NCBI GenBank assembly: GCA_051294905.1
Contig: CM119378.1
Location: 19,778,001 to 19,842,000, forward strand
Reading direction: 5' to 3'
DNA from: Botryllus schlosseri
Taxonomy: Eukaryota
DNA length: 64,000 nucleotides
Of this stretch, positions 1 through 64,000 are shown in pieces (position 1 is the stretch's first letter; the number at the start of each line of letters is the position of its first letter). The position numbers and the translations under genes are program-made. Under the pieces are notes generated by a model. It saw nothing but the letters and a program-made list of their open reading frames with translations. It was not told the origin of the DNA and did not search any database.

Positions 1-863
1 TTGAACGAAAACTTGAGGGGATGCGCGGAGGTGCATGGCGGTCCAAAACGGGTCTGCGAAGACAAAAAGTTTAAGAACCATTGCACTGCTACACGAATGA
101 TCATGCTGGAACTTGTCGTCGTTTTTCAGCCACAACCGTAGCGTAAGCGAATACGAACCCACCAAAGTATTAGGTCTTGAGGATTTTTCAGTTACTTATT
201 ATTTGTGGTGCATTTTTATCAAGTGGAACACCATTTCATCCCCAGCTGCATGGCATGCAATATTAGTGTACCATATTTTGGAATCGGGGAGACTGAAAGT
301 TGAAGTCGCAAGTTGAGCAAGACTGAAAACAGCCGATTTTGCTATTTGCTGGAAAATTTGTGGCGTTGACTAAAAGAAAAGATCGTCACTTCTAATCGAC
401 TACCGAATGACCCGTTCGAACGTTCGTATCTGATATTTAGCGTCATATGTGCCGATTTTCAGTCGAACCTGCCCACTATCCTAGCTGTAAATGCTGTAAA
501 GGAGAATATTTCCAAAAAGGAGGACATTTAGGGACGTATGGTAGCCTTATGCTATGTGTTAGGCAGTAACACTTGTCGAGTCGTCTGGTGTCAAATACTG
601 TATAATACGACTACCTTAAACGTATAACTTTTGTTTTACGCGCTCAGTGTCAATTACTGCAGTATAGCGTAGCGGCAATTATTTCATTTTTACGCAACAG
701 TATAGTATTTTTAATGTGTTGTCTGCCTTTGCGCCTGACCATGAAACGATCAAATGATGTGCGCTTGATCCGGGCAACGACTTTTGTCCAGCCAAAGGTT
801 AGCGGAAGCAGTCTTCGAATTAAGCGGCGAAGACGTTACGTATCACAGACGCCGGCAATACGC

Positions 864-943
864 ATGTACCTGATTTCGGCCATTATCGCTATACTCGGAA
901 CTCAGAACTCAGTTTTGGCGAATTATTTTGTTACAATCGATAC
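864..943 (+). CDS. Exon 1: signal-peptide-like MYLISAIIAILGTQNSVLANYFVTID
   Basis: Hydrophobic N-terminus; donor AC|GTACC at 944 (phase 2) matches acceptor TTCCAG|G at 1163. Confidence 0.7.
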
Positions 944-3811
944 GTACCTTTTATTCCTACTTCCCATCATACATAATACTCTAAAGTCGGTTCAAACTCG
1001 AGGACGCCTTTGTTCTGTCCAATTTGGATCCATGTTGATGACAAACCGTGGGACGATTGCTATTAGTCTCACTATTAGTAAAAAGTAAGGCAGAATTAAT
1101 TCTGCATTAGAAGTATTTACCCACCTGCAGTGTATCGTAATCATCATTCATCCTGTGTTCCAGGGCAACAGTGATAAGAGACGAGAATGAATTCCAACCA
1201 AATATCAAAATCCCGCTAAGGTGTCAGATGGACGTTGGGGTGGCAGATATGTCCGATACAAACATTGCGACTTATCCAGAAGGCGAACCTGTACCCGAAG
1301 GCAGTGATATGACCGATGATCACGATTCTTCGGATAAGGGCGCATCCTCTTCTACGAGCAGCGAACATGAATATTATTACGATGCTATGTATTACAATCA
1401 GGAGACAGATCAAGTATCCCTACCCGGTTCTAGCAATACAGAACCTATCATAAAGACGAAAGAGGATGCTCCCATATCCACTAGAAAAGCTGAACCGGAT
1501 CAGAGATCAGACACGCAAGAAGGAACAGTTGACTATTATTATGATATGTATTCATATGGCGACACAACGATGTCCTCAAATCCTGAACCAGAATCCAGCA
1601 ACCCAGAACCAGAGAGTACCGATTTCGGAGAACACGGAATTGCCGATGATGACAAGGCGTCCTATCCGGAAAATAACCCAACCCCCGAAAATACGCGTCA
1701 GCCGTCAGGACAACCTGAACCACCGGCTGGAGCCGGGGCTGAACCAGAGAGCACCCCGTGGGAAGAAGACGGTTATGACGAAGCGGGGAAAGAGCCAAGT
1801 GACCCAGAAGGAGAACCAGCGGCTGAGCCAGAAAGCAATCCGGAACCTGAATCTCAGCCGCAGGCCAACATGCCCCCGATGTATGTTCTTTTCAGGAATA
1901 TCGGAGCGCCAGTAGTTGACAGAAGCATGCCGGAAACTCCGCCTCCCTCAGCGGAACCTGAAAATGTGCCAGAAACGCCCCCTATGTATGTGCTATTCAG
2001 AAACGTACCAGAACCACCGGCGTCAGATTCCGAAGATTCACCTGAACCGGAAGATGTAGGTTGGCAAAGTCATGATGACAAGGAATATAAAACGGATTCG
2101 GAGAAGAGTTTGAACTTGCCATCGATGAATCCTGAGCCTACTTCAGAACCTGAAAGCGAACCAGAGCCTGAAGGTTGGAAAGACGACGAAGATAAAGAAC
2201 ACCCATCGCAGGCAGAACCAGAAAAGAAACCATCTACCCCACCAATGTTTGTTCTATTCAGAGGTGCGCCCGAACCGACGCCTTCAACAGAGCCTGAAAA
2301 TTCAGCTGAACCGGAGAACAACTCTGACATGCCACCAATTAATCCTGAGCCTACCTCAGAACCTGAAAGCGAACCACTACCAGAAGGTGAAGGATGGCGG
2401 GATGATGAAGACAAAGAATACAAATCACAGCCTGATCCAGAAAAAAAACCATCTACCCCACAAATGAATGTTTTATTTAGAGGTGGGCCAGAACCAGCAC
2501 CTTCGACAGAGCCTGAAAATACAGCAGAACCGGAGAACAACTCTGGTATGCCACTGATTATTCCTGAGCCCACCTCAGAACCTGAAAGCGAACCAGAACC
2601 TGAAGGCGAAGGGTGGCAGGACGATGAAGATAAAGAATACAAATCACAGTCTGATCCAGAAAAGAAACCGGCAGCCCCACCTTTGAATGTTCTATTTGGA
2701 GGTGCGCCAGAACCAACGCCCTCAACAGAACCTGAAAATACACCAGAACCGGAGAATAACTCTGGCATGCCCCATATGAATCCTGAGCCAACCTCAGGAC
2801 CTGAAGGTGAACCAGTACCAGAAGGTGAAGGATGGCAGGACGACAAAGATAAGGAATATCAATCACGGGCCGAACCAGAAAAGAAACCATCAACTCCACC
2901 AATGTTTGTTCTATTCAAAGGCGAGCCAGAGCCAACGCCCTCAACAGAGCCTGAAAATACACCAGAACCGGATACCAACTCTGACATGTCACATATAAAC
3001 CCTGAGCCAACCTCTGAACCTGAAAGTGAGCCACGACCTGAAGGCGAAGGAGGGCAAGACGGCAAAGATGAGGAATACAAGTCGCAGTCATATTCCAGTA
3101 AAAATGTTGCCATGCCGTTTAATAATACGGAGCCAATCGCTAATCCTGAAAGCGAGCCACAACCGGAACCAGAGTCAGGCGGTACAGGCATTGAGCGAGA
3201 ACATGACGATTCAGAAGATGGCGAAGGTTATGCAAAATCTAACACGATGCCGAGCCCAGAAAATGGTAGCACCGTGATGGAATATCAAGATACATCTAGT
3301 GAACCATCGCCAGAGATGAGGCCGAAGCCTGTTGGGATATCTTCCACCGGTTGTGATAATTCAATCTATCCCCTACCTGAAGGTAAGTACAAAGTCAAAA
3401 CATGGGCTTTCATAGTGGTATTAATTCGTGGATTACATCTTCAAATCCTGACCTCAAGTAAGCATCAAATCATGAATTCACAAGGTCGCGTTGTCTTAAC
3501 TTCATGTCCGAAAATTATTCGAATTTGCTTAGTTTACAAGACGATTTACGGTAGTTAAAACTTTACCGCCGTGGTCCCGACTAGTTTAACGAGTTATATC
3601 ATTACAGGCGCATCAACGTCTTTTGAGAATGGCGATTTTGGTGGTTGGAGTAACGACACGGATGCTAAACGACCGTGGATATTAAGGAAAGGGCCAACAA
3701 GCTCGCCCGCGACTGGACCATCAAGTGCCTTCGACGGAAGTAAGAAACTCCACCTCTCAACTGGTTATTAAGTGCGGAATTGAAGTCGTTACGTTTCTCT
3801 CATCCTCTCTC

Positions 3812-3848
<37 letters not shown>

Positions 3849-6800
3849 ATCCCTCTCTCCCATTTCTCTAAAGATTTCAATTGACCAGGTGAGATTTCAA
3901 ATCACGCCCAGGTAACAGAACTATATATATAGTATATAATCATAGACTAGCTATAAGAGACTCGCAATAAGTGAGGAGTTGATTTGGCAGGTATCAAGTT
4001 TTTGATGGATATATAATACAAGATTATCGAAGTCATCTCGTCGCTTTCCAGCCGTTGTATTAGTAATAGAAATACATATAATACCAACTACATCTTAAGG
4101 AAATAATAAATATACTATACACATTACACAGCTTTAGGCCTATATCGTTATTCAAATGTATTTTATCATGTTTTTATATACAAATGGACAGGATAGACTC
4201 TTGGAGGTATTGCACTCTAATATGCGATAGAATTATATATTCATATTGATATAAACCCGAATATTTTCGGTTGGCACTCGTCGGCAGAAGAGAATTGAAA
4301 ATAATTTAATATATACACAATCATATCACCAATTATGACCTTACCGGCAAGAAAATTCGGAAAATAATCGAGGCGAACAGATTTGAGTTGCTGACTATTA
4401 CCCCTGACGCGGTAAATACGGAGACAAAAGTACGGAAACAAAAATAGAAAATATCGGCCTGGCGTAAAATGAACATTGAGTAACGTAGTCGAGAAACACC
4501 ATGGATATCAAACAAATAAAAAAACACTGACGCCTGTCAGTGGAAAAGAGTTGGGTTTGTATCAATATGAATGGTCAGACGCAGCGCTACGCAAACATTC
4601 ACAATTTCAATCATATATTCAATCGCTGCTTATCTCGTGGCCAGCTTCCACGGAATGCAGAAGGGTAGATATTGCCGATATGTAGATTTTACTCGGCCAA
4701 CAATCATTAGATTATTTCATCATTCTAGATAGCATATGATTTTCACGTGTCTTCGATATCAAACTATATGTGTCGTTAACATCGTGATCCGGTAAGGGAG
4801 TCAATTCTTCAAGCCTCCTCTCCCCGCGTCGCACCAAACAATGGGCGCATTTCGCTCTTTAACACGTTCTTCCATGTGGTTCTGAAGAAATACCCCGTTC
4901 TCTAACATAATCGTTCTATTGTTTTAATGTGCGTGGAATTGGATGATGCGAACAGCTGTTCTCACAATTAAATTAACTTTCGCTACGTAAGGCGTTCATG
5001 ACAGTGACTTTCTCTTTGGGGGTGTAAAATTAATTCGGAGTGACGTAAAAATTTGTTTGCAGCGTTAGACTGGAGTAAACCGGATATCATTTGTAATATG
5101 AAGCATAGGGTCTGCGTCATGCTATCTACTTTTTTGTCTAATACTACCCGTGACTTGACAAAACAAGTCCAGCAATGTATTTAACCATCTTATTTAGCAA
5201 TCACAAAATGACCAACGTGATCGTCATTTGTTCTTAAATATGTAAGTTTTGTTCATTACAATGCCACTGTACATTTCTGATGTGAGAACGAGAAGGCCAT
5301 TACTGGAATTTTATGTATTGAATTGGCAAACGAATGACGACTTCTTTGAGTCTATCAGCAATATATATGAGTCCTCAAATATTGTAACTTTGTGCTTCAA
5401 AATCTCATTTTACGCCAAAGTGTGAGTTATTATTCATTTCGTTTCTGGATTGAAACTATATAAAACAATGTTCTTTTTGGTTTACGGTAGGTTAGATCAT
5501 AACATAAAACATGGAATTGAGGAACATTTGAATATAGGAGTAAAGGAGTGTATGTTTTATCAGCCTCTTTCTTTCCCTACTCAAGGCTAAGATATGGGAG
5601 GTTGATAAACTTTACATAGTCGTTGCGATTTCGACCTTTATCTTCATTGTATTGCAATCATTGCAGTATCTCGAATCGGAAAATAATGATAATAATAAAA
5701 TGATACTAATACTGAAACTCCACCTTAAATACAGAATAGTAAACCTTTATATGGGCAAGGTTTCGTCGCACAAAGAGAATAGGAGGCCGTTGAACGTGAC
5801 TCGTTTCAAAAATGTATTGCTTATATTGCTTATATTTCAGAATACTACGTATATATGGAAGGCAGCAGACCGGCGAAGCAAGGCGATCAGGCCATTCTAA
5901 AGGGGCCCGGCGGCATTCGCGGGTGTTTCTGCATCAAGTTTGCCTGTCATATGTACGTGGACGAAATGGCTCACCTTGAATTGAAGGTTAATGGAAAGTC
6001 AGTGAACGAGAATCGATTCGCGCACATGGGGTGGCAGAAGATGACCACTAGCATTGTCGGCGACGGGGTATCTGTGGTGAGTATATATCTACTTGAGCGC
6101 ACGCAACAAATATAGTGCAGAGTTCATCTGTATTAAAACTACATATTGGTTACGATGGGAGGTAGAAATATCTTTCGAAATGGTGCGATGTCGTTACTTA
6201 TTGTAACACAACGATTATGATGGTGGTGGTGGCAGATGGAAACTTAACGAATCAATTCAGCTACCACTGTCGATCGAGAACTGCTGGACTCTGAGGTTGG
6301 ATCAGGATTCATATGTGGTATGCCAGAGTTATTCTCCGGTTCTAGTGTATTTTCAGGCTCTGTTGAGGACGTTGGTTCTGGCTCACCTCTAAATAGAACA
6401 TGGATAGGTGGGGTAGAAGGTTTCTTCTCTTGATCAGGTTGCGATTTGTATTCTTTATCCTCATCGTCCTGCCACCCTTCACCTTCAGATTCTGGTTCGC
6501 TTTCCGGTTATGAGGTAGGCTCGGGATTAATTGATATGGTATACCAGAGTTGTTATCTGGTTCTGGTGAATTTTAGCGAAAAAATTAAGCTACAACTGCC
6601 GAGAACTGCTGGAACCTTGGGTTTCAGTGATCCTGACTTTGTCATATATTGGCTTGGATTTGAATTTGAAAAGTGTAGGCTTTATTGTATTGGATTTATC
6701 CATATACTTTCGTTCTTTGCTGTTCAGGGAGTCGTTTTATTTGTAAAAAAAATCAATGATTTTGAATTTTCGTTGGACTTTTAAATGTATTTCGGTCATT

Positions 6801-8305
6801 TCAGCCATACAAGATTTGGAATGGAAAATTATGAACAAATCTATAAACTAATTTCGATGTATTGACTGGACTTGTTCTCGAGTCATTAAAGAGAGAGAGA
6901 GAGAGAGAATTTTTTATTCATCATCGCAAAAGAACAAAACAGGCATCAAAATAGCATAAACTTCAGAATCACGGACACATACAAAAAAAATGGTTACAGT
7001 GTCAATTTCAAAGCAAATGAGATGTGTACGAATACGATTTACAGTTCATAGGATTGGCCAATATGTTTTACGATTGCAAGATGAAGCTGCAGCGAAGTGA
7101 TCTGTTGATCATCGAGTCTACTGCAGCTGATCGAAGTAGATTGGCTATAAATGGCATACATCGTACTGCAATAGTGAACTGTAAGATTGACAGGATAAAT
7201 GTAAGAGCACATGTTAGGAAAAACGGAGGAAAAGAATATAAAGTGTACTGGTCTGAAGCAAACAAGATATGTTGACCGGTACTAGTTCACACTAAAAATA
7301 CATTTTAGCTTTTGTATGATTCAATAAGGAAGGCACGATACATGGTTTTAAATGCATATAAAGTATTGCTCCTAATATGCGAAGGAATGGAGTTCCATAT
7401 TAGAGGACCTTGATAGGCAATGGTTTTGTGATGGGCCTTAGGTAAATACAGATTCATAACAGAACCTCTTGTAACATGAGAATGATGTTCGCTGATAGGT
7501 GTAAAGTAGTTCGAGAAAATGTCAGGTAGGTTGTTATTGTAGAACTTATGCATCAGAATGCCGATTCCAAATCTGTAAATATCATCAATTTTCAGGATTT
7601 TTAAATTATAATATAAAGGGTTAACGTGATCTCTACGATTGGCAAGGCATATTAGTTTGATGGCTTTATTTTGCAGGCTCCTAACTCGATCCAAATGTTT
7701 CTCCCATGTGGATCCCCAGGGAATGATACCATAAGTTAGATGAGAGTGAAATAGGGTATGATAAATCATTATTCGTGTGGATTGTGGTAAAATAAAACGT
7801 GACGTTCGAATTACGCATGTTTCGACCAAGTCATACGACTTAAGACAAGACATATATTTTGATAGCCTGTCTCGGATGTGTCATATTTTCTCAGTTTGAT
7901 TTCGAGATACGATAACCCCACTATGCGTGACAATTCAAGTTCCTGGGAGGTTTACAGAATGTGCATTTCAGTATGAGTTCACGAACTCATGGGGATTGTG
8001 CGCTGTGCAACTGCGCAGTCATCATTAGTTATGTAGGCATACCCTTTATTTCCGCTAGAGCCCGTTTGAGCAAAGATTTCCATGCCCTTGTGCCCGCATA
8101 TTAAAGGTAGTGGTCGAAGTCGGGTCGAGTTTTATAGATTTTTTTTGTTATGAGACCATCCCATTTGCGTTAATCAGCTGGATTTATCGACGGGTGTTAT
8201 TGAATTCAGATTGAGATTGTTGCAACAAGAGGCATGACCTTCCGGTCGGACATCGCTATTGATGACATCAAAGTCACGTCTGGAATATGCCCGGAGGATA
8301 TGTGA
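864..8305 (+). CDS. 5-exon gene, join(864..943,1164..3382,3608..3739,5841..6076,8210..8305): secreted acidic Pro/Glu/Ser-rich repeat protein with C-terminal MAM domain (~920 aa)
   Basis: All four introns are GT-AG with matching phases (2,1,1,0). Exon lengths sum to 2763 nt = 921 codons with no internal stop. N-terminus is signal-peptide-like; C-terminal exons carry MAM motifs. Confidence 0.85.
1164..3382 (+). CDS. Exon 2: large acidic low-complexity/repeat exon
   Basis: Lies in the 795-aa ORF 1171..3558; acceptor ccag at 1163; strong donor GAAG|GTAAGT at 3383. Confidence 0.88.
2128..3090 (+). repeat. Coding tandem repeat, ~4.4 units (first 213 nt, then 219 nt = 73 aa)
   Basis: NPEPTS-like anchors at 2128, 2341, 2560, 2779, 2998; unit resembles EPESEPEPEGEGWQDDEDKEYKSQPDPEKKPSTPPMFVLFRGAPEPTPSTEPENTPEPENNSGMPHM. 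Confidence 0.93.
3608..3739 (+). CDS. Exon 3: MAM domain N-terminal part (ASTSFENGDFGGWSND...WILRKGPTSSPATGPSSAFDG)
   Basis: Acceptor TTACAG, donor GTAAGA, phase 1/1; FE..W..W...GPT...TGP pattern typical of MAM domains. Confidence 0.88.
3803..3867. repeat. (CT)n microsatellite
   Basis: Visible interrupted CT run in intron 3. Confidence 0.9.
5841..6076 (+). CDS. Exon 4: MAM domain core (YYVYMEGSRPAKQGDQAILKGP...CIKFACHMY)
   Basis: Acceptor TTTCAG, donor GTGAGT; matches the MAM Y.Y.E.S....GD.A.L..P...C..F.YHMY pattern. Confidence 0.88.
6289..6574 (-). pseudogene. Inverted intronic copy (~1.3 units) of the exon-2 73-aa repeat, with in-frame stop
   Basis: Minus strand reads ...INPEPTS*PESEPESEGEGWQDDEDKEYKSQPDQEKKPSTPPIHVLFRGEPEPTSSTEPENTLEPENNSGIPHMNPDPTSE. 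Confidence 0.85.
6890..7815 (-). mobile_element. 5'-truncated L2/CR1-group LINE: ORF2 C-terminus, 3' UTR, AATAAA and (CT)n tail
   Basis: ORF 7305..7853 reads IYHTLFHSHLTYGIIPWG...LQNKAIKLI...HVNPLY..LKILKIDDIY...GPLIWNSIP, the post-RT region of this LINE group. Minus strand ends AATAAAAAATT(CT)n at 6890-6920. Confidence 0.85.
8210..8305 (+). CDS. Exon 5: MAM domain end and stop (IEIVATRGMTFRSDIAIDDIKVTSGICPEDM*)
   Basis: Acceptor TTCAG, phase 0; canonical MAM DIAIDDI...G.CP ending. Not in the supplied ORF track. Confidence 0.9.
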   Translation: MEIVATRGMTFRSDIAIDDIKVTSGICPEDM

Positions 8306-9746
8306 TGCGTGCAGATGCGGTTGCTGCCTTCGTGTGACTAATATTTTCATGACGTCGATATTATGAACAGTGAACATCAATATCCGAATAACTTTATATA
8401 GGGTTGCATTCAAAACAAATGATTGTTTAAAACACTTTGTTTAAAACATGTTTTAAGCAGTGATTTTAACAAAGGCCTTTTTGAAAGAACAAAATTATGT
8501 TTTTATATTGTATAATTATGCCGTAATTCTGTAAATACTTTTCAAAAACATGTTTTGAGCTTACGGACGAAGATAACCACCCGATATAGCCGACGTAGGC
8601 CTATACGATATCGGATGGTTGGAACCCTCGATATAGTCTGTTCAACAGCTTTAGTACGTAGATATAGATCATTAGAACAGAATGAATGTTCTGAATATGA
8701 TGACCGCCGACCATACAAAGACGATGTAGTCCTGCATGGTTAAATATATTTTTGGTCCGTATACGACAGTGGTTGGAAGCCTATTTCGTCTAAGGAGCTA
8801 TATTTACCCTATATTTTCAATTTTGAATAACAGTCCACTACGACGTCACAATTGAATATGCGTGACGTCATGGCTTAGAAAAAAAGCAATAAAATACGTT
8901 TTAAACAGGGGCCTTTAAATTGATTTTTGTTTTGAACACAACCCTAACTTTATACCTTTTGCCAAGATATCACAATATCATCTGTATACATTTCTGTAAA
9001 TAGTACGATCGCCTTGGGAAATGATCTTGCTAATTTACTTGAATATTATGCTGGATATTCTGTATGTAAGGAGTGTTCACAACCGTTGCGATTTTTTCGC
9101 TTTCGTATCTCCCATATTTGTTCAACTCGGGTCCTGGCAATATCTGTAAATTAAAGTTCTTTTTTCAAGATCTACTAACTGATGTCGAACGTATTTCATA
9201 AACATATGTTGCCGAATAAGTCATCTGGAGAAGGACGCGCGTTTAGATAACCACCTCACACGAGAAAAGTACAATCGAGTGGCAGATTATGAAGTAATAA
9301 ATACTCTAATAAAAGTTGAAATTGCAGCACACCATGTGATCGAAATATTACGACTAATTGTAAAACGCATGGATTGGTGGCGGTCCACGAGCCGTATCGT
9401 GGAGACTGGTGTGGTCTGTGGTGAACATGAACATTCGAAAAGGACAGGACACGCTGCGATTGAAAAGAATCAGTAGAAAGATGCGATATTTTTCTTTCTG
9501 TAGATTTTAAGTGCGAACCAATGTTTTATTATACATATTCACCGCTGTTAGAACAAAACAAAACTCATAAAGGAGAATGTCAGGATAAGTAAGCAATAAT
9601 GGAACGTTTGGTCGAACAGACTACGCTAACATTTATCACTTCCCACTCTTTCTCCATGGTGTCGTACACTCGTGAAGACCAGTGGTTCGTAGCCGCCGAC
9701 CCGTCTGTTTTCGTCACGAGAGTCATATTGGCCTGGTCCTGTATTG

Positions 9747-10086
9747 TAGGGTTACCATAGATCCGAAAAAGAGGTCAAAAATTTTGACAGCGATAAGAAA
9801 AATGGTGAATTTGAAATTTTTCCTACCAAAACTTCTGAGTTGACTTAAAAAAAAGCTCATCACTTTGCCTTGATTCCCGAAAAACACCATTTCTACGATA
9901 CTTTTGTGGTGTTGGCAGAGAAAAGGTCGTGATTTTGTTCGACTCCCGCATTTCTCATGGCATTTTATTACTTTTTCTCAAAAAAGAGGACAAATTCCCA
10001 AAAAAGAGGACATTTAAGCGTCCTCCGAGGACACTTTCAATTTTGTGAAAAAAGAGGACAAATCAAGAGGATGTATGGTAACCCAA
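9747..10086. mobile_element. hAT-like MITE, TAGGGTTACCATA family with GAGGACA subterminal motifs
   Basis: TIRs TAGGGTTACCATA / TATGGTAACCCAA; internal similarity to 14623-15044 and 26651-27103; TSD degenerate. Confidence 0.7.
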
Positions 10087-10557
10087 CTATATTGTCAATT
10101 GCAATTTTCAAAGAGCCATACAGCGATATAAATTGACTGTCGCGTCACCATTGCGATTTGTGGCGTCATGCAACTTCTCACCAGCTACATATTTTCAAAT
10201 GTATTTTCGTGAGGGCCATGTGATGATGGAGAATATCGTTAACCAATATTATTCTGATATTGCTATACTCAATTCTCAAAGTCTTTCGCGGTAACATAAC
10301 ATTGCGTTACAAACCTAAATTTTAACAATACTTCGAGAAAGCTAGGTTATGCTAATCTGGAATGTGGTTGATTATGTTTGTAATTCGAATTTGTAATTGG
10401 GTTGTCACATACACGGGAGCTCGCCGATGATCAGGAAGACAATGTATATCCGAAAACGGGATTGCCTTTGAGGCGTCACAATCCATGATTTCAAGGCGAC
10501 AAAAGGCACAAAATGGATTAGATCACCCGACTTGACCCCTAAATAACTTGAAGTTGT

Positions 10558-10762
10558 GGGCCGTGGCGAGATAGCGTTGTGATATAATCCGCAGCTGCAA
10601 CACAAATGGATTGTGGGTTCGAGTCCGACCGAGGTCGACCACAGAATTCCTACCAAAGTGCTACAAGTCGGCAGTTACGGAATCAAATCTAGAGAATATT
10701 AGGCTGATGTAAATGACCATTGTAATCGACAAACACCATGAATACCGCAAAACAACAACAAC
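10558..10762 (+). mobile_element. tRNA-derived SINE, internally shortened copy
   Basis: A-box-like GTGGCGAGATAG, B-box GGTTCGAGTCC (10616-10626), (CAA)n tail; head and tail match 51148-51420. Confidence 0.65.
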
Positions 10763-12271
10763 TCGAAGTTGTAGTATTTTCTTGTTATAGAATATCAAAC
10801 ATTATTATATTGGACTGATAAATGAGCATTGATCAGATGGAAATATTTGACATAAATTTTTGGATCTTAAAAAGGGTGGCGGGTTCCGAGCTTTAAAAAC
10901 CACGCCACTCTGTTGAAATCATACTTGTATCCTCTACCTACCATATGAATGTTGATTTTGGCTGTTATGGAAATCTATGAAAAAGTTGCAGCAACATAGA
11001 TCAATAAGACTCAAATCCAGTGCAAAATTAAAAATTTATCAGCCAAATCATATCACCAAAAGAGGCATGTATAACTCGGGAGCCATAGGTTCCCGACCCC
11101 TGTTTTATAGCGTGAGCGGTGATCAAGATATGGCAAAATTAACACTTTTCAGCCCTTTCGACGAATTTACATGGCCACTATGGAGGATGCACGAACTCAA
11201 AATTATGGCGGAAGTACTTTATTTGATATTTGGAATCATAGGCCTGTATCAAGATCGCTTTTTGAAATTCATTTTGTTTTTTTGCCACTCCTCCCTAATA
11301 TCCAGAACACACATGGCTCTGGGCGGATGCTTCCTCCATTCCGTATGTCGATCTAGTGAAGAAATCCCCGTCATATTTGTATCGCATGTAATTACTATCA
11401 CGCATCTGTATCAGTATACCCCATTCCACGTTTCTTGAGTTAGCTTGTGTAAATATGAATGAAAGCGTCCTCCACATGCTTCGAGCCTGTAGATCAGACA
11501 TGGGCAAAGTGCGGCTCGCGGGCCAAATGCGGCCAGCCAAGCTATTTTGTTCGGCCCGCGAAAGGTTGCTTGGAATTCAAAACACCAAAATTGCTATTTG
11601 AATGACTAAAACCATAGCCTGTATAAACTGAACATAAAATTCGTTCACTTTGAAGCATGTTCATTAATATGCCACAATTACGCTGCCTACGTTCCTCGCA
11701 TGCGTAATCCAGATTCAAAATAAAGGCAATATGGCAAAGTATGAGCAGCAATTAAAGTCACAAGAAATCACTCCTTCCATATAGTCAAGTTCAAACTTTT
11801 TGTAGCAATTGTCACATTACCGCATTATACGGCATGTGTTTCAAATTGTTACGTGATATGTTTCCAAGTCCCTAATTCGTAAGACAAGTCAATCAGTGCT
11901 CGCGATTACTGTATGACTCACCATCACCATATGTATCAGACATAAAGGAATAACGGGCATGCCAAAAAAGAAAGCAAAAAACTCAATTCAAAGAAGGTTT
12001 AAACCTTGGAGCACTAAATATTTGCATACTGGGGTCAGGGGTACACCCGTCCTTTTAGTTTTTGCTCAGCATGTCGCCGAGATTAAGGACTCTGATTAAA
12101 GTCGTTCTTATGACAAAAAACACGAAACACTCGGTCAAGGGTAGGCGAGGTTCACCACCGCAAGACTCGCTCAATATCAAGGCTACTTAAGCTACACACT
12201 GCTCGGAAGGAAGCAACCAAGAAAATATGCCTTGCAATTGTACCATTGCATATACAATATACATTTCTGTG

Positions 12272-12553
12272 CAGTGGTTCTCGAATTGGGGGCGTGAAAG
12301 CATCATTAGAGGCGCGAAGCCGAAGTTTATTGAAAAAATTTTTCGCGATCCGCGCAATTTACCGCCAGCTTATAGTTATTGCTCTGTGTATTTTCAGACT
12401 TTGATATTTCAGAATTTACTCTTCAACAGCCTACCTTCATGCAATTGAACTATATTTCGGGATTGCTAGCATTCTGGTTGCACTTTTTAATATTTTGTGA
12501 TATCATGATAAGGGAGGGGCGCGAAATTTTTCACGATCGTTTGAGAACCACTG
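12272..12553. mobile_element. hAT (Charlie-like) MITE
   Basis: TIRs CAGTGGTTCTC / GAGAACCACTG; related to 26315-26625; TSD only 5/8. Confidence 0.7.
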
Positions 12554-14256
12554 TTTTAGAGTCTTGATAAAAGAACGTGGATAGGGGTTTATAAAGAGTT
12601 AAAATGAACCATGTTTAACCTTATTTCGAATCGTGAAGGAGAATAGATATTTTGTTAATTAACCGTCTTTTTCTCATTACCTAACATCATCACATTCACT
12701 GAGCAGCATTTACTAACAACGTAATTTGGAAATAAAATCAACATACGCTGGAGAATAGAGCCAACAAATTTCACTCGGCCCAACAACGAAGTTTTTACTT
12801 CTCATTTGTCCCGCGGAGGAAATTAATTTCTCACCCCTGCTGTAGATCAATGATTCCAAAATTGTGTGCCCGTCACATACGTTTAAGGTGTGTAATTTTC
12901 AGTTTGAAATAGCAATGTAACAATATTTAAAATAGGTAATGCAGACATGCATATGCGACCTAAAAGCATTCTGGCTACTTCAATAGATACGTGCGACGTC
13001 ATGAAAACGAAGTAATCGGTATGGTGATAGAGTAGCCTGGTAATATAGCCACATCGTGCTAGCATGGGCGGACATATTTCAGTTACTTGTTGTCAGAGGG
13101 GTGGGGGGGGGGAGGCAAGTGAGGCACTGCCTGCTGTCAGGATGAGTAAAATAATCTGTAAACCTTCAATGATAATATTGGTAATTTTTTTCGATATTCA
13201 TGAATGACCAATTTTTAACAGTTTTATAGCCAATTGACGGAATTCGTATATTATCGTTCACAAATATAGCGCGTTAGGAGAGGTGAGGCACAAGGGAGGG
13301 AGGTACAGTCGAGCTTCACCAGTGATAGCGCAATTCATCATAAACAGCTCAGAATTTTTAGTAACCGGTATAAACCGAATGCTGTTTTCTCAGTAATTCT
13401 GGAAATCCAAATATTATCAATATCATAGCACCAGAACGACCTCAAAATCGCCAAAAATTTTTAAGTCGACGTTGTTACGCCTAGAGACAATAAAGATGTG
13501 AGGAACAGATCGATTTGCGATGGTCAACAGGCAATGCAAAAAAATACATTCACTTACTTTTCCATCCATACCTATACCTTCAAATGTGGATATCTATTGG
13601 CTTATGCGTGCGAGAAATGCCCATGAGATATGAAATGCCATATATGAGATTGTGTAATCCACCCTTTTGGATTTATCGTTGTAATCCGACTCTAAATGTG
13701 TCATAGTGCCCCACCAAACATGAACCTCCCCGCACGTCACTGGGATATTGGTATTGTCCATGCTAACAGAGGGGGGGGGGATCTGGCAACGATTTCCGAT
13801 CGGTCAAGTACTCTTTGTTATTTTAGGGGTTTTATTTTTTCTGATGTCAGTTTATATAATCCCAAATAGAAAGCTAAAAGTTTACACACCGAAAAAGAAC
13901 GAGTCCGCACAGCAAAAGTCTAGCGTCATTATATAGATGATATAGAAGAACACGTTAAGTAAGGGATTTGTTGCAGGGGTTTGGAAGCAGAGAATCAAGC
14001 AATTCTCCCACAGAAGAGGAAAAAAAGCTACATGATTTACGAAACGACCCGTTTTGACTACGCAATCGCATGAGCTTGGGCTCTCTGCCTGAATATAATT
14101 TTGTTTAAAGCAACCGTTTTCTCTTTGAAGAATTTTCTCACCTTTTTAATGCGACATAGGGTCAAAAAGTTTGGGAATTATATGCGACAGTTGAGCATGT
14201 GGTTTAAAGTTTTGGCTAGGGTTAAGTTACGTTTGTGTGGATTAAATAGCCTATAT

Positions 14257-15299
14257 CAGTGATTCTCAAACTTTATTCGACACGCCCCCTGATGATAGTG
14301 AAAAATTTCGCTTACCCATTATCGTCATATCAAATAATACATGAAAGAGCAAGCATAATGTTTACAGTCCAAACGCATTGTTTGGTGGCATGGAATGTAT
14401 TATGGCTGTTGCAACACTTTTCAAATATCGAATTCGGACTATACACAAAGCAATAGCTATGAGCTGGAGGTAAATCGCGCGGAGCGCAAAACAATCCCAG
14501 CAGTTGCATATTTTGTTAAACATAATCAAGTGCAATGATAGCACGTGGAACATAGACATTTAAGCTTGGCTCAAACCATACCCGGCAACGAGCTAAATCA
14601 AAAACCAATGGCAAGGTTACATTAGGCTTACCATATTTTGGAAATCTAAAAAGAGGACACTTTTTCACAAATTTGAGACTTGCAAAACCGGAGAAGAATT
14701 CTCAAAAAACCGGTGAATTTTTCCCACTTTGTGATCGGTTGACTAAAAAAAAGGTCATCTTTCCGCTCAGAGCTCAAAATACCGTTTTTCTCTCCACATT
14801 GCTGGGTGGATGACTAAAAAAAAATAGAAAAAAGGTCAACTTTCACTCCGAAATACCCGCCGGAGCGTCACTTCTGTGCTAATTTACGGCATATCACTCG
14901 CAATTTGCTCTAAATCTGACCTAAATTTTCAAAAAAGAGGACAAAATCTCAAAAAAGAGGACAAAGGGGCGTCCTCCGAGGACACTTTCAAAAAAGTCCA
15001 AAAAGAGGACCAATCCTCTTGAAAGAGGACGTTTGGTAACCCTAGGCTACATGGATTTACCAGCTATACTTCATTCCCGGACATCTTCTGATTAGTGCAA
15101 GCGGTTCCGCATCAGTCAAAATCTAGCATCAGCTTGCTGGCGCCGTTGTTGGAAGTTTCAGCACAAATTAAACTCATTCCAAGTTCAAGAAACACTATTT
15201 TGTCGCACTTGCGGAGTGGCGAATCCCCTTAGTTTAGACGCTTTCACGTCACTCCCACTCACACAGGGGGGCGCGCCCCTTAGTTTAGGAGAACCACTG
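14257..15299. mobile_element. hAT MITE containing a nested MITE
   Basis: TIRs CAGTGATTCTC / GAGAACCACTG; TSD GCCTATAT / GCCAATAT. Confidence 0.75.
14623..15044. mobile_element. hAT MITE (TAGGCTTACCATA family), nested
   Basis: TIRs TAGGCTTACCA / TGGTAACCCTA; TSD GGTTACAT / GGCTACAT. Confidence 0.82.
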
Positions 15300-16909
15300 G
15301 CCAATATCGTTATACATATAGCCTATCATCGTTGGTGTCATCACACACCGAACGAAATCCTACGTCCCGAATTCGCATGAACGGCCTGAAGCCGTTAATT
15401 GACCAAAAAGTGTGTCGGCGGAAATATTTGGCCAAAAATAGCCGTATGTGGAGGCCGTAATCTTGAATTAGGATTCGTGCTGGTGACCTAACTTACTGTG
15501 CCAGAACCCATCTGAGAGAAAACTTTCATTAAGCGTCTGCCGTCCCGAATGTCGTGCTTGCCACAACCTCCCGCGTGGAGTCGACGGGTTGCCACCAACT
15601 TTGATGGCCGTGAGATTACTTGATCGTTCGAACCAACTGAGAAACGAACCCGCCCGAGTCGTACCCACAGCACCTCCCGCGGTCATTGACTGTTTGAACC
15701 ACAGAGTACAAATGTTTTGATCAACGAGATTATTATAGCAATATCATTGGAACTATACCGTATGGGTCACTTCACAGGAGTTGAAATAGGACCGTGCGCA
15801 TACCTAATACCTGTCCAAGCTCTGTCCGGCCTATAGTTTAGAAGTTTTCCGAAGCGAGATTTGATTCCATGTATGTGCTCTACAGATATAGAAACGCATG
15901 TAATTAGTATAGTGTTCGTAGATTGTAGATTTTACATTCACTGGAGTGCACCAACACTTGTCATGTGTTAAGGTCAAAATATTTTTTGAATCGGGAAAGG
16001 AGGACTCTTCTTAAAGTTCCTAAAAGTTAGTTTAGCTGATTTTGATTTTTTTACTGGAAATCTTGCTGTGTTGACTGCGAAAAGGTCGTCACTTTGACTC
16101 GACTCCCGCCCTACCCGCTCGAATGTCCGCATTACCTATTTCGTGACATTTATGCCGATGTTCAGAGTCGAGCCTGTCTATTGTCCTAGCTGTAAAACCC
16201 ATAAAGGGGGATGAATTGACAAAAAGGAGGATATTTAGGAGTAATCGGAGGAAATTTTCAATTTCCTGAAAAAGAAGGACAGATCCTCCGAATGAAGGAA
16301 GTTTTGGTAGCCATATCGTATTTGGCTCCTTATACAAAAATAAAAAATTATTCAACTTTGAACTAGATTTATTCCGAAATTTTAAATGGCATTTTGGGAT
16401 CAGCGTCCGAAAATTAATAAAAATCACCGGTATTCTTGGAAACAACTTTGAACAGTGTAATTAGTATCACGGTGTTGCGTTGCGGCCAAAAAATGCGATC
16501 GCACTTGTTTGCGCGAATCCTCGCGTTTCTGAGCTCGCGTAGGAAAAGGAACAGGCAGCAGTCGCACTGATTTGCAATATAGATTCTATTCCGCTTCATT
16601 CGGACACCGGATAACCCGGACAGCCGCTTTATTCGGCCAACATGCTCTGGAACGTTACAAATGTAACAATTGCACGTAAATAACTCATAAAGGCACTTTT
16701 TTCTGCTCATTTTCAAGACAAAGTTCGATGGAAGTGAGATATGATCATGGAACTTGTGCATCTTTCAAGCCCACAACTAGCTTTATAGCAGGGGTTGGGA
16801 GCCCTTTTCGTCAAAAGAGTCACTTCGGCCTATATTGTCAATTGCAATTCCAAGAGAGCCTTACCATAACGATATACATTAACTGTTGCTATTTGTGGCG
16901 TCATGGAGC

Positions 16910-17344
16910 CATGGTTGTAATGACTCGAGTCATGTTCGACTCGAGTCACGATTTCTTGGTGACTCGGCTAGATTCAAGTCATTTCTTCAAATGCGTAAAA
17001 TGACTCGACTCGAGTCAATTTGTTCATTGACTCGACTTTTACTGGTGTCATTGTGCATGACTCGAACCAAGTCATATGACTCGAGACTAGGATGGCCAAG
17101 AAAGACAATTCATTGTAGTTTTGAAGAATAGTAAATTCACCACATTATTGTTATTTCGTCATCAGTCCTGACACCGATAAAATTGGCCCAGAAATTGTTA
17201 GGACTGAGGAAAATTACGATATTATGAATACAAGTCATTCGATATCACTCGAGCAGAGTTTAAAGAAGTGGGTTGAACTCGATTGAGCTAAAACTGGACA
17301 GTGAACACAATTACTTGGACTCGGACTCGAGTCACAACACTATG
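16910..17344. mobile_element. MITE-like element with many GACTCGAGTC palindromic motifs
   Basis: Imperfect TIRs CATGGTTGTAATGACTCGAGTC / GACTCGAGTCACAACACTATG; repeated GACTCG motifs. Confidence 0.6.
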
Positions 17345-18068
17345 ACGCGGACTCGACCCTCTACTCAAGGGATGGCCAAACTACGGCCCGCAACACTGTT
17401 TTGTGCGGTCCGTTAAAGGCTCAAGAAACGTAATAAAAATATTGATGAAATGTGTGCTAATTACTGCAAGGACTCGATTAAACTCTTTCTAAATATATTT
17501 CACCACCATAATCATATGTTATATTCTTTGGTGTATTTTTATTTCATTGCTGGTACCTTGGCTCGACATCAAGGTTTCAACTGCTAAACATCACATAAAG
17601 TCAAAACGGGAATGACTTTCGGATAACGAGTGTATAATTTTACATCGGCCAATCCAGAAAGTTTATTACTTTTAGTGCTGCACGGGTTAGGTATAGATTC
17701 GCTATCTATATGTTCAGAAGTATTTATATTTATAAAATCTATACATTTTAGGGGGAGCGTATCTGAAGCTAACATGGTTATGACGTTGTCAGCATTGTGT
17801 ATTCGAGAGTTGAACCAAAAGTAGAATCAGCAAATCTATATAAAGATCACTGCTCAAATATTTACATCTCCATCCTGTTCTAACGATCAGGACAACCGAC
17901 TTTCCATTCCAGTTGTGATAATTGGTTGTTGAGGTTGGCCAGCTTATGAAATCTCGCCAATATTTCTGACGCGTGTATGATATCGTAGGAACTCGTATTC
18001 TACTAAGTAGTTAACTAACTACGTAACTCTCATTTCAATACTGAGAACGCCAGACAAGTACAGCTACC

Positions 18069-18900
18069 TAGGGTTGCCATACGTCCGGAATTTCTCGGAC
18101 ATGTCCGGAATTTCACTGTAAAAACTGCGTCCGGGAGGAAATTCTAACATATGCCGGACATATCCGTAATTATGAAGGCTTGAAGTTGGCTAAAAAACTT
18201 TTCGTAAATCAACATAAATACTATTATTTTTAAGCAAATTTATGTTATTTGAAATTTTTCTTCGCGCAATTTAATACTACGTATATTGAAATTAATGTGG
18301 GGACCACGCACCGCCCTCACAAAAAATGCAATCAAAAATAAATAAAAATAACTGTAATTTGCTGAAATAAGTCTAATAGTAATCGCAATTATACGAAAAT
18401 GGTATATTCCTATAGTTGGTTAAGGCCGTTTGGATGCTTTAGTTTTTTCAAAGACAGTTGTTCTGCACCTGAGGGTTGTTCGCCTTTATTCTGGGGATCG
18501 TGAAGATGTTAGACTTCATCATGCAGCTTCCAAAATAGGCCGTGAGTAAGTCTGGGCAAGCTGACTTTTTATTATTCAGCCTATCATTTTTGAGCTTGAC
18601 CGCGGAACATTTTCAAATTGGAAATGAGCTTGCGGCCATAAAAAGTTGGAAACCACCGGATGTGCAACCTACTGGCGTATTTTATGCTAATTTATGGAAG
18701 AACCATTATTATTGACAAGAATTCATTCACAAATTTTAACAAGTAGAAGCATAATTCTATAGTAAGCTCGCAAGAAGTTGCATCGATTACCCGATGGTGG
18801 GCCAAGATTAGTGCTTTTTTGGGCGGAAGGGGGCTGAACAAAATGTTGTTTCGGACCTGGCTACAACACACAACCAGATGATCGCACCGACCTAACAATA
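18069..18900 (-). mobile_element. Partial copy of the 27628-29913 hAT-like family, reverse orientation
   Basis: Starts TAGGGTTGCCATACGTCCGGAA, the reverse complement of the 29913 end; shares CCGGATGTGCAACC and GGTGGGCC internal blocks. Confidence 0.6.
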
Positions 18901-20349
18901 GCAGGGCTGTCAAACACGCAACCGGAGGACCGGATAACGTCCTTCATGCAGACGATCTCATCAGAACCGTGATGAAATCTGTGGCAGACCCAAGCAATAA
19001 CCAGAACTCACATTAGAGATGGTCTAATTCAAAACCTATGCTTCACTCCACTCCTGTAGGCCTACACTAGACAAGGCGAAGCTTCGCTACCGTGACGTCA
19101 TATTACAGGACAATGAGTTCATACCTCATCGCGGAATCCGATAGTGGGCGCTAAAGAGTATCCAGAATTTTATCGACAAAAATATGGTAACCCGAAGCTA
19201 CACTCATTCTTTGATCATATCCACAATAATCATAAACATGTTCTCTGACTGGCACCTTTTGATCGTGCAAGTGCAACGTGCTGATATTCGAGCGGTAAAA
19301 CGCGCTAGGAATAAACATAATACAATTGCGAGTCACGATCGATGGGATACAGTTTGTACGTGTAGCCTATTATGTGCAGCTGCAATATCCTCATATCAAT
19401 GGTTAGCTTGTTTTAAGAGAGCATACATATTACTTCCATATCCTCACTATATAATGAAATATCAATATGGAGTTTTGGTCTACAATCCCAATTTTATCTA
19501 GTGCGGCTCGTGAACGGATTACGATGTTGAATGCAGCCCGCGGGCAAAAAGTTTAACCAGCTCTGCTCTACTCACTGACTTGGACTCGGACTTAACACGG
19601 AGTTACACATTTTTGAATGTATTTCCGTGAGGGCGATTTGATAACGGAGAATATCGTTAACTAATATTATCAATTGTCAAATTCTTCAGCGATAACATAG
19701 CATTGCGTTACAAGCCTACATTCTAACGACACTTCGAGTAGGCCTATACTACTTAATACTCGTCGGGAATGTGATTGACTACGTATGTAATTTGAATTTG
19801 TAATTGTGCTGTCACATCCAAGAACCCATTGGTGTTGCATCTGTGGATTATAGCTCCGCGCTATATCTCGCCACTTTTCAATTACAAAAATAATACAGAG
19901 CTTCTTGGAGGTACAGAACTTCAATATACAATTGAATAGTGTATTCATATTGAAATGAAACCGAATATTTTCAGCTGACCCTCGTCAGGGGTAATCGTCA
20001 GCAACTAGTAGAGAACCGGAAAGAACATTTGAACAAGCTATTTGGGGTACAGAACTTCAGAATAGCGCGAAACAATAACTTCATATTGTCAATTTATTCG
20101 CTAAAAGCTTTTGGACTGACTCTCATCAGTAACGAACGTCAGTAATACGGTGAATCAAATTCGAAATGTAGGAGCTCTTTTGTCTGTATGACGTAATACT
20201 AGCAAAAATAAACCACCAGTTATCAGGCAAGATACCGTAGTAACGATACAAAACAAACGTAACGAGTACATTGTGAATCAACAATCGTATCTCGAAATAT
20301 GACGTCACCCCCATGAAATCAGATATTCAGCCTCAAGAAAAACGGCTCC

Positions 20350-23300
20350 ATTGGGCTCGAAAGTCACGTGACTTTTCAGCATAGCAACCACCGTCTGGGG
20401 CCAAGCGCGTTTCTGGTATCATCTTCTCTGCGACAGTAATGCATTTGTATGTCGCAATTTCTGCTACTGCGCTGGTCTTTGCTGTCATATTATGTGTTTG
20501 TGTTACAGGATTGATTTTTTTTCGTGCAGATAGATGACAATGTATAGTATTCAATTAACATGATGGAGTATAGAGCAGTTTAAGATAGCCTATTTCAAAC
20601 AAGTAATTCGAAGGTTTAGTACTTTCATCTGTACCTACTAACTATTCATCGTATGGCTGCAGCATTATTATGCTTTAAGTGTATACTTATCGACACGGAG
20701 ACAGTGATCAGTCAACATCGGAGATTAGATTATTAATATTGTAACATTACCGTATCGTGTTAAATTTGATTTCTGATGGATTTGGTTAAGCTACTTTTAC
20801 GATTTGCGAGTTCTTCAAAAATAATCCGAATCTGGTCAAAAGAAGTCAAAATGATTTAGACAACGACCATCCAATATCAGCAATATATGGTGGTGATGGC
20901 AAAGAATTGGGAAATATTCAGTTCAGCCATGAGTATGAACGTTTATGACGTAGAGGTTGGTAACTGCAAAATTACCTGAAAGATTGGGGAAGCGTTGGAA
21001 TTGAGTTCGAATCCCACTTGACGCAAGTGGGTCGGAGGTTTATCTGGACTCCCCACTGCTTACCTAACTACATGAGCAGCGTCATGTAATCAAGCCCAGA
21101 TGGCTAAGTAAAACCGATGAGGCTCGAAAATCGGCACCACTGACGAGGACGTATGGAAGCAAGCAAGAGAAGAAAGAAAGAAAAAGCTTATCAAAAAGCA
21201 AAGAGACCCTTGAACTTTGAAGCATTTATGTTGTGGTGCAAACAGACGATCATCATCATCATCATTGGTCTATTAGCAATTTTATCAGTTCAATACACCA
21301 CAAAATGCGATACAATGAAAAGACAGGAAGATGTCGAAGTGACTTGGAGTAGTCTATGGAATCAGACACCCATCTTGACCTAGGCGATGTAAAGAGGAGG
21401 CATGCACACTGAATGAAAGTAAAGAAGATAGTATTTCCACCTTTTCAGAGTACTATGTAATATTGCATACTTGCCGGAGTGTTATATTTTTTAAAGTAGT
21501 TTTAGGACATGTTTGCGGCACTTTTGTAATGTGTGTATTGACAGATATCAAGTGTCCCTATTCTACCAAATCAAGATCATTAATAGACTTGAGCGTTTAG
21601 AAGAAAGTCTTCATTTTGCAATGAGTCGGTGATACTATAGCCTAGTACTTGCCCAGCATCACAAGTACTTTGACAAGTGCAGGGCAGCTTGTGCATTGCA
21701 TACTCAAAACTTATGCCATTTCTTCGTTTTGGACCCGACGATTCCCTCGAGATTCTGAATAGAAGAACTACCCAATTCTGATATAATAATATTTCCACAA
21801 CAATACTTTCTTAATCTTGCATAGTTGCATACTCTCGCTTGATTTTACAAAATTCTAAGAGTGCTGACGAAATCAATAACTGGCCAATAAATTCGACATA
21901 TTCACAACTTGAGAATGTATTTCCTTTGTACCGAGAATGAAACAAATAGAATGTAGCTATTGGTCACAGATTAGGTATTCCTGATTAATGTTGCCAACTT
22001 GCCATAAACGGATGCAGTTTTGAGTTTTGACTTAAGCTATACACTGCTACTGTGGAGGTAGTCTTAAACTGACGACTCACTTAAACACACAGAGTTGGCT
22101 TGAAAATGGGCAGTCATAAGCAATACAATTGATAGGACTGTGTTGGTATATCGAAATTGACGAGAATAACAGCAAGCAGTGTAACTGTGAGTAATCCATG
22201 GCAATCTGTAGTTATTGCGTTTCTGCATCGCGTCGACGTAAGTATCTTCCATTGACAAGCCAAGATCCTGAACGGCGTTTGTGTAAATTCACGGTGCTCT
22301 GGCCCTGAGAACGACGGTAAGGGATACCAGTGTTGTTGGGTCTGTATGGTTACGAGGCTGGTCTCACAAATGACCTACTGGTGGTATTGATGTACCATAT
22401 GTCGACAACAATGTCAGTTCCTTCCCAGCGTTTTCGGTGGATTTCTACAAGTTCAGGAAGTATATGTGGTCCCGACTTTTAAGACCGGTAGCGTCTTGAA
22501 GTGTGTCGCTCCACCTCCCTACGGTGACGTCATTCCATAGACAGTTGAGCTGCATTTTCTCACAGTTAAAGGGGTAAATAGCGTCTGTGTGCTTCTCGTT
22601 CTTGCGATGAAGGAGATGGTGTCTTCTGGACAGCAGTTTTTGGCAGAGATACCAATTGCATCATACAAGATGCCGGGATCAGAGATGCCCCGGATATGGT
22701 TTACATATAGCGCACAGTGCAACTTCACTAGCACAGCAATCAGGTACAGATTAGTGAGGCTAGCATCAATGTTTGCATTGATTTGTTAAACATCTAAAAG
22801 TATCTATAAAGAGAATAAAATAGTTATGAATTACCCTCTGATTTTTGTTCAAGAAATTAGTGTAAATTTTGTATAGAGCAATGCAAAAGCTACTGAAAGT
22901 AAAAAAATTTTAATTTGGCTCAAGTAGCCAAATTTGCTAAACATTTTTTGAAAACTCAACAATTTCATGGCATAGCCAGTAAAATTTATTAAAACTATTT
23001 TAATTTTTCAATAAATTAAATTTTTTTTTAAATCTGATAGCTTCACTTCTGCATGTTGGAATTGAGCCAAATCTAGTGTGCAACCTTTTTTCAAGCCACC
23101 TAACAATTTTGTTCATGAGCCAGTGAAATTTGGAAATTAAAGGTTATTTTTGAACAACACCGATGTATAGAAACTTGACCAAAATTTAGAAAAACATTGG
23201 CAACAGTGCCAGCACTAAATTATAGGAAGTAGTGTCATGAGTATAACAGCAAGACCTGGTCTCCGATTAAAAGAATATTTACATTCCAGTTAGAATGATA

Positions 23301-24072
23301 CCAAATTGTAAATCGCTGCATCGTCAAAAAAACCAAGTCGAAAGTACGGTACTCTTATCCTTGTCCGGCAATAGCAGTCTTCTCAGCACTATCCTTGAAA
23401 CAATCAATAACTTCCTTCTGATTGGCATGGTTGAATATAAATTTGGCTGACCGAAATTCTTGATTATCTTTTTCGATAAATGGCACAGATATCTTAAAAG
23501 CTAACCGATGCCTGCAGTTGATGCATCTATTCTTAGGTCACTTTCACTACATAAACACTTTTAAAAAATCTAATAATTGTGGCTTATCTTAAATCATTTG
23601 CTATTGAAGCTGACTCGATTACGCTGTCTTGGGGCACACGAGATACCGGTATGACATTTGATACCACCAAACAAACAAGTCAACATAGTTCAAATGTTAA
23701 TTATATTTATCATTCTCACTAGCTTTATTAATTTCAGTCACTTTCCTGTCGTTTTCTGGCAATTCAGAAGTCGATGGAAAGACTACTCCGAATTGTTTTC
23801 TCATCCATTATAACAAATTGGCACGTTATACCCTGGCATTTTGCGCGGCTGCAAAACAACATAATCCTACCTAGTTAGTATCTAAAAGTCCTGAAACTAG
23901 CTAATAAGTCATAGAAGATAACATAAAACCCAGAACTGTACTTCAAACAACCTCACTGAGACAGAAAATACGATTTAAACAGACCAATATCGCAAATTAA
24001 CACAGGCAGCGGCTATCTAAGATAGTTGTTTGGCCCCAGCGAACCAGAAGTCACGTGACTTTCGAGCCCAAT
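20350..24072 (-). mobile_element. Decayed THAP-domain DNA transposon-like element; superfamily unresolved
   Basis: Perfect 25-bp inverted repeat ATTGGGCTCGAAAGTCACGTGACTT at 20350-20374 and 24048-24072, plus CTGGGGCCAA. Minus strand from ATG 23839 reads MPGYNVPICYNG*ENNSE*SFHRLLNCQKTTGK*LKLIK, THAP-like with the W codon as TGA. Stop-poor decayed frames at 22060-22790. Confidence 0.5.
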
Positions 24073-24074
24073 AA

Positions 24075-25640
24075 CACCTGAGGTCTACGCGTCCATCAGA
24101 CCGGTCGGAGCACGGAGGCCACGAATGAACGGACTGCCAAAAATTCATAAAGCCAACGTGCCCGTTCGACTAATTCTTTCCATGATTGGATCGGCTCAGA
24201 ACAAGCTCGCGAAGTGGCTTATCGGTATTTTGGAACCCGTGCGTTCCATGTATGGTTCGCATTGTGTCGCTGATTCGTTTACATTCGCGCACGATATGAA
24301 AACCACCGACCTTCCAAACTCGAATATGTTTCTCGGCTCTTATGATATCGTTAGTCTCTTCACGAACGTGCCGCTGAAGGAGATATTGATATTTGTGCGG
24401 ACGCGCTATGGCTATATGGTGGTGGTGATTTAGCACCACCTTCCTTCTCCCGTAAAGTGTTCGTTGAACTTCTTAATATGGCTACTTGCTCTGTTGAGTT
24501 TAATTTTAACGATACCATGTACATGCAAACCGACGGTGTAGCTATGGGTAGCCCTCTTGGCCCGATATTAGCGAATATATTTGTGGGATTCCATGAAGAC
24601 AGACTTTTCGCCGCAGATAAAACCAAGCCTCCATTCATGTACCGTAGCTATGTCGACGACACCTTCGTTATCTGTCACAATGAGACGGAGTTCGATGACT
24701 TTTTTGATAACTTGAATTCTCTACACCCGTCTTTAAAATTCACATTTGAAAAAGAGCGTGCTAACTCGCTACCATTCTTAGACGTTCTAGTAGAAAAACG
24801 GGGTATTAGCTTTGTCACTTCGGTTTACCGTAAGCCAACGTTTACAGGTCAATATATACGCTTGAATTCGTTTAGCCGGAGTCGCCGTAAACTAAATTTG
24901 ATTGGCACGTTGGTGCACAGAGCCTTGATGATATGTTCGGATGTAAAATTAAACACGGAGCTAGAAGATATCCGCAAAATCCTAATCGATAACGGGTACC
25001 CCGAACACATCATCAAGAATTCTGTGGACAGAAAACTCAGTAATTTCAATCCCAGCAAATCACAAAATACGAACACACGGTCTGAGGAGAATGTATATAT
25101 ACATTTACCGTGGCTGGGGCCCATCTCTTCCCGTTTTGAAAAGTAATTGATTTCCGCTGTAAATCGCTGTTACGATAACGTAAAAACAAATGTTGTGTTT
25201 ACCACCAAACAATTTCTTCCCGCAACGCGCAAAGATGTTCTTCCTGCTTCTCAACAAAGCAATATAGTCTATCTATGATTTCAAGTGCCACTGTGATTGT
25301 CGGTACGTGGGAAGAACAACTCAGCGCTTGCAGGAACGCATCAAACAACATGTTCCGAGCGTTATTAGATCGCACACATTGGATTCTCGCGAAGACGCAG
25401 CCGTAACTGATCTGCGATTATTAGAACGTAATCAGACCATGGCTATGAACTCTGCCATCGGCAAGCATTTGGCTGAGAATGCAACTTGCGCTAAAAACTA
25501 TCGCGATGAATGATTCTCTATATTAGGTAGAGGCCGCACTAATTTCCATCTCTGTCTGCACTGGAATCAACTTATATTAAAATCCACCGACCGCGCTTGT
25601 GTCAGCGGAAAGAATTTTTAGTCGATCTGAAAATTGGCCA
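24075..25640 (+). mobile_element. Penelope-like retroelement (RT + GIY-YIG endonuclease), 5'-truncated and disrupted
   Basis: RPRMNGLPKIHK, SYDIVSLFTNVPL, QTDGVAMGSPLGPILANIF, YVDDTF, LPFLDV, VYRKPT; then NIVY-DFKCHCDCRYVGRTTQRLQERIKQH. Frameshift near 24385, stop at 25144, CTAT duplication near 25268. Confidence 0.92.
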
Positions 25641-26314
25641 CTAGCTGCGCTCGCGGTTTGCCTGCATTTCATGTTGTTTGTTTCTATGACGTCATAATTG
25701 GTTGTATGCAATGTAGCTATCAGTGGTTCTCAACCTTTTTCACCTCGCGGACCGGTAAAATTTCAAATATTATTTGGCGGACCGGTAGACTTTCAAAAAT
25801 TGAAATCAACCCAAAATGTAACGTATACAACATTTTTGCCATCATACGGTGGTAGAGAGTGACATTTTGGGGATTTTTATCGTACTTAATTATGTTCATG
25901 ATGGCATCCATATAATTTTACGGTAGTAATTCCGCTGAGTCGGGGTAAAATTGCCTTGCTCAGGCAAACGTGCTACTGCTGGGAGAAGTTTACAGTCTTT
26001 GGCGCCGAGCGCCGTGGATTTAACCGATCACCCTAACTCGAATAATATTCTTCTGTTCGACAATAGCGAGAGAAGAAGCACCGAGCACCTTCTGTCATGC
26101 TACCTTGCTCATTGCCCACTACCACCAGACGTAGGCTACTCTGGCAAGTACGAATTCAATGCACAATTGCACACTGTACGAAAATACCTGACAACAGCTA
26201 TACCTGGCCATCCACAAAATGAGGACCAAAAAAGCACTTCGTCAGCCAACCGTCCTCCCCCTAAAAATCGTTGGTCTTTGCCCACCCATAGGGTGCTAAA
26301 CCAATCTTCCAGGG

Positions 26315-26625
26315 CAGTGGTTCTCAAACTGGAGGCACGCCCCCTTAAGGTGTGTGAAAACATCTGAAGGGGCGAGAAGCTGCGGTCAACAGAAATTTTT
26401 CGTGCTGGGCGCGATTTACCTCCAATTCAAAGGTGTTGCTCTGTGTATGATCCGAATTTCATATTTGAGAATTCTCTCATAAACAGTCATGACCTTCCGT
26501 GCTGTCAACACATCCGTTGGGATTGCTAGCATTCTGGTTGCATTTTGTGATATGACGATATTGGGGCCACGAAACTCTTCTTTATCATAAAGGGGGGCGT
26601 GTCTAAAAAAGTTTGAGAACCGCTG
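26315..26625. mobile_element. hAT MITE, nested
   Basis: TIRs CAGTGGTTCTCAAAC / GTTTGAGAACCGCTG; TSD TTCCAGGG / TTCCAGGA. Confidence 0.8.
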
Positions 26626-26650
26626 TTCCAGGAGGTTTCCCCTCCAAGAC

Positions 26651-27103
26651 TAGGCTTACCATATTTTGGAAATCTAAAAAGAGGACACTTTTTTCAGAAA
26701 ATTGAGACTTGCATAACTGGGGTAGAATTCTCAAAAACCTGTGAATTTTTCCCACCTTGTGACCGGTTGACTAAAAAAAAAAAAAAAAGGTCATCACTTC
26801 GCGCTCATAGCTCAAAATACCGTTTTTTTCTCCGCATTGCTAGGTGGATGACTAAAAAAAAAAAGGTCATCTTTCTGCTCGGAGCTCAATATAGCGTTTT
26901 TCGCTCCGAAATACCGTCCGGAGCGTCACTTCTGTACCAATTTACGGCATAGCACTCGCAATTTGCTCTAAATCTGACCTAAATTTTCAAAAAAAGAGGA
27001 CAAAATCTCAAAAACGAGGACAAAAGGCCGTCCTCCGAGGACACTTTCAAAAAAGTCAAAAAAGAGGACAAATCCTCTTAAAAGAGGACGTATGGTAAGC
27101 CTA
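26651..27103. mobile_element. hAT MITE (TAGGCTTACCATA family), nested
   Basis: Perfect TIRs TAGGCTTACCATA / TATGGTAAGCCTA; perfect TSD TCCAAGAC. Confidence 0.9.
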
Positions 27104-27627
27104 TCCAAGACCCCACAGTTGGATGGATGTTTTCACCAGTAGGCCTACTTGTGAATCCAACATTCATTCTACTCAGTAGGCAGAGAGTTTATGTAACCTA
27201 ATTGCACTGAGCGCTAAATTATCTATAATCCGTGACTGAATCGGTCAATAATATTGGTAATTGCATATATATTGCTATAAATTTTTTGTCCTCTCAGAAT
27301 TATCAGATTGTCCAGTAAAGCTGAGTCAGGTGTTGTCTTGGGAAATTTAGGGCATCTTATTAATAATGACAAATATTCGGGCGGGCCTGTTGGAATCATT
27401 CGCTACATGTTATTATTTCGTGACCGACTGTATGTTATATGGTGAATAGATATGGGAATCGTCCAGGCGTTCTAAATGAAAAGACGCAGACGATTCCAAA
27501 TTGCTATTTCTTCACCGGCAAATAGTTTTTCCCTGTGGTATGGTATTTGTCCTGTGGGGTACAGATTGCCAGGACGAGATTAGGCGCCAGTCATTTAGGA
27601 TTTTCGGAGTCCCATGTTAGCCTAAAC

Positions 27628-29913
27628 TAGGGTTACCATATTTTTGTGAAGCAAATTCCGGACACTCTTTAGCGTCCACTAGCGGATTTTAAAATTAGAT
27701 ATAACACATTGTCTGTCAATATGACGTCACACTAGCAAACATTGCCCATCGACTTGATACAGGAATGCGGTGGGACATAAACATAGGTCATGAATTGGGC
27801 CATCTATAATGTGATGGTGATTGATACTTGCTATGGTCTGCAATAGATTTTTCCATTGGCCGGATGGAATCGTCTGGCGGGCCGTGTCTGGCCTGTGGGG
27901 ATTGTGTCTGACAGCCCTGCTATACTGTTAGGTCGGGGCGTCTATCTGATTGTGTGTTTTTTTAATCAGGTCCGAAACAAAAATTTTTCTGCCCCCTTCC
28001 ACCTAAAAATAATGCACTCATCTTGGGCCCACCATAGGGTAATCGATGTAGCTTCTCGGGCAATACTATATGCAGCATTTGGCTGTTAAATATTTTAATT
28101 GAATTCTGTCTTGATTCTTCCATAAGGCTACTATGAAATGAACCAGCAGGTTGCACATCCGGTGATATCCAGCCTTTTATGGTCGCGACCTCAGTTCAAA
28201 CTTGAAAATGTTCCGTGGCCCAGCCGAAAACTTGATAAGCTGATTACTAAAAAATTCAGCTTGCTCAAACTTACTCCCGGTCTAGGAAGGTGATTAGGCC
28301 TCCGTCTAACCTCATCGCGATCCCCAGACAAAGGCAAACGACCCCAAGATTTGGAACCACTATCTATGAGTGCAGGGCCGTAACAGCACTTCGTCAGCCC
28401 CCCCCCAAAACTTTGGTCTTGGGCTCCCCATAGGGTTATAGACCTAACTTCTGGGGGGCTTCGCCCCCCAGACCCCCCCTCCGGCGATACACTGTTTACC
28501 ACTATTGATCATATTCATTGGGAGTATGTTTAGTGAATCAGCTTTTGCCGCCTGAGCGCGCGAAGCGCGGGAAATTTCTAGAATTCATGATTTCATCGGT
28601 CAGTATGATCGGGAATTGCATATATTGGTATCAATTTTATCTTCTCTCTGCTCACGTAACCAGATTTGCCGGTAGAGCTGATTGAGGTGTGTATGAAAAG
28701 GTAGGACCACTCAATAATAATTAAACATCTTCGGGCGTATACCCGTTGGCAGGAACGAAACAGCAAATCGTCAGGCCCCAAAAAACGTGGGTCTTGGGCT
28801 CTCATAGGGTGATAAAACGACCCCCCCCCCATCACGTTGTTCGCGTTTGTCACGAAATTATCTGTACTGCATTGTGAGCCAGCGCGAAGCGCGAAAATTT
28901 TCGATAATTTATGATAAAATCGGTCAATGAGATCGGCGATTGCATATATATTATGCTATCAATTTATTGTCCTCTCTACTCACGTAATTAGATTTACCGG
29001 TAGAGCTGAGTGAAGTGTCTTGAAAACGGGAGGGCCCGTAAATAATGATTAAACATCTTCGGGCGGGCGGACCCGTTGATATGACTTCGTTACATGATGT
29101 TATTTCGTGACTTCCAGTCTGCTATATCAAAAAATATAGAATCGCCCAAACGTAGGCTTCTAAACTAAGAGACGCACACGATTTCAAATTGGTATTTCTT
29201 CACTGGAATAAAATTTTTCCCAGCGGGATGGTATTTGTCTTGTGAGGTTCAGATTGCAAAGACAGGAACATTCGGTGCCAGTCATTTAGGCGCCTATGGA
29301 CAATTAAACCTATATGCATTTTGTATAGCCTATATAACGAAGTCTTCGGTCTGCATAAGGGCATAGACCTTTTCGGCCAAGCTTTTCTCGCTGCCGATCG
29401 TTCTGGCACACTTCTTGGAGTCGCATGTTATATGGCCTAAAACTTGATTGTATGTCATGGTTGGTCGTGGCGCGGTAATGGCCCAATACCCTACAATATA
29501 GAGAAACGACTACATGAAATCGCGCGCAGCGCGAAAAATTTTGAAAAAATTGCATAAATTTTTAAAAAATACACATATGATTTATGCTAATTCACGAAAT
29601 AATTTTGGGCCCCCTTCGAGCTCGCCCCCCCCCAATTGGGGGGTTTGGGGTGCGGCAGTTACGGTGCTGAATGAGTGAAGCATCCAATCGGCCTTAACCA
29701 ACTCTAGGAATATACCGTTAGCTTATAATTGCGATTACGATTAGACTTATTTCAGTAAATGATGGTTATTCATATTTATTTTTGATTGCGTTTTGGCGAG
29801 GGTGGTGCCTGGTGCTCATACTAATATCAATATACGTTACATTCCTCCCGGACGCGGATTTTCCAGTGAAATTCCGGACATGTTCGGGAAATTCCAGACG
29901 TATGGCAACCCTA
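27628..29913. mobile_element. Non-autonomous hAT-like element (2.3 kb), nested
   Basis: TIRs TAGGGTTACCATA / TATGGCAACCCTA; perfect TSD GCCTAAAC. Confidence 0.85.
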
Positions 29914-30489
29914 GCCTAAACATCATTATGTGTTGGCGCGTCGTGGCGTGGTAATGGCTCCCGCTGAAATGCCTATATTTATAAATCATGCGTATTTCTT
30001 GGGGGAAGGGCACCCTGTAATGAAGAAAATTTGTGACACTAAATCGCGCAAAAATATTTGAAAATAGTTGGATAAAGTTTCAAAAATTACTATATGATTT
30101 ATGTTCATCCACAAAATAATTTTGGGTACCCTTCAAGCTCGGCCCGGCTCCAATTGGGGAGTTTGGGGCTCGGCAGTTACTGTCCCACATAAAATGAAGT
30201 AACCGAAAACGAATGATCACGCAAACTGCACGATTTGGTGAGTCAGCTGGTAGGCTAGTTGGTGGCTTGCATGTCGTCAAATGACACGACTTGAACGTCA
30301 AGTCAAATCGAGCCTGTTTTCAGATCTAATTTGACCTAAATCAGTTTAAAATTTGATGTTTTATTTATTTTAGCAATCAATAAGCCTTCAGCATATTTCA
30401 TCTTGAAATTAGGGTATAAAATTGGAATACACCTGGCGGACCGGCAGGAAAGTCGTCGCGGACCGGCGGTTGTGAACCACTGACCTAGA

Positions 30490-30596
30490 TGCATGTTTTT
30501 GAAATTCTCCATTTGCTGACGATTGCCCTTGAAGAGTGTTAGCTCGAAAAGCTTCGGGTTTTAATATATTTCTGCAATGAATATATTATTAAAATG
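30490..30596 (+). pseudogene. I-group LINE RT relic, part 1 (FADD motif), left of the giant insertion
   Basis: TTT GCT GAC GAT TGC (FADDC) at 30512-30526; colinear with the KYLG region beyond 44472. Confidence 0.55.
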
Positions 30597-33500
30597 AGTA
30601 GTATATAAATGGGCGATTTGCGCGCATGCAAGGATTATAATAAACAAACAAAGATTATCAATATAATAATTAATGAAAGAATTAGCTAATTCTCAATTTT
30701 GCAGCAATACTTTTATGACCCTGTGTGCGGCAATAAAAAAAGGGGGAATAATTAACGATAGAGAGAAAACGAACAACGAATCTGGATTGACCTTTGTACA
30801 CAGAAATGAGACTTGAGTCATTCTACTTGTACTTATTGACCTTTGTACTCAGACATGAGACTGGAGTACTTCTACTTGTACTTTTCCACTCCTGATTCTA
30901 CCTCGCCTCTGGACACGAGACTTGTGTATTTTCGTACACGACAGGGCTTGATAATAGTTGCCTGCCCAGACCTGTTGTTCCGTGGTACAATTTCGTGACG
31001 AGGCTTGGGGACAATAGTCCGTCATAGCACCCTGGTTGACTTGTCGTTCCGCGGTTGATTCAATATCGTGTACGGTGGGTCATAGGAATAATTGCCGGTC
31101 GTGACGTCAGTATAGTTTTCTCCTAATCCGTGAGATCCTGGTGCGTGTTTTAGATGTCAATAGGCTCGGCTGTACAAAGTGACGCTTGTCTGTCTCATAC
31201 TGTCGTACTTGACCCCTTTGATTTGTTGTCGACACAGAGAGTAACGAGAAATGTTCTGTTATGGTTATAAATATGCGTGTCATATCGAGAACAACAAGGA
31301 ATGCCGTGTAGTGGAAATGTGTATTAGGCGCCCCAGCATAGATTAACTTAAATAAAGTAACATTATGAGTAAAAAAATAAGTAATTGAAGAAATAGCTGA
31401 TTCTCAATTTAGCTCACATCAACGTGTTAACTTCCGATTTTACGTACCTAATAATTGGTGTAATTGCTGTTCCACACCTTTACCGCGTTCTAGCGTCTTC
31501 ATATAGGACATAGACAGTCCAAACCAAACAATGTATTTATGATGGGTTCTTTTTACTGCTACACGTCTGGTCAAGCGTAATCATGACGGTGTCTGTACAT
31601 GATATACAATTTACCGCGTTGCTTTACCCGTTTGTACGATATATATCGATCGCGAGCTCTCCACGCACGACGCACTTGTCGTTCGAGAGCGACTCATTTC
31701 GCTGCAGACAATCAGCTGTGTACCGTAACATATCCTCAGCACTTGTTATGCCAACACCTCCACGCATATTTACAATATCATACTAAGGAACTATTGCTTC
31801 GGCAGCCACGCACTGTCGTTCGAATTCGACTCATTGCGCTGCAGACAATCAGTTGTGCTCGTGTGTGTCGTAACATATCCTCAACACGTGTTATGCCAAT
31901 ACCTCCAAGCATATTTGCGGCATCATACTACGGATATATTGAACCGGCGAAGTGTTACCGTCAGAGAATTGCTGCGCCACACCTTCGAGTCTCGCATTTC
32001 CCGTTCGAACTCGGTAACTGCGAGTACGATGTCAGATTCAATTGTCCAGTGACGAATCGGGGTAGCTCGCTTCATCGGGGTGGGCTGACCTTATTTAGCT
32101 GAAACGCGCTCGGTGGTGCAATAATGGGAATGAATTGTGACAGATCATATGTGATGCGATCTATAGCCTGCTTTTGGTGAGGTGTAAAGATGAGTGGGAG
32201 ATTTCGAAATTGGAATCCACTGCGACTATAGGATTGCGAAATCAAAGTCCAAAAAATCCGACTGACCCGTAAGATCCTGGTTTCTCCATATATTAGGCTG
32301 GGTAAAATGTGGCATAAATCCGACTCTCAAAGACACTTGGCCGCATCCAGTCCGGGTTTAACCAAAACTGATGAAATCTGCACCGGGTCCGGAAACGAAT
32401 CGTGACCACCCCCGTCCAGACAAAATAGTTCTGCTGTAAGGGGAGTGTCGTTGTACATTAATTTGCGTACAACGAGACTTTGTATCGACTCATTGACGGA
32501 CTTCTGTTTGTATCGCGTTTGGTTTAGAATCCCAATTCTATATAGTGCGGCCCGCGAATGGATTCAAATGTTGAATGCGGCCCGCGAGCTTAAAAGTTTG
32601 CCCACCCCTGATGTATATTGTACCACTTGAATCGATCTGTTGGCGAACTAATGCTTTGCCCGTCTGTAACATACACATATCGATCACGAGCTCACCACGC
32701 ACTTGCCGTTCGAGAGCGACTGATTTCGCTATAGACAATCAGTTCAGTGTTGCCAATTTAGCGATTTTCGCGCTAGATCTAGCGATTTTTCATCCGGTTT
32801 AGCGCTAAAAAATATGGATCTAGCACCCAGCGATAAATCTAGCGATTTTTGAAAAGGTATTTAGCGATTATTTAGCGTTTTTTACCGAAAATAACTAATA
32901 AAGATCGGTTCTGGCCGACGACTATGGCGACTCATCTGCCACCAGAGTGCGGACTCCAATGATATGTAATGAAATTAATGATGGATTACTAACGTACGGA
33001 TAGATACGCAACTCCTGGCGGTTACGCATGGGCAAACAGTGTCTCTTCTTGCTGTGTAATCTAAAAGTAGCATAATTGACAGTGCTACATCTGGCGACCT
33101 GAGCGCTGCAATTTAATATGATTGGTCTTGATCGAAAGCTAGTGTCGCAGTGATTTCGAAGATACAAAATAAAATCTCGTCAGGACAATGGAACCATGCA
33201 CCCCGAAACAGCCCTCGAAGTCTGAAAACCAGCATTGCTTCAATAATGGCACCGCCGCAACACAATGGACATAACAATGATCAATCTCGTCCAGCGATTG
33301 TTCTGATCAATGTCGATTTTCAGACTCTTGGGGCTACTTTGAGGTCGTTGCATTGTCTTTACAAGAATTTAATTCGTATTGGCGGAATCAGTGTGACACT
33401 GGCGTTTAAGACCAGATTCATTAAATTTCTTACTCCGGGTTGGTCCTCTACTTTTAGTGGCTGGCAAACCAGGTTCGATAAGTCGTGTTGTATCGGGTCA

Positions 33501-36500
33501 AGTCGCATGTTGCGTACAAGTGTGTCAAGTCGCATGTCGTGTTCAAGTATGCCAACTCAGTTTCGAGAAGTCAAGCGCATTTCCACGGTACATCGCATCA
33601 CTATTCACGGACGCATGGAGCAAGGCACGCTTATAGAGTGAGCGGTTATGCCTGCAAACCTGGTCAGTGGTCACGTATAGCGATCATTGCGCAAAGCGAT
33701 CCGCTCTACCGAAACGCACTGCACGTTTTGTTCCGCTTAGAGATAAATATCACGTATTATGAACTAGAAATATGATAAGGGACTTTGGCCCCCAGGCGAG
33801 TAAAATATAGCTGAGAAGAGTGTATTGATATTATGGTTCAATTTAACACCTTCAGCAATTAATGTAGATCTAGCGCTATTTTTTAGCGCTTTTTTCTCAA
33901 TATTTAGCAACATCAAGCGATTTTTGACACCAGTTCTAGCGATTTTCTTCCATCCGGAGTTGGCAACACTGAATCAGTTGTGTTCGCGTGTACCGTAACG
34001 TATCCTCAACACTTGTTACGCCAACACCAATATCATACTAAGGAACTATTGCTTCGGCAGCCACGCACTGTCGTTCGAATTCGACTAATTTCGCTGCTGA
34101 CAAAATATCCTCAACAAATGTTATGTCATATTTGCAGCATCATACTATGGACGTATTGACTCGGCGGAGTGTTACCGTGAGAGAAATGCTGTTTGACCCC
34201 CTCGTCCTAGCCTTGGATTTAGCGTCTCGAAAAATTCCACCAGAAGAAGCTGTGATCGAGTGTCACAATCAATGTCAGCCACGCTCCATCAATCTGATGT
34301 TTTGACAAAACCAGTACGTATACGCCGGAGATGAGCATTGATTAGGATTTAGGAAAAACGTATTTGTGAAATTTTTCTGGATTAGGTTGAATTAAGTTTT
34401 GAGATTGATCTACTATATCGTACGGGCAACTACTACCGAGACCCGTCGTGACGAAATCGGATCAATCAGTCATGGAACGACAAGTTAGGGCTAACCGCTT
34501 ATATTCCTAGTTTATTCTTGAAAGCTCTATAGATTACTGGTTAGCTGTATGTTGTGGGCGATTGACAACAGTTAGTTGTCGCTGTTATACAATTTACACT
34601 TTGTGTTATACATTCCTCGTTACCACCGCGAACTAGGAGGTCAATCACGACGACGGGCAACTACTCCCAATTGGCAGAATACTGTTTGATTCATCTGTAT
34701 AATCAGGTTTAGCACCACAAGAAGTATATTAGTAGTTTATGATTGAATGAAATCTATCCATCAAACAACGATAACAACTATATAGATCTCGTTCGTATTA
34801 CTATGAAAGCTAATCGATCACGTCCACACAATATTATTACGTAGCATTCATTTGGTAGGGTTGTTGTTGTTAGTATTGTAACATGGTGATCGGCTACTAT
34901 GACCTTTACACCAGTTCTAAAAGGGTAAGGAATTGGTTAGTGTTACAGCTGTCTGACGGTGGGGTATTCGACAAAATTACTATGTTTTACTACGGAAGCT
35001 ATGATCACACGGACGGGCTCTCATCACTTATCGTACGAATGCCTGTATCCTCGGTGTGATGCACACGAATCAGCTGTGATCAGTCGAGTGTGACACGATC
35101 GAAGTCACTATTTACTGTTTGAAATAACTCATATATTCCGTTCAAGAAATGTCCCTCATTTGTCCAAATATCCTCCTTTTTGTCAAATTGTCTTCCTTTT
35201 TTTTATCTTAAAATATCTAAAAAGACTACGAATGACACTAAATGATGACCTAGTTTACGAGAGATGGGTATTTCGGGAGTCAGGGGACAAAATGAGCTTT
35301 TTTAGTCAACACCATGAAATTTGATGTATATACATACAAATCATTCGTCCGCTATAGTAACTTTTTGCAGCTCGTGAAAAGTATCCTCCTTTGGGGGCTT
35401 ATGTTAACCCTATATTTTACCAGCTTTTAGTCTCGGACTTGAACATCGAAGTTTGCACATAATTTCACATTACATTCCCTATGACAAGCATAGGCTATTA
35501 CGGTTATGGGACCTGTGCTCTCAAACATGTATTGATGAATAGCGAAAGCGACCACAAGCTATCATCACATGAAAAACAAACGAGCTCACTAGCCGGTCCC
35601 TGTTGGGATGTACACACCAATGGCCATGTCCATGATCTGAAGTTTGCACATAATTTCACATTGCATTCCCATGACTTGGCACAGACTATTTCGTGGGTAT
35701 GGGGGCTGTGCTTTTCAAACATGTATTGATGAATACCGAAAGCGACTCAAGCTACCATTACACGAAAAATCGAGCACACTCGTTCCTCCCTGTCGGGGTA
35801 TACCCACCTTCGTTTGCGTACAGACAAATGTTTCCATGTTGCAGCGAGAATAGCGGGGAGGGTGGTAGATCATTATCACAATAAGTACCTTGGGATGAGA
35901 GTGAAATCGACATCGTCCGTTAAGCGACTGAAGCAAGTCGCCACTACAATCGCTCTCTGCGTAGTGCGTAAACGCAACGTACAAAGCGCTGCTGGGTATA
36001 CGAAACTACGGATTCTAGCCAAAGCGAGGTTATCGAGATAGCTGTAGCGATTCACAGCACATGCTAAATCTCGTTGAAATGGGAGTACAAAATGTATCGC
36101 TTTGAAATACTCAAGTAGAAGTAGTTGTTAAAGAGTAATTCGCACCGTAAAATTGCAACTGTTTTGGAGTGCTAATGTCACACAATTGCTATATTGATCA
36201 CTCGCTTATGTGTAGAAAGCAGAAATTGACCCCTGCGTTGTACGATCTCGTGGCCTTGACAAACGTTCTATAGTTCAAAAGTCACTGTCATGTTGGGCTT
36301 TGATTGCTGTTGTACTCTTGTTAGCGTCGATATTCATTGGTACGTGTTTTCATGGTCTAAAATGTTGGTTATTATAGAGTGTTTTCGTAAAAGGTTGGGA
36401 GCCACTGATTTAGGCCTTGATGGGTTCAACCAAATACACGTGTAACACATCCTATTCCTGGGCCGTAACCGAACCTTTACCACACCTTCTATACGATAAA

Positions 36501-36855
36501 CGTCCTTTTTACCCAGAGGTAAGCCGACGACATACGGGAAATGCAGGCGCTGACGTGCTCTTTTGTTATTCTCTCCGCGTAGCATGAAAGAAGGTATTGA
36601 GGTACCCGCCCAAGGTCACTGCGAGCGTAAGTTAAGTCAATCTCTGTATATGTAGTGTTAATGTCGCACCGTCGCAATAATGATCACTTATGTGTAGAAA
36701 ACAGAAATTGACGACTCGATTACTTGTACGAGCTTGTAGCTTTGGTAAGCTTGCTGAAGCGGAAAGCCACTCAAGTTGGACATTAAATTGATTGGTGTTC
36801 GTTCTCTTGTTAGCGTTGATAGTCGTTGGTACGTGCTTTCGTGCTTTAAAATTTA
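30597..36855 (+). repeat. Left inverted arm (6,259 bp)
   Basis: Reverse complement of 38507-44471; mirror coordinates sum to 75068 (outer part) and 75362 (inner part). Confidence 0.96.
32745..33971. mobile_element. Non-autonomous hAT element nested in the left arm
   Basis: TIRs CAGTGTTGCCAA / TTGGCAACACTG; perfect TSD AATCAGTT; TAGCG subterminal repeats. Confidence 0.9.
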
Positions 36856-39800
36856 TGTTATTGTTATCATCGAAGGATGGTCATAAATAGGCAGGAACAA
36901 CTGATTTAGACCTTGATGTGCTCAACAAAATACGCGTGTAACAGTGTAACACATCCTACTCCGGGCCGAAACCGATCTTTTACCACACCTTCTATATGGT
37001 AAACGTAGCTTTTACTCATACGTAGCACGATGATCTGTGAAGACGCAGCACTAACGTGCCATTTCGTTATTATTTCGACGTCACATGACAGGGTAGGTAG
37101 ACATTGGGCTGTGGTACCCGACAATACAGTGTTCAACGCGATCGATAAGTACCCCCACTGCGTGCTATACGTTTAAATAAATATTTTTACTCATTTCCGC
37201 CGCCTAGTGTGTAGTAATGAAGAGGGTACATAAATGAAGTAGTAATATAAACTAGACTGTACAACTGACTATGATTCCCGATAATACGAATTAATGATGA
37301 TTTGGAAATGAGCTAAGAAGTATTAGACATAGAATCGGTATTTCGAAAGGATAGGTCTTTGAATTTGAAGTGGTTGAAACCCTTCCTAAGCCACTGTTAG
37401 TATCGCTGAATGTGAGCTAACAACGGCCGCAAGCACATCACATAACAGAACATCGGTATCACGATTTACGACACATGTTTTATTCTACAGTTCGAGTTCC
37501 ACAGTGAAATCAGTTCTAGAATGCGCAACTAGAATTCGAACAACTGACTTTTTTAACTCCGCAACTATAACTACATAAAACCGCAGATGGCTGACCGTCA
37601 ACCAATTAGTTAGATAATTCGTACAAGTCCGCGAGCTATCGTTACCACCAGGCTCGGTTATGATTTATTTTGGTACCCGATGATTTTATTGCTTTGATGT
37701 GGAAATTTGTCATGTATTATTTGATGAGTGTAAAACTTCAAATAGATGTCCGCAGTTCGTACTACTAGCCAAGGAGCAGCGTTCCAAATGTGTTTAACAC
37801 ACAAGAAACGTCAATAATTGCTTTACTATTTGAAACTAAGCCGAGTGGAGGGTATTATTCTCCCCTATGCGAAGTAGTGTGTCTGCGATTTGTTGATAAC
37901 TCGCACACTGTGGGGGTTACGAGTGATAACTTTTGTAAAAAGACATATTAGCATACAGCAGGGGTCCTCACGTATCACGGTCAACACTGCATAGTATCAA
38001 TTCTTATTAGGATCGCATTCAATACTGCATTGTATCAATGCCTATACCCAGTGAAATATGACGGAGTAGAGATAACAAATTAGCACCTTGGTGATTACGT
38101 TTCGACTACTTGTGGGATTTTTCTGTAACCGTAATTATAGTCGGATGATTCAGCAGTAATCGTAATCGCAATCGATTCAATTGATGAAATAATCATCCCC
38201 ATGCCCACTAACACACATTACAAAGCAAATTAACACACATTTAGGCTTGTGTAAGTTATTGTCTGATACCGATGTGTTACAATGTGTAACCGATTTTATA
38301 GTCACATGACATCAAGACATCATATCTAATTCATTAGTTAAGTTGAGTATGTCTTATGGTAATTTATCAACCCAATTTTTTGAAGTTTATTCTATTTCGC
38401 TAGGACCTAAATCTCCTCTTTTCATTACCGCACAGCGGGATACCCGGAAGTATTGCTTGCAAAAGTGTGAATCAGCTGTTTCTTTATTTATCTTTAAAAT
38501 TCGTTGTAAATTTTAAAGCAAGAAAGCACGTACCAACGACTATCAACGCTAACAAGAGAACGAACACCAATCAATTTAATGTCCAACTTGAGTGGCTTTC
38601 CGCTTCAGCAAGCTTACCAAAGCTACAAGCTCGTAGAAGTAATCGAGTCGTCAATTTCTGTTTTCTACACATAAGTGATCATTATTGCGACGGTGCGACA
38701 TTAACACTACATATACAGAGATTGACTTAACTCACGCTCGCAGTGACCTTGGGCGGGTACCTCAATACCTTCTTTCATGCTACGCGGAGAGAATAACAAA
38801 AGAGCACGTCAGCGCCTGCATTTCCCGTATGTCGTCGGCTTACCTCTGGGTAAAAAGGACGTTTATCGTATAGAAGGTGTGGTAAAGGTTCGGTTACGGC
38901 CCAGGAATAGGATGTGTTACACGTGTATTTGGTTGAACCCATCAAGGCCTAAATCAGTGGCTCCCAACCTTTTACGAAAACACTCTATAATAACCAACAT
39001 TTTAGACCATGAAAACACGTACCAATGAATATCGACGCTAACAAGAGTACAACAGCAATCAAAGCCCAACATGACAGTGACTTTTGAACTATAGAACGTT
39101 TGTCAAGGCCACGAGATCGTACAACGCAGGGGTCAATTTCTGCTTTCTACACATAAGCGAGTGATCAATATAGCAATTGTGTGACATTAGCACTCCAAAA
39201 CAGTTGCAATTTTACGGTGCGAATTACTCTTTAACAACTACTTCTACTTGAGTATTTCAAAGCGATACATTTTGTACTCCCATTTCAACGAGATTTAGCA
39301 TGTGCTGTGAATCGCTACAGCTATCTCGATAACCTCGCTTTGGCTAGAATCCGTAGTTTCGTATACCCAGCAGCGCTTTGTACGTTGCGTTTACGCACTA
39401 CGCAGAGAGCGATTGTAGTGGCGACTTGCTTCAGTCGCTTAACGGACGATGTCGATTTCACTCTCATCCCAAGGTACTTATTGTGATAATGATCTACCAC
39501 CCTCCCCGCTATTCTCGCTGCAACATGGAAACATTTGTCTGTACGCAAACGAAGGTGGGTATACCCCGACAGGGAGGAACGAGTGTGCTCGATTTTTCGT
39601 GTAATGGTAGCTTGAGTCGCTTTCGGTATTCATCAATACATGTTTGAAAAGCACAGCCCCCATACCCACGAAATAGTCTGTGCCAAGTCATGGGAATGCA
39701 ATGTGAAATTATGTGCAAACTTCAGATCATGGACATGGCCATTGGTGTGTACATCCCAACAGGGACCGGCTAGTGAGCTCGTTTGTTTTTCATGTGATGA

Positions 39801-41390
39801 TAGCTTGTGGTCGCTTTCGCTATTCATCAATACATGTTTGAGAGCACAGGTCCCATAACCGTAATAGCCTATGCTTGTCATATGGAATGTAATGTGAAAT
39901 TATGTGCAAACTTCGATGTTCAAGTCCGAGACTAAAAGCTGGTAAAATATAGGGTTAACATAAGCCCCGAAAGGAGGATACTTTTCACGAGCTGCAAAAA
40001 GTTACTATAGCGGACGAATGATTTGTATGTATGTACATCAAATTTCATGGTGTTGACTAAAAAAGCTCATTTTGTCCCCTGACTCCCGAAATACCCATCT
40101 CTCGTAAACTAGGTCATCATTTAGTGTCATTCGTAGTCTTTTTAGATATTTTAAGATAAAAAAAAGGAAGACAATTTGACAAAAAGGAGGATATTTGGAC
40201 AAATGAGGGACATTTCTTGAACGGAATATATGAGTTATTTCAAACAGTAAATAGTGACTTCGATCGTGTCACACTCGACTGATCACAGCTGATTCGTGTG
40301 CATCACACCGAGATTACAGGCATTCGTACGATAAGTGATGAGAGCCCGTCCGTGTGATCATAGCTTCCGTAGTAAAACATAGTAATTTTGTCGAATACCC
40401 CACCGTCAGACAGCTGTAACACTAACCAATTCCTTACCCTTTTAGAACTGGTGTAAAGGTCATAGTAGCCGATCACCATGTTACAATACTAACAACAACA
40501 ACCCTACCAAATGAATGCTACGTAATAATATTGTGTGGACGTGATCGATTAGCTTTCATAGTAATACGAACGAGATCTATATAGTTGTTATCGTTGTTTG
40601 ATGGATAGATTTCATTCAATCATAAACTACTAATATACTTCTTGTGGTGCTAAACCTGATTATACAGATGAATCAAACAGTATTCTTCCAATTGGGAGTA
40701 GTTGCCCGTCGTCGTGATTGACCTCCTAGTTCGCGGTGGTAACGAGGAATGTATAACACAAAGTGTAAATTGTATAACAGCGACAACTAACTGTTGTCAA
40801 TCGCCCACAACATACAGCTAACCAGTAATCTATAGAGCTTTCAAGAATAAACTAGGAATATAAGCGGTTAGCCCTAACTTGTCGTTCCATGACTGATTGA
40901 TCCGATTTCGTCACGACGGGTCTCGGTAGTTGTTGCCCGTACGATATAGTAGATCAATCTCAAAACTTAATTCAACCTAATCCAGAAAAATTTCACAAAT
41001 ACGTTTTTTCTAAATCCTAATCAATGCTCATCTCCGGCGTATACGTACTGGTTTTGTCAAAACAACAGATTGATGGAGCGTGGCTGACATTGATTGTGAC
41101 ACTCGATCACAGCTTCTTCTGGTGGAATTTTTCGAGACGCTAAATCCAAGGCTAGGACGAGGGGGTCAAACAGCATTTCTCTCACGGTAACACTCCGCCG
41201 AGTCAATACGTCCATAGTATGATGCTGCAAATATGACATAACATTTGTTGAGGATATTTTGTCAGCAGCGAAATTAGTCGAATTCGAACGACAGTGCGTG
41301 GCTGCCGAAGCAATAGTTCCTTAGTATGATATTGGTGTTGGCGTAACAAGTGTTGAGGATACGTTACGGTACACGCGAACACAACTGATT

Positions 41391-42452
41391 CAGTGTTGCC
41401 AACTCCGGATGGAAGAAAATCGCTAGAACTGGTGTCAAAAATCGCTTGATGTTGCTAAATATTGAGAAAAAAGCGCTAAAAAATAGCGCTAGATCTACAT
41501 TAATTGCTGAAGGTGTTAAATTGAACCATAATATCAATACACTCTTCTCAGCTATATTTTACTCGCCTGGGGGCCAAAGTCCCTTATCATATTTCTAGTT
41601 CATAATACGTGATATTTATCTCTAAGCGGAACAAAACGTGCAGTGCGTTTCGGTAGAGCGGATCGCTTTGCGCAATGATCGCTATACGTGACCACTGACC
41701 AGGTTTGCAGGCATAACCGCTCACTCTATAAGCGTGCCTTGCTCCATGCGTCCGTGAATAGTGATGCGATGTACCGTGGAAATGCGCTTGACTTCTCGAA
41801 ACTGAGTTGGCGTACTTGAACACGACATGCGACTTGACACACTTGTACGCAACATGCGACTTGACCCGATACAACACGACTTATCGAACCTGGTTTGCCA
41901 GCCACTAAAAGTAGAGGACCAACCCGGAGTAAGAAATTTAATGAATCTGGTCTTAAACGCCAGTGTCACACTGATTCCGCCAATACGAATTAAATTCTTG
42001 TAAAGACAATGCAACGACCTCAAAGTAGCCCCAAGAGTCTGAAAATCGACATTGATCAGAACAATCGCTGGACGAGATTGATCATTGTTATGTCCATTGT
42101 GTTGCGGCGGTGCCATTATTGAAGCAATGCTGGTTTTCAGACTTCGAGGGCTGTTTCGGGGTGCATGGTTCCATTGTCCTGACGAGATTTTATTTTGTAT
42201 CTTCGAAATCACTGCGACACTAGCTTTCGATCAAGACCAATCATATTAAATTGCAGCGCTCAGGTCGCCAGATGTAGCACTGTCAATTATGCTACTTTTA
42301 GATTACACAGCAAGAAGAGACACTGTTTGCCCATGCGTAACCGCCAGGAGTTGCGTATCTATCCGTACGTTAGTAATCCATCATTAATTTCATTACATAT
42401 CATTGGAGTCCGCACTCTGGTGGCAGATGAGTCGCCATAGTCGTCGGCCAGA
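41391..42452. mobile_element. Mirror copy of the nested hAT, one end deleted
   Basis: Starts CAGTGTTGCCAACTCC after AACTGATT; the other TIR falls in the deleted segment. Confidence 0.88.
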
Positions 42453-42545
42453 TTTAGAATCCCAATTCTATATAGTGCGGCCCGCGAATGGATTCAACAT
42501 TTGAATCCATTCGCGGGCCGCACTATATAGAATTGGGATTCTAAA
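42453..42545. repeat. Perfect hairpin, 45-bp arms with 3-nt loop (CAT)
   Basis: TTTAGAATCCCAATTCTATATAGTGCGGCCCGCGAATGGATTCAA-CAT-TTGAATCCATTCGCGGGCCGCACTATATAGAATTGGGATTCTAAA. Confidence 0.95.
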
Positions 42546-44471
42546 CCAAACGCGATACAAACAGAAGTCCGTCAATGAGTCGATACAAAGTCTCGTTGTA
42601 CGCAAATTAATGTACAACGACACTCCCCTTACAGCAGAACTATTTTGTCTGGACGGGGGTGGTCACGATTCGTTTCCGGACCCGGTGCAGATTTCATCAG
42701 TTTTGGTTAAACCCGGACTGGATGCGGCCAAGTGTCTTTGAGAGTCGGATTTATGCCACATTTTACTCAGCCTAATATATGGAGAAACCAGGATCTTACG
42801 GGTCAGTCGGATTTTTTGGACTTTGATTTCGCAATCCTATAGTCGCAGTGGATTCCAATTTCGAAATCTCCCACTCATCTTTACACCTCACCAAAAGCAG
42901 GCTATAGATCGCATCACATATGATCTGTCACAATTCATTCCCATTATTGCACCACCGAGCGCGTTTCAGCTAAATAAGGTCAGCCCACCCCGATGAAGCG
43001 AGCTACCCCGATTCGTCACTGGACAATTGAATCTGACATCGTACTCGCAGTTACCGAGTTCGAACGGGAAATGCGAGACTCGAAGGTGTGGCGCAGCAAT
43101 TCTCTGACGGTAACACTTCGCCGGTTCAATATATCCGTAGTATGATGCCGCAAATATGCTTGGAGGTATTGGCATAACACGTGTTGAGGATATGTTACGA
43201 CACACACGAGCACAACTGATTGTCTGCAGCGCAATGAGTCGAATTCGAACGACAGTGCGTGGCTGCCGAAGCAATAGTTCCTTAGTATGATATTGTAAAT
43301 ATGCGTGGAGGTGTTGGCATAACAAGTGCTGAGGATATGTTACGGTACACAGCTGATTGTCTGCAGCGAAATGAGTCGCTCTCGAACGACAAGTGCGTCG
43401 TGCGTGGAGAGCTCGCGATCGATATATATCGTACAAACGGGTAGAGCATCGCGGTAAATTGTATATCATGTACAGACACCGTCATGATTACGCTTGACCA
43501 GACGTGTAGCAGTAAAAAGAACCCATCATAAATACATTGTTTGGTTTGGACTGTCTATGTCCTATATGAAGACGCTAGAACGCGGTAAAGGTGTGGAACA
43601 GCAATTACACCAATTATTAGGTACGTAAAATCGGAAGTTAACACGTTGATGTGAGCTAAATTGAGAATCAGCTATTTCTTCAATTACTTATTTTTTTACT
43701 CATAATGTTACTTTATTTAAGTTAATCTATGCTGGGGCGCCTAATACACATTTCCACTACACGGCATTCCTTGTTGTTCTCGATATGACACGCATATTTA
43801 TAACCATAACAGAACATTTCTCGTTACTCTCTGTGTCGACAACAAATCAAAGGGGTCAAGTACGACAGTATGAGACAGACAAGCGTCACTTTGTACAGCC
43901 GAGCCTATTGACATCTAAAACACGCACCAGGATCTCACGGATTAGGAGAAAACTATACTGACGTCACGACCGGCAATTATTCCTATGACCCACCGTACAC
44001 GATATTGAATCAACCGCGGAACGACAAGTCAACCAGGGTGCTATGACGGACTATTGTCCCCAAGCCTCGTCACGAAATTGTACCACGGAACAACAGGTCT
44101 GGGCAGGCAACTATTATCAAGCCCTGTCGTGTACGAAAATACACAAGTCTCGTGTCCAGAGGCGAGGTAGAATCAGGAGTGGAAAAGTACAAGTAGAAGT
44201 ACTCCAGTCTCATGTCTGAGTACAAAGGTCAATAAGTACAAGTAGAATGACTCAAGTCTCATTTCTGTGTACAAAGGTCAATCCAGATTCGTTGTTCGTT
44301 TTCTCTCTATCGTTAATTATTCCCCCTTTTTTTATTGCCGCACACAGGGTCATAAAAGTATTGCTGCAAAATTGAGAATTAGCTAATTCTTTCATTAATT
44401 ATTATATTGATAATCTTTGTTTGTTTATTATAATCCTTGCATGCGCGCAAATCGCCCATTTATATACTACT

Positions 44472-45990
44472 AAAATGTATATAATAGTAAGTACTTATAC
44501 TTAGAAGTTGCGTTGTGTTGACGGTGTCAACATCAATCTGGTTGAGCTGTTTATGGGCGGAGATAATAAAGTTAGCAAATCCGGGAGAATGCTAATAATG
44601 TGATTAAAAACTGCTAATCGGGACGCATTTTAGGCGCAGATAATAAAGTTAGCTAATCCAGAAGAATGCTAATCGTGTGATTAAATACTGCTAATCGCGA
44701 CGTATAAAGTTGGAAAAGGTTACGCGCGATGGTTAATCGAGGTGTCCCGAGTTTTCAATCAAGTGGTGTTATATGTTGCATCATAATGCAAAACGCGTTA
44801 TGGGCTGTCACTTGTCAATTTGTTGAACGAAACAGAAGCCTGCTGGTAACTATTCTGCCACTGCAATAGGTAGAATTATCATCATCGCGAAATGAAATTC
44901 GTGTCCAATTAGTACGGTACAGCTAAGAAACGGGTTATGGAATATTGGTGGGTACAAAATTCGTTGACTGTTTAGAGAAGCCATTACCTAGGAGACAGAC
45001 AATCGGCACGGTCATTATCGGAAATATTTGTGCGTGTAGGAATGGTACGCATTGTACGCAGTCTGTAGTTTGTTCCGGTTTGTTAAATCATCAGATTAAC
45101 ACTAACTTTATGCGCTGCGATCAACCGGTTTCCTTAATCCTGGATTGATAAATCCTGACGAACGCGATAATCAACCTTGTTGCTAATCCAACTTTATTAT
45201 CTCCGCCCTAAGTATCTGGGAATTACGTTTGATAAACATCTCTGGTACAAATTCCATATAGACAGTGTTGTTAAAAAGTGTAGTCACAGGATCAATATGC
45301 TGCGTGTACTTTGTGGTAAGAACTGAGGATGTAATAAATCGTCATTATTAGAGTTACACTGGTCTCTAATCAGGTCTGTCATTGACTACGCTATGCCAGC
45401 ATACTACTTCTCTCCGAAATGCGATTTGAGAAAGATCAAAGTGGTTCAGAACAAAGCATTGCCTATATGTTGCGGAGCAATGAGCAGATCCCCTGTTTGT
45501 GCGTTACAAGCAGCATGCAACGAACCCCCTTCACCTTAACTTAGACACAAATATCTGTGCATGAATTATCGCTGTTACCTACTCGAACAAAATGCACATC
45601 AACATTCCGTGCTTGGGCTATTGCAAGATTCATGGCACGAGATACACGGTCTAATTAGACCTAGCTTTGTCACGTACAAAATTTACTCCAACGTCCCGTT
45701 GTTTCGGAAAATTTCAGTGGAGAAAACCCTCACTCACTATCAACCTCCGTGGATGGCCCGCCCACCAATCTTCAATAAGAAACTGCTATGGTTACACCCC
45801 AAGAATGTTACCCAAAGATGTCATAAAAAGCATGTTTCGGTGACTATATCTTTGAATTCCACGACGGAGCAATCGAAATATATACCGATGGGTCCAAGAC
45901 CTCGATAGCAACCGCTTACGCTTTCTATATCCCCTCACGCTTGTTATCGGTCAGTAGAAGCTGTCATGTCCATTATTTTGTATTTTCCGT
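44472..45990 (+). pseudogene. I-group LINE relic, part 2: RT end, connector and RNase H start; interrupted by a MITE
   Basis: CVDGVNINLVELF|KYLGITFDKHL..HIDSVVKKCSHRINMLRVLCGKN*G...SLIRSVIDY...VQNKAL.ICCGA...PPW...IYTDGSK (45878-45898). Confidence 0.85.
44555..45208. mobile_element. PIF/Harbinger-like MITE inserted in the LINE
   Basis: TIRs GGGCGGAGATAATAAAGTT / AACTTTATTATCTCCGCCC; 3-bp TSD TAT/TAA; removal restores ...LF-KYLG; two ~77-bp subterminal repeats at 44560-44710. Confidence 0.72.
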
Positions 45991-47747
45991 TGAACGTTTA
46001 GCGATTTTTCATGCATTGTCCTGGGTGTCCGATAATGTGTTATCAAATTAAAGTTGGATGTGTGAAAACATTTTGGCACCAGACATCTCAAAAAGGAATT
46101 GTTTATTTTGGGGACATGCTAGCACCGGGTGATACGGATTATTACATCGTCCAGTGTAGAACCTATATCGACATATGTAGCATTACCAAGATTATAACTT
46201 GACATATTAAGTGTATATTCTCTTATCCCAAGTCGATATTACTTATTTTCCATTATGAATTCATACCAAGCCGGAAATAATATCGCAACGCGAAAACGAC
46301 AAATATGTTATTGCATTCTCATCATGTAATGACTATAGTCCATACTGCTATAATGTGCAGAACTACAAACAATTATATCATGGAAATACTCTCACGAGGG
46401 ATCATATCTGAAAATATGTAGGCCCAGAGGCATTATAAGGTTCTACTTAATGGTAACCTTTGTGAAAATTGACTCCGACAGCTAATTATTTGCGTCTTAT
46501 ATCACGAATACTCAGAGGTGTGTGATCTCTATTACGGGGAGAGCGATATATATAAAAGGTAGCGCCATCGCGATGCCACTTAAACGTAATGAAAGTAACC
46601 GAGCTCGGCAAGAACAACAACTATAACAACAAGTCGGTCGAAAGACAGTCAAATATATTCGCTACGTATGACAATGTCTTCAACGCTGGAACATCCGAGT
46701 GCTCCAGTTGTACCAGATTTAGTATCGTTGTCAGCGGAAGACGTGACTCTATCACCAGCAGATTCAGTTACAACAGGATTTTACTACGGTTAGTACTATT
46801 CATTAATTCAGTCTTTAATATTCTTATCCTATCATTTCAACACATTAAAACATTTATAAAGAGTGGACTTGGTGGAATTGTATTAATTGAATTAAGCTAA
46901 CATGGAAATCGATGGACCAATATACTACAAAGTGGAAAAGGCCGCATCCACACTAAATGTGAAAAACAATAATCACATAAAATGAGCGAAAATATTACCG
47001 ATTCAGGCTCAGTGAAACTGTGCAAGCTAGGTGAAATCGATAAGTCGAATAGCCTAGTATAGGCCTACTCAGTAAAGTAACCTACATGCAGAATATTCCG
47101 TCCTATTTATAATACCGTCCTGTCGATAGATATTTTAAACTAATATGTTTGTTTACGTAAAAGTGATATCCGTATCTATAAGCATATCCTTTTGTCTTTA
47201 GTACACTTCTATATAGAGGGCCAACATGCTATCACTACCCATAGAAGCAGGCATCGTTTTTTCGTCTCACGCGATACATTCAGTATTCATCAGAAATATA
47301 CGTATCCACTTGCATATCCCGCGTACATCATCACATCACCGCATTCCTGCTTTTAAACCGGTAAAAAAGCTGTTAAAGTAGGGATTCACATTAGAAATAT
47401 ATAACTGTTTATTCCGAGAGCCATGTATGTCCTATATTTTCAATTGTAATTCCTGGTGTCGCAATTGAAGGTTCGTGACCTCATGGTCGTTAATCGTATG
47501 TGTTATATCAGCTGTATTAAAAACTAGCGTGATACTATAAGAACCTCCCTAGTCAAGGCATGCTGTTGGACTTCAGTGTCGCGGTGCCACACGTGTCGCG
47601 ACCTAAGTATTACGAATCCCCTTTTTACTAAATACTCAAGAGTTCAAAATCCGATTGGTTGCGATGTGGTGCAGGGTATCGTGAACGTTGCGACCTCGAG
47701 GTAGCAATAAAAGAGAAGCCCAGTGCAATTTCCAAATGCGTATCTAT

Positions 47748-48694
47748 CAGTGACGTGCGGTGAGGTTAATGGCTGCCCCCCCCCCCACACACGCACGTAA
47801 AGTAGACTACCTGATAAAGAGATCCAAAATGTGAATAACAACAGCAGCGGGTATAGAGACCATTTTCTTTGCACACTGATAGCCGTTGCAATTCCGCATT
47901 AAAAATACATGTAGGACTGGTCGCTATTGTGCTAAATGGGCAAGTTCAGACGATAATAATTACAATCTCTTCAAGTACCGGTATAAATTGTTCGAAGCAT
48001 AAAGCAACGACAATGTAGCCTATGCAAGTAGCTATCACATACCGCAATTTAACGCAAAATAAATAACAGCTACATAAGTAAGAGAATGTATTTGCTCCAC
48101 ATTACGTATTGGCCGTCGCTACTATATAATTCCTACAAGACAGTCAAGAGTCTCAAGACTATTGTATTCCAAAACCGATAGCGCGTTTCACTGTGCTGCG
48201 ATTGTCCAATTGTTAGCGAATAGTGCATGAGACAAATTCGTTTGTGCCTCACCTGGCCATTGTTTCTCTGTGATGGCATTGTTTGTAATAAAGCCGAATG
48301 TCACCTTCCTTGACGATTTTGTGGGGGTTCTGGTGGTCTGACACTGTTAAAATTTGGATTTTCGGAATCAGTGTGACGAATGACGATAGCATTTGATTGA
48401 TACCAGTTGTTATGAATTCCGAGCTATTTATGATGAATTGCATTGTCGCAGGTGAGGCACGACCCGGCCGCGCGTCACCTGCGACGCAACTCTTCTTTCG
48501 CGCTGTATTTTTGAATAATAATTATGAAAATTGATGATGTTGTGTGAAAAAATGTTCAAATTTAGTTATTTATGAACACCGATGTAAAATATCAATAATC
48601 ATCGACTCGTGGAGGGTTTTCACAATTTTCATTTATACGCCCGGACGACAGGTGAGGCACTGCCTCACCTGCCTCATTGGACTGCACGTCACTG
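47748..48694. mobile_element. hAT MITE
   Basis: TIRs CAGTGACGTGC / GCACGTCACTG; perfect TSD GTATCTAT; AGGTGAGGCA motifs. Confidence 0.88.
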
Positions 48695-49900
48695 GTATCT
48701 ATGTCAGAATTGTTTATGCAGTGATCCTAAAATGGGATTGACGACCTTGCTGCAATGTTTCTTATGTGATGTTCTGCAGACGTCTGCCTGTACAAACTTG
48801 CGCTTGGGTGCTAAACTTTAGCAAGATCTCGTATCCAAAAGGGACTGCCAATTGTGAACAATTTAAATACGTCGTGACGAGTTTGTTCGCATTATGGATA
48901 AGCCCTAGTTCACATCGTGATGATCAAATTGCCCAAATTAATATCCGCGGAAAGAAATTAAAGCTTTCGAGGTATGTAGACTTCTGTGTGAGGAAAATGA
49001 ATGTCTAGCGCGATTTGCTCAACACCGGCAATTATTACATCGTTTTCACCTGAAAGTTCTGCAACTTCCCAGAAAATTATCCGATTGAGATAATTCACGT
49101 TGCCACCGTGCTATTTTAATTTTGATTATAGTAATATAGTAGCAATACGGATTGGATTATGGTACGAGGCCCAGAATTTAATGCTGGCTTGGGTACACTT
49201 GAATGAACCTATTCATAGCTTTCGTGATTGTGTGGTTAAACGAAAAAGTAGGTTATCGTGAAACTCAATCTGCAAATGTTCATTATTTTGAACTGGTGAG
49301 ACAATCTGAAAGTGAGAGTTTGGTAAATATTTATATTAGTACATCGAGAAGTCACCGGGTGACATCCGGGTCATGTTCGTAATGATACATCCGAGACTTG
49401 AGAGCTGTAGGCTATTATGATGTTATGGGCGAGTTGCAATCTGCCCACAATAATCGCGTGAGTAGAACTAAATTTCTGTAAAACAGTTTCACCATTTGAC
49501 TCCGATACTCATACAATACAACATGTTATTACTGCACTGCCTGTGGTTAATGAAAAAGAACTTCAAAGTAAAAGTTCCCTCTGATTCATTGAGTTATCTG
49601 AGGGTAATAGAAGGTTTCGCTTATATGTATGCGACACTTTTTGTGAAGCTCTATTGTTATACCTATTTGTAACACTTTGGAGTAAAAACCGATTGTCCAC
49701 GATTGTCACTAGACATTAGCACATCATCGCTAAGTAAACGGCACACGTCAGATTTCCCCTGTAAACACCATCACCTTGTGGTTCGATCTGGTTTTCAATT
49801 TATCACTAAAACAGCGTTGCAATGAGCCTGCATGATCTGTGAGGCAACCCAATTTATGAAGATGCAAGCAATATCTTATAATGTGTATTTTCTCTTACAG

Positions 49901-50070
49901 AGCTGGACGGTTTTATTGCGTTCCCGATAATCGGATGCCTCTTTGGAATTGTACTATTGCTCGTTTTAATATACAACCTTTGGAGGTACAGAGTGGAATT
50001 AGAAACTGGTGTTAAAGATGGTCGAACTGACGAAGTCACACCGGGGCGGGCATACCATGAATTCGTTTGA
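49901..50070 (+). CDS. Putative terminal exon of a single-pass membrane protein (LDGFIAFPIIGCLFGIVLLLVLIYNLWRYRVELETGVKDGRTDEVTPGRAYHEFV*)
   Basis: Strong acceptor TTTTCTCTTACAG; ~22-aa hydrophobic segment followed by basic residues and a short tail; upstream exons not identified. Confidence 0.5.
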
Positions 50071-51147
50071 TGACAAATAATTGTCAGTAATATAAACATC
50101 AAATCGATCGATGGTTCATTTTTACACTTTATTATGCACTTCATTATATTTACAAAGATTGAGAGACTTCTTCGTTTCCTAATTATTTCTGTACTAACGA
50201 TATTGTTTGCGATAATTTTCCTATTTCTTTTCCCGAAGCTTCTGAAGACTGTGCTTTCCTTTAAAATAAATAATGAATGAAAAGTAAAGGTCTATACAAG
50301 ATGAATGATACATGAATATTATAGCAACACTCAGAAGCGTAGCCAGGATGAAAGATTGAGATGGTCAAATTACATTAGGAGGAAGACAGGGCGATTCGTT
50401 GTACCGTAGCGACCACAGATGACGTCACAAAATCCAGGTCGGAAATTGAGCAAAGAGCAATGGTGACTTTCACCTCTTCGCTGCGTCAATGGTATAGCAG
50501 TACACGGAACACACGAATTTTGCATATCCGTGGCGAAATAACAGAAAAAGAATCACGTTGTAGTCGTAACGCGAGTCCATTGTGACAATTAATTTGCAAA
50601 TGTGCGGCTCTCGGGCACGCCACAATGTTTGATCATCAGCAGTAATTTCTTAGTCGCCCTTACCGTTATTGATTATAGTCGCTCAATATGAGATAGGAAA
50701 TTGTTATCAATGAAAGATCATATATCGATGAAATGTGCTACACTTTTCCAGTGTACATCCAGAAACGGACCGAAGACTGTTGCTAGTGTAGTGTCATTTA
50801 CCCTACCCAATGCTTAGCTGGTGATAATCGGATTCTAGCGCATTGGTCCGCACAAGCGGTGGTATTATTCTCAGATATATTGATCTGGCTGTACGTGTCT
50901 TGTATAATAATAACTCTGGCGTATGGGAATTTGGGTGCTTTTCCTATAGGTTTCATTTCAGAATGTCGGTATGGATTTTAGTATGTGTCAATTATCAAAA
51001 TTCGTCAATATAAGGGGTTGGAAACGTTCAACACTCAAAGAGCCATTTGATCCTATTTCCCATCACATAATTCCACACAAACACGGTTTCATCCCTAACA
51101 TGACGATATCCACTACTTACAGTTTCATTTCGTATGCTAAAGCATAC

Positions 51148-51420
51148 GTCATGTAGCGAGATAGCGTAGTGGTCTGATTCAACGCTACAACACAAACTGG
51201 TCGTGGGCTCGTGTCGACTCCAGAATTTCACCTAAGTGGTGGAGCTTTATCTAGGCTCTTTCTCGCCATCTCATCCGTGTTAGCGGTGTGTCTTAAAAAG
51301 CCTACAAATGGGCCGTGCTACACGTCCGCAGCTACGGAATCAAATATAATGAATATCGGCCTGGTGTAAATAACCACTGTAGTTGACGATCACCAAAACA
51401 CCCAAAATAACACCAACAGC
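51148..51420 (+). mobile_element. tRNA-derived SINE, longer copy
   Basis: Head GTAGCGAGATAGCG...ACAACACAAA and tail GCAGCTACGGAATCAAAT...TGTAAAT...CACC shared with 10558-10762. Confidence 0.6.
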
Positions 51421-51738
51421 TTTCAGTCATGCTGATATTGTCGATACTCACGGAACATTGATAGTGTATCATGAGGAAAAGTGGTCAAAGTAGTCAGCGT
51501 TGCTACGGTTGGATGAGGGGTACGGGTATCCCTACCTTAACCCTAATCCACACGAACCCCAGTATCCCCCAACCCTAATATCCTCACCCCAACCCTAAAA
51601 GGTGAAAAAAATTATTTCGACGTTGATGAATTTTGACGTGCTTGTGGGAATGATTTATTGGTGTCATGGGGGAATACTGGCTTGTTATGATCGTAAATCG
51701 AAGAAGTGCCAACATATCCCCCCAACTACTTTCTAGTA

Positions 51739-54391
51739 TGGGATTACCATATTCTCGTGGGCCAAATTCCGGACACTTTTTTGTGCCCCTAACTGGTTTT
51801 AAAATGATATATGAACACATATGACGTCACATTGGAAATGCTTGGGCTCTCGATTGTACGCAGGACTGGATTTTGTAATAGGTCGTGAATTAACTAGACC
51901 AGTGGTTCTCAACCGCCGGTCCGCGGACCGGTGCCGGTCCGCGACGACATTCCTGCCGGTCCGCCAGGCATATTAGAATTTTATACTTTAATTTCAAGAT
52001 GCCATGTTGAAGGCTTGTTCATTGATAAAATAAATAAAACATCAAATTTTAAACTGATTCATAACTTCGTGAGGTAACATTAGGGCTGGAAACATGTTCG
52101 ATTTGACTTGAAGTTCAAGACGTGTGTCACTTGACGACAAGCAAGTGACAAGTACACAGAACAGATACGAGCCGACGCATCGCTAAACAGCACAGTTTGA
52201 TCATTGGTTTTCGATTCATTCATTTTGTGCAGCACCGTAACGGGGGCACCCGAAACCGCCCAATTGAAGAGGGGCCGAGCTTGAATAGGGCTCAAAATTA
52301 TTTCGCAAATGAACATAAATCATAGCATATTTGAAACTTTTTCGAACATTTATCAATTTCTTTTCGCTCTTTGCACGATTTAGCATCCCTAAATGTATTG
52401 CTTAGCCTATTAGGTGCCCTTCTCTGAGAAATACGGAATGATATATAGGTATTTCGGCGTCAGCCATTACTACGCCACGACGTACCAGCGCATAATGAAG
52501 CTTAGGTTAACATGGGACTCCGAAAGGTGGGCCAAAAATTCGGCCGCGAGAAAACCGCTTCACTCGTGAATGATCGAAAATTTTCGCTATTGGTGCGATT
52601 AAGCTACGTAAACTCTCTGCTTACGCTCAGTAAAATAGATGTGCTCCCAAGTACAGGTGAACACATCCACCCAACTGTAGGGTTTGGGGGTGAAGCCCCC
52701 GGAAGTTTGACTTATCGCCCCGTGGGCGCCCCAAGACCAGCGTTTTTGGGTTGGACTGACGAAGTACTTTTTCGGCCCGGATTTGCGGATGGCTGGTATA
52801 GGTGCTAATGTGTTTTCTTGCGACACGCATTGTATTCGTATAGGCAGTTGCCAGAGTAGCCTGTTTCTGGTGGCAGTGGGCAATGAGCAATGTAGCACGA
52901 AAAGGGGCTTGGTTTGACTCCGATACGATTCTTTTCTCGATATCGTCAAAGAGAAGAATATTATTAGAATTGGCGTGGTCGGTTAAGCCCACGGCGTTCG
53001 GCGGGAAAGACTGTATGAAGGTCTCCCGGCGGTAGCACGTTTATCTGGACAAGGCAATTTTACCTCGACTCGGCAGACTCACTACCATAAAATCACACGG
53101 ATGCCATCATGAATAATAATTAAATAGGATCAAAACCCTCTAAATTTCACTCTCTAGCACCATATAATTGCAAAAAACGGTTGCGTACTCTACATTTTGG
53201 CTTCATTTCAATTTTGAAAGTTCACCGGTCCGCCAGACATTTTTTGAAATTTTACCGGTCCGCGAGATGAAAAAGGTTGAGAACCACTGAACTAGACTAC
53301 TGCGACATCTCGAATTTGAGCTCTGGTGCTAAGGCTAGGTATTCTAATTTCGTCTGCAACTGACTTCTATGGCCTGGCCCGCCGGCCGTGTATTTGACAA
53401 CCCTGCTATAATGTTAGGTCGGTTAAGATATAGGACTATATGTGTTGTAGTCAGGGTCAAAACCACACTTTTAAGCCCCTCCCGCCCCAAAAAACACTGG
53501 TCTCAGGACCACCATAGGGTGGTCGATGTAACTTTTTTTGCGCTTAATTACTATATGCATCTGGTTTATATGTGCATCTGGTTGTTAAATTTTGTGAATT
53601 AATTCTGTCAATAATATTGGTTCTGATATCCCTATAAAATTTTCATCCTCCCTCAGCCCACGTGACCAAAGTTAGCGCTAGAGCTTGCGGAGATGGTGAC
53701 TTTGAAAATGCAGGTAACGTTATTGTACATCACTAAGTCATGTTAATGTCACGAATAATACTATCAATGGGTTGAAATGCCGATCTGCACCAGCAGGTTG
53801 CACATCCGGTGGTTTCGAAACTTTTTTGGTCGCAACTCCATTTCCTATTTGAAAATGGCTCACCTCAAAATTTGGTTAGCTGATTACTAAAAAACGGCTA
53901 GCACCTTTGCTCTGACTTACTCACGGCCTACTTTTGAAGATGATTACGTTCAACATCTTCCCGATCCCCAAAATAGAGACAAGCGACCCCAAGCTTGACA
54001 ACCACTATCTTTGAATAACGCTTCCAAACGGCCTTACCGACACTAGGAATATACGGTGTTCTTAAAAATGCGATTTCAGTTACAGTATTACAGTATTACG
54101 GTAAATGATAGTTACTTTAATTCATTTTTTACAGTAATTTGTGCGAGGACAGGGGTACAAATACTAAAAGTAATATAGGTGAAACTAAAGTAAATTAAAA
54201 TTAAATTTCAAGGAGGCTAAATCTTCCCCAAAACAAGATGTTATTTGTTTATGTCCGAAAAAATAGTAAGTTCCCTTCAAGCCTTCAAAATTCCGGGCAT
54301 TTAAGCATATTTCAGCATTTCCTCCCGGACGCAGAGGTAATCAATGAAACTCCGGACATGTCCGGGAAATTCCAGACGTATGGCAACCCTA
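51739..54391. mobile_element. Older copy of the 27628-29913 family hosting a nested Charlie-like element
   Basis: Ends TGGGATTACCATA / TATGGCAACCCTA; TSD TTCTAGTA / CTCTAATA (6/8); internal blocks shared with 27650-28330. Confidence 0.65.
51900..53289. mobile_element. Non-autonomous hAT (Charlie/Buster-like) element
   Basis: TIRs CAGTGGTTCTCAACC / GGTTGAGAACCACTG; perfect TSD AACTAGAC with central TA. Confidence 0.9.
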
Positions 54392-56446
54392 CTCTAATAT
54401 TCGAAGTCCAAATTGTAGGAAGTAAGTAGTTTTGCCTGAAAAATATCCAAGTAGTCGTGGAAGTAGTTTAAAACATAACCATTTGTGTGAGTAGAGGACG
54501 TTGGCTAAACCTACTCTCAAAAGTAACTCTAATTCGTTACTGACGCAGTGGCGTAGGAGCATATGGTGCCGCCCCTGGCTTTCGGTGACAAATCCGCCCC
54601 AAGTGGACCGCAGCAAATTTTGAAATAGCTCCATGCTCAAGCAATCTTTTCAATAAAAATGAGCACAAATAATGTACCCGAAGAGCTTCTTGGAGGTACA
54701 GAACTTCACTATGCAGTTGAATAGTATATTCATATTGAAATGAACTCGAATATTTTCGGCAGACACTCGTCAGGGGTAATTGTCAGCAACAAGTATATAA
54801 TTGGAAAGAAAATTGTACATAAACAATCTTATTACAAAACATGACGTTACCAGTATAAAATATTGAGTAAGAGAGCGTTCAGTGTACTATTTCTAGATGG
54901 TACACGTACTCCTTTTGTTGACAAGGCCTTGGCTGTTTTTTGTTTGTTTGTGGGATATCCATAGTGTTTGTTTGTTTGTTTTGGGGTATTCATGGTGTTT
55001 GTCGACTCGAGCCTGCAACCCACTGGTGTTGCAGAGCCTTAGCTGGAGTATTTTGATAAAGGTACATAGAAACTAAAGTGAATAAAGTAAAAAAGATAAA
55101 GTAAATAGAAATAATGTACCGCGTCTCAGAAGTTCTATATTGCTTGAGAAAGAAGTATTACTGTCTCAGCGTAACGCCAAAAATCCAGGTCAAAAAATGA
55201 AGAGCACATTTCTGCAAATAAAAGACCAATAGTCGCCTCAATATTGAACTTTTTGAGCTTACAATTAAATGTTTAAATGCCCAAGACTGGTTCATCTTCC
55301 ACTTTTTGGTGTGTGGGACAAAATCGTAACTATCACCAATTAGCTCGTGCTCACTCGCTGTGTGTTGTGTGCACTATGCAGCAGCGTAATTTTGCCGCTC
55401 GTTGCAGTCTGCATTTTTGAGTTACCAGTGAATGTGGGGTGAGTTTACTGATATTTTGGTAATACCAGGTATATACAATACATTGTACAGTATTTGAAGA
55501 AACCTGTAGGCTACCAAAAATTATTGTTATACTGCATATCAAACATAATTTATGAAATCTCAAGATTGACTTTTAGCGTGACGAACCCTCCGTTTAGTTT
55601 GGCCATACTGCTGTAGCTTGGGAATTTGGCGATAAGGATAAGAATAATTCCTTAAATTTATAAGGAAAGTTTGTCAGAGTTCACAATATATAATAGGTAC
55701 GGATAACGTACGAAAAAAGATTGCTTATCGAGATTTACACAACACCGACAATTATTACATCGCTTTAACGTGAAAATTTTGTGACTTTCCACGAAATTAT
55801 CTGATTTATATAATTCGCGATGTCAGCGTGTCATTATAACTTTAATTACAGGATTAAGGTCTGTTGTCTGGAATTGAAACTTGATATTGGTTGAGTTGGC
55901 GAATCTATTCATTATATGCTTACCTGGCTTAGTTCTCGTTAAGTCAAAAGAAGTGGAATGTCATGAAACTTGAACTGTAAATGTTGAATACTATACACAG
56001 CAACGTCACAATCTCCAAATAACATTTCAAACAAAAGAATTTATAAATTTATAGGCATAAGCTTCAGGTCGTGAAGGCAGTGGTTCTTGACCTTTAGTAT
56101 CCTAGTGAACGATTATGCTAATTTGCAAGGCTTCGTCGAACCCTGAAATTGCGGTGTTTCACAAACTCGGAAATCTACCACATTATACATCTATGTGCAC
56201 AAAATGACCTGTCCAGTGTACATGTAGAATTGTAGACCAACATCAGTGTTAAAAGAACAAAACCAGTAAAATATGATCTTTAAACAGGATTATAATAAAT
56301 ATATACTGTAAATCACTATATATAACGTTCGTTGTGGGAGTCGGACATCTGTCTTGACCTCCAGCGAACCGTACGAATCCCGGTTAAATCCACGGTTCTG
56401 AAAGTTCAATGTCTCTTGCATACTCGTTTCGGATCTATCATTGTAG

Positions 56447-56879
56447 CAGAGATGAGCGGATTTGAAATTTCAATGTCCTAATCCAATCCAAATCCGAACC
56501 TTCAAATCCAAATCCAAATCCAAATCCTAATCCATAACTTTTTCATATTCAAGTCCATGTCCAATCCTAATCCGATTCCAACTGGAAATTCAGAAAAAAT
56601 ACTAATTTATGCAATGGAGGGATTCGAAAATTTTCTTTCACAACCAACGATTCACTTGATTCAAGATAACTTAGTATCCATAAGTACATTAATAACTGAT
56701 CTGAATAAAGTTTGTCGCCATTCGCCACTCGACATTTCAATCTCCCAGAAAATCGGTCAATCCAATCCAAATCCTAATCCGTTCCGAAAAAAATGTATAA
56801 TCCAAATCCAATCCAAATCCGACAAAATTTCATAAATCCTGTTTTTTCAAAACCTAATCCTAATCCATGCTCATCTCAG
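56447..56879. mobile_element. hAT MITE with (AATCCA)n subterminal repeats
   Basis: TIRs CAGAGATGAGC / GCTCATCTCAG; perfect TSD CATTGTAG. Confidence 0.88.
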
Positions 56880-57590
56880 CATTGTAGTAATCAGATTCAA
56901 TGGTAACTGCAGTTACGATGCAAGTGAAATTTGAAATAGGCATTGGCACGGCTTCGACACTTAACGCAACGCAATGATCTGTATTTATTTCAGACTGATA
57001 AGTATGATTTTAGATCAGGCGTTCTTTAAGTATGGGTCGAGACCGCACTAGAGCGATCGTTTAATATGCATGTAATATTTGTCAAATTTCCGGCAATCAA
57101 AAATTTACTCGCGCTTCGCGTGGATACTTCGTTCTTGTTCATTCATTGTATTGGGTAGCATCACCAATAAGCGGGGAACGCCGAAAATGGTTACGACAAT
57201 ATGGCTTGATAATAAATATGTGCGGACCTTCGTACTACAAAAATTGTTTGATGTCATGGTAAGATTTGTCTGACATTGGTTTCTCTGGAAAACGCTAACT
57301 TGCAGGGCACGGGTAATAGGCTACTCGGATATGGAAGAGCGAGAAAGGGAACGTGCACCCCGATTCGAAAACACCTGCGTCACACATGTTTCAAGGATCT
57401 GCGTGTTGAACAATTGACTGTCTTGAACTTTTATACTTCATACATGCTCGTGAAACGTATAGTATCTAACATTAATATGCACATATTTCGATATGCTAGG
57501 CGTGGGTCGCAAGATGTCAATAGAATTCAGATTCGAGTCGCGGTAAAAAAAGGTATGAGAACCCCTGTTCTAGATGGTGCACAAAACGCA

Positions 57591-57666
57591 TACAGGCCAC
57601 AAACATCGTAAGTACAGGAATACGTGTATACAGGCCCCAAACATCGTAAGTACATGAATACGTGTA
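57591..57666. repeat. 38-bp tandem duplication (2 copies)
   Basis: TACAGGCC(A/C)CAAACATCGTAAGTACA(G/T)GAATACGTGTA x2. Confidence 0.9.
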
Positions 57667-60450
57667 GTATAGAAGGTTGGTTCGTGGTGATCAATATTGG
57701 GACAATATCTGAATTAGTTCGGTGATTCACTGGCGATTTTTACCTGCGAAAATGCTTTCGCAAATCTGTTTTGCCGAGAAACTGCATCAAAAAGCCGTTG
57801 TAACGGAAACAATGCGCTAAACAGAACTTCATTGGGTATGCTACCATGTCCGCCCGCTTGTCATGACTGCACATCTCAAATTTCGAGGTAAACCTCGATA
57901 TCACCGATACCGCACGTGTGCTATGGTTCGCATCTGTATTGTGGGGCTCAGATTGCAAAGGGGGCTACTATATTTAAATCGAAAATGATGCCGCATTGAA
58001 TCGCGCGTAGCCCAAAGAAAATTTCAAGATTGAATAAAATCGAGAGTCAATTCTTCAATTAAATTTTTATGTCGACGGCCGCCAACACATACTAACTGAA
58101 CTACTTGTCGACGGCCGCACAAATTTCCATCTGCGGCCGCAGGTTAACCACCCCTGGTGTTGGGCTGCTGCGTTAAAACACTGATTTTACGTCTTAATAC
58201 CGGCAATTCACTCATTGCTATCATGGCATACAGTCAGATCAGAAATTCGATTATTCAGGACTGAAGCAAGAGCTATATGAGCGTATGGCGTTATCAATTG
58301 AAATCCGCTTTCTGCCAAATGTACAATTAGTTGAAATTTGATATTAATAGATATGTTACCAGTCTGCCCAGCAGCGACCAAGTTCATTGGAATATATAGA
58401 ACATTTTCGTTCAAACGAATCGAATGAAATCAGAATTTTGCATTCAAGTAGTTGATGTAATTAAGGGATCACCAACGCCGTGCCCGCGTGCTACCCGTAG
58501 CCCGCGAGAACCAAATGCCTCGCCCGCGGTCGCAGTAACAAATATTCAATCGAGAGATTTGAAAGGCGAAGCGGAGAAGGGTTTCATATAAACGCAGTTT
58601 TTAATCGGGGCGTCTAGTTAGTATTCCCTAGTCTTGGCGTGGAGATTGGCGCTTCGGCGTGCAGTGCGGTAACGCGACTGATCGCGGAGACTCTGGTGTC
58701 AGTCCCGTTGGGGATAGATTCCTGTTTTTGGTAAGGGGCGGAAACCATGCCCTTTTCCCTGAATGTCCAAGTGAAGAAATCCAACTGAGCACGAATGCAC
58801 GAGGGGAGTAACTGGTAGCCCATCGAATTTATCAGTACCCAAGAAGTCGTTCTTCGTTTTAAAAAGATTGGTGACCCCTGATGTAATTCAGTTCCCTACA
58901 CTGCACTGTTGAGTAACTATTACGCGCAGCAATGGATTGCAATTCGCAGGCATACACAATAACAAGCTGTTCAATTTCGAACTGCAATTGAAAAGACTAA
59001 CACGAAAATCAGTCACGAAATGATTTGGTCACGGGAATGCACGGGAATCGGTGCATCTACGATATAATTTAAAGAAGAGGAACGTGAACTTGCTCGTCCG
59101 ATTGAAAGAAGAGATGATATTTCTCAGAGCACTCGGGTTGAAATCGATGTTTCTACCGAGATGGCGTCGCTTCGTCTAATTACGATTATTGATTACAAAT
59201 TAGTGATGTTGTTGTTGTTTTGTAGTATTCACGGAGTTTGTCAACTAGGGGAGACAGGGTACGAATGTAACACGGGGCAAATGTAACAATCGATCTCACC
59301 GCTAGTAGTATGGAGAAATTACAACGTAATATATGTAACTGGAACAATGTTACCATAGTCTACCGTGATGATAGGAAAACTAGGACTTGAATCGCCGGGA
59401 AGGTACCATACTGAGACATTAATCATTGCGGAGCGTGTCAAGGGCCATTGTAACACTCTGTTACTTTTGCCCCGTTACAATATCTTTTCAATGCTGAATA
59501 TCAGTGTTCATATGATGGGATAACCATTTATCTACTGCAGATGAATCTTGCAACAGCCATAAGTTCAATACCAAAACAGACACTACCTTATCGCTTTACC
59601 AATTCTAACATGATCCTCTGTCGGAACGGCCCTACAGAAGTGGTGATGTGAATCATAGGGAGCGGTTATTTCCGTGATTCTACCACCCTTTGTCATGTTG
59701 ATCGACTTTTTGTGCATCGACCTTCAATGGTCACTGAAAAAACTCGCCCATGACTGAATTCTCATCCCCTGACTTTGAGCATGGCTCATTTACATTTTGT
59801 CATTTGGTGTGAACAATTTACTTTAATTTTGTACAGAACAGAAGAATGCCATTAGCTTTGACGCCAAACAACGTTGCGTCTATGTTTTGCTACACAATCA
59901 TCGGCTCATTCCACCAAGATAGTATTGATAAAGTTGCTATGTGTTTATTCAAATACTGGAGCGTTAATGAGACATTTGACTTAGACATATGATCATTATA
60001 TCGTCCTGTAACCTACTCGAGCGAAGTAACCTATATTAGAATAACATCATTGTTCAAATGCTGCGATTCTTTATGAAATTGTAAGTTACTTATGGCGTGT
60101 GCAACTTACTTACATCAAATTCGTTTCCTCTAGTACATTGGCAATATTAGCAATATCAGTATGACTTCGTTGCCAACAATTGAAATACACCATGAAAATA
60201 AAGGAAGGTTATAAAACGACTCGGTGAAGTCAATCAATCACATTCGACTATCAACATATAGTCGGACTCACATTTGGTTTGTTATGCTGCATCTGCAAGA
60301 ACAGGCGGTTGTAGCAGCGGCTGCGACGTCGTTACTACCGTTTGAAACAACATACCTTGTCTAAACGCGATTCTCGTCATTCACAGTTACAACGATCAAA
60401 ATATAAACTACAAAAAATGTTTCTTCATCTTGTAATAAACACCAACATTA

Positions 60451-60855
60451 TAGAGTTACCATATTTTCAGACCCCGATAAGAGGACACTTTTTTCAAGCT
60501 TCAATAAAAGACATAAAACAGAGGGATTTATAATTTATACAAATAATTGTGATTCTAGGTGAGTTGTTAGTTGCCTTCGTGGCAATGCCTGAAAATGCGG
60601 ACTCCGCGGATAGCTCTTGGCCTTTTGACCTTTTTTTAGTCAACCTTCGCGGCAGTTCCAGAAAAAAAAACATTTTCACGTGTAGTTTGTGTCGGGTGGG
60701 CCATGTTTAGTCTTCGTTGGTTAATCGGTTACTTCTAGAGGCAAAAAAGAGGAATGGCATGCAAAAAAGAGGACATTTGAGCGTTCTCAGAGGACATTTT
60801 AATTTTATTGAAAAATGGGGATAACTCCTCCTAAATAGGACATATGGTGTCCGTA
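60451..60855. mobile_element. Degenerate TAGGGTTACCATA-family MITE
   Basis: TAGAGTTACCATA...GAGGACA motifs...TATGGTGTCCGTA; no TSD. Confidence 0.55.
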
Positions 60856-61369
60856 ACGTGCATGACTGCTCCCTAGTCAAAAATATTCCGGGTAAAGCCA
60901 CAGTGGGGCCGCTTGAGCGCCATCATGTCCGAAACACGCAATTGCAGGTACGTCATTTTTGTGGAGATGTAACTCCGCTGTGGCTGTGGGGTTATTTAGA
61001 ACCTCGGTGTATACGCGTTATATTATCAAAATCGAATTGCCCATGTAATTTATTGAAAACTTACAAGGTTACCAAAATTTGGATTATATGGCTGACCGCG
61101 AAATTTGGAATGTTGATGACTAAATAACAAACAGGTCTCTCAAATATCAGTGCATGGAAGGGACTTTAGATAAAATTAATTCCCGAAAACATTTATCATG
61201 ACTTCCCTGTCTATTTCCGCTTATTGAAGGGAATTTAATTAGCATGCATCCATGAAAATATATAAACTGCCTTCCTGTCTCTTCGCTTGCATGTAATTCA
61301 TTCCTGAGACGGCGTGGCATGGTGTTGGCAACTGAGAATATCTGACATTGGAGGAGACATCTGATCCGG

Positions 61370-61445
61370 TCTTCCCGCCGACAATTTCGTTACCTTTTAC
61401 TACGTTGTGGCTTGGTAACCATCCAAAGAATATTGTAATCCCAGT
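61370..61445 (-). pseudogene. LINE RNase H fragment
   Basis: Minus strand GITIFFGWLPSHNVVKGNEIV resembles the W.PSH.GI.GNE.AD motif. Confidence 0.55.
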
Positions 61446-62812
61446 TCCTTTGACCCCTGCTCAAGCCAAGTGAAAATTTACTCCAAACGTTTGCCGGCGC
61501 ACTAAATGGGTTAGATCAGTGGTTCTCAACCTCCTGGAGGGCGCGGGAAACTCTCAGGGAGAGCAAGAAATTGACATAGTCTGTATGAATTCTGACTAAA
61601 CATGCATTTCACAACCATTCTGATAAAACGATTGTTGAAGATGAAACTTATTTTGTATTCAAAAAAGCTCGCCAAATTCAAACTCCATCAGTCGCGCTCA
61701 ATGGAGTATAGGCTGATTTCAATTTCATTTGAGCAAATATTTGATATTATTTGAAAATTTAGAGCAATTCCCACGTGTCTGTCATTCAATAATTCATAGG
61801 TTTGGCAGCAGCCTTAAGCTCGGTGCGCTGGGTAGCTGTTGGTAATAGCTGACGAACTGCACTGCCTAAGACAGACCTAGATGCAATATAGATTGCCCGG
61901 TGTAGCCCTCAATTAGGCTACCCTAAATCGACACAATTTAATTCAATTCCAAAACTGATCAAATTTAGCATGCGAGTACAGAAGGATGTTGTACTCTCTG
62001 TAGTCACTACCAGCATTAGGATTAGTCACAGTGCAACCTACCTTGATATAGATTGATGTCCTGTTCAATGTTTTTTGCTATTTTCAAACAAGTTTGGGGA
62101 AATTTGTCAGAAATGTTAAAGACTCAATAATTGGAAAGCGGATACATACCATACGTATACTATTTTAGATCAGGGATGGGCAACCTGCGGCCGTAGATGG
62201 GAGTTTGTGCGGCCGTCGACACCTAATACGATTAGCATGTGTCGGTGGCCGTCGACATGTAAATGGAAATTACGACGGTTGATCGCCCTACGTCGTGCCC
62301 AGGACCGGTGCAAGTACCAATATTATTGACCAAATTTAACCATTAACTGTGGAGGCACAGTCATCTTTCATCACATTATGTCCGTGGGTGAAAGATTACC
62401 CTAAAATATTGTGTTAATCACCTAATATGGGCCCATGCAATGTTCCCTGTAATTTTTGACGAGTCTCCGCACACTCACCAAGTCACTGCGCAAACCCTTG
62501 GACAACAGTGCGTAACGACTTCATGATTTCGTATTTTTTGTGCGCAACTGCGATTTTCTGTGCGCAGAGACCGTGTTAGCACAGGGCATTTGCGCATGTG
62601 CGCAGCCTAAAGGAAACATTGGGCCCATGTCCATAGATTTCTACTATTTTTTCACATCTTAAAAAGTGGGGCGTCTTTTACCTCGTCAAATTTTTGGCCC
62701 CCCTCGATTTTTTTTCTGGCTACGCCCTTGTTACTGATTACAACTCCGACTTGGGTGGGAAATTGGAGGAAGGTTTTACATTTGGCATCTTAATGAGGTT
62801 TCAAGTGGCTAG

Positions 62813-63759
62813 TAGGGATGGTGTGAACGTGAGGTTCACGTTCGCGTTCTGTGTGTGAACCTCAGAAAGTTGGAGTTGGTTCTGCACTGTGAACCTTTTT
62901 CATATATTACAATTTCACGTCATTATAGCATATTTGGTTTAAATTTTTTGCATTTCAACTGCGGGCGATTCTATGCATGGCACTGACAGCACAAAATATC
63001 AGCACTAAAGGAGAATGCACCTTATTGACAATCGCAAAAATTATACTTGCTTTCTTACAAAAGTTTGCTCGAAATATCCAGCTTTCTGTTTGTGAATATT
63101 CAGTGTCTCTGTGCTGTGAGCTAGACCCGAAATCACTCTACATCAAGAGCGAAATATGCTACATGTAGGTATAGTCAGCGAATGATGCTTATTCAACCAA
63201 TCAATGAAATTGATATCGCTATCTGATGCAAAAATCTAGCAAGTGGGTACGGGGTCCATCTCGATTTCATATGCTTATTATATCATAAAAGCAAAATCCG
63301 TGCGATTTGGGTGTTGGCTACTGCTGTATAACTTGCTAATGCGGTAAAACCTGTTTTACTCTCAGCTCAATATCAACGTAGCCACACTCAGACGCCGAAT
63401 ACATTGTCCGGTCTGGCCTGGAAGGTTAAGGCATAAGCTAATATTCCCTTGCAAATCCCCGTCGAAATTGTTGGCGGAGCGACGGAAGATATTGATTTTA
63501 TGTAATTATTATATCATTTCATTGCTCCAGTTGATACATTTGGCGACGTTTAAAAAGTCAGTATGTAGGACTTCAACATTGTGGCATTATGTGGCCCGAA
63601 TCGTCGCTAGGTATCGTGTAGCGACTGTAGCCTACAATAATGTATATCACTACACTGAAATGTAGGGTTGGATTCAGCAATCTGACGTTATGTGACGTCA
63701 CGAGGTTCACGTTCGCGTTCACTCGAACCTGAACCTTTCAGAGGTTCATACCATCCCTA
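62813..63759. mobile_element. hAT-like MITE with GAGGTTCACGTTCGCGTTC subterminal motifs
   Basis: TIRs TAGGGATGGT / ACCATCCCTA; TSD GTGGCTAG / GCGGATAG (6/8). Confidence 0.72.
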
Positions 63760-64000
63760 GCGGATAGTTTTGTACTGATTGAGAGAAGACTGACGACTAA
63801 CACGTACAAGTTTACCGTGTGGTTATTATCGGTGAATGCAGGCTCCGTATTTCATTCTGTTTTATAAGTTCTATTGTCCCGCTCATGTGTTCCATTTTAC
63901 AATAATTTCTGAGCGACACTTTCTCAACTAAACTTTCCATTTACTGCACGTATTAGCCGACAATACAAATGTAAGGGTGTTATAGACATGTGACCTGCGC

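Follow-up and report, generated by a model that had tools for sequence, protein, structure and literature searches.

The window (the whole 64-kb stretch of DNA that was analysed) contains a rare structural variant: a 13.9-kb insertion with Polinton/Maverick-type ends, most of which is a single mirrored 6-kb arm. Its parts are as follows.

30597-44471: whole element, 13,875 bp, with termini AGTAGT...ACTACT
30597-30602 and 44466-44471: terminal motifs, AGTAGT and ACTACT respectively
30591-30596: left target-site duplication (TSD), AAAATG
44472-44477: right TSD, AAAATG
30597-36855, + strand: left arm, 6,259 bp, non-coding, with the indel block described below in its ancestral form
36856-38506: unique spacer, 1,651 bp, 38.7% GC, no open reading frame (ORF) with a family match
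38507-44471, - strand: right arm, 5,965 bp, mirror of the left arm

The initial annotation of this locus had reported the AGTAGT...ACTACT termini and a perfect AAAATG duplication, both of which are in the sequence, and its lengths for the arms and spacer are exact; the arms are self-complementary over 88.1% of the element, as against its estimate of about 88%. They pair in two ungapped blocks, an outer one of 1,980 bp with 3 mismatches (30597-32576 with 42492-44471) and an inner one of 3,946 bp with 13 mismatches (32910-36855 with 38507-42452), giving 16 substitutions in all (7 transitions and 9 transversions, where at least 15 had been claimed) besides the one indel block, for a divergence of 0.27% and an identity of 99.7%. 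There are zero mismatches in the outermost 1,022 bp of the two ends. The inverted repeat halts at AGTAGT, beyond which the flanks match at 8 of 15 positions (counted by hand); the mirror copy ends right at the terminus and gives way to the direct TSD and unique host flank. A 33-nt terminus probe matches only the two element ends in the 64-kb window, with 0 matches expected. A 6-bp direct repeat that abuts an inverted repeat bearing a published 6-nt end motif is far beyond chance.

The commonest signature of vertebrate Mavericks is (AGT)2//(ACT)2 with a perfect 6-bp TSD (PMC8097293), and the end motif and TSD of the element are identical to it, which upholds the initial assignment of the ends to the Polinton/Maverick type; the motif is documented for vertebrates and the genome here is not vertebrate-like, with an observed/expected CpG ratio of ~1, unlike that of vertebrates. 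An alternative Polinton/Maverick end motif is (AG)3//(CT)3. Polinton TSDs are 6 bp long (PMC10045372). The initial annotation also placed the size of the element near that of autonomous ones, and 13,875 bp does fall within the 12,723-24,620 bp (12.7-24.6 kb) of intact vertebrate Mavericks (PMC8097293), as well as within the 13-25 kb or so of autonomous Polintons/Mavericks. The likeness to Polintons/Mavericks comprises the end motif, the terminal inverted repeats (TIRs), the perfect 6-bp TSD and the total length (PMC8097293, PMC10748475), whereas the TIRs of ~6 kb (88% of the element) differ from those of vertebrate elements (46-1,447 bp), and the interior differs in being gene-less and consisting of repeats plus a nested hAT-like element. 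The Polintons of butterflies, which are insertion-polymorphic and have ~2-kb TIRs that duplicate the hexon and adenain genes (bioRxiv 10.1101/2025.02.07.637071), resemble the present element in having inverted repeats much longer than the customary few hundred bp, but those elements are still coding, whereas the one here is non-coding and has a repeat three times longer, leaving a unique core of 1.65 kb. Polintons with other transposable elements as cargo have been described (Pannagram preprint, 10.1101/2025.02.07.637071). No precedent for palindromic or non-autonomous Polintons was found in the literature searched.

Coding content and outside relatives

The left arm and spacer yield 119 stop-to-stop pieces (36 with 60 aa or more, 83 with 34-59 aa), none of which has a credible Pfam match (the best E-value among pieces of at least 34 aa is 0.019), in agreement with the earlier statement that no ORF resembles a known protein; a Pfam scan of 10 ORFs also identifies no Polinton gene. 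The initial annotation had called for a profile search for relics of the DNA polymerase (PolB) and integrase genes, and it returns none in the element or in the 64-kb window: no pPolB gene or relic is detected by Pfam among the arm and spacer pieces, no rve integrase is found in the element pieces or elsewhere in the window, and the PolB, integrase, protease and packaging-ATPase families have no match anywhere in the window. The element has no family match for an adenain-like protease or a packaging ATPase, capsid proteins being probably beyond the reach of Pfam. Rfam and tRNA scans gave no matches. Two ORFs of ~170 aa exceed what shuffled sequences produce (in none of 300 shuffles was the second-longest ORF as long as 169 aa) and were rejected as genes; mismatches to the metagenomic relative L001 are distributed 15:15:9 by codon position, with no third-position bias, and the translations also appear non-coding.

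When spurious ORFs of the arm are compared with protein databases, only two short contigs are recovered, both from the ENA metagenome assembly ERZ650156 (L001 and L002). L001 is ~90% identical to 31172-32281, and neither contig extends to a terminus or to the junction. A spacer ORF retrieves nothing from protein databases, and an exact-ORF look-up is empty as well. Probes of the terminus have 0 matches in IMG/VR (26-mer) and in JGI metagenomes (22-mer), as does a conserved 22-mer of the arm in metagenomes; an 18-mer terminus probe has three internal matches in IMG/VR that do not extend and are attributed to chance. Neither a second palindromic copy with a different TSD nor an autonomous Polinton was found in the 64-kb window or with the terminus probes in IMG/VR and JGI metagenomes.

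Interior repeats, nested element and fold-back scars

The subterminal regions and the right edge of the spacer contain these repeats.

30679-30702, + strand: outer copy of a 24-nt subterminal motif (mirror 44366-44389)
31390-31413, + strand: second direct copy of the 24-nt motif (mirror 43655-43678)
30786-30883, + strand: subterminal tandem repeat, 49 bp x 2 (mirror 44185-44282)
31670-31941, + strand: tandem repeat of a unit of ~145 bp x 1.9 (mirror 43127-43398)
38415-38491, - strand: relic resembling a truncated right end, at the spacer's right edge

The 24-nt motif occurs at 5 sites in the 64-kb window, against a chance expectation of 0; its second copy sits in a TIR-like stretch (31328-31413) and is conserved in L001. 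The relic, 77 bp long, aligns in the same orientation to 44325-44399 with a score of 56 (shuffle maximum 36, n = 300), includes a copy of the motif (38459-38482), and finishes 15 bp short of the junction between spacer and right arm. Its position would imply that the old right terminus lay ~58 bp past the junction, and suggests a precursor of ~8 kb from which ~58 bp of the right end have been lost. Identity between the relic and the present end is just ~75-78%, whereas the two present ends are identical to each other over 1,022 bp, as expected if the entire right end was recopied from the left. More copies of the ~145-bp unit are present at 32652-32744 and 33980-34200, which are split from each other by a nested element, and at 34028-34103. 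A bigger nested element bounded by a 22-nt inverted pair (31039/34464) was considered and rejected, there being no TSD.

The nested element, the lesion and the junction occupy the following positions.

32745-33971, + strand: TE-A, nested non-autonomous hAT-like element, 1,227 bp
41391-42452, - strand: right-arm copy of TE-A, with 165 bp missing at one end
32577-32909, + strand: 333-bp block that the right arm lacks
42453-42545: local perfect palindrome in the right arm, replacing the 333-bp block
36844-36853, + strand: 10-nt CTTTAAAATT at the spacer-side end of the left arm, a candidate fold-back pairing site

TE-A has 12-nt TIRs beginning CAGTG, is flanked by a perfect 8-bp TSD (AATCAGTT, at 32737-32744 and 33972-33979), and interrupts a copy of the ~145-bp repeat unit. 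The marks of the hAT superfamily we take to be an 8-bp TSD, short TIRs beginning CAG and, in autonomous members, a transposase; TE-A has such a TSD and such TIRs and lacks a transposase, hence its designation as non-autonomous. Since TE-A is common to both arms, it was inserted before the arm was duplicated, and since its own TSD accompanies it in both, the mirror duplication acted on a precursor that already lacked genes and sat in a chromosome. The initial annotation had proposed that one end was copied over the coding core of a Polinton; this part finds no support, for the duplicated arm has no gene relic and carries TE-A with its 8-bp TSD. Both the nested element and the repeat-rich interior indicate long residence in a chromosome. 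L002 is an independent copy of TE-A in a different sequence context, and because it carries the last 165 bp of the 333-bp block, at least those 165 bp are ancestral. The right arm has 39 bp (42453-42491) in place of the block, and this 39-nt filler is the exact reverse complement of 42507-42545, the two flanking a natural 15-nt mini-palindrome. The palindrome with its filler is the scar of a snap-back deletion.

At the junction, the 10-nt CTTTAAAATT is repeated at 38492-38501, and its complement is found at 38509-38518, where the right arm starts; the five bases between the 10-nt match and the right arm (38502-38506) are unexplained by simple fold-back priming. The junction and the second, smaller lesion both look like products of fold-back copying. 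New with respect to the initial annotation are the relic of a right end, the finding that TE-A was in place when the arm was duplicated, and the fold-back appearance of junction and lesion.

Origin of the mirrored arm

The element may be a gene-less, non-autonomous derivative of the Polinton/Maverick type that retains only cis-acting parts, an identification held with about even confidence; the parts retained would be the (AGT)2/(ACT)2 termini, the subterminal repeats and the 24-nt subterminal motif. We give an even chance to the proposal that a linear copy, short of one end, had that end restored by fold-back copying of its intact left end and was integrated afterwards. The precursor would have consisted of the left arm, the spacer and ~58 bp (~8 kb), non-coding and long chromosomal, with the hAT-like insertion already gained. 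In a linear copy without the right terminus, the 3' end would fold back onto a short A/T-rich inverted match ~1.65 kb upstream, and a polymerase would copy the left 6.26 kb through to the natural end of the template; this run-off would create a second, identical terminus and a length of 13.9 kb, within the sizes of intact elements. Run-off on a linear template would explain, with no further step, why the mirror copy stops exactly at the terminus. A retroviral-type integrase acting in trans would then insert the molecule and generate the 6-bp duplication, and the 16 substitutions between the arms and the one snap-back deletion in the right arm would have come afterwards. The template for the copying was presumably a linear replicon outside the chromosome, with protein-primed replication, for which a helper would have supplied polymerase and integrase, and we infer that replication, integration and packaging of the element could all have been helper-dependent. 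A more tentative reading, which we place short of even, is that the element is the integrated DNA form of a copy-back defective genome of a Polinton-type replicon, a gene-less passenger that lost one origin, regained it by fold-back run-off copying on a linear, protein-primed intermediate, thereby roughly doubled to a packageable size and was inserted by the integrase of a helper.

Adenovirus-type linear replicons and linear plasmids provide precedents for end repair by panhandle or fold-back copying. Copy-back or snap-back defective genomes resemble the element in that one end and its adjoining sequence stand inverted in place of the other end, giving a product with two identical origins that is capable of forming a panhandle (PMC13506859); they differ in being extrachromosomal, observed during infection and derived from coding genomes, whereas the present element is chromosomal with a TSD, derives from a gene-less parent and has only a putative helper. 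Fold-back inversions of eukaryotic chromosomes, and palindromes formed there through short inverted repeats, are similar in having a junction at a short inverted match and a kb-scale loop, and the element has a second, small snap-back scar as well, but chromosomal copying of this type normally continues into the flanks, whereas here the mirror stops at the terminus and the flanks are unmirrored.

A less likely but plausible alternative to fold-back copying on a linear copy is extension of the TIR in place, by which a double-strand break cut an ~8-kb resident element ~58 bp in from its right end, and the broken 3' end folded back on the short inverted match, copied the left arm outwards and annealed to the old terminal ~58 bp by synthesis-dependent strand annealing, so that the original TSD was kept and the palindrome itself never transposed. 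Such repair, re-annealing on the last ~58 bp, would yield the identical product; the precursor was long chromosomal, with TE-A and its TSD in both arms, and the residence that this indicates suits an in-place rearrangement equally well. Scars of fold-back are equally typical of host repair, and a single copy with no helper seen in the 64-kb window fits an in-place event. On the other hand, 6.2 kb of fold-back synthesis would have to be followed by precise re-annealing on just ~58 bp, and, with 1,022 bp free of mismatches between the present ends, those 58 bp would have to have been far better conserved than the neighbouring 77 bp (~75-78% identical). Copy-back during protein-primed replication is plausible, and both the relic of the right end and the fold-back signature at the junction speak for it. 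It is very improbable that the element is instead a long-TIR or foldback-type non-autonomous member of another DNA-transposon superfamily with 6-bp TSDs. What ties the TIR to Polintons is the 6-nt end motif, no Polinton gene was found by the Pfam scans, and 6-bp TSDs are also made by other superfamilies such as IS3EU/GingerRoot (PMC10045372), but the termini of IS3EU/GingerRoot are TA..TA, occasionally TG..CA (PMC10045372), whereas the element ends in AG..CT, and the doubled AGT/ACT trinucleotide is a specific published end motif of Mavericks. Foldback (FB)/Galileo elements have a TSD length and termini unlike those of the present element. They are comparable in having very long inverted arms that contain internal repeats and hardly any genes, or none (see PMC3573991), but most of each arm here is complex single-copy sequence with only short two-copy tandems, unlike the tandem sub-repeat arrays of Foldback arms.

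Long-read and amplified libraries are known to fail by producing long palindromes, and 0.27% divergence between arms is within the range of heterozygosity, as would be compatible with a chimeric or fold-back long read or with a head-to-head join of two copies, from different haplotypes or paralogous. Such an artefact is nevertheless very improbable, as the initial annotation had also argued from the substitutions and the TSD: the outer ends are a transposon terminus followed by a direct TSD and by unmirrored, unique flanks on both sides, whereas an inverted join of haplotypes would leave the flank mirrored too; the spacer, at 1.65 kb, is no adapter; and the arms differ by 16 substitutions and by a structured snap-back deletion, the ancestral state of which is confirmed by outside sequence. 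The least probable proposal, which is compatible with any origin, is that the locus is now a source of hairpin RNA, read-through producing double-stranded RNA and small RNAs that target elements sharing these ends and the nested hAT-like family; what speaks for it is the structure, arms of 6 kb that are 99.7% identical around a 1.65-kb loop, and against it there is no sign of selection, the arms decaying and one of them bearing a deletion.

The linear, protein-primed mechanism ascribed to Polintons is largely inferred from their gene content. Polinton/Maverick replication stands in the literature as a proposed model, and viral particles of Mavericks were unobserved as of PMC8097293. If fold-back copying on a linear copy is the true origin, the locus would preserve in its sequence a natural trace of the linear extrachromosomal replication proposed for Polintons, and would be evidence of Polinton machinery acting in trans on non-coding passengers; an element with a run-off mirror body would give sequence-level evidence for the linear intermediate, and might hint at a length constraint. 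The weight of the case is limited to that of one copy in one assembly. Even if the arm was mirrored in place, the locus documents an origin of kilobase-scale TIRs in Polinton-type elements and adds a long hairpin locus that could feed small-RNA pathways.

A neighbouring reverse-transcriptase fragment has 3,054 matches of at most 65% identity, the top-scoring being 57-58% identical. The domains annotated in these matches, RVT_1 and PF26215 and in some of them PF01541 (which we take to be GIY-YIG), suggest that this fragment is Penelope-like.

Anatomy, termini and coding content of the palindromic element

The palindromic insertion is a real and unusual structure, on which an inverted-repeat finder and self-BLAST agree, in a window sequence that contains neither N nor masking. 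Its parts are as follows.

30597-44471: whole element, 13,875 bp
30597-32576 versus 42492-44471: outer paired block, 1,980 bp with 3 mismatches
32910-36855 versus 38507-42452: inner paired block, 3,946 bp with 13 mismatches
36856-38506: unique spacer, 1,651 bp

The arms (6,259 and 5,965 bp) make up 88.1% of the element and differ by 16 substitutions (7 transitions and 9 transversions). The element begins with AGTAGT, ends with ACTACT and is adjoined at both ends by the direct repeat AAAATG; a 33-nt terminus probe matches only these two ends in the window (chance expectation 0). The flanks outside the element are not mirrored (8 of 15 positions alike, counted from the flank letters), so the repeat boundary is sharp. 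All of the figures for the element in the initial annotation were reproduced.

Among vertebrate Mavericks, which have TIRs of 46-1,447 bp and intact lengths of 12,723-24,620 bp, the commonest end motif is 5'-(AGT)2//(ACT)2-3' with perfect 6-bp TSDs, the repeated motif being interpreted as a slide-back signal in protein-primed replication (Barreat and Katzourakis, PMC8097293). Polinton TSDs are 6 bp long, and IS3EU/GingerRoot, the other superfamily with 6-bp TSDs, has TA..TA ends (PMC10045372), which this element lacks. Because the published motif and the TSD length fit and the IS3EU/GingerRoot termini do not, the end signature, in which only six bases and the TSD length carry the assignment, fits Polinton/Maverick, as first proposed, and none of the rivals that could be found. 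The motif was catalogued in vertebrates; CpG observed/expected is 1.0-1.17 at 37-46% GC throughout the window, and this absence of CpG depletion speaks against a genome with heavy CpG methylation of the vertebrate type; the present one does not look like that of a vertebrate.

A Pfam scan of ORFs, including six from the arm, returned no match; when the left arm and spacer were translated from stop to stop, neither the 36 pieces with 60 aa or more nor the 83 with 34-59 aa gave a Pfam hit below E = 0.019; and Rfam and tRNA scans were empty, in keeping with the earlier statement that no ORF resembles a known protein. Two ORFs of ~170 aa exceed the lengths given by dinucleotide shuffles. They were rejected as genes and are treated as chance or repeat-driven, because their translations look non-coding and mismatches to a ~90% identical relative (contig L001) have a 15:15:9 distribution across codon positions. 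The search for Polinton genes in the remaining window found none, only a reverse-transcriptase fragment. Since the element has the cis features by which Polintons are defined and lacks their defining gene content, it can for now be filed only as "Polinton-ended, non-autonomous", until its TIRs are matched to those of an autonomous element; the way it works would be that of a non-autonomous passenger in a Polinton-type system.

Nested transposon and precursor

Local repeats are abundant in the arm.

In the arm: subterminal tandem, 49-bp x2
31670-31941: tandem of a ~145-bp unit, with more copies at ~32650 and ~34000-34200
Near 35445-35769: two direct copies of ~135 bp
36300-36509 and 36788-37013: copies of a ~220-bp unit

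Large protein collections queried with the spurious arm ORFs led to two short contigs of one ENA metagenome assembly, each at ~1.2x coverage. L001 is ~90% identical to arm segment 31172-32281. Upstream of this homology, L001:1-527 is unrelated; it abounds in short TATCCG-like repeats, has CACTG as its last bases and has the appearance of a transposon terminus, from a separate insertion in the L001 lineage. If so, the homology may reach nearer the terminus than the contig shows. In the other contig, L002:62-1250 is 88-90% identical to 32745-33972, the homology being bounded by 12-nt inverted termini that begin CAGTG, outside which L002 is unrelated to the arm. In the window, a perfect 8-bp duplication (AATCAGTT) lies on either side of the segment 32745-33971, which interrupts one copy of the ~145-bp unit; this 1.23-kb segment (TE-A) is a nested, non-autonomous hAT-like transposon. 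Its family occurs in at least one further genome, since the context of the L002 copy is different. TE-A is found at the mirrored position in the other arm as well, so its insertion preceded the arm duplication.

A 24-nt subterminal motif, 83-106 nt from the left terminus (chance expectation in the window 0), occurs in the window only at these sites.

30679 (+) and 31390 (+): left arm
Mirrors of both: right arm
38459-38482: inverted, in the spacer

The sequence around the spacer motif (38415-38491) aligns in the same orientation to the right end at 44325-44399 (score 56, ~75-78% identity, versus a shuffle mean of 19.6 and maximum of 36), and colinear projection would place an old right terminus ~58 bp past the junction of spacer and right arm at 38506. 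In terms of coordinates, this is read most simply as a precursor of ~8 kb comprising the left arm, the spacer and ~58 bp, in which the mirror copy took the place of a lost right tip. Because the duplicated arm is non-coding and TE-A predates the duplication, the precursor was already gene-less and had been chromosomal long enough to gain a transposon. For this reason the initial proposal of a copy-back of one end across the coding core finds no support, as the duplicated arm is not part of any coding Polinton. A non-coding precursor may have had its right end overwritten by copy-back. The order of events is refined to non-coding precursor, nested transposon, mirror duplication and decay.

Junctions and origin of the mirror duplication

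Near where the left arm meets the spacer it has the sequence CTTTAAAATT (36844-36853), which recurs on the spacer's right margin (38492-38501); its complement lies at the start of the right arm (38509-38518). These copies could supply intrastrand pairing for a fold-back with a 1.65-kb loop, five intervening bases being unaccounted for. The sole indel between the arms is the same in character: 333 bp (32577-32909) are missing from the right arm, and 39 nt stand in their place, an exact reverse complement of the neighbouring stretch 42507-42545, with a natural 15-nt mini-palindrome as the pivot. The last 165 bp of the 333-bp block are present in L002 in their left-arm version, so at this indel the ancestral state is that of the left arm, the right arm being derived. 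A ~82-bp dispersed repeat (32518-32599 and 19474-19554, 83% identical) has a small hairpin between two GCGGCCCGCG-like boxes, and this hairpin is the pivot of the right-arm snap-back deletion.

A copy-back origin of the element is plausible, and end regeneration by fold-back copying has precedents in adenovirus and linear plasmids. The best reading, given about an even chance, is that a linear copy without its right origin folded back on itself and used its own left 6.26 kb as template for extension up to the physical end, thereby gaining a second identical terminus, before it integrated with a new 6-bp TSD. In its favour, the mirror copy halts exactly at the terminus, the outermost 1,022 bp of the two present ends are identical although the stretch neighbouring the old right end is only 75-78% like the left, and the 13,875-bp length falls within the published range of intact elements; Polintons with enlarged TIRs that are still mobile exist (bioRxiv 10.1101/2025.02.07.637071). 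The main rival, which we consider less likely, is an in-place event: the element would have broken ~58 bp short of its right tip, undergone the same fold-back synthesis and been completed by annealing on the last 58 bp. This would keep the original TSD, require no helper and suit the long chromosomal residence shown by TE-A. The single copy fits either reading.

The structured, polarisable indel speaks for both arms being real DNA that evolves separately, and together with the direct TSD, the non-mirrored flanks and the 1.65-kb spacer it makes an artefact very improbable. Membership of another superfamily, against which the termini speak, is quite improbable. The element is structurally like snap-back or copy-back defective genomes as defined elsewhere (PMC13506859), and no palindromic Polinton derivative devoid of genes turned up in a literature search that excluded Repbase.

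Neighbourhood of the insertion

The surroundings of the element are repeat-rich and gene-poor, since the left flank (28597-30488) is made of dispersed repeats found elsewhere in the window (73-92% identical to 51894-52506, 18068-18439, 27239-27599 and 54020-54391). Other features are listed here.

44556-44702: 77-bp x1.9 tandem repeat, 85 bp right of the insertion site
24355-25143 (+): reverse-transcriptase fragment, weak RVT_1 hit
1171-3558 (+), with 2158-3114 and 6290-6533: 795-codon open frame for an acidic Pro/Glu/Ser-rich protein

The reverse-transcriptase fragment has 3,054 relatives in ENA contigs of eukaryote size, the top-scoring 57-58% identical and others up to 65% among the matches listed. 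Because these relatives carry PF26215 and sometimes PF01541, which we take to be GIY-YIG, they suggest that the fragment is a remnant of a Penelope-like retroelement. The 795-codon frame (1171-3558) matches no Pfam family and is built of a tandem array of four units (219 bp or 73 aa each, with 77-82% similarity between units), an inverted partial copy (~240 bp) of the unit lying 3.3-3.9 kb downstream.
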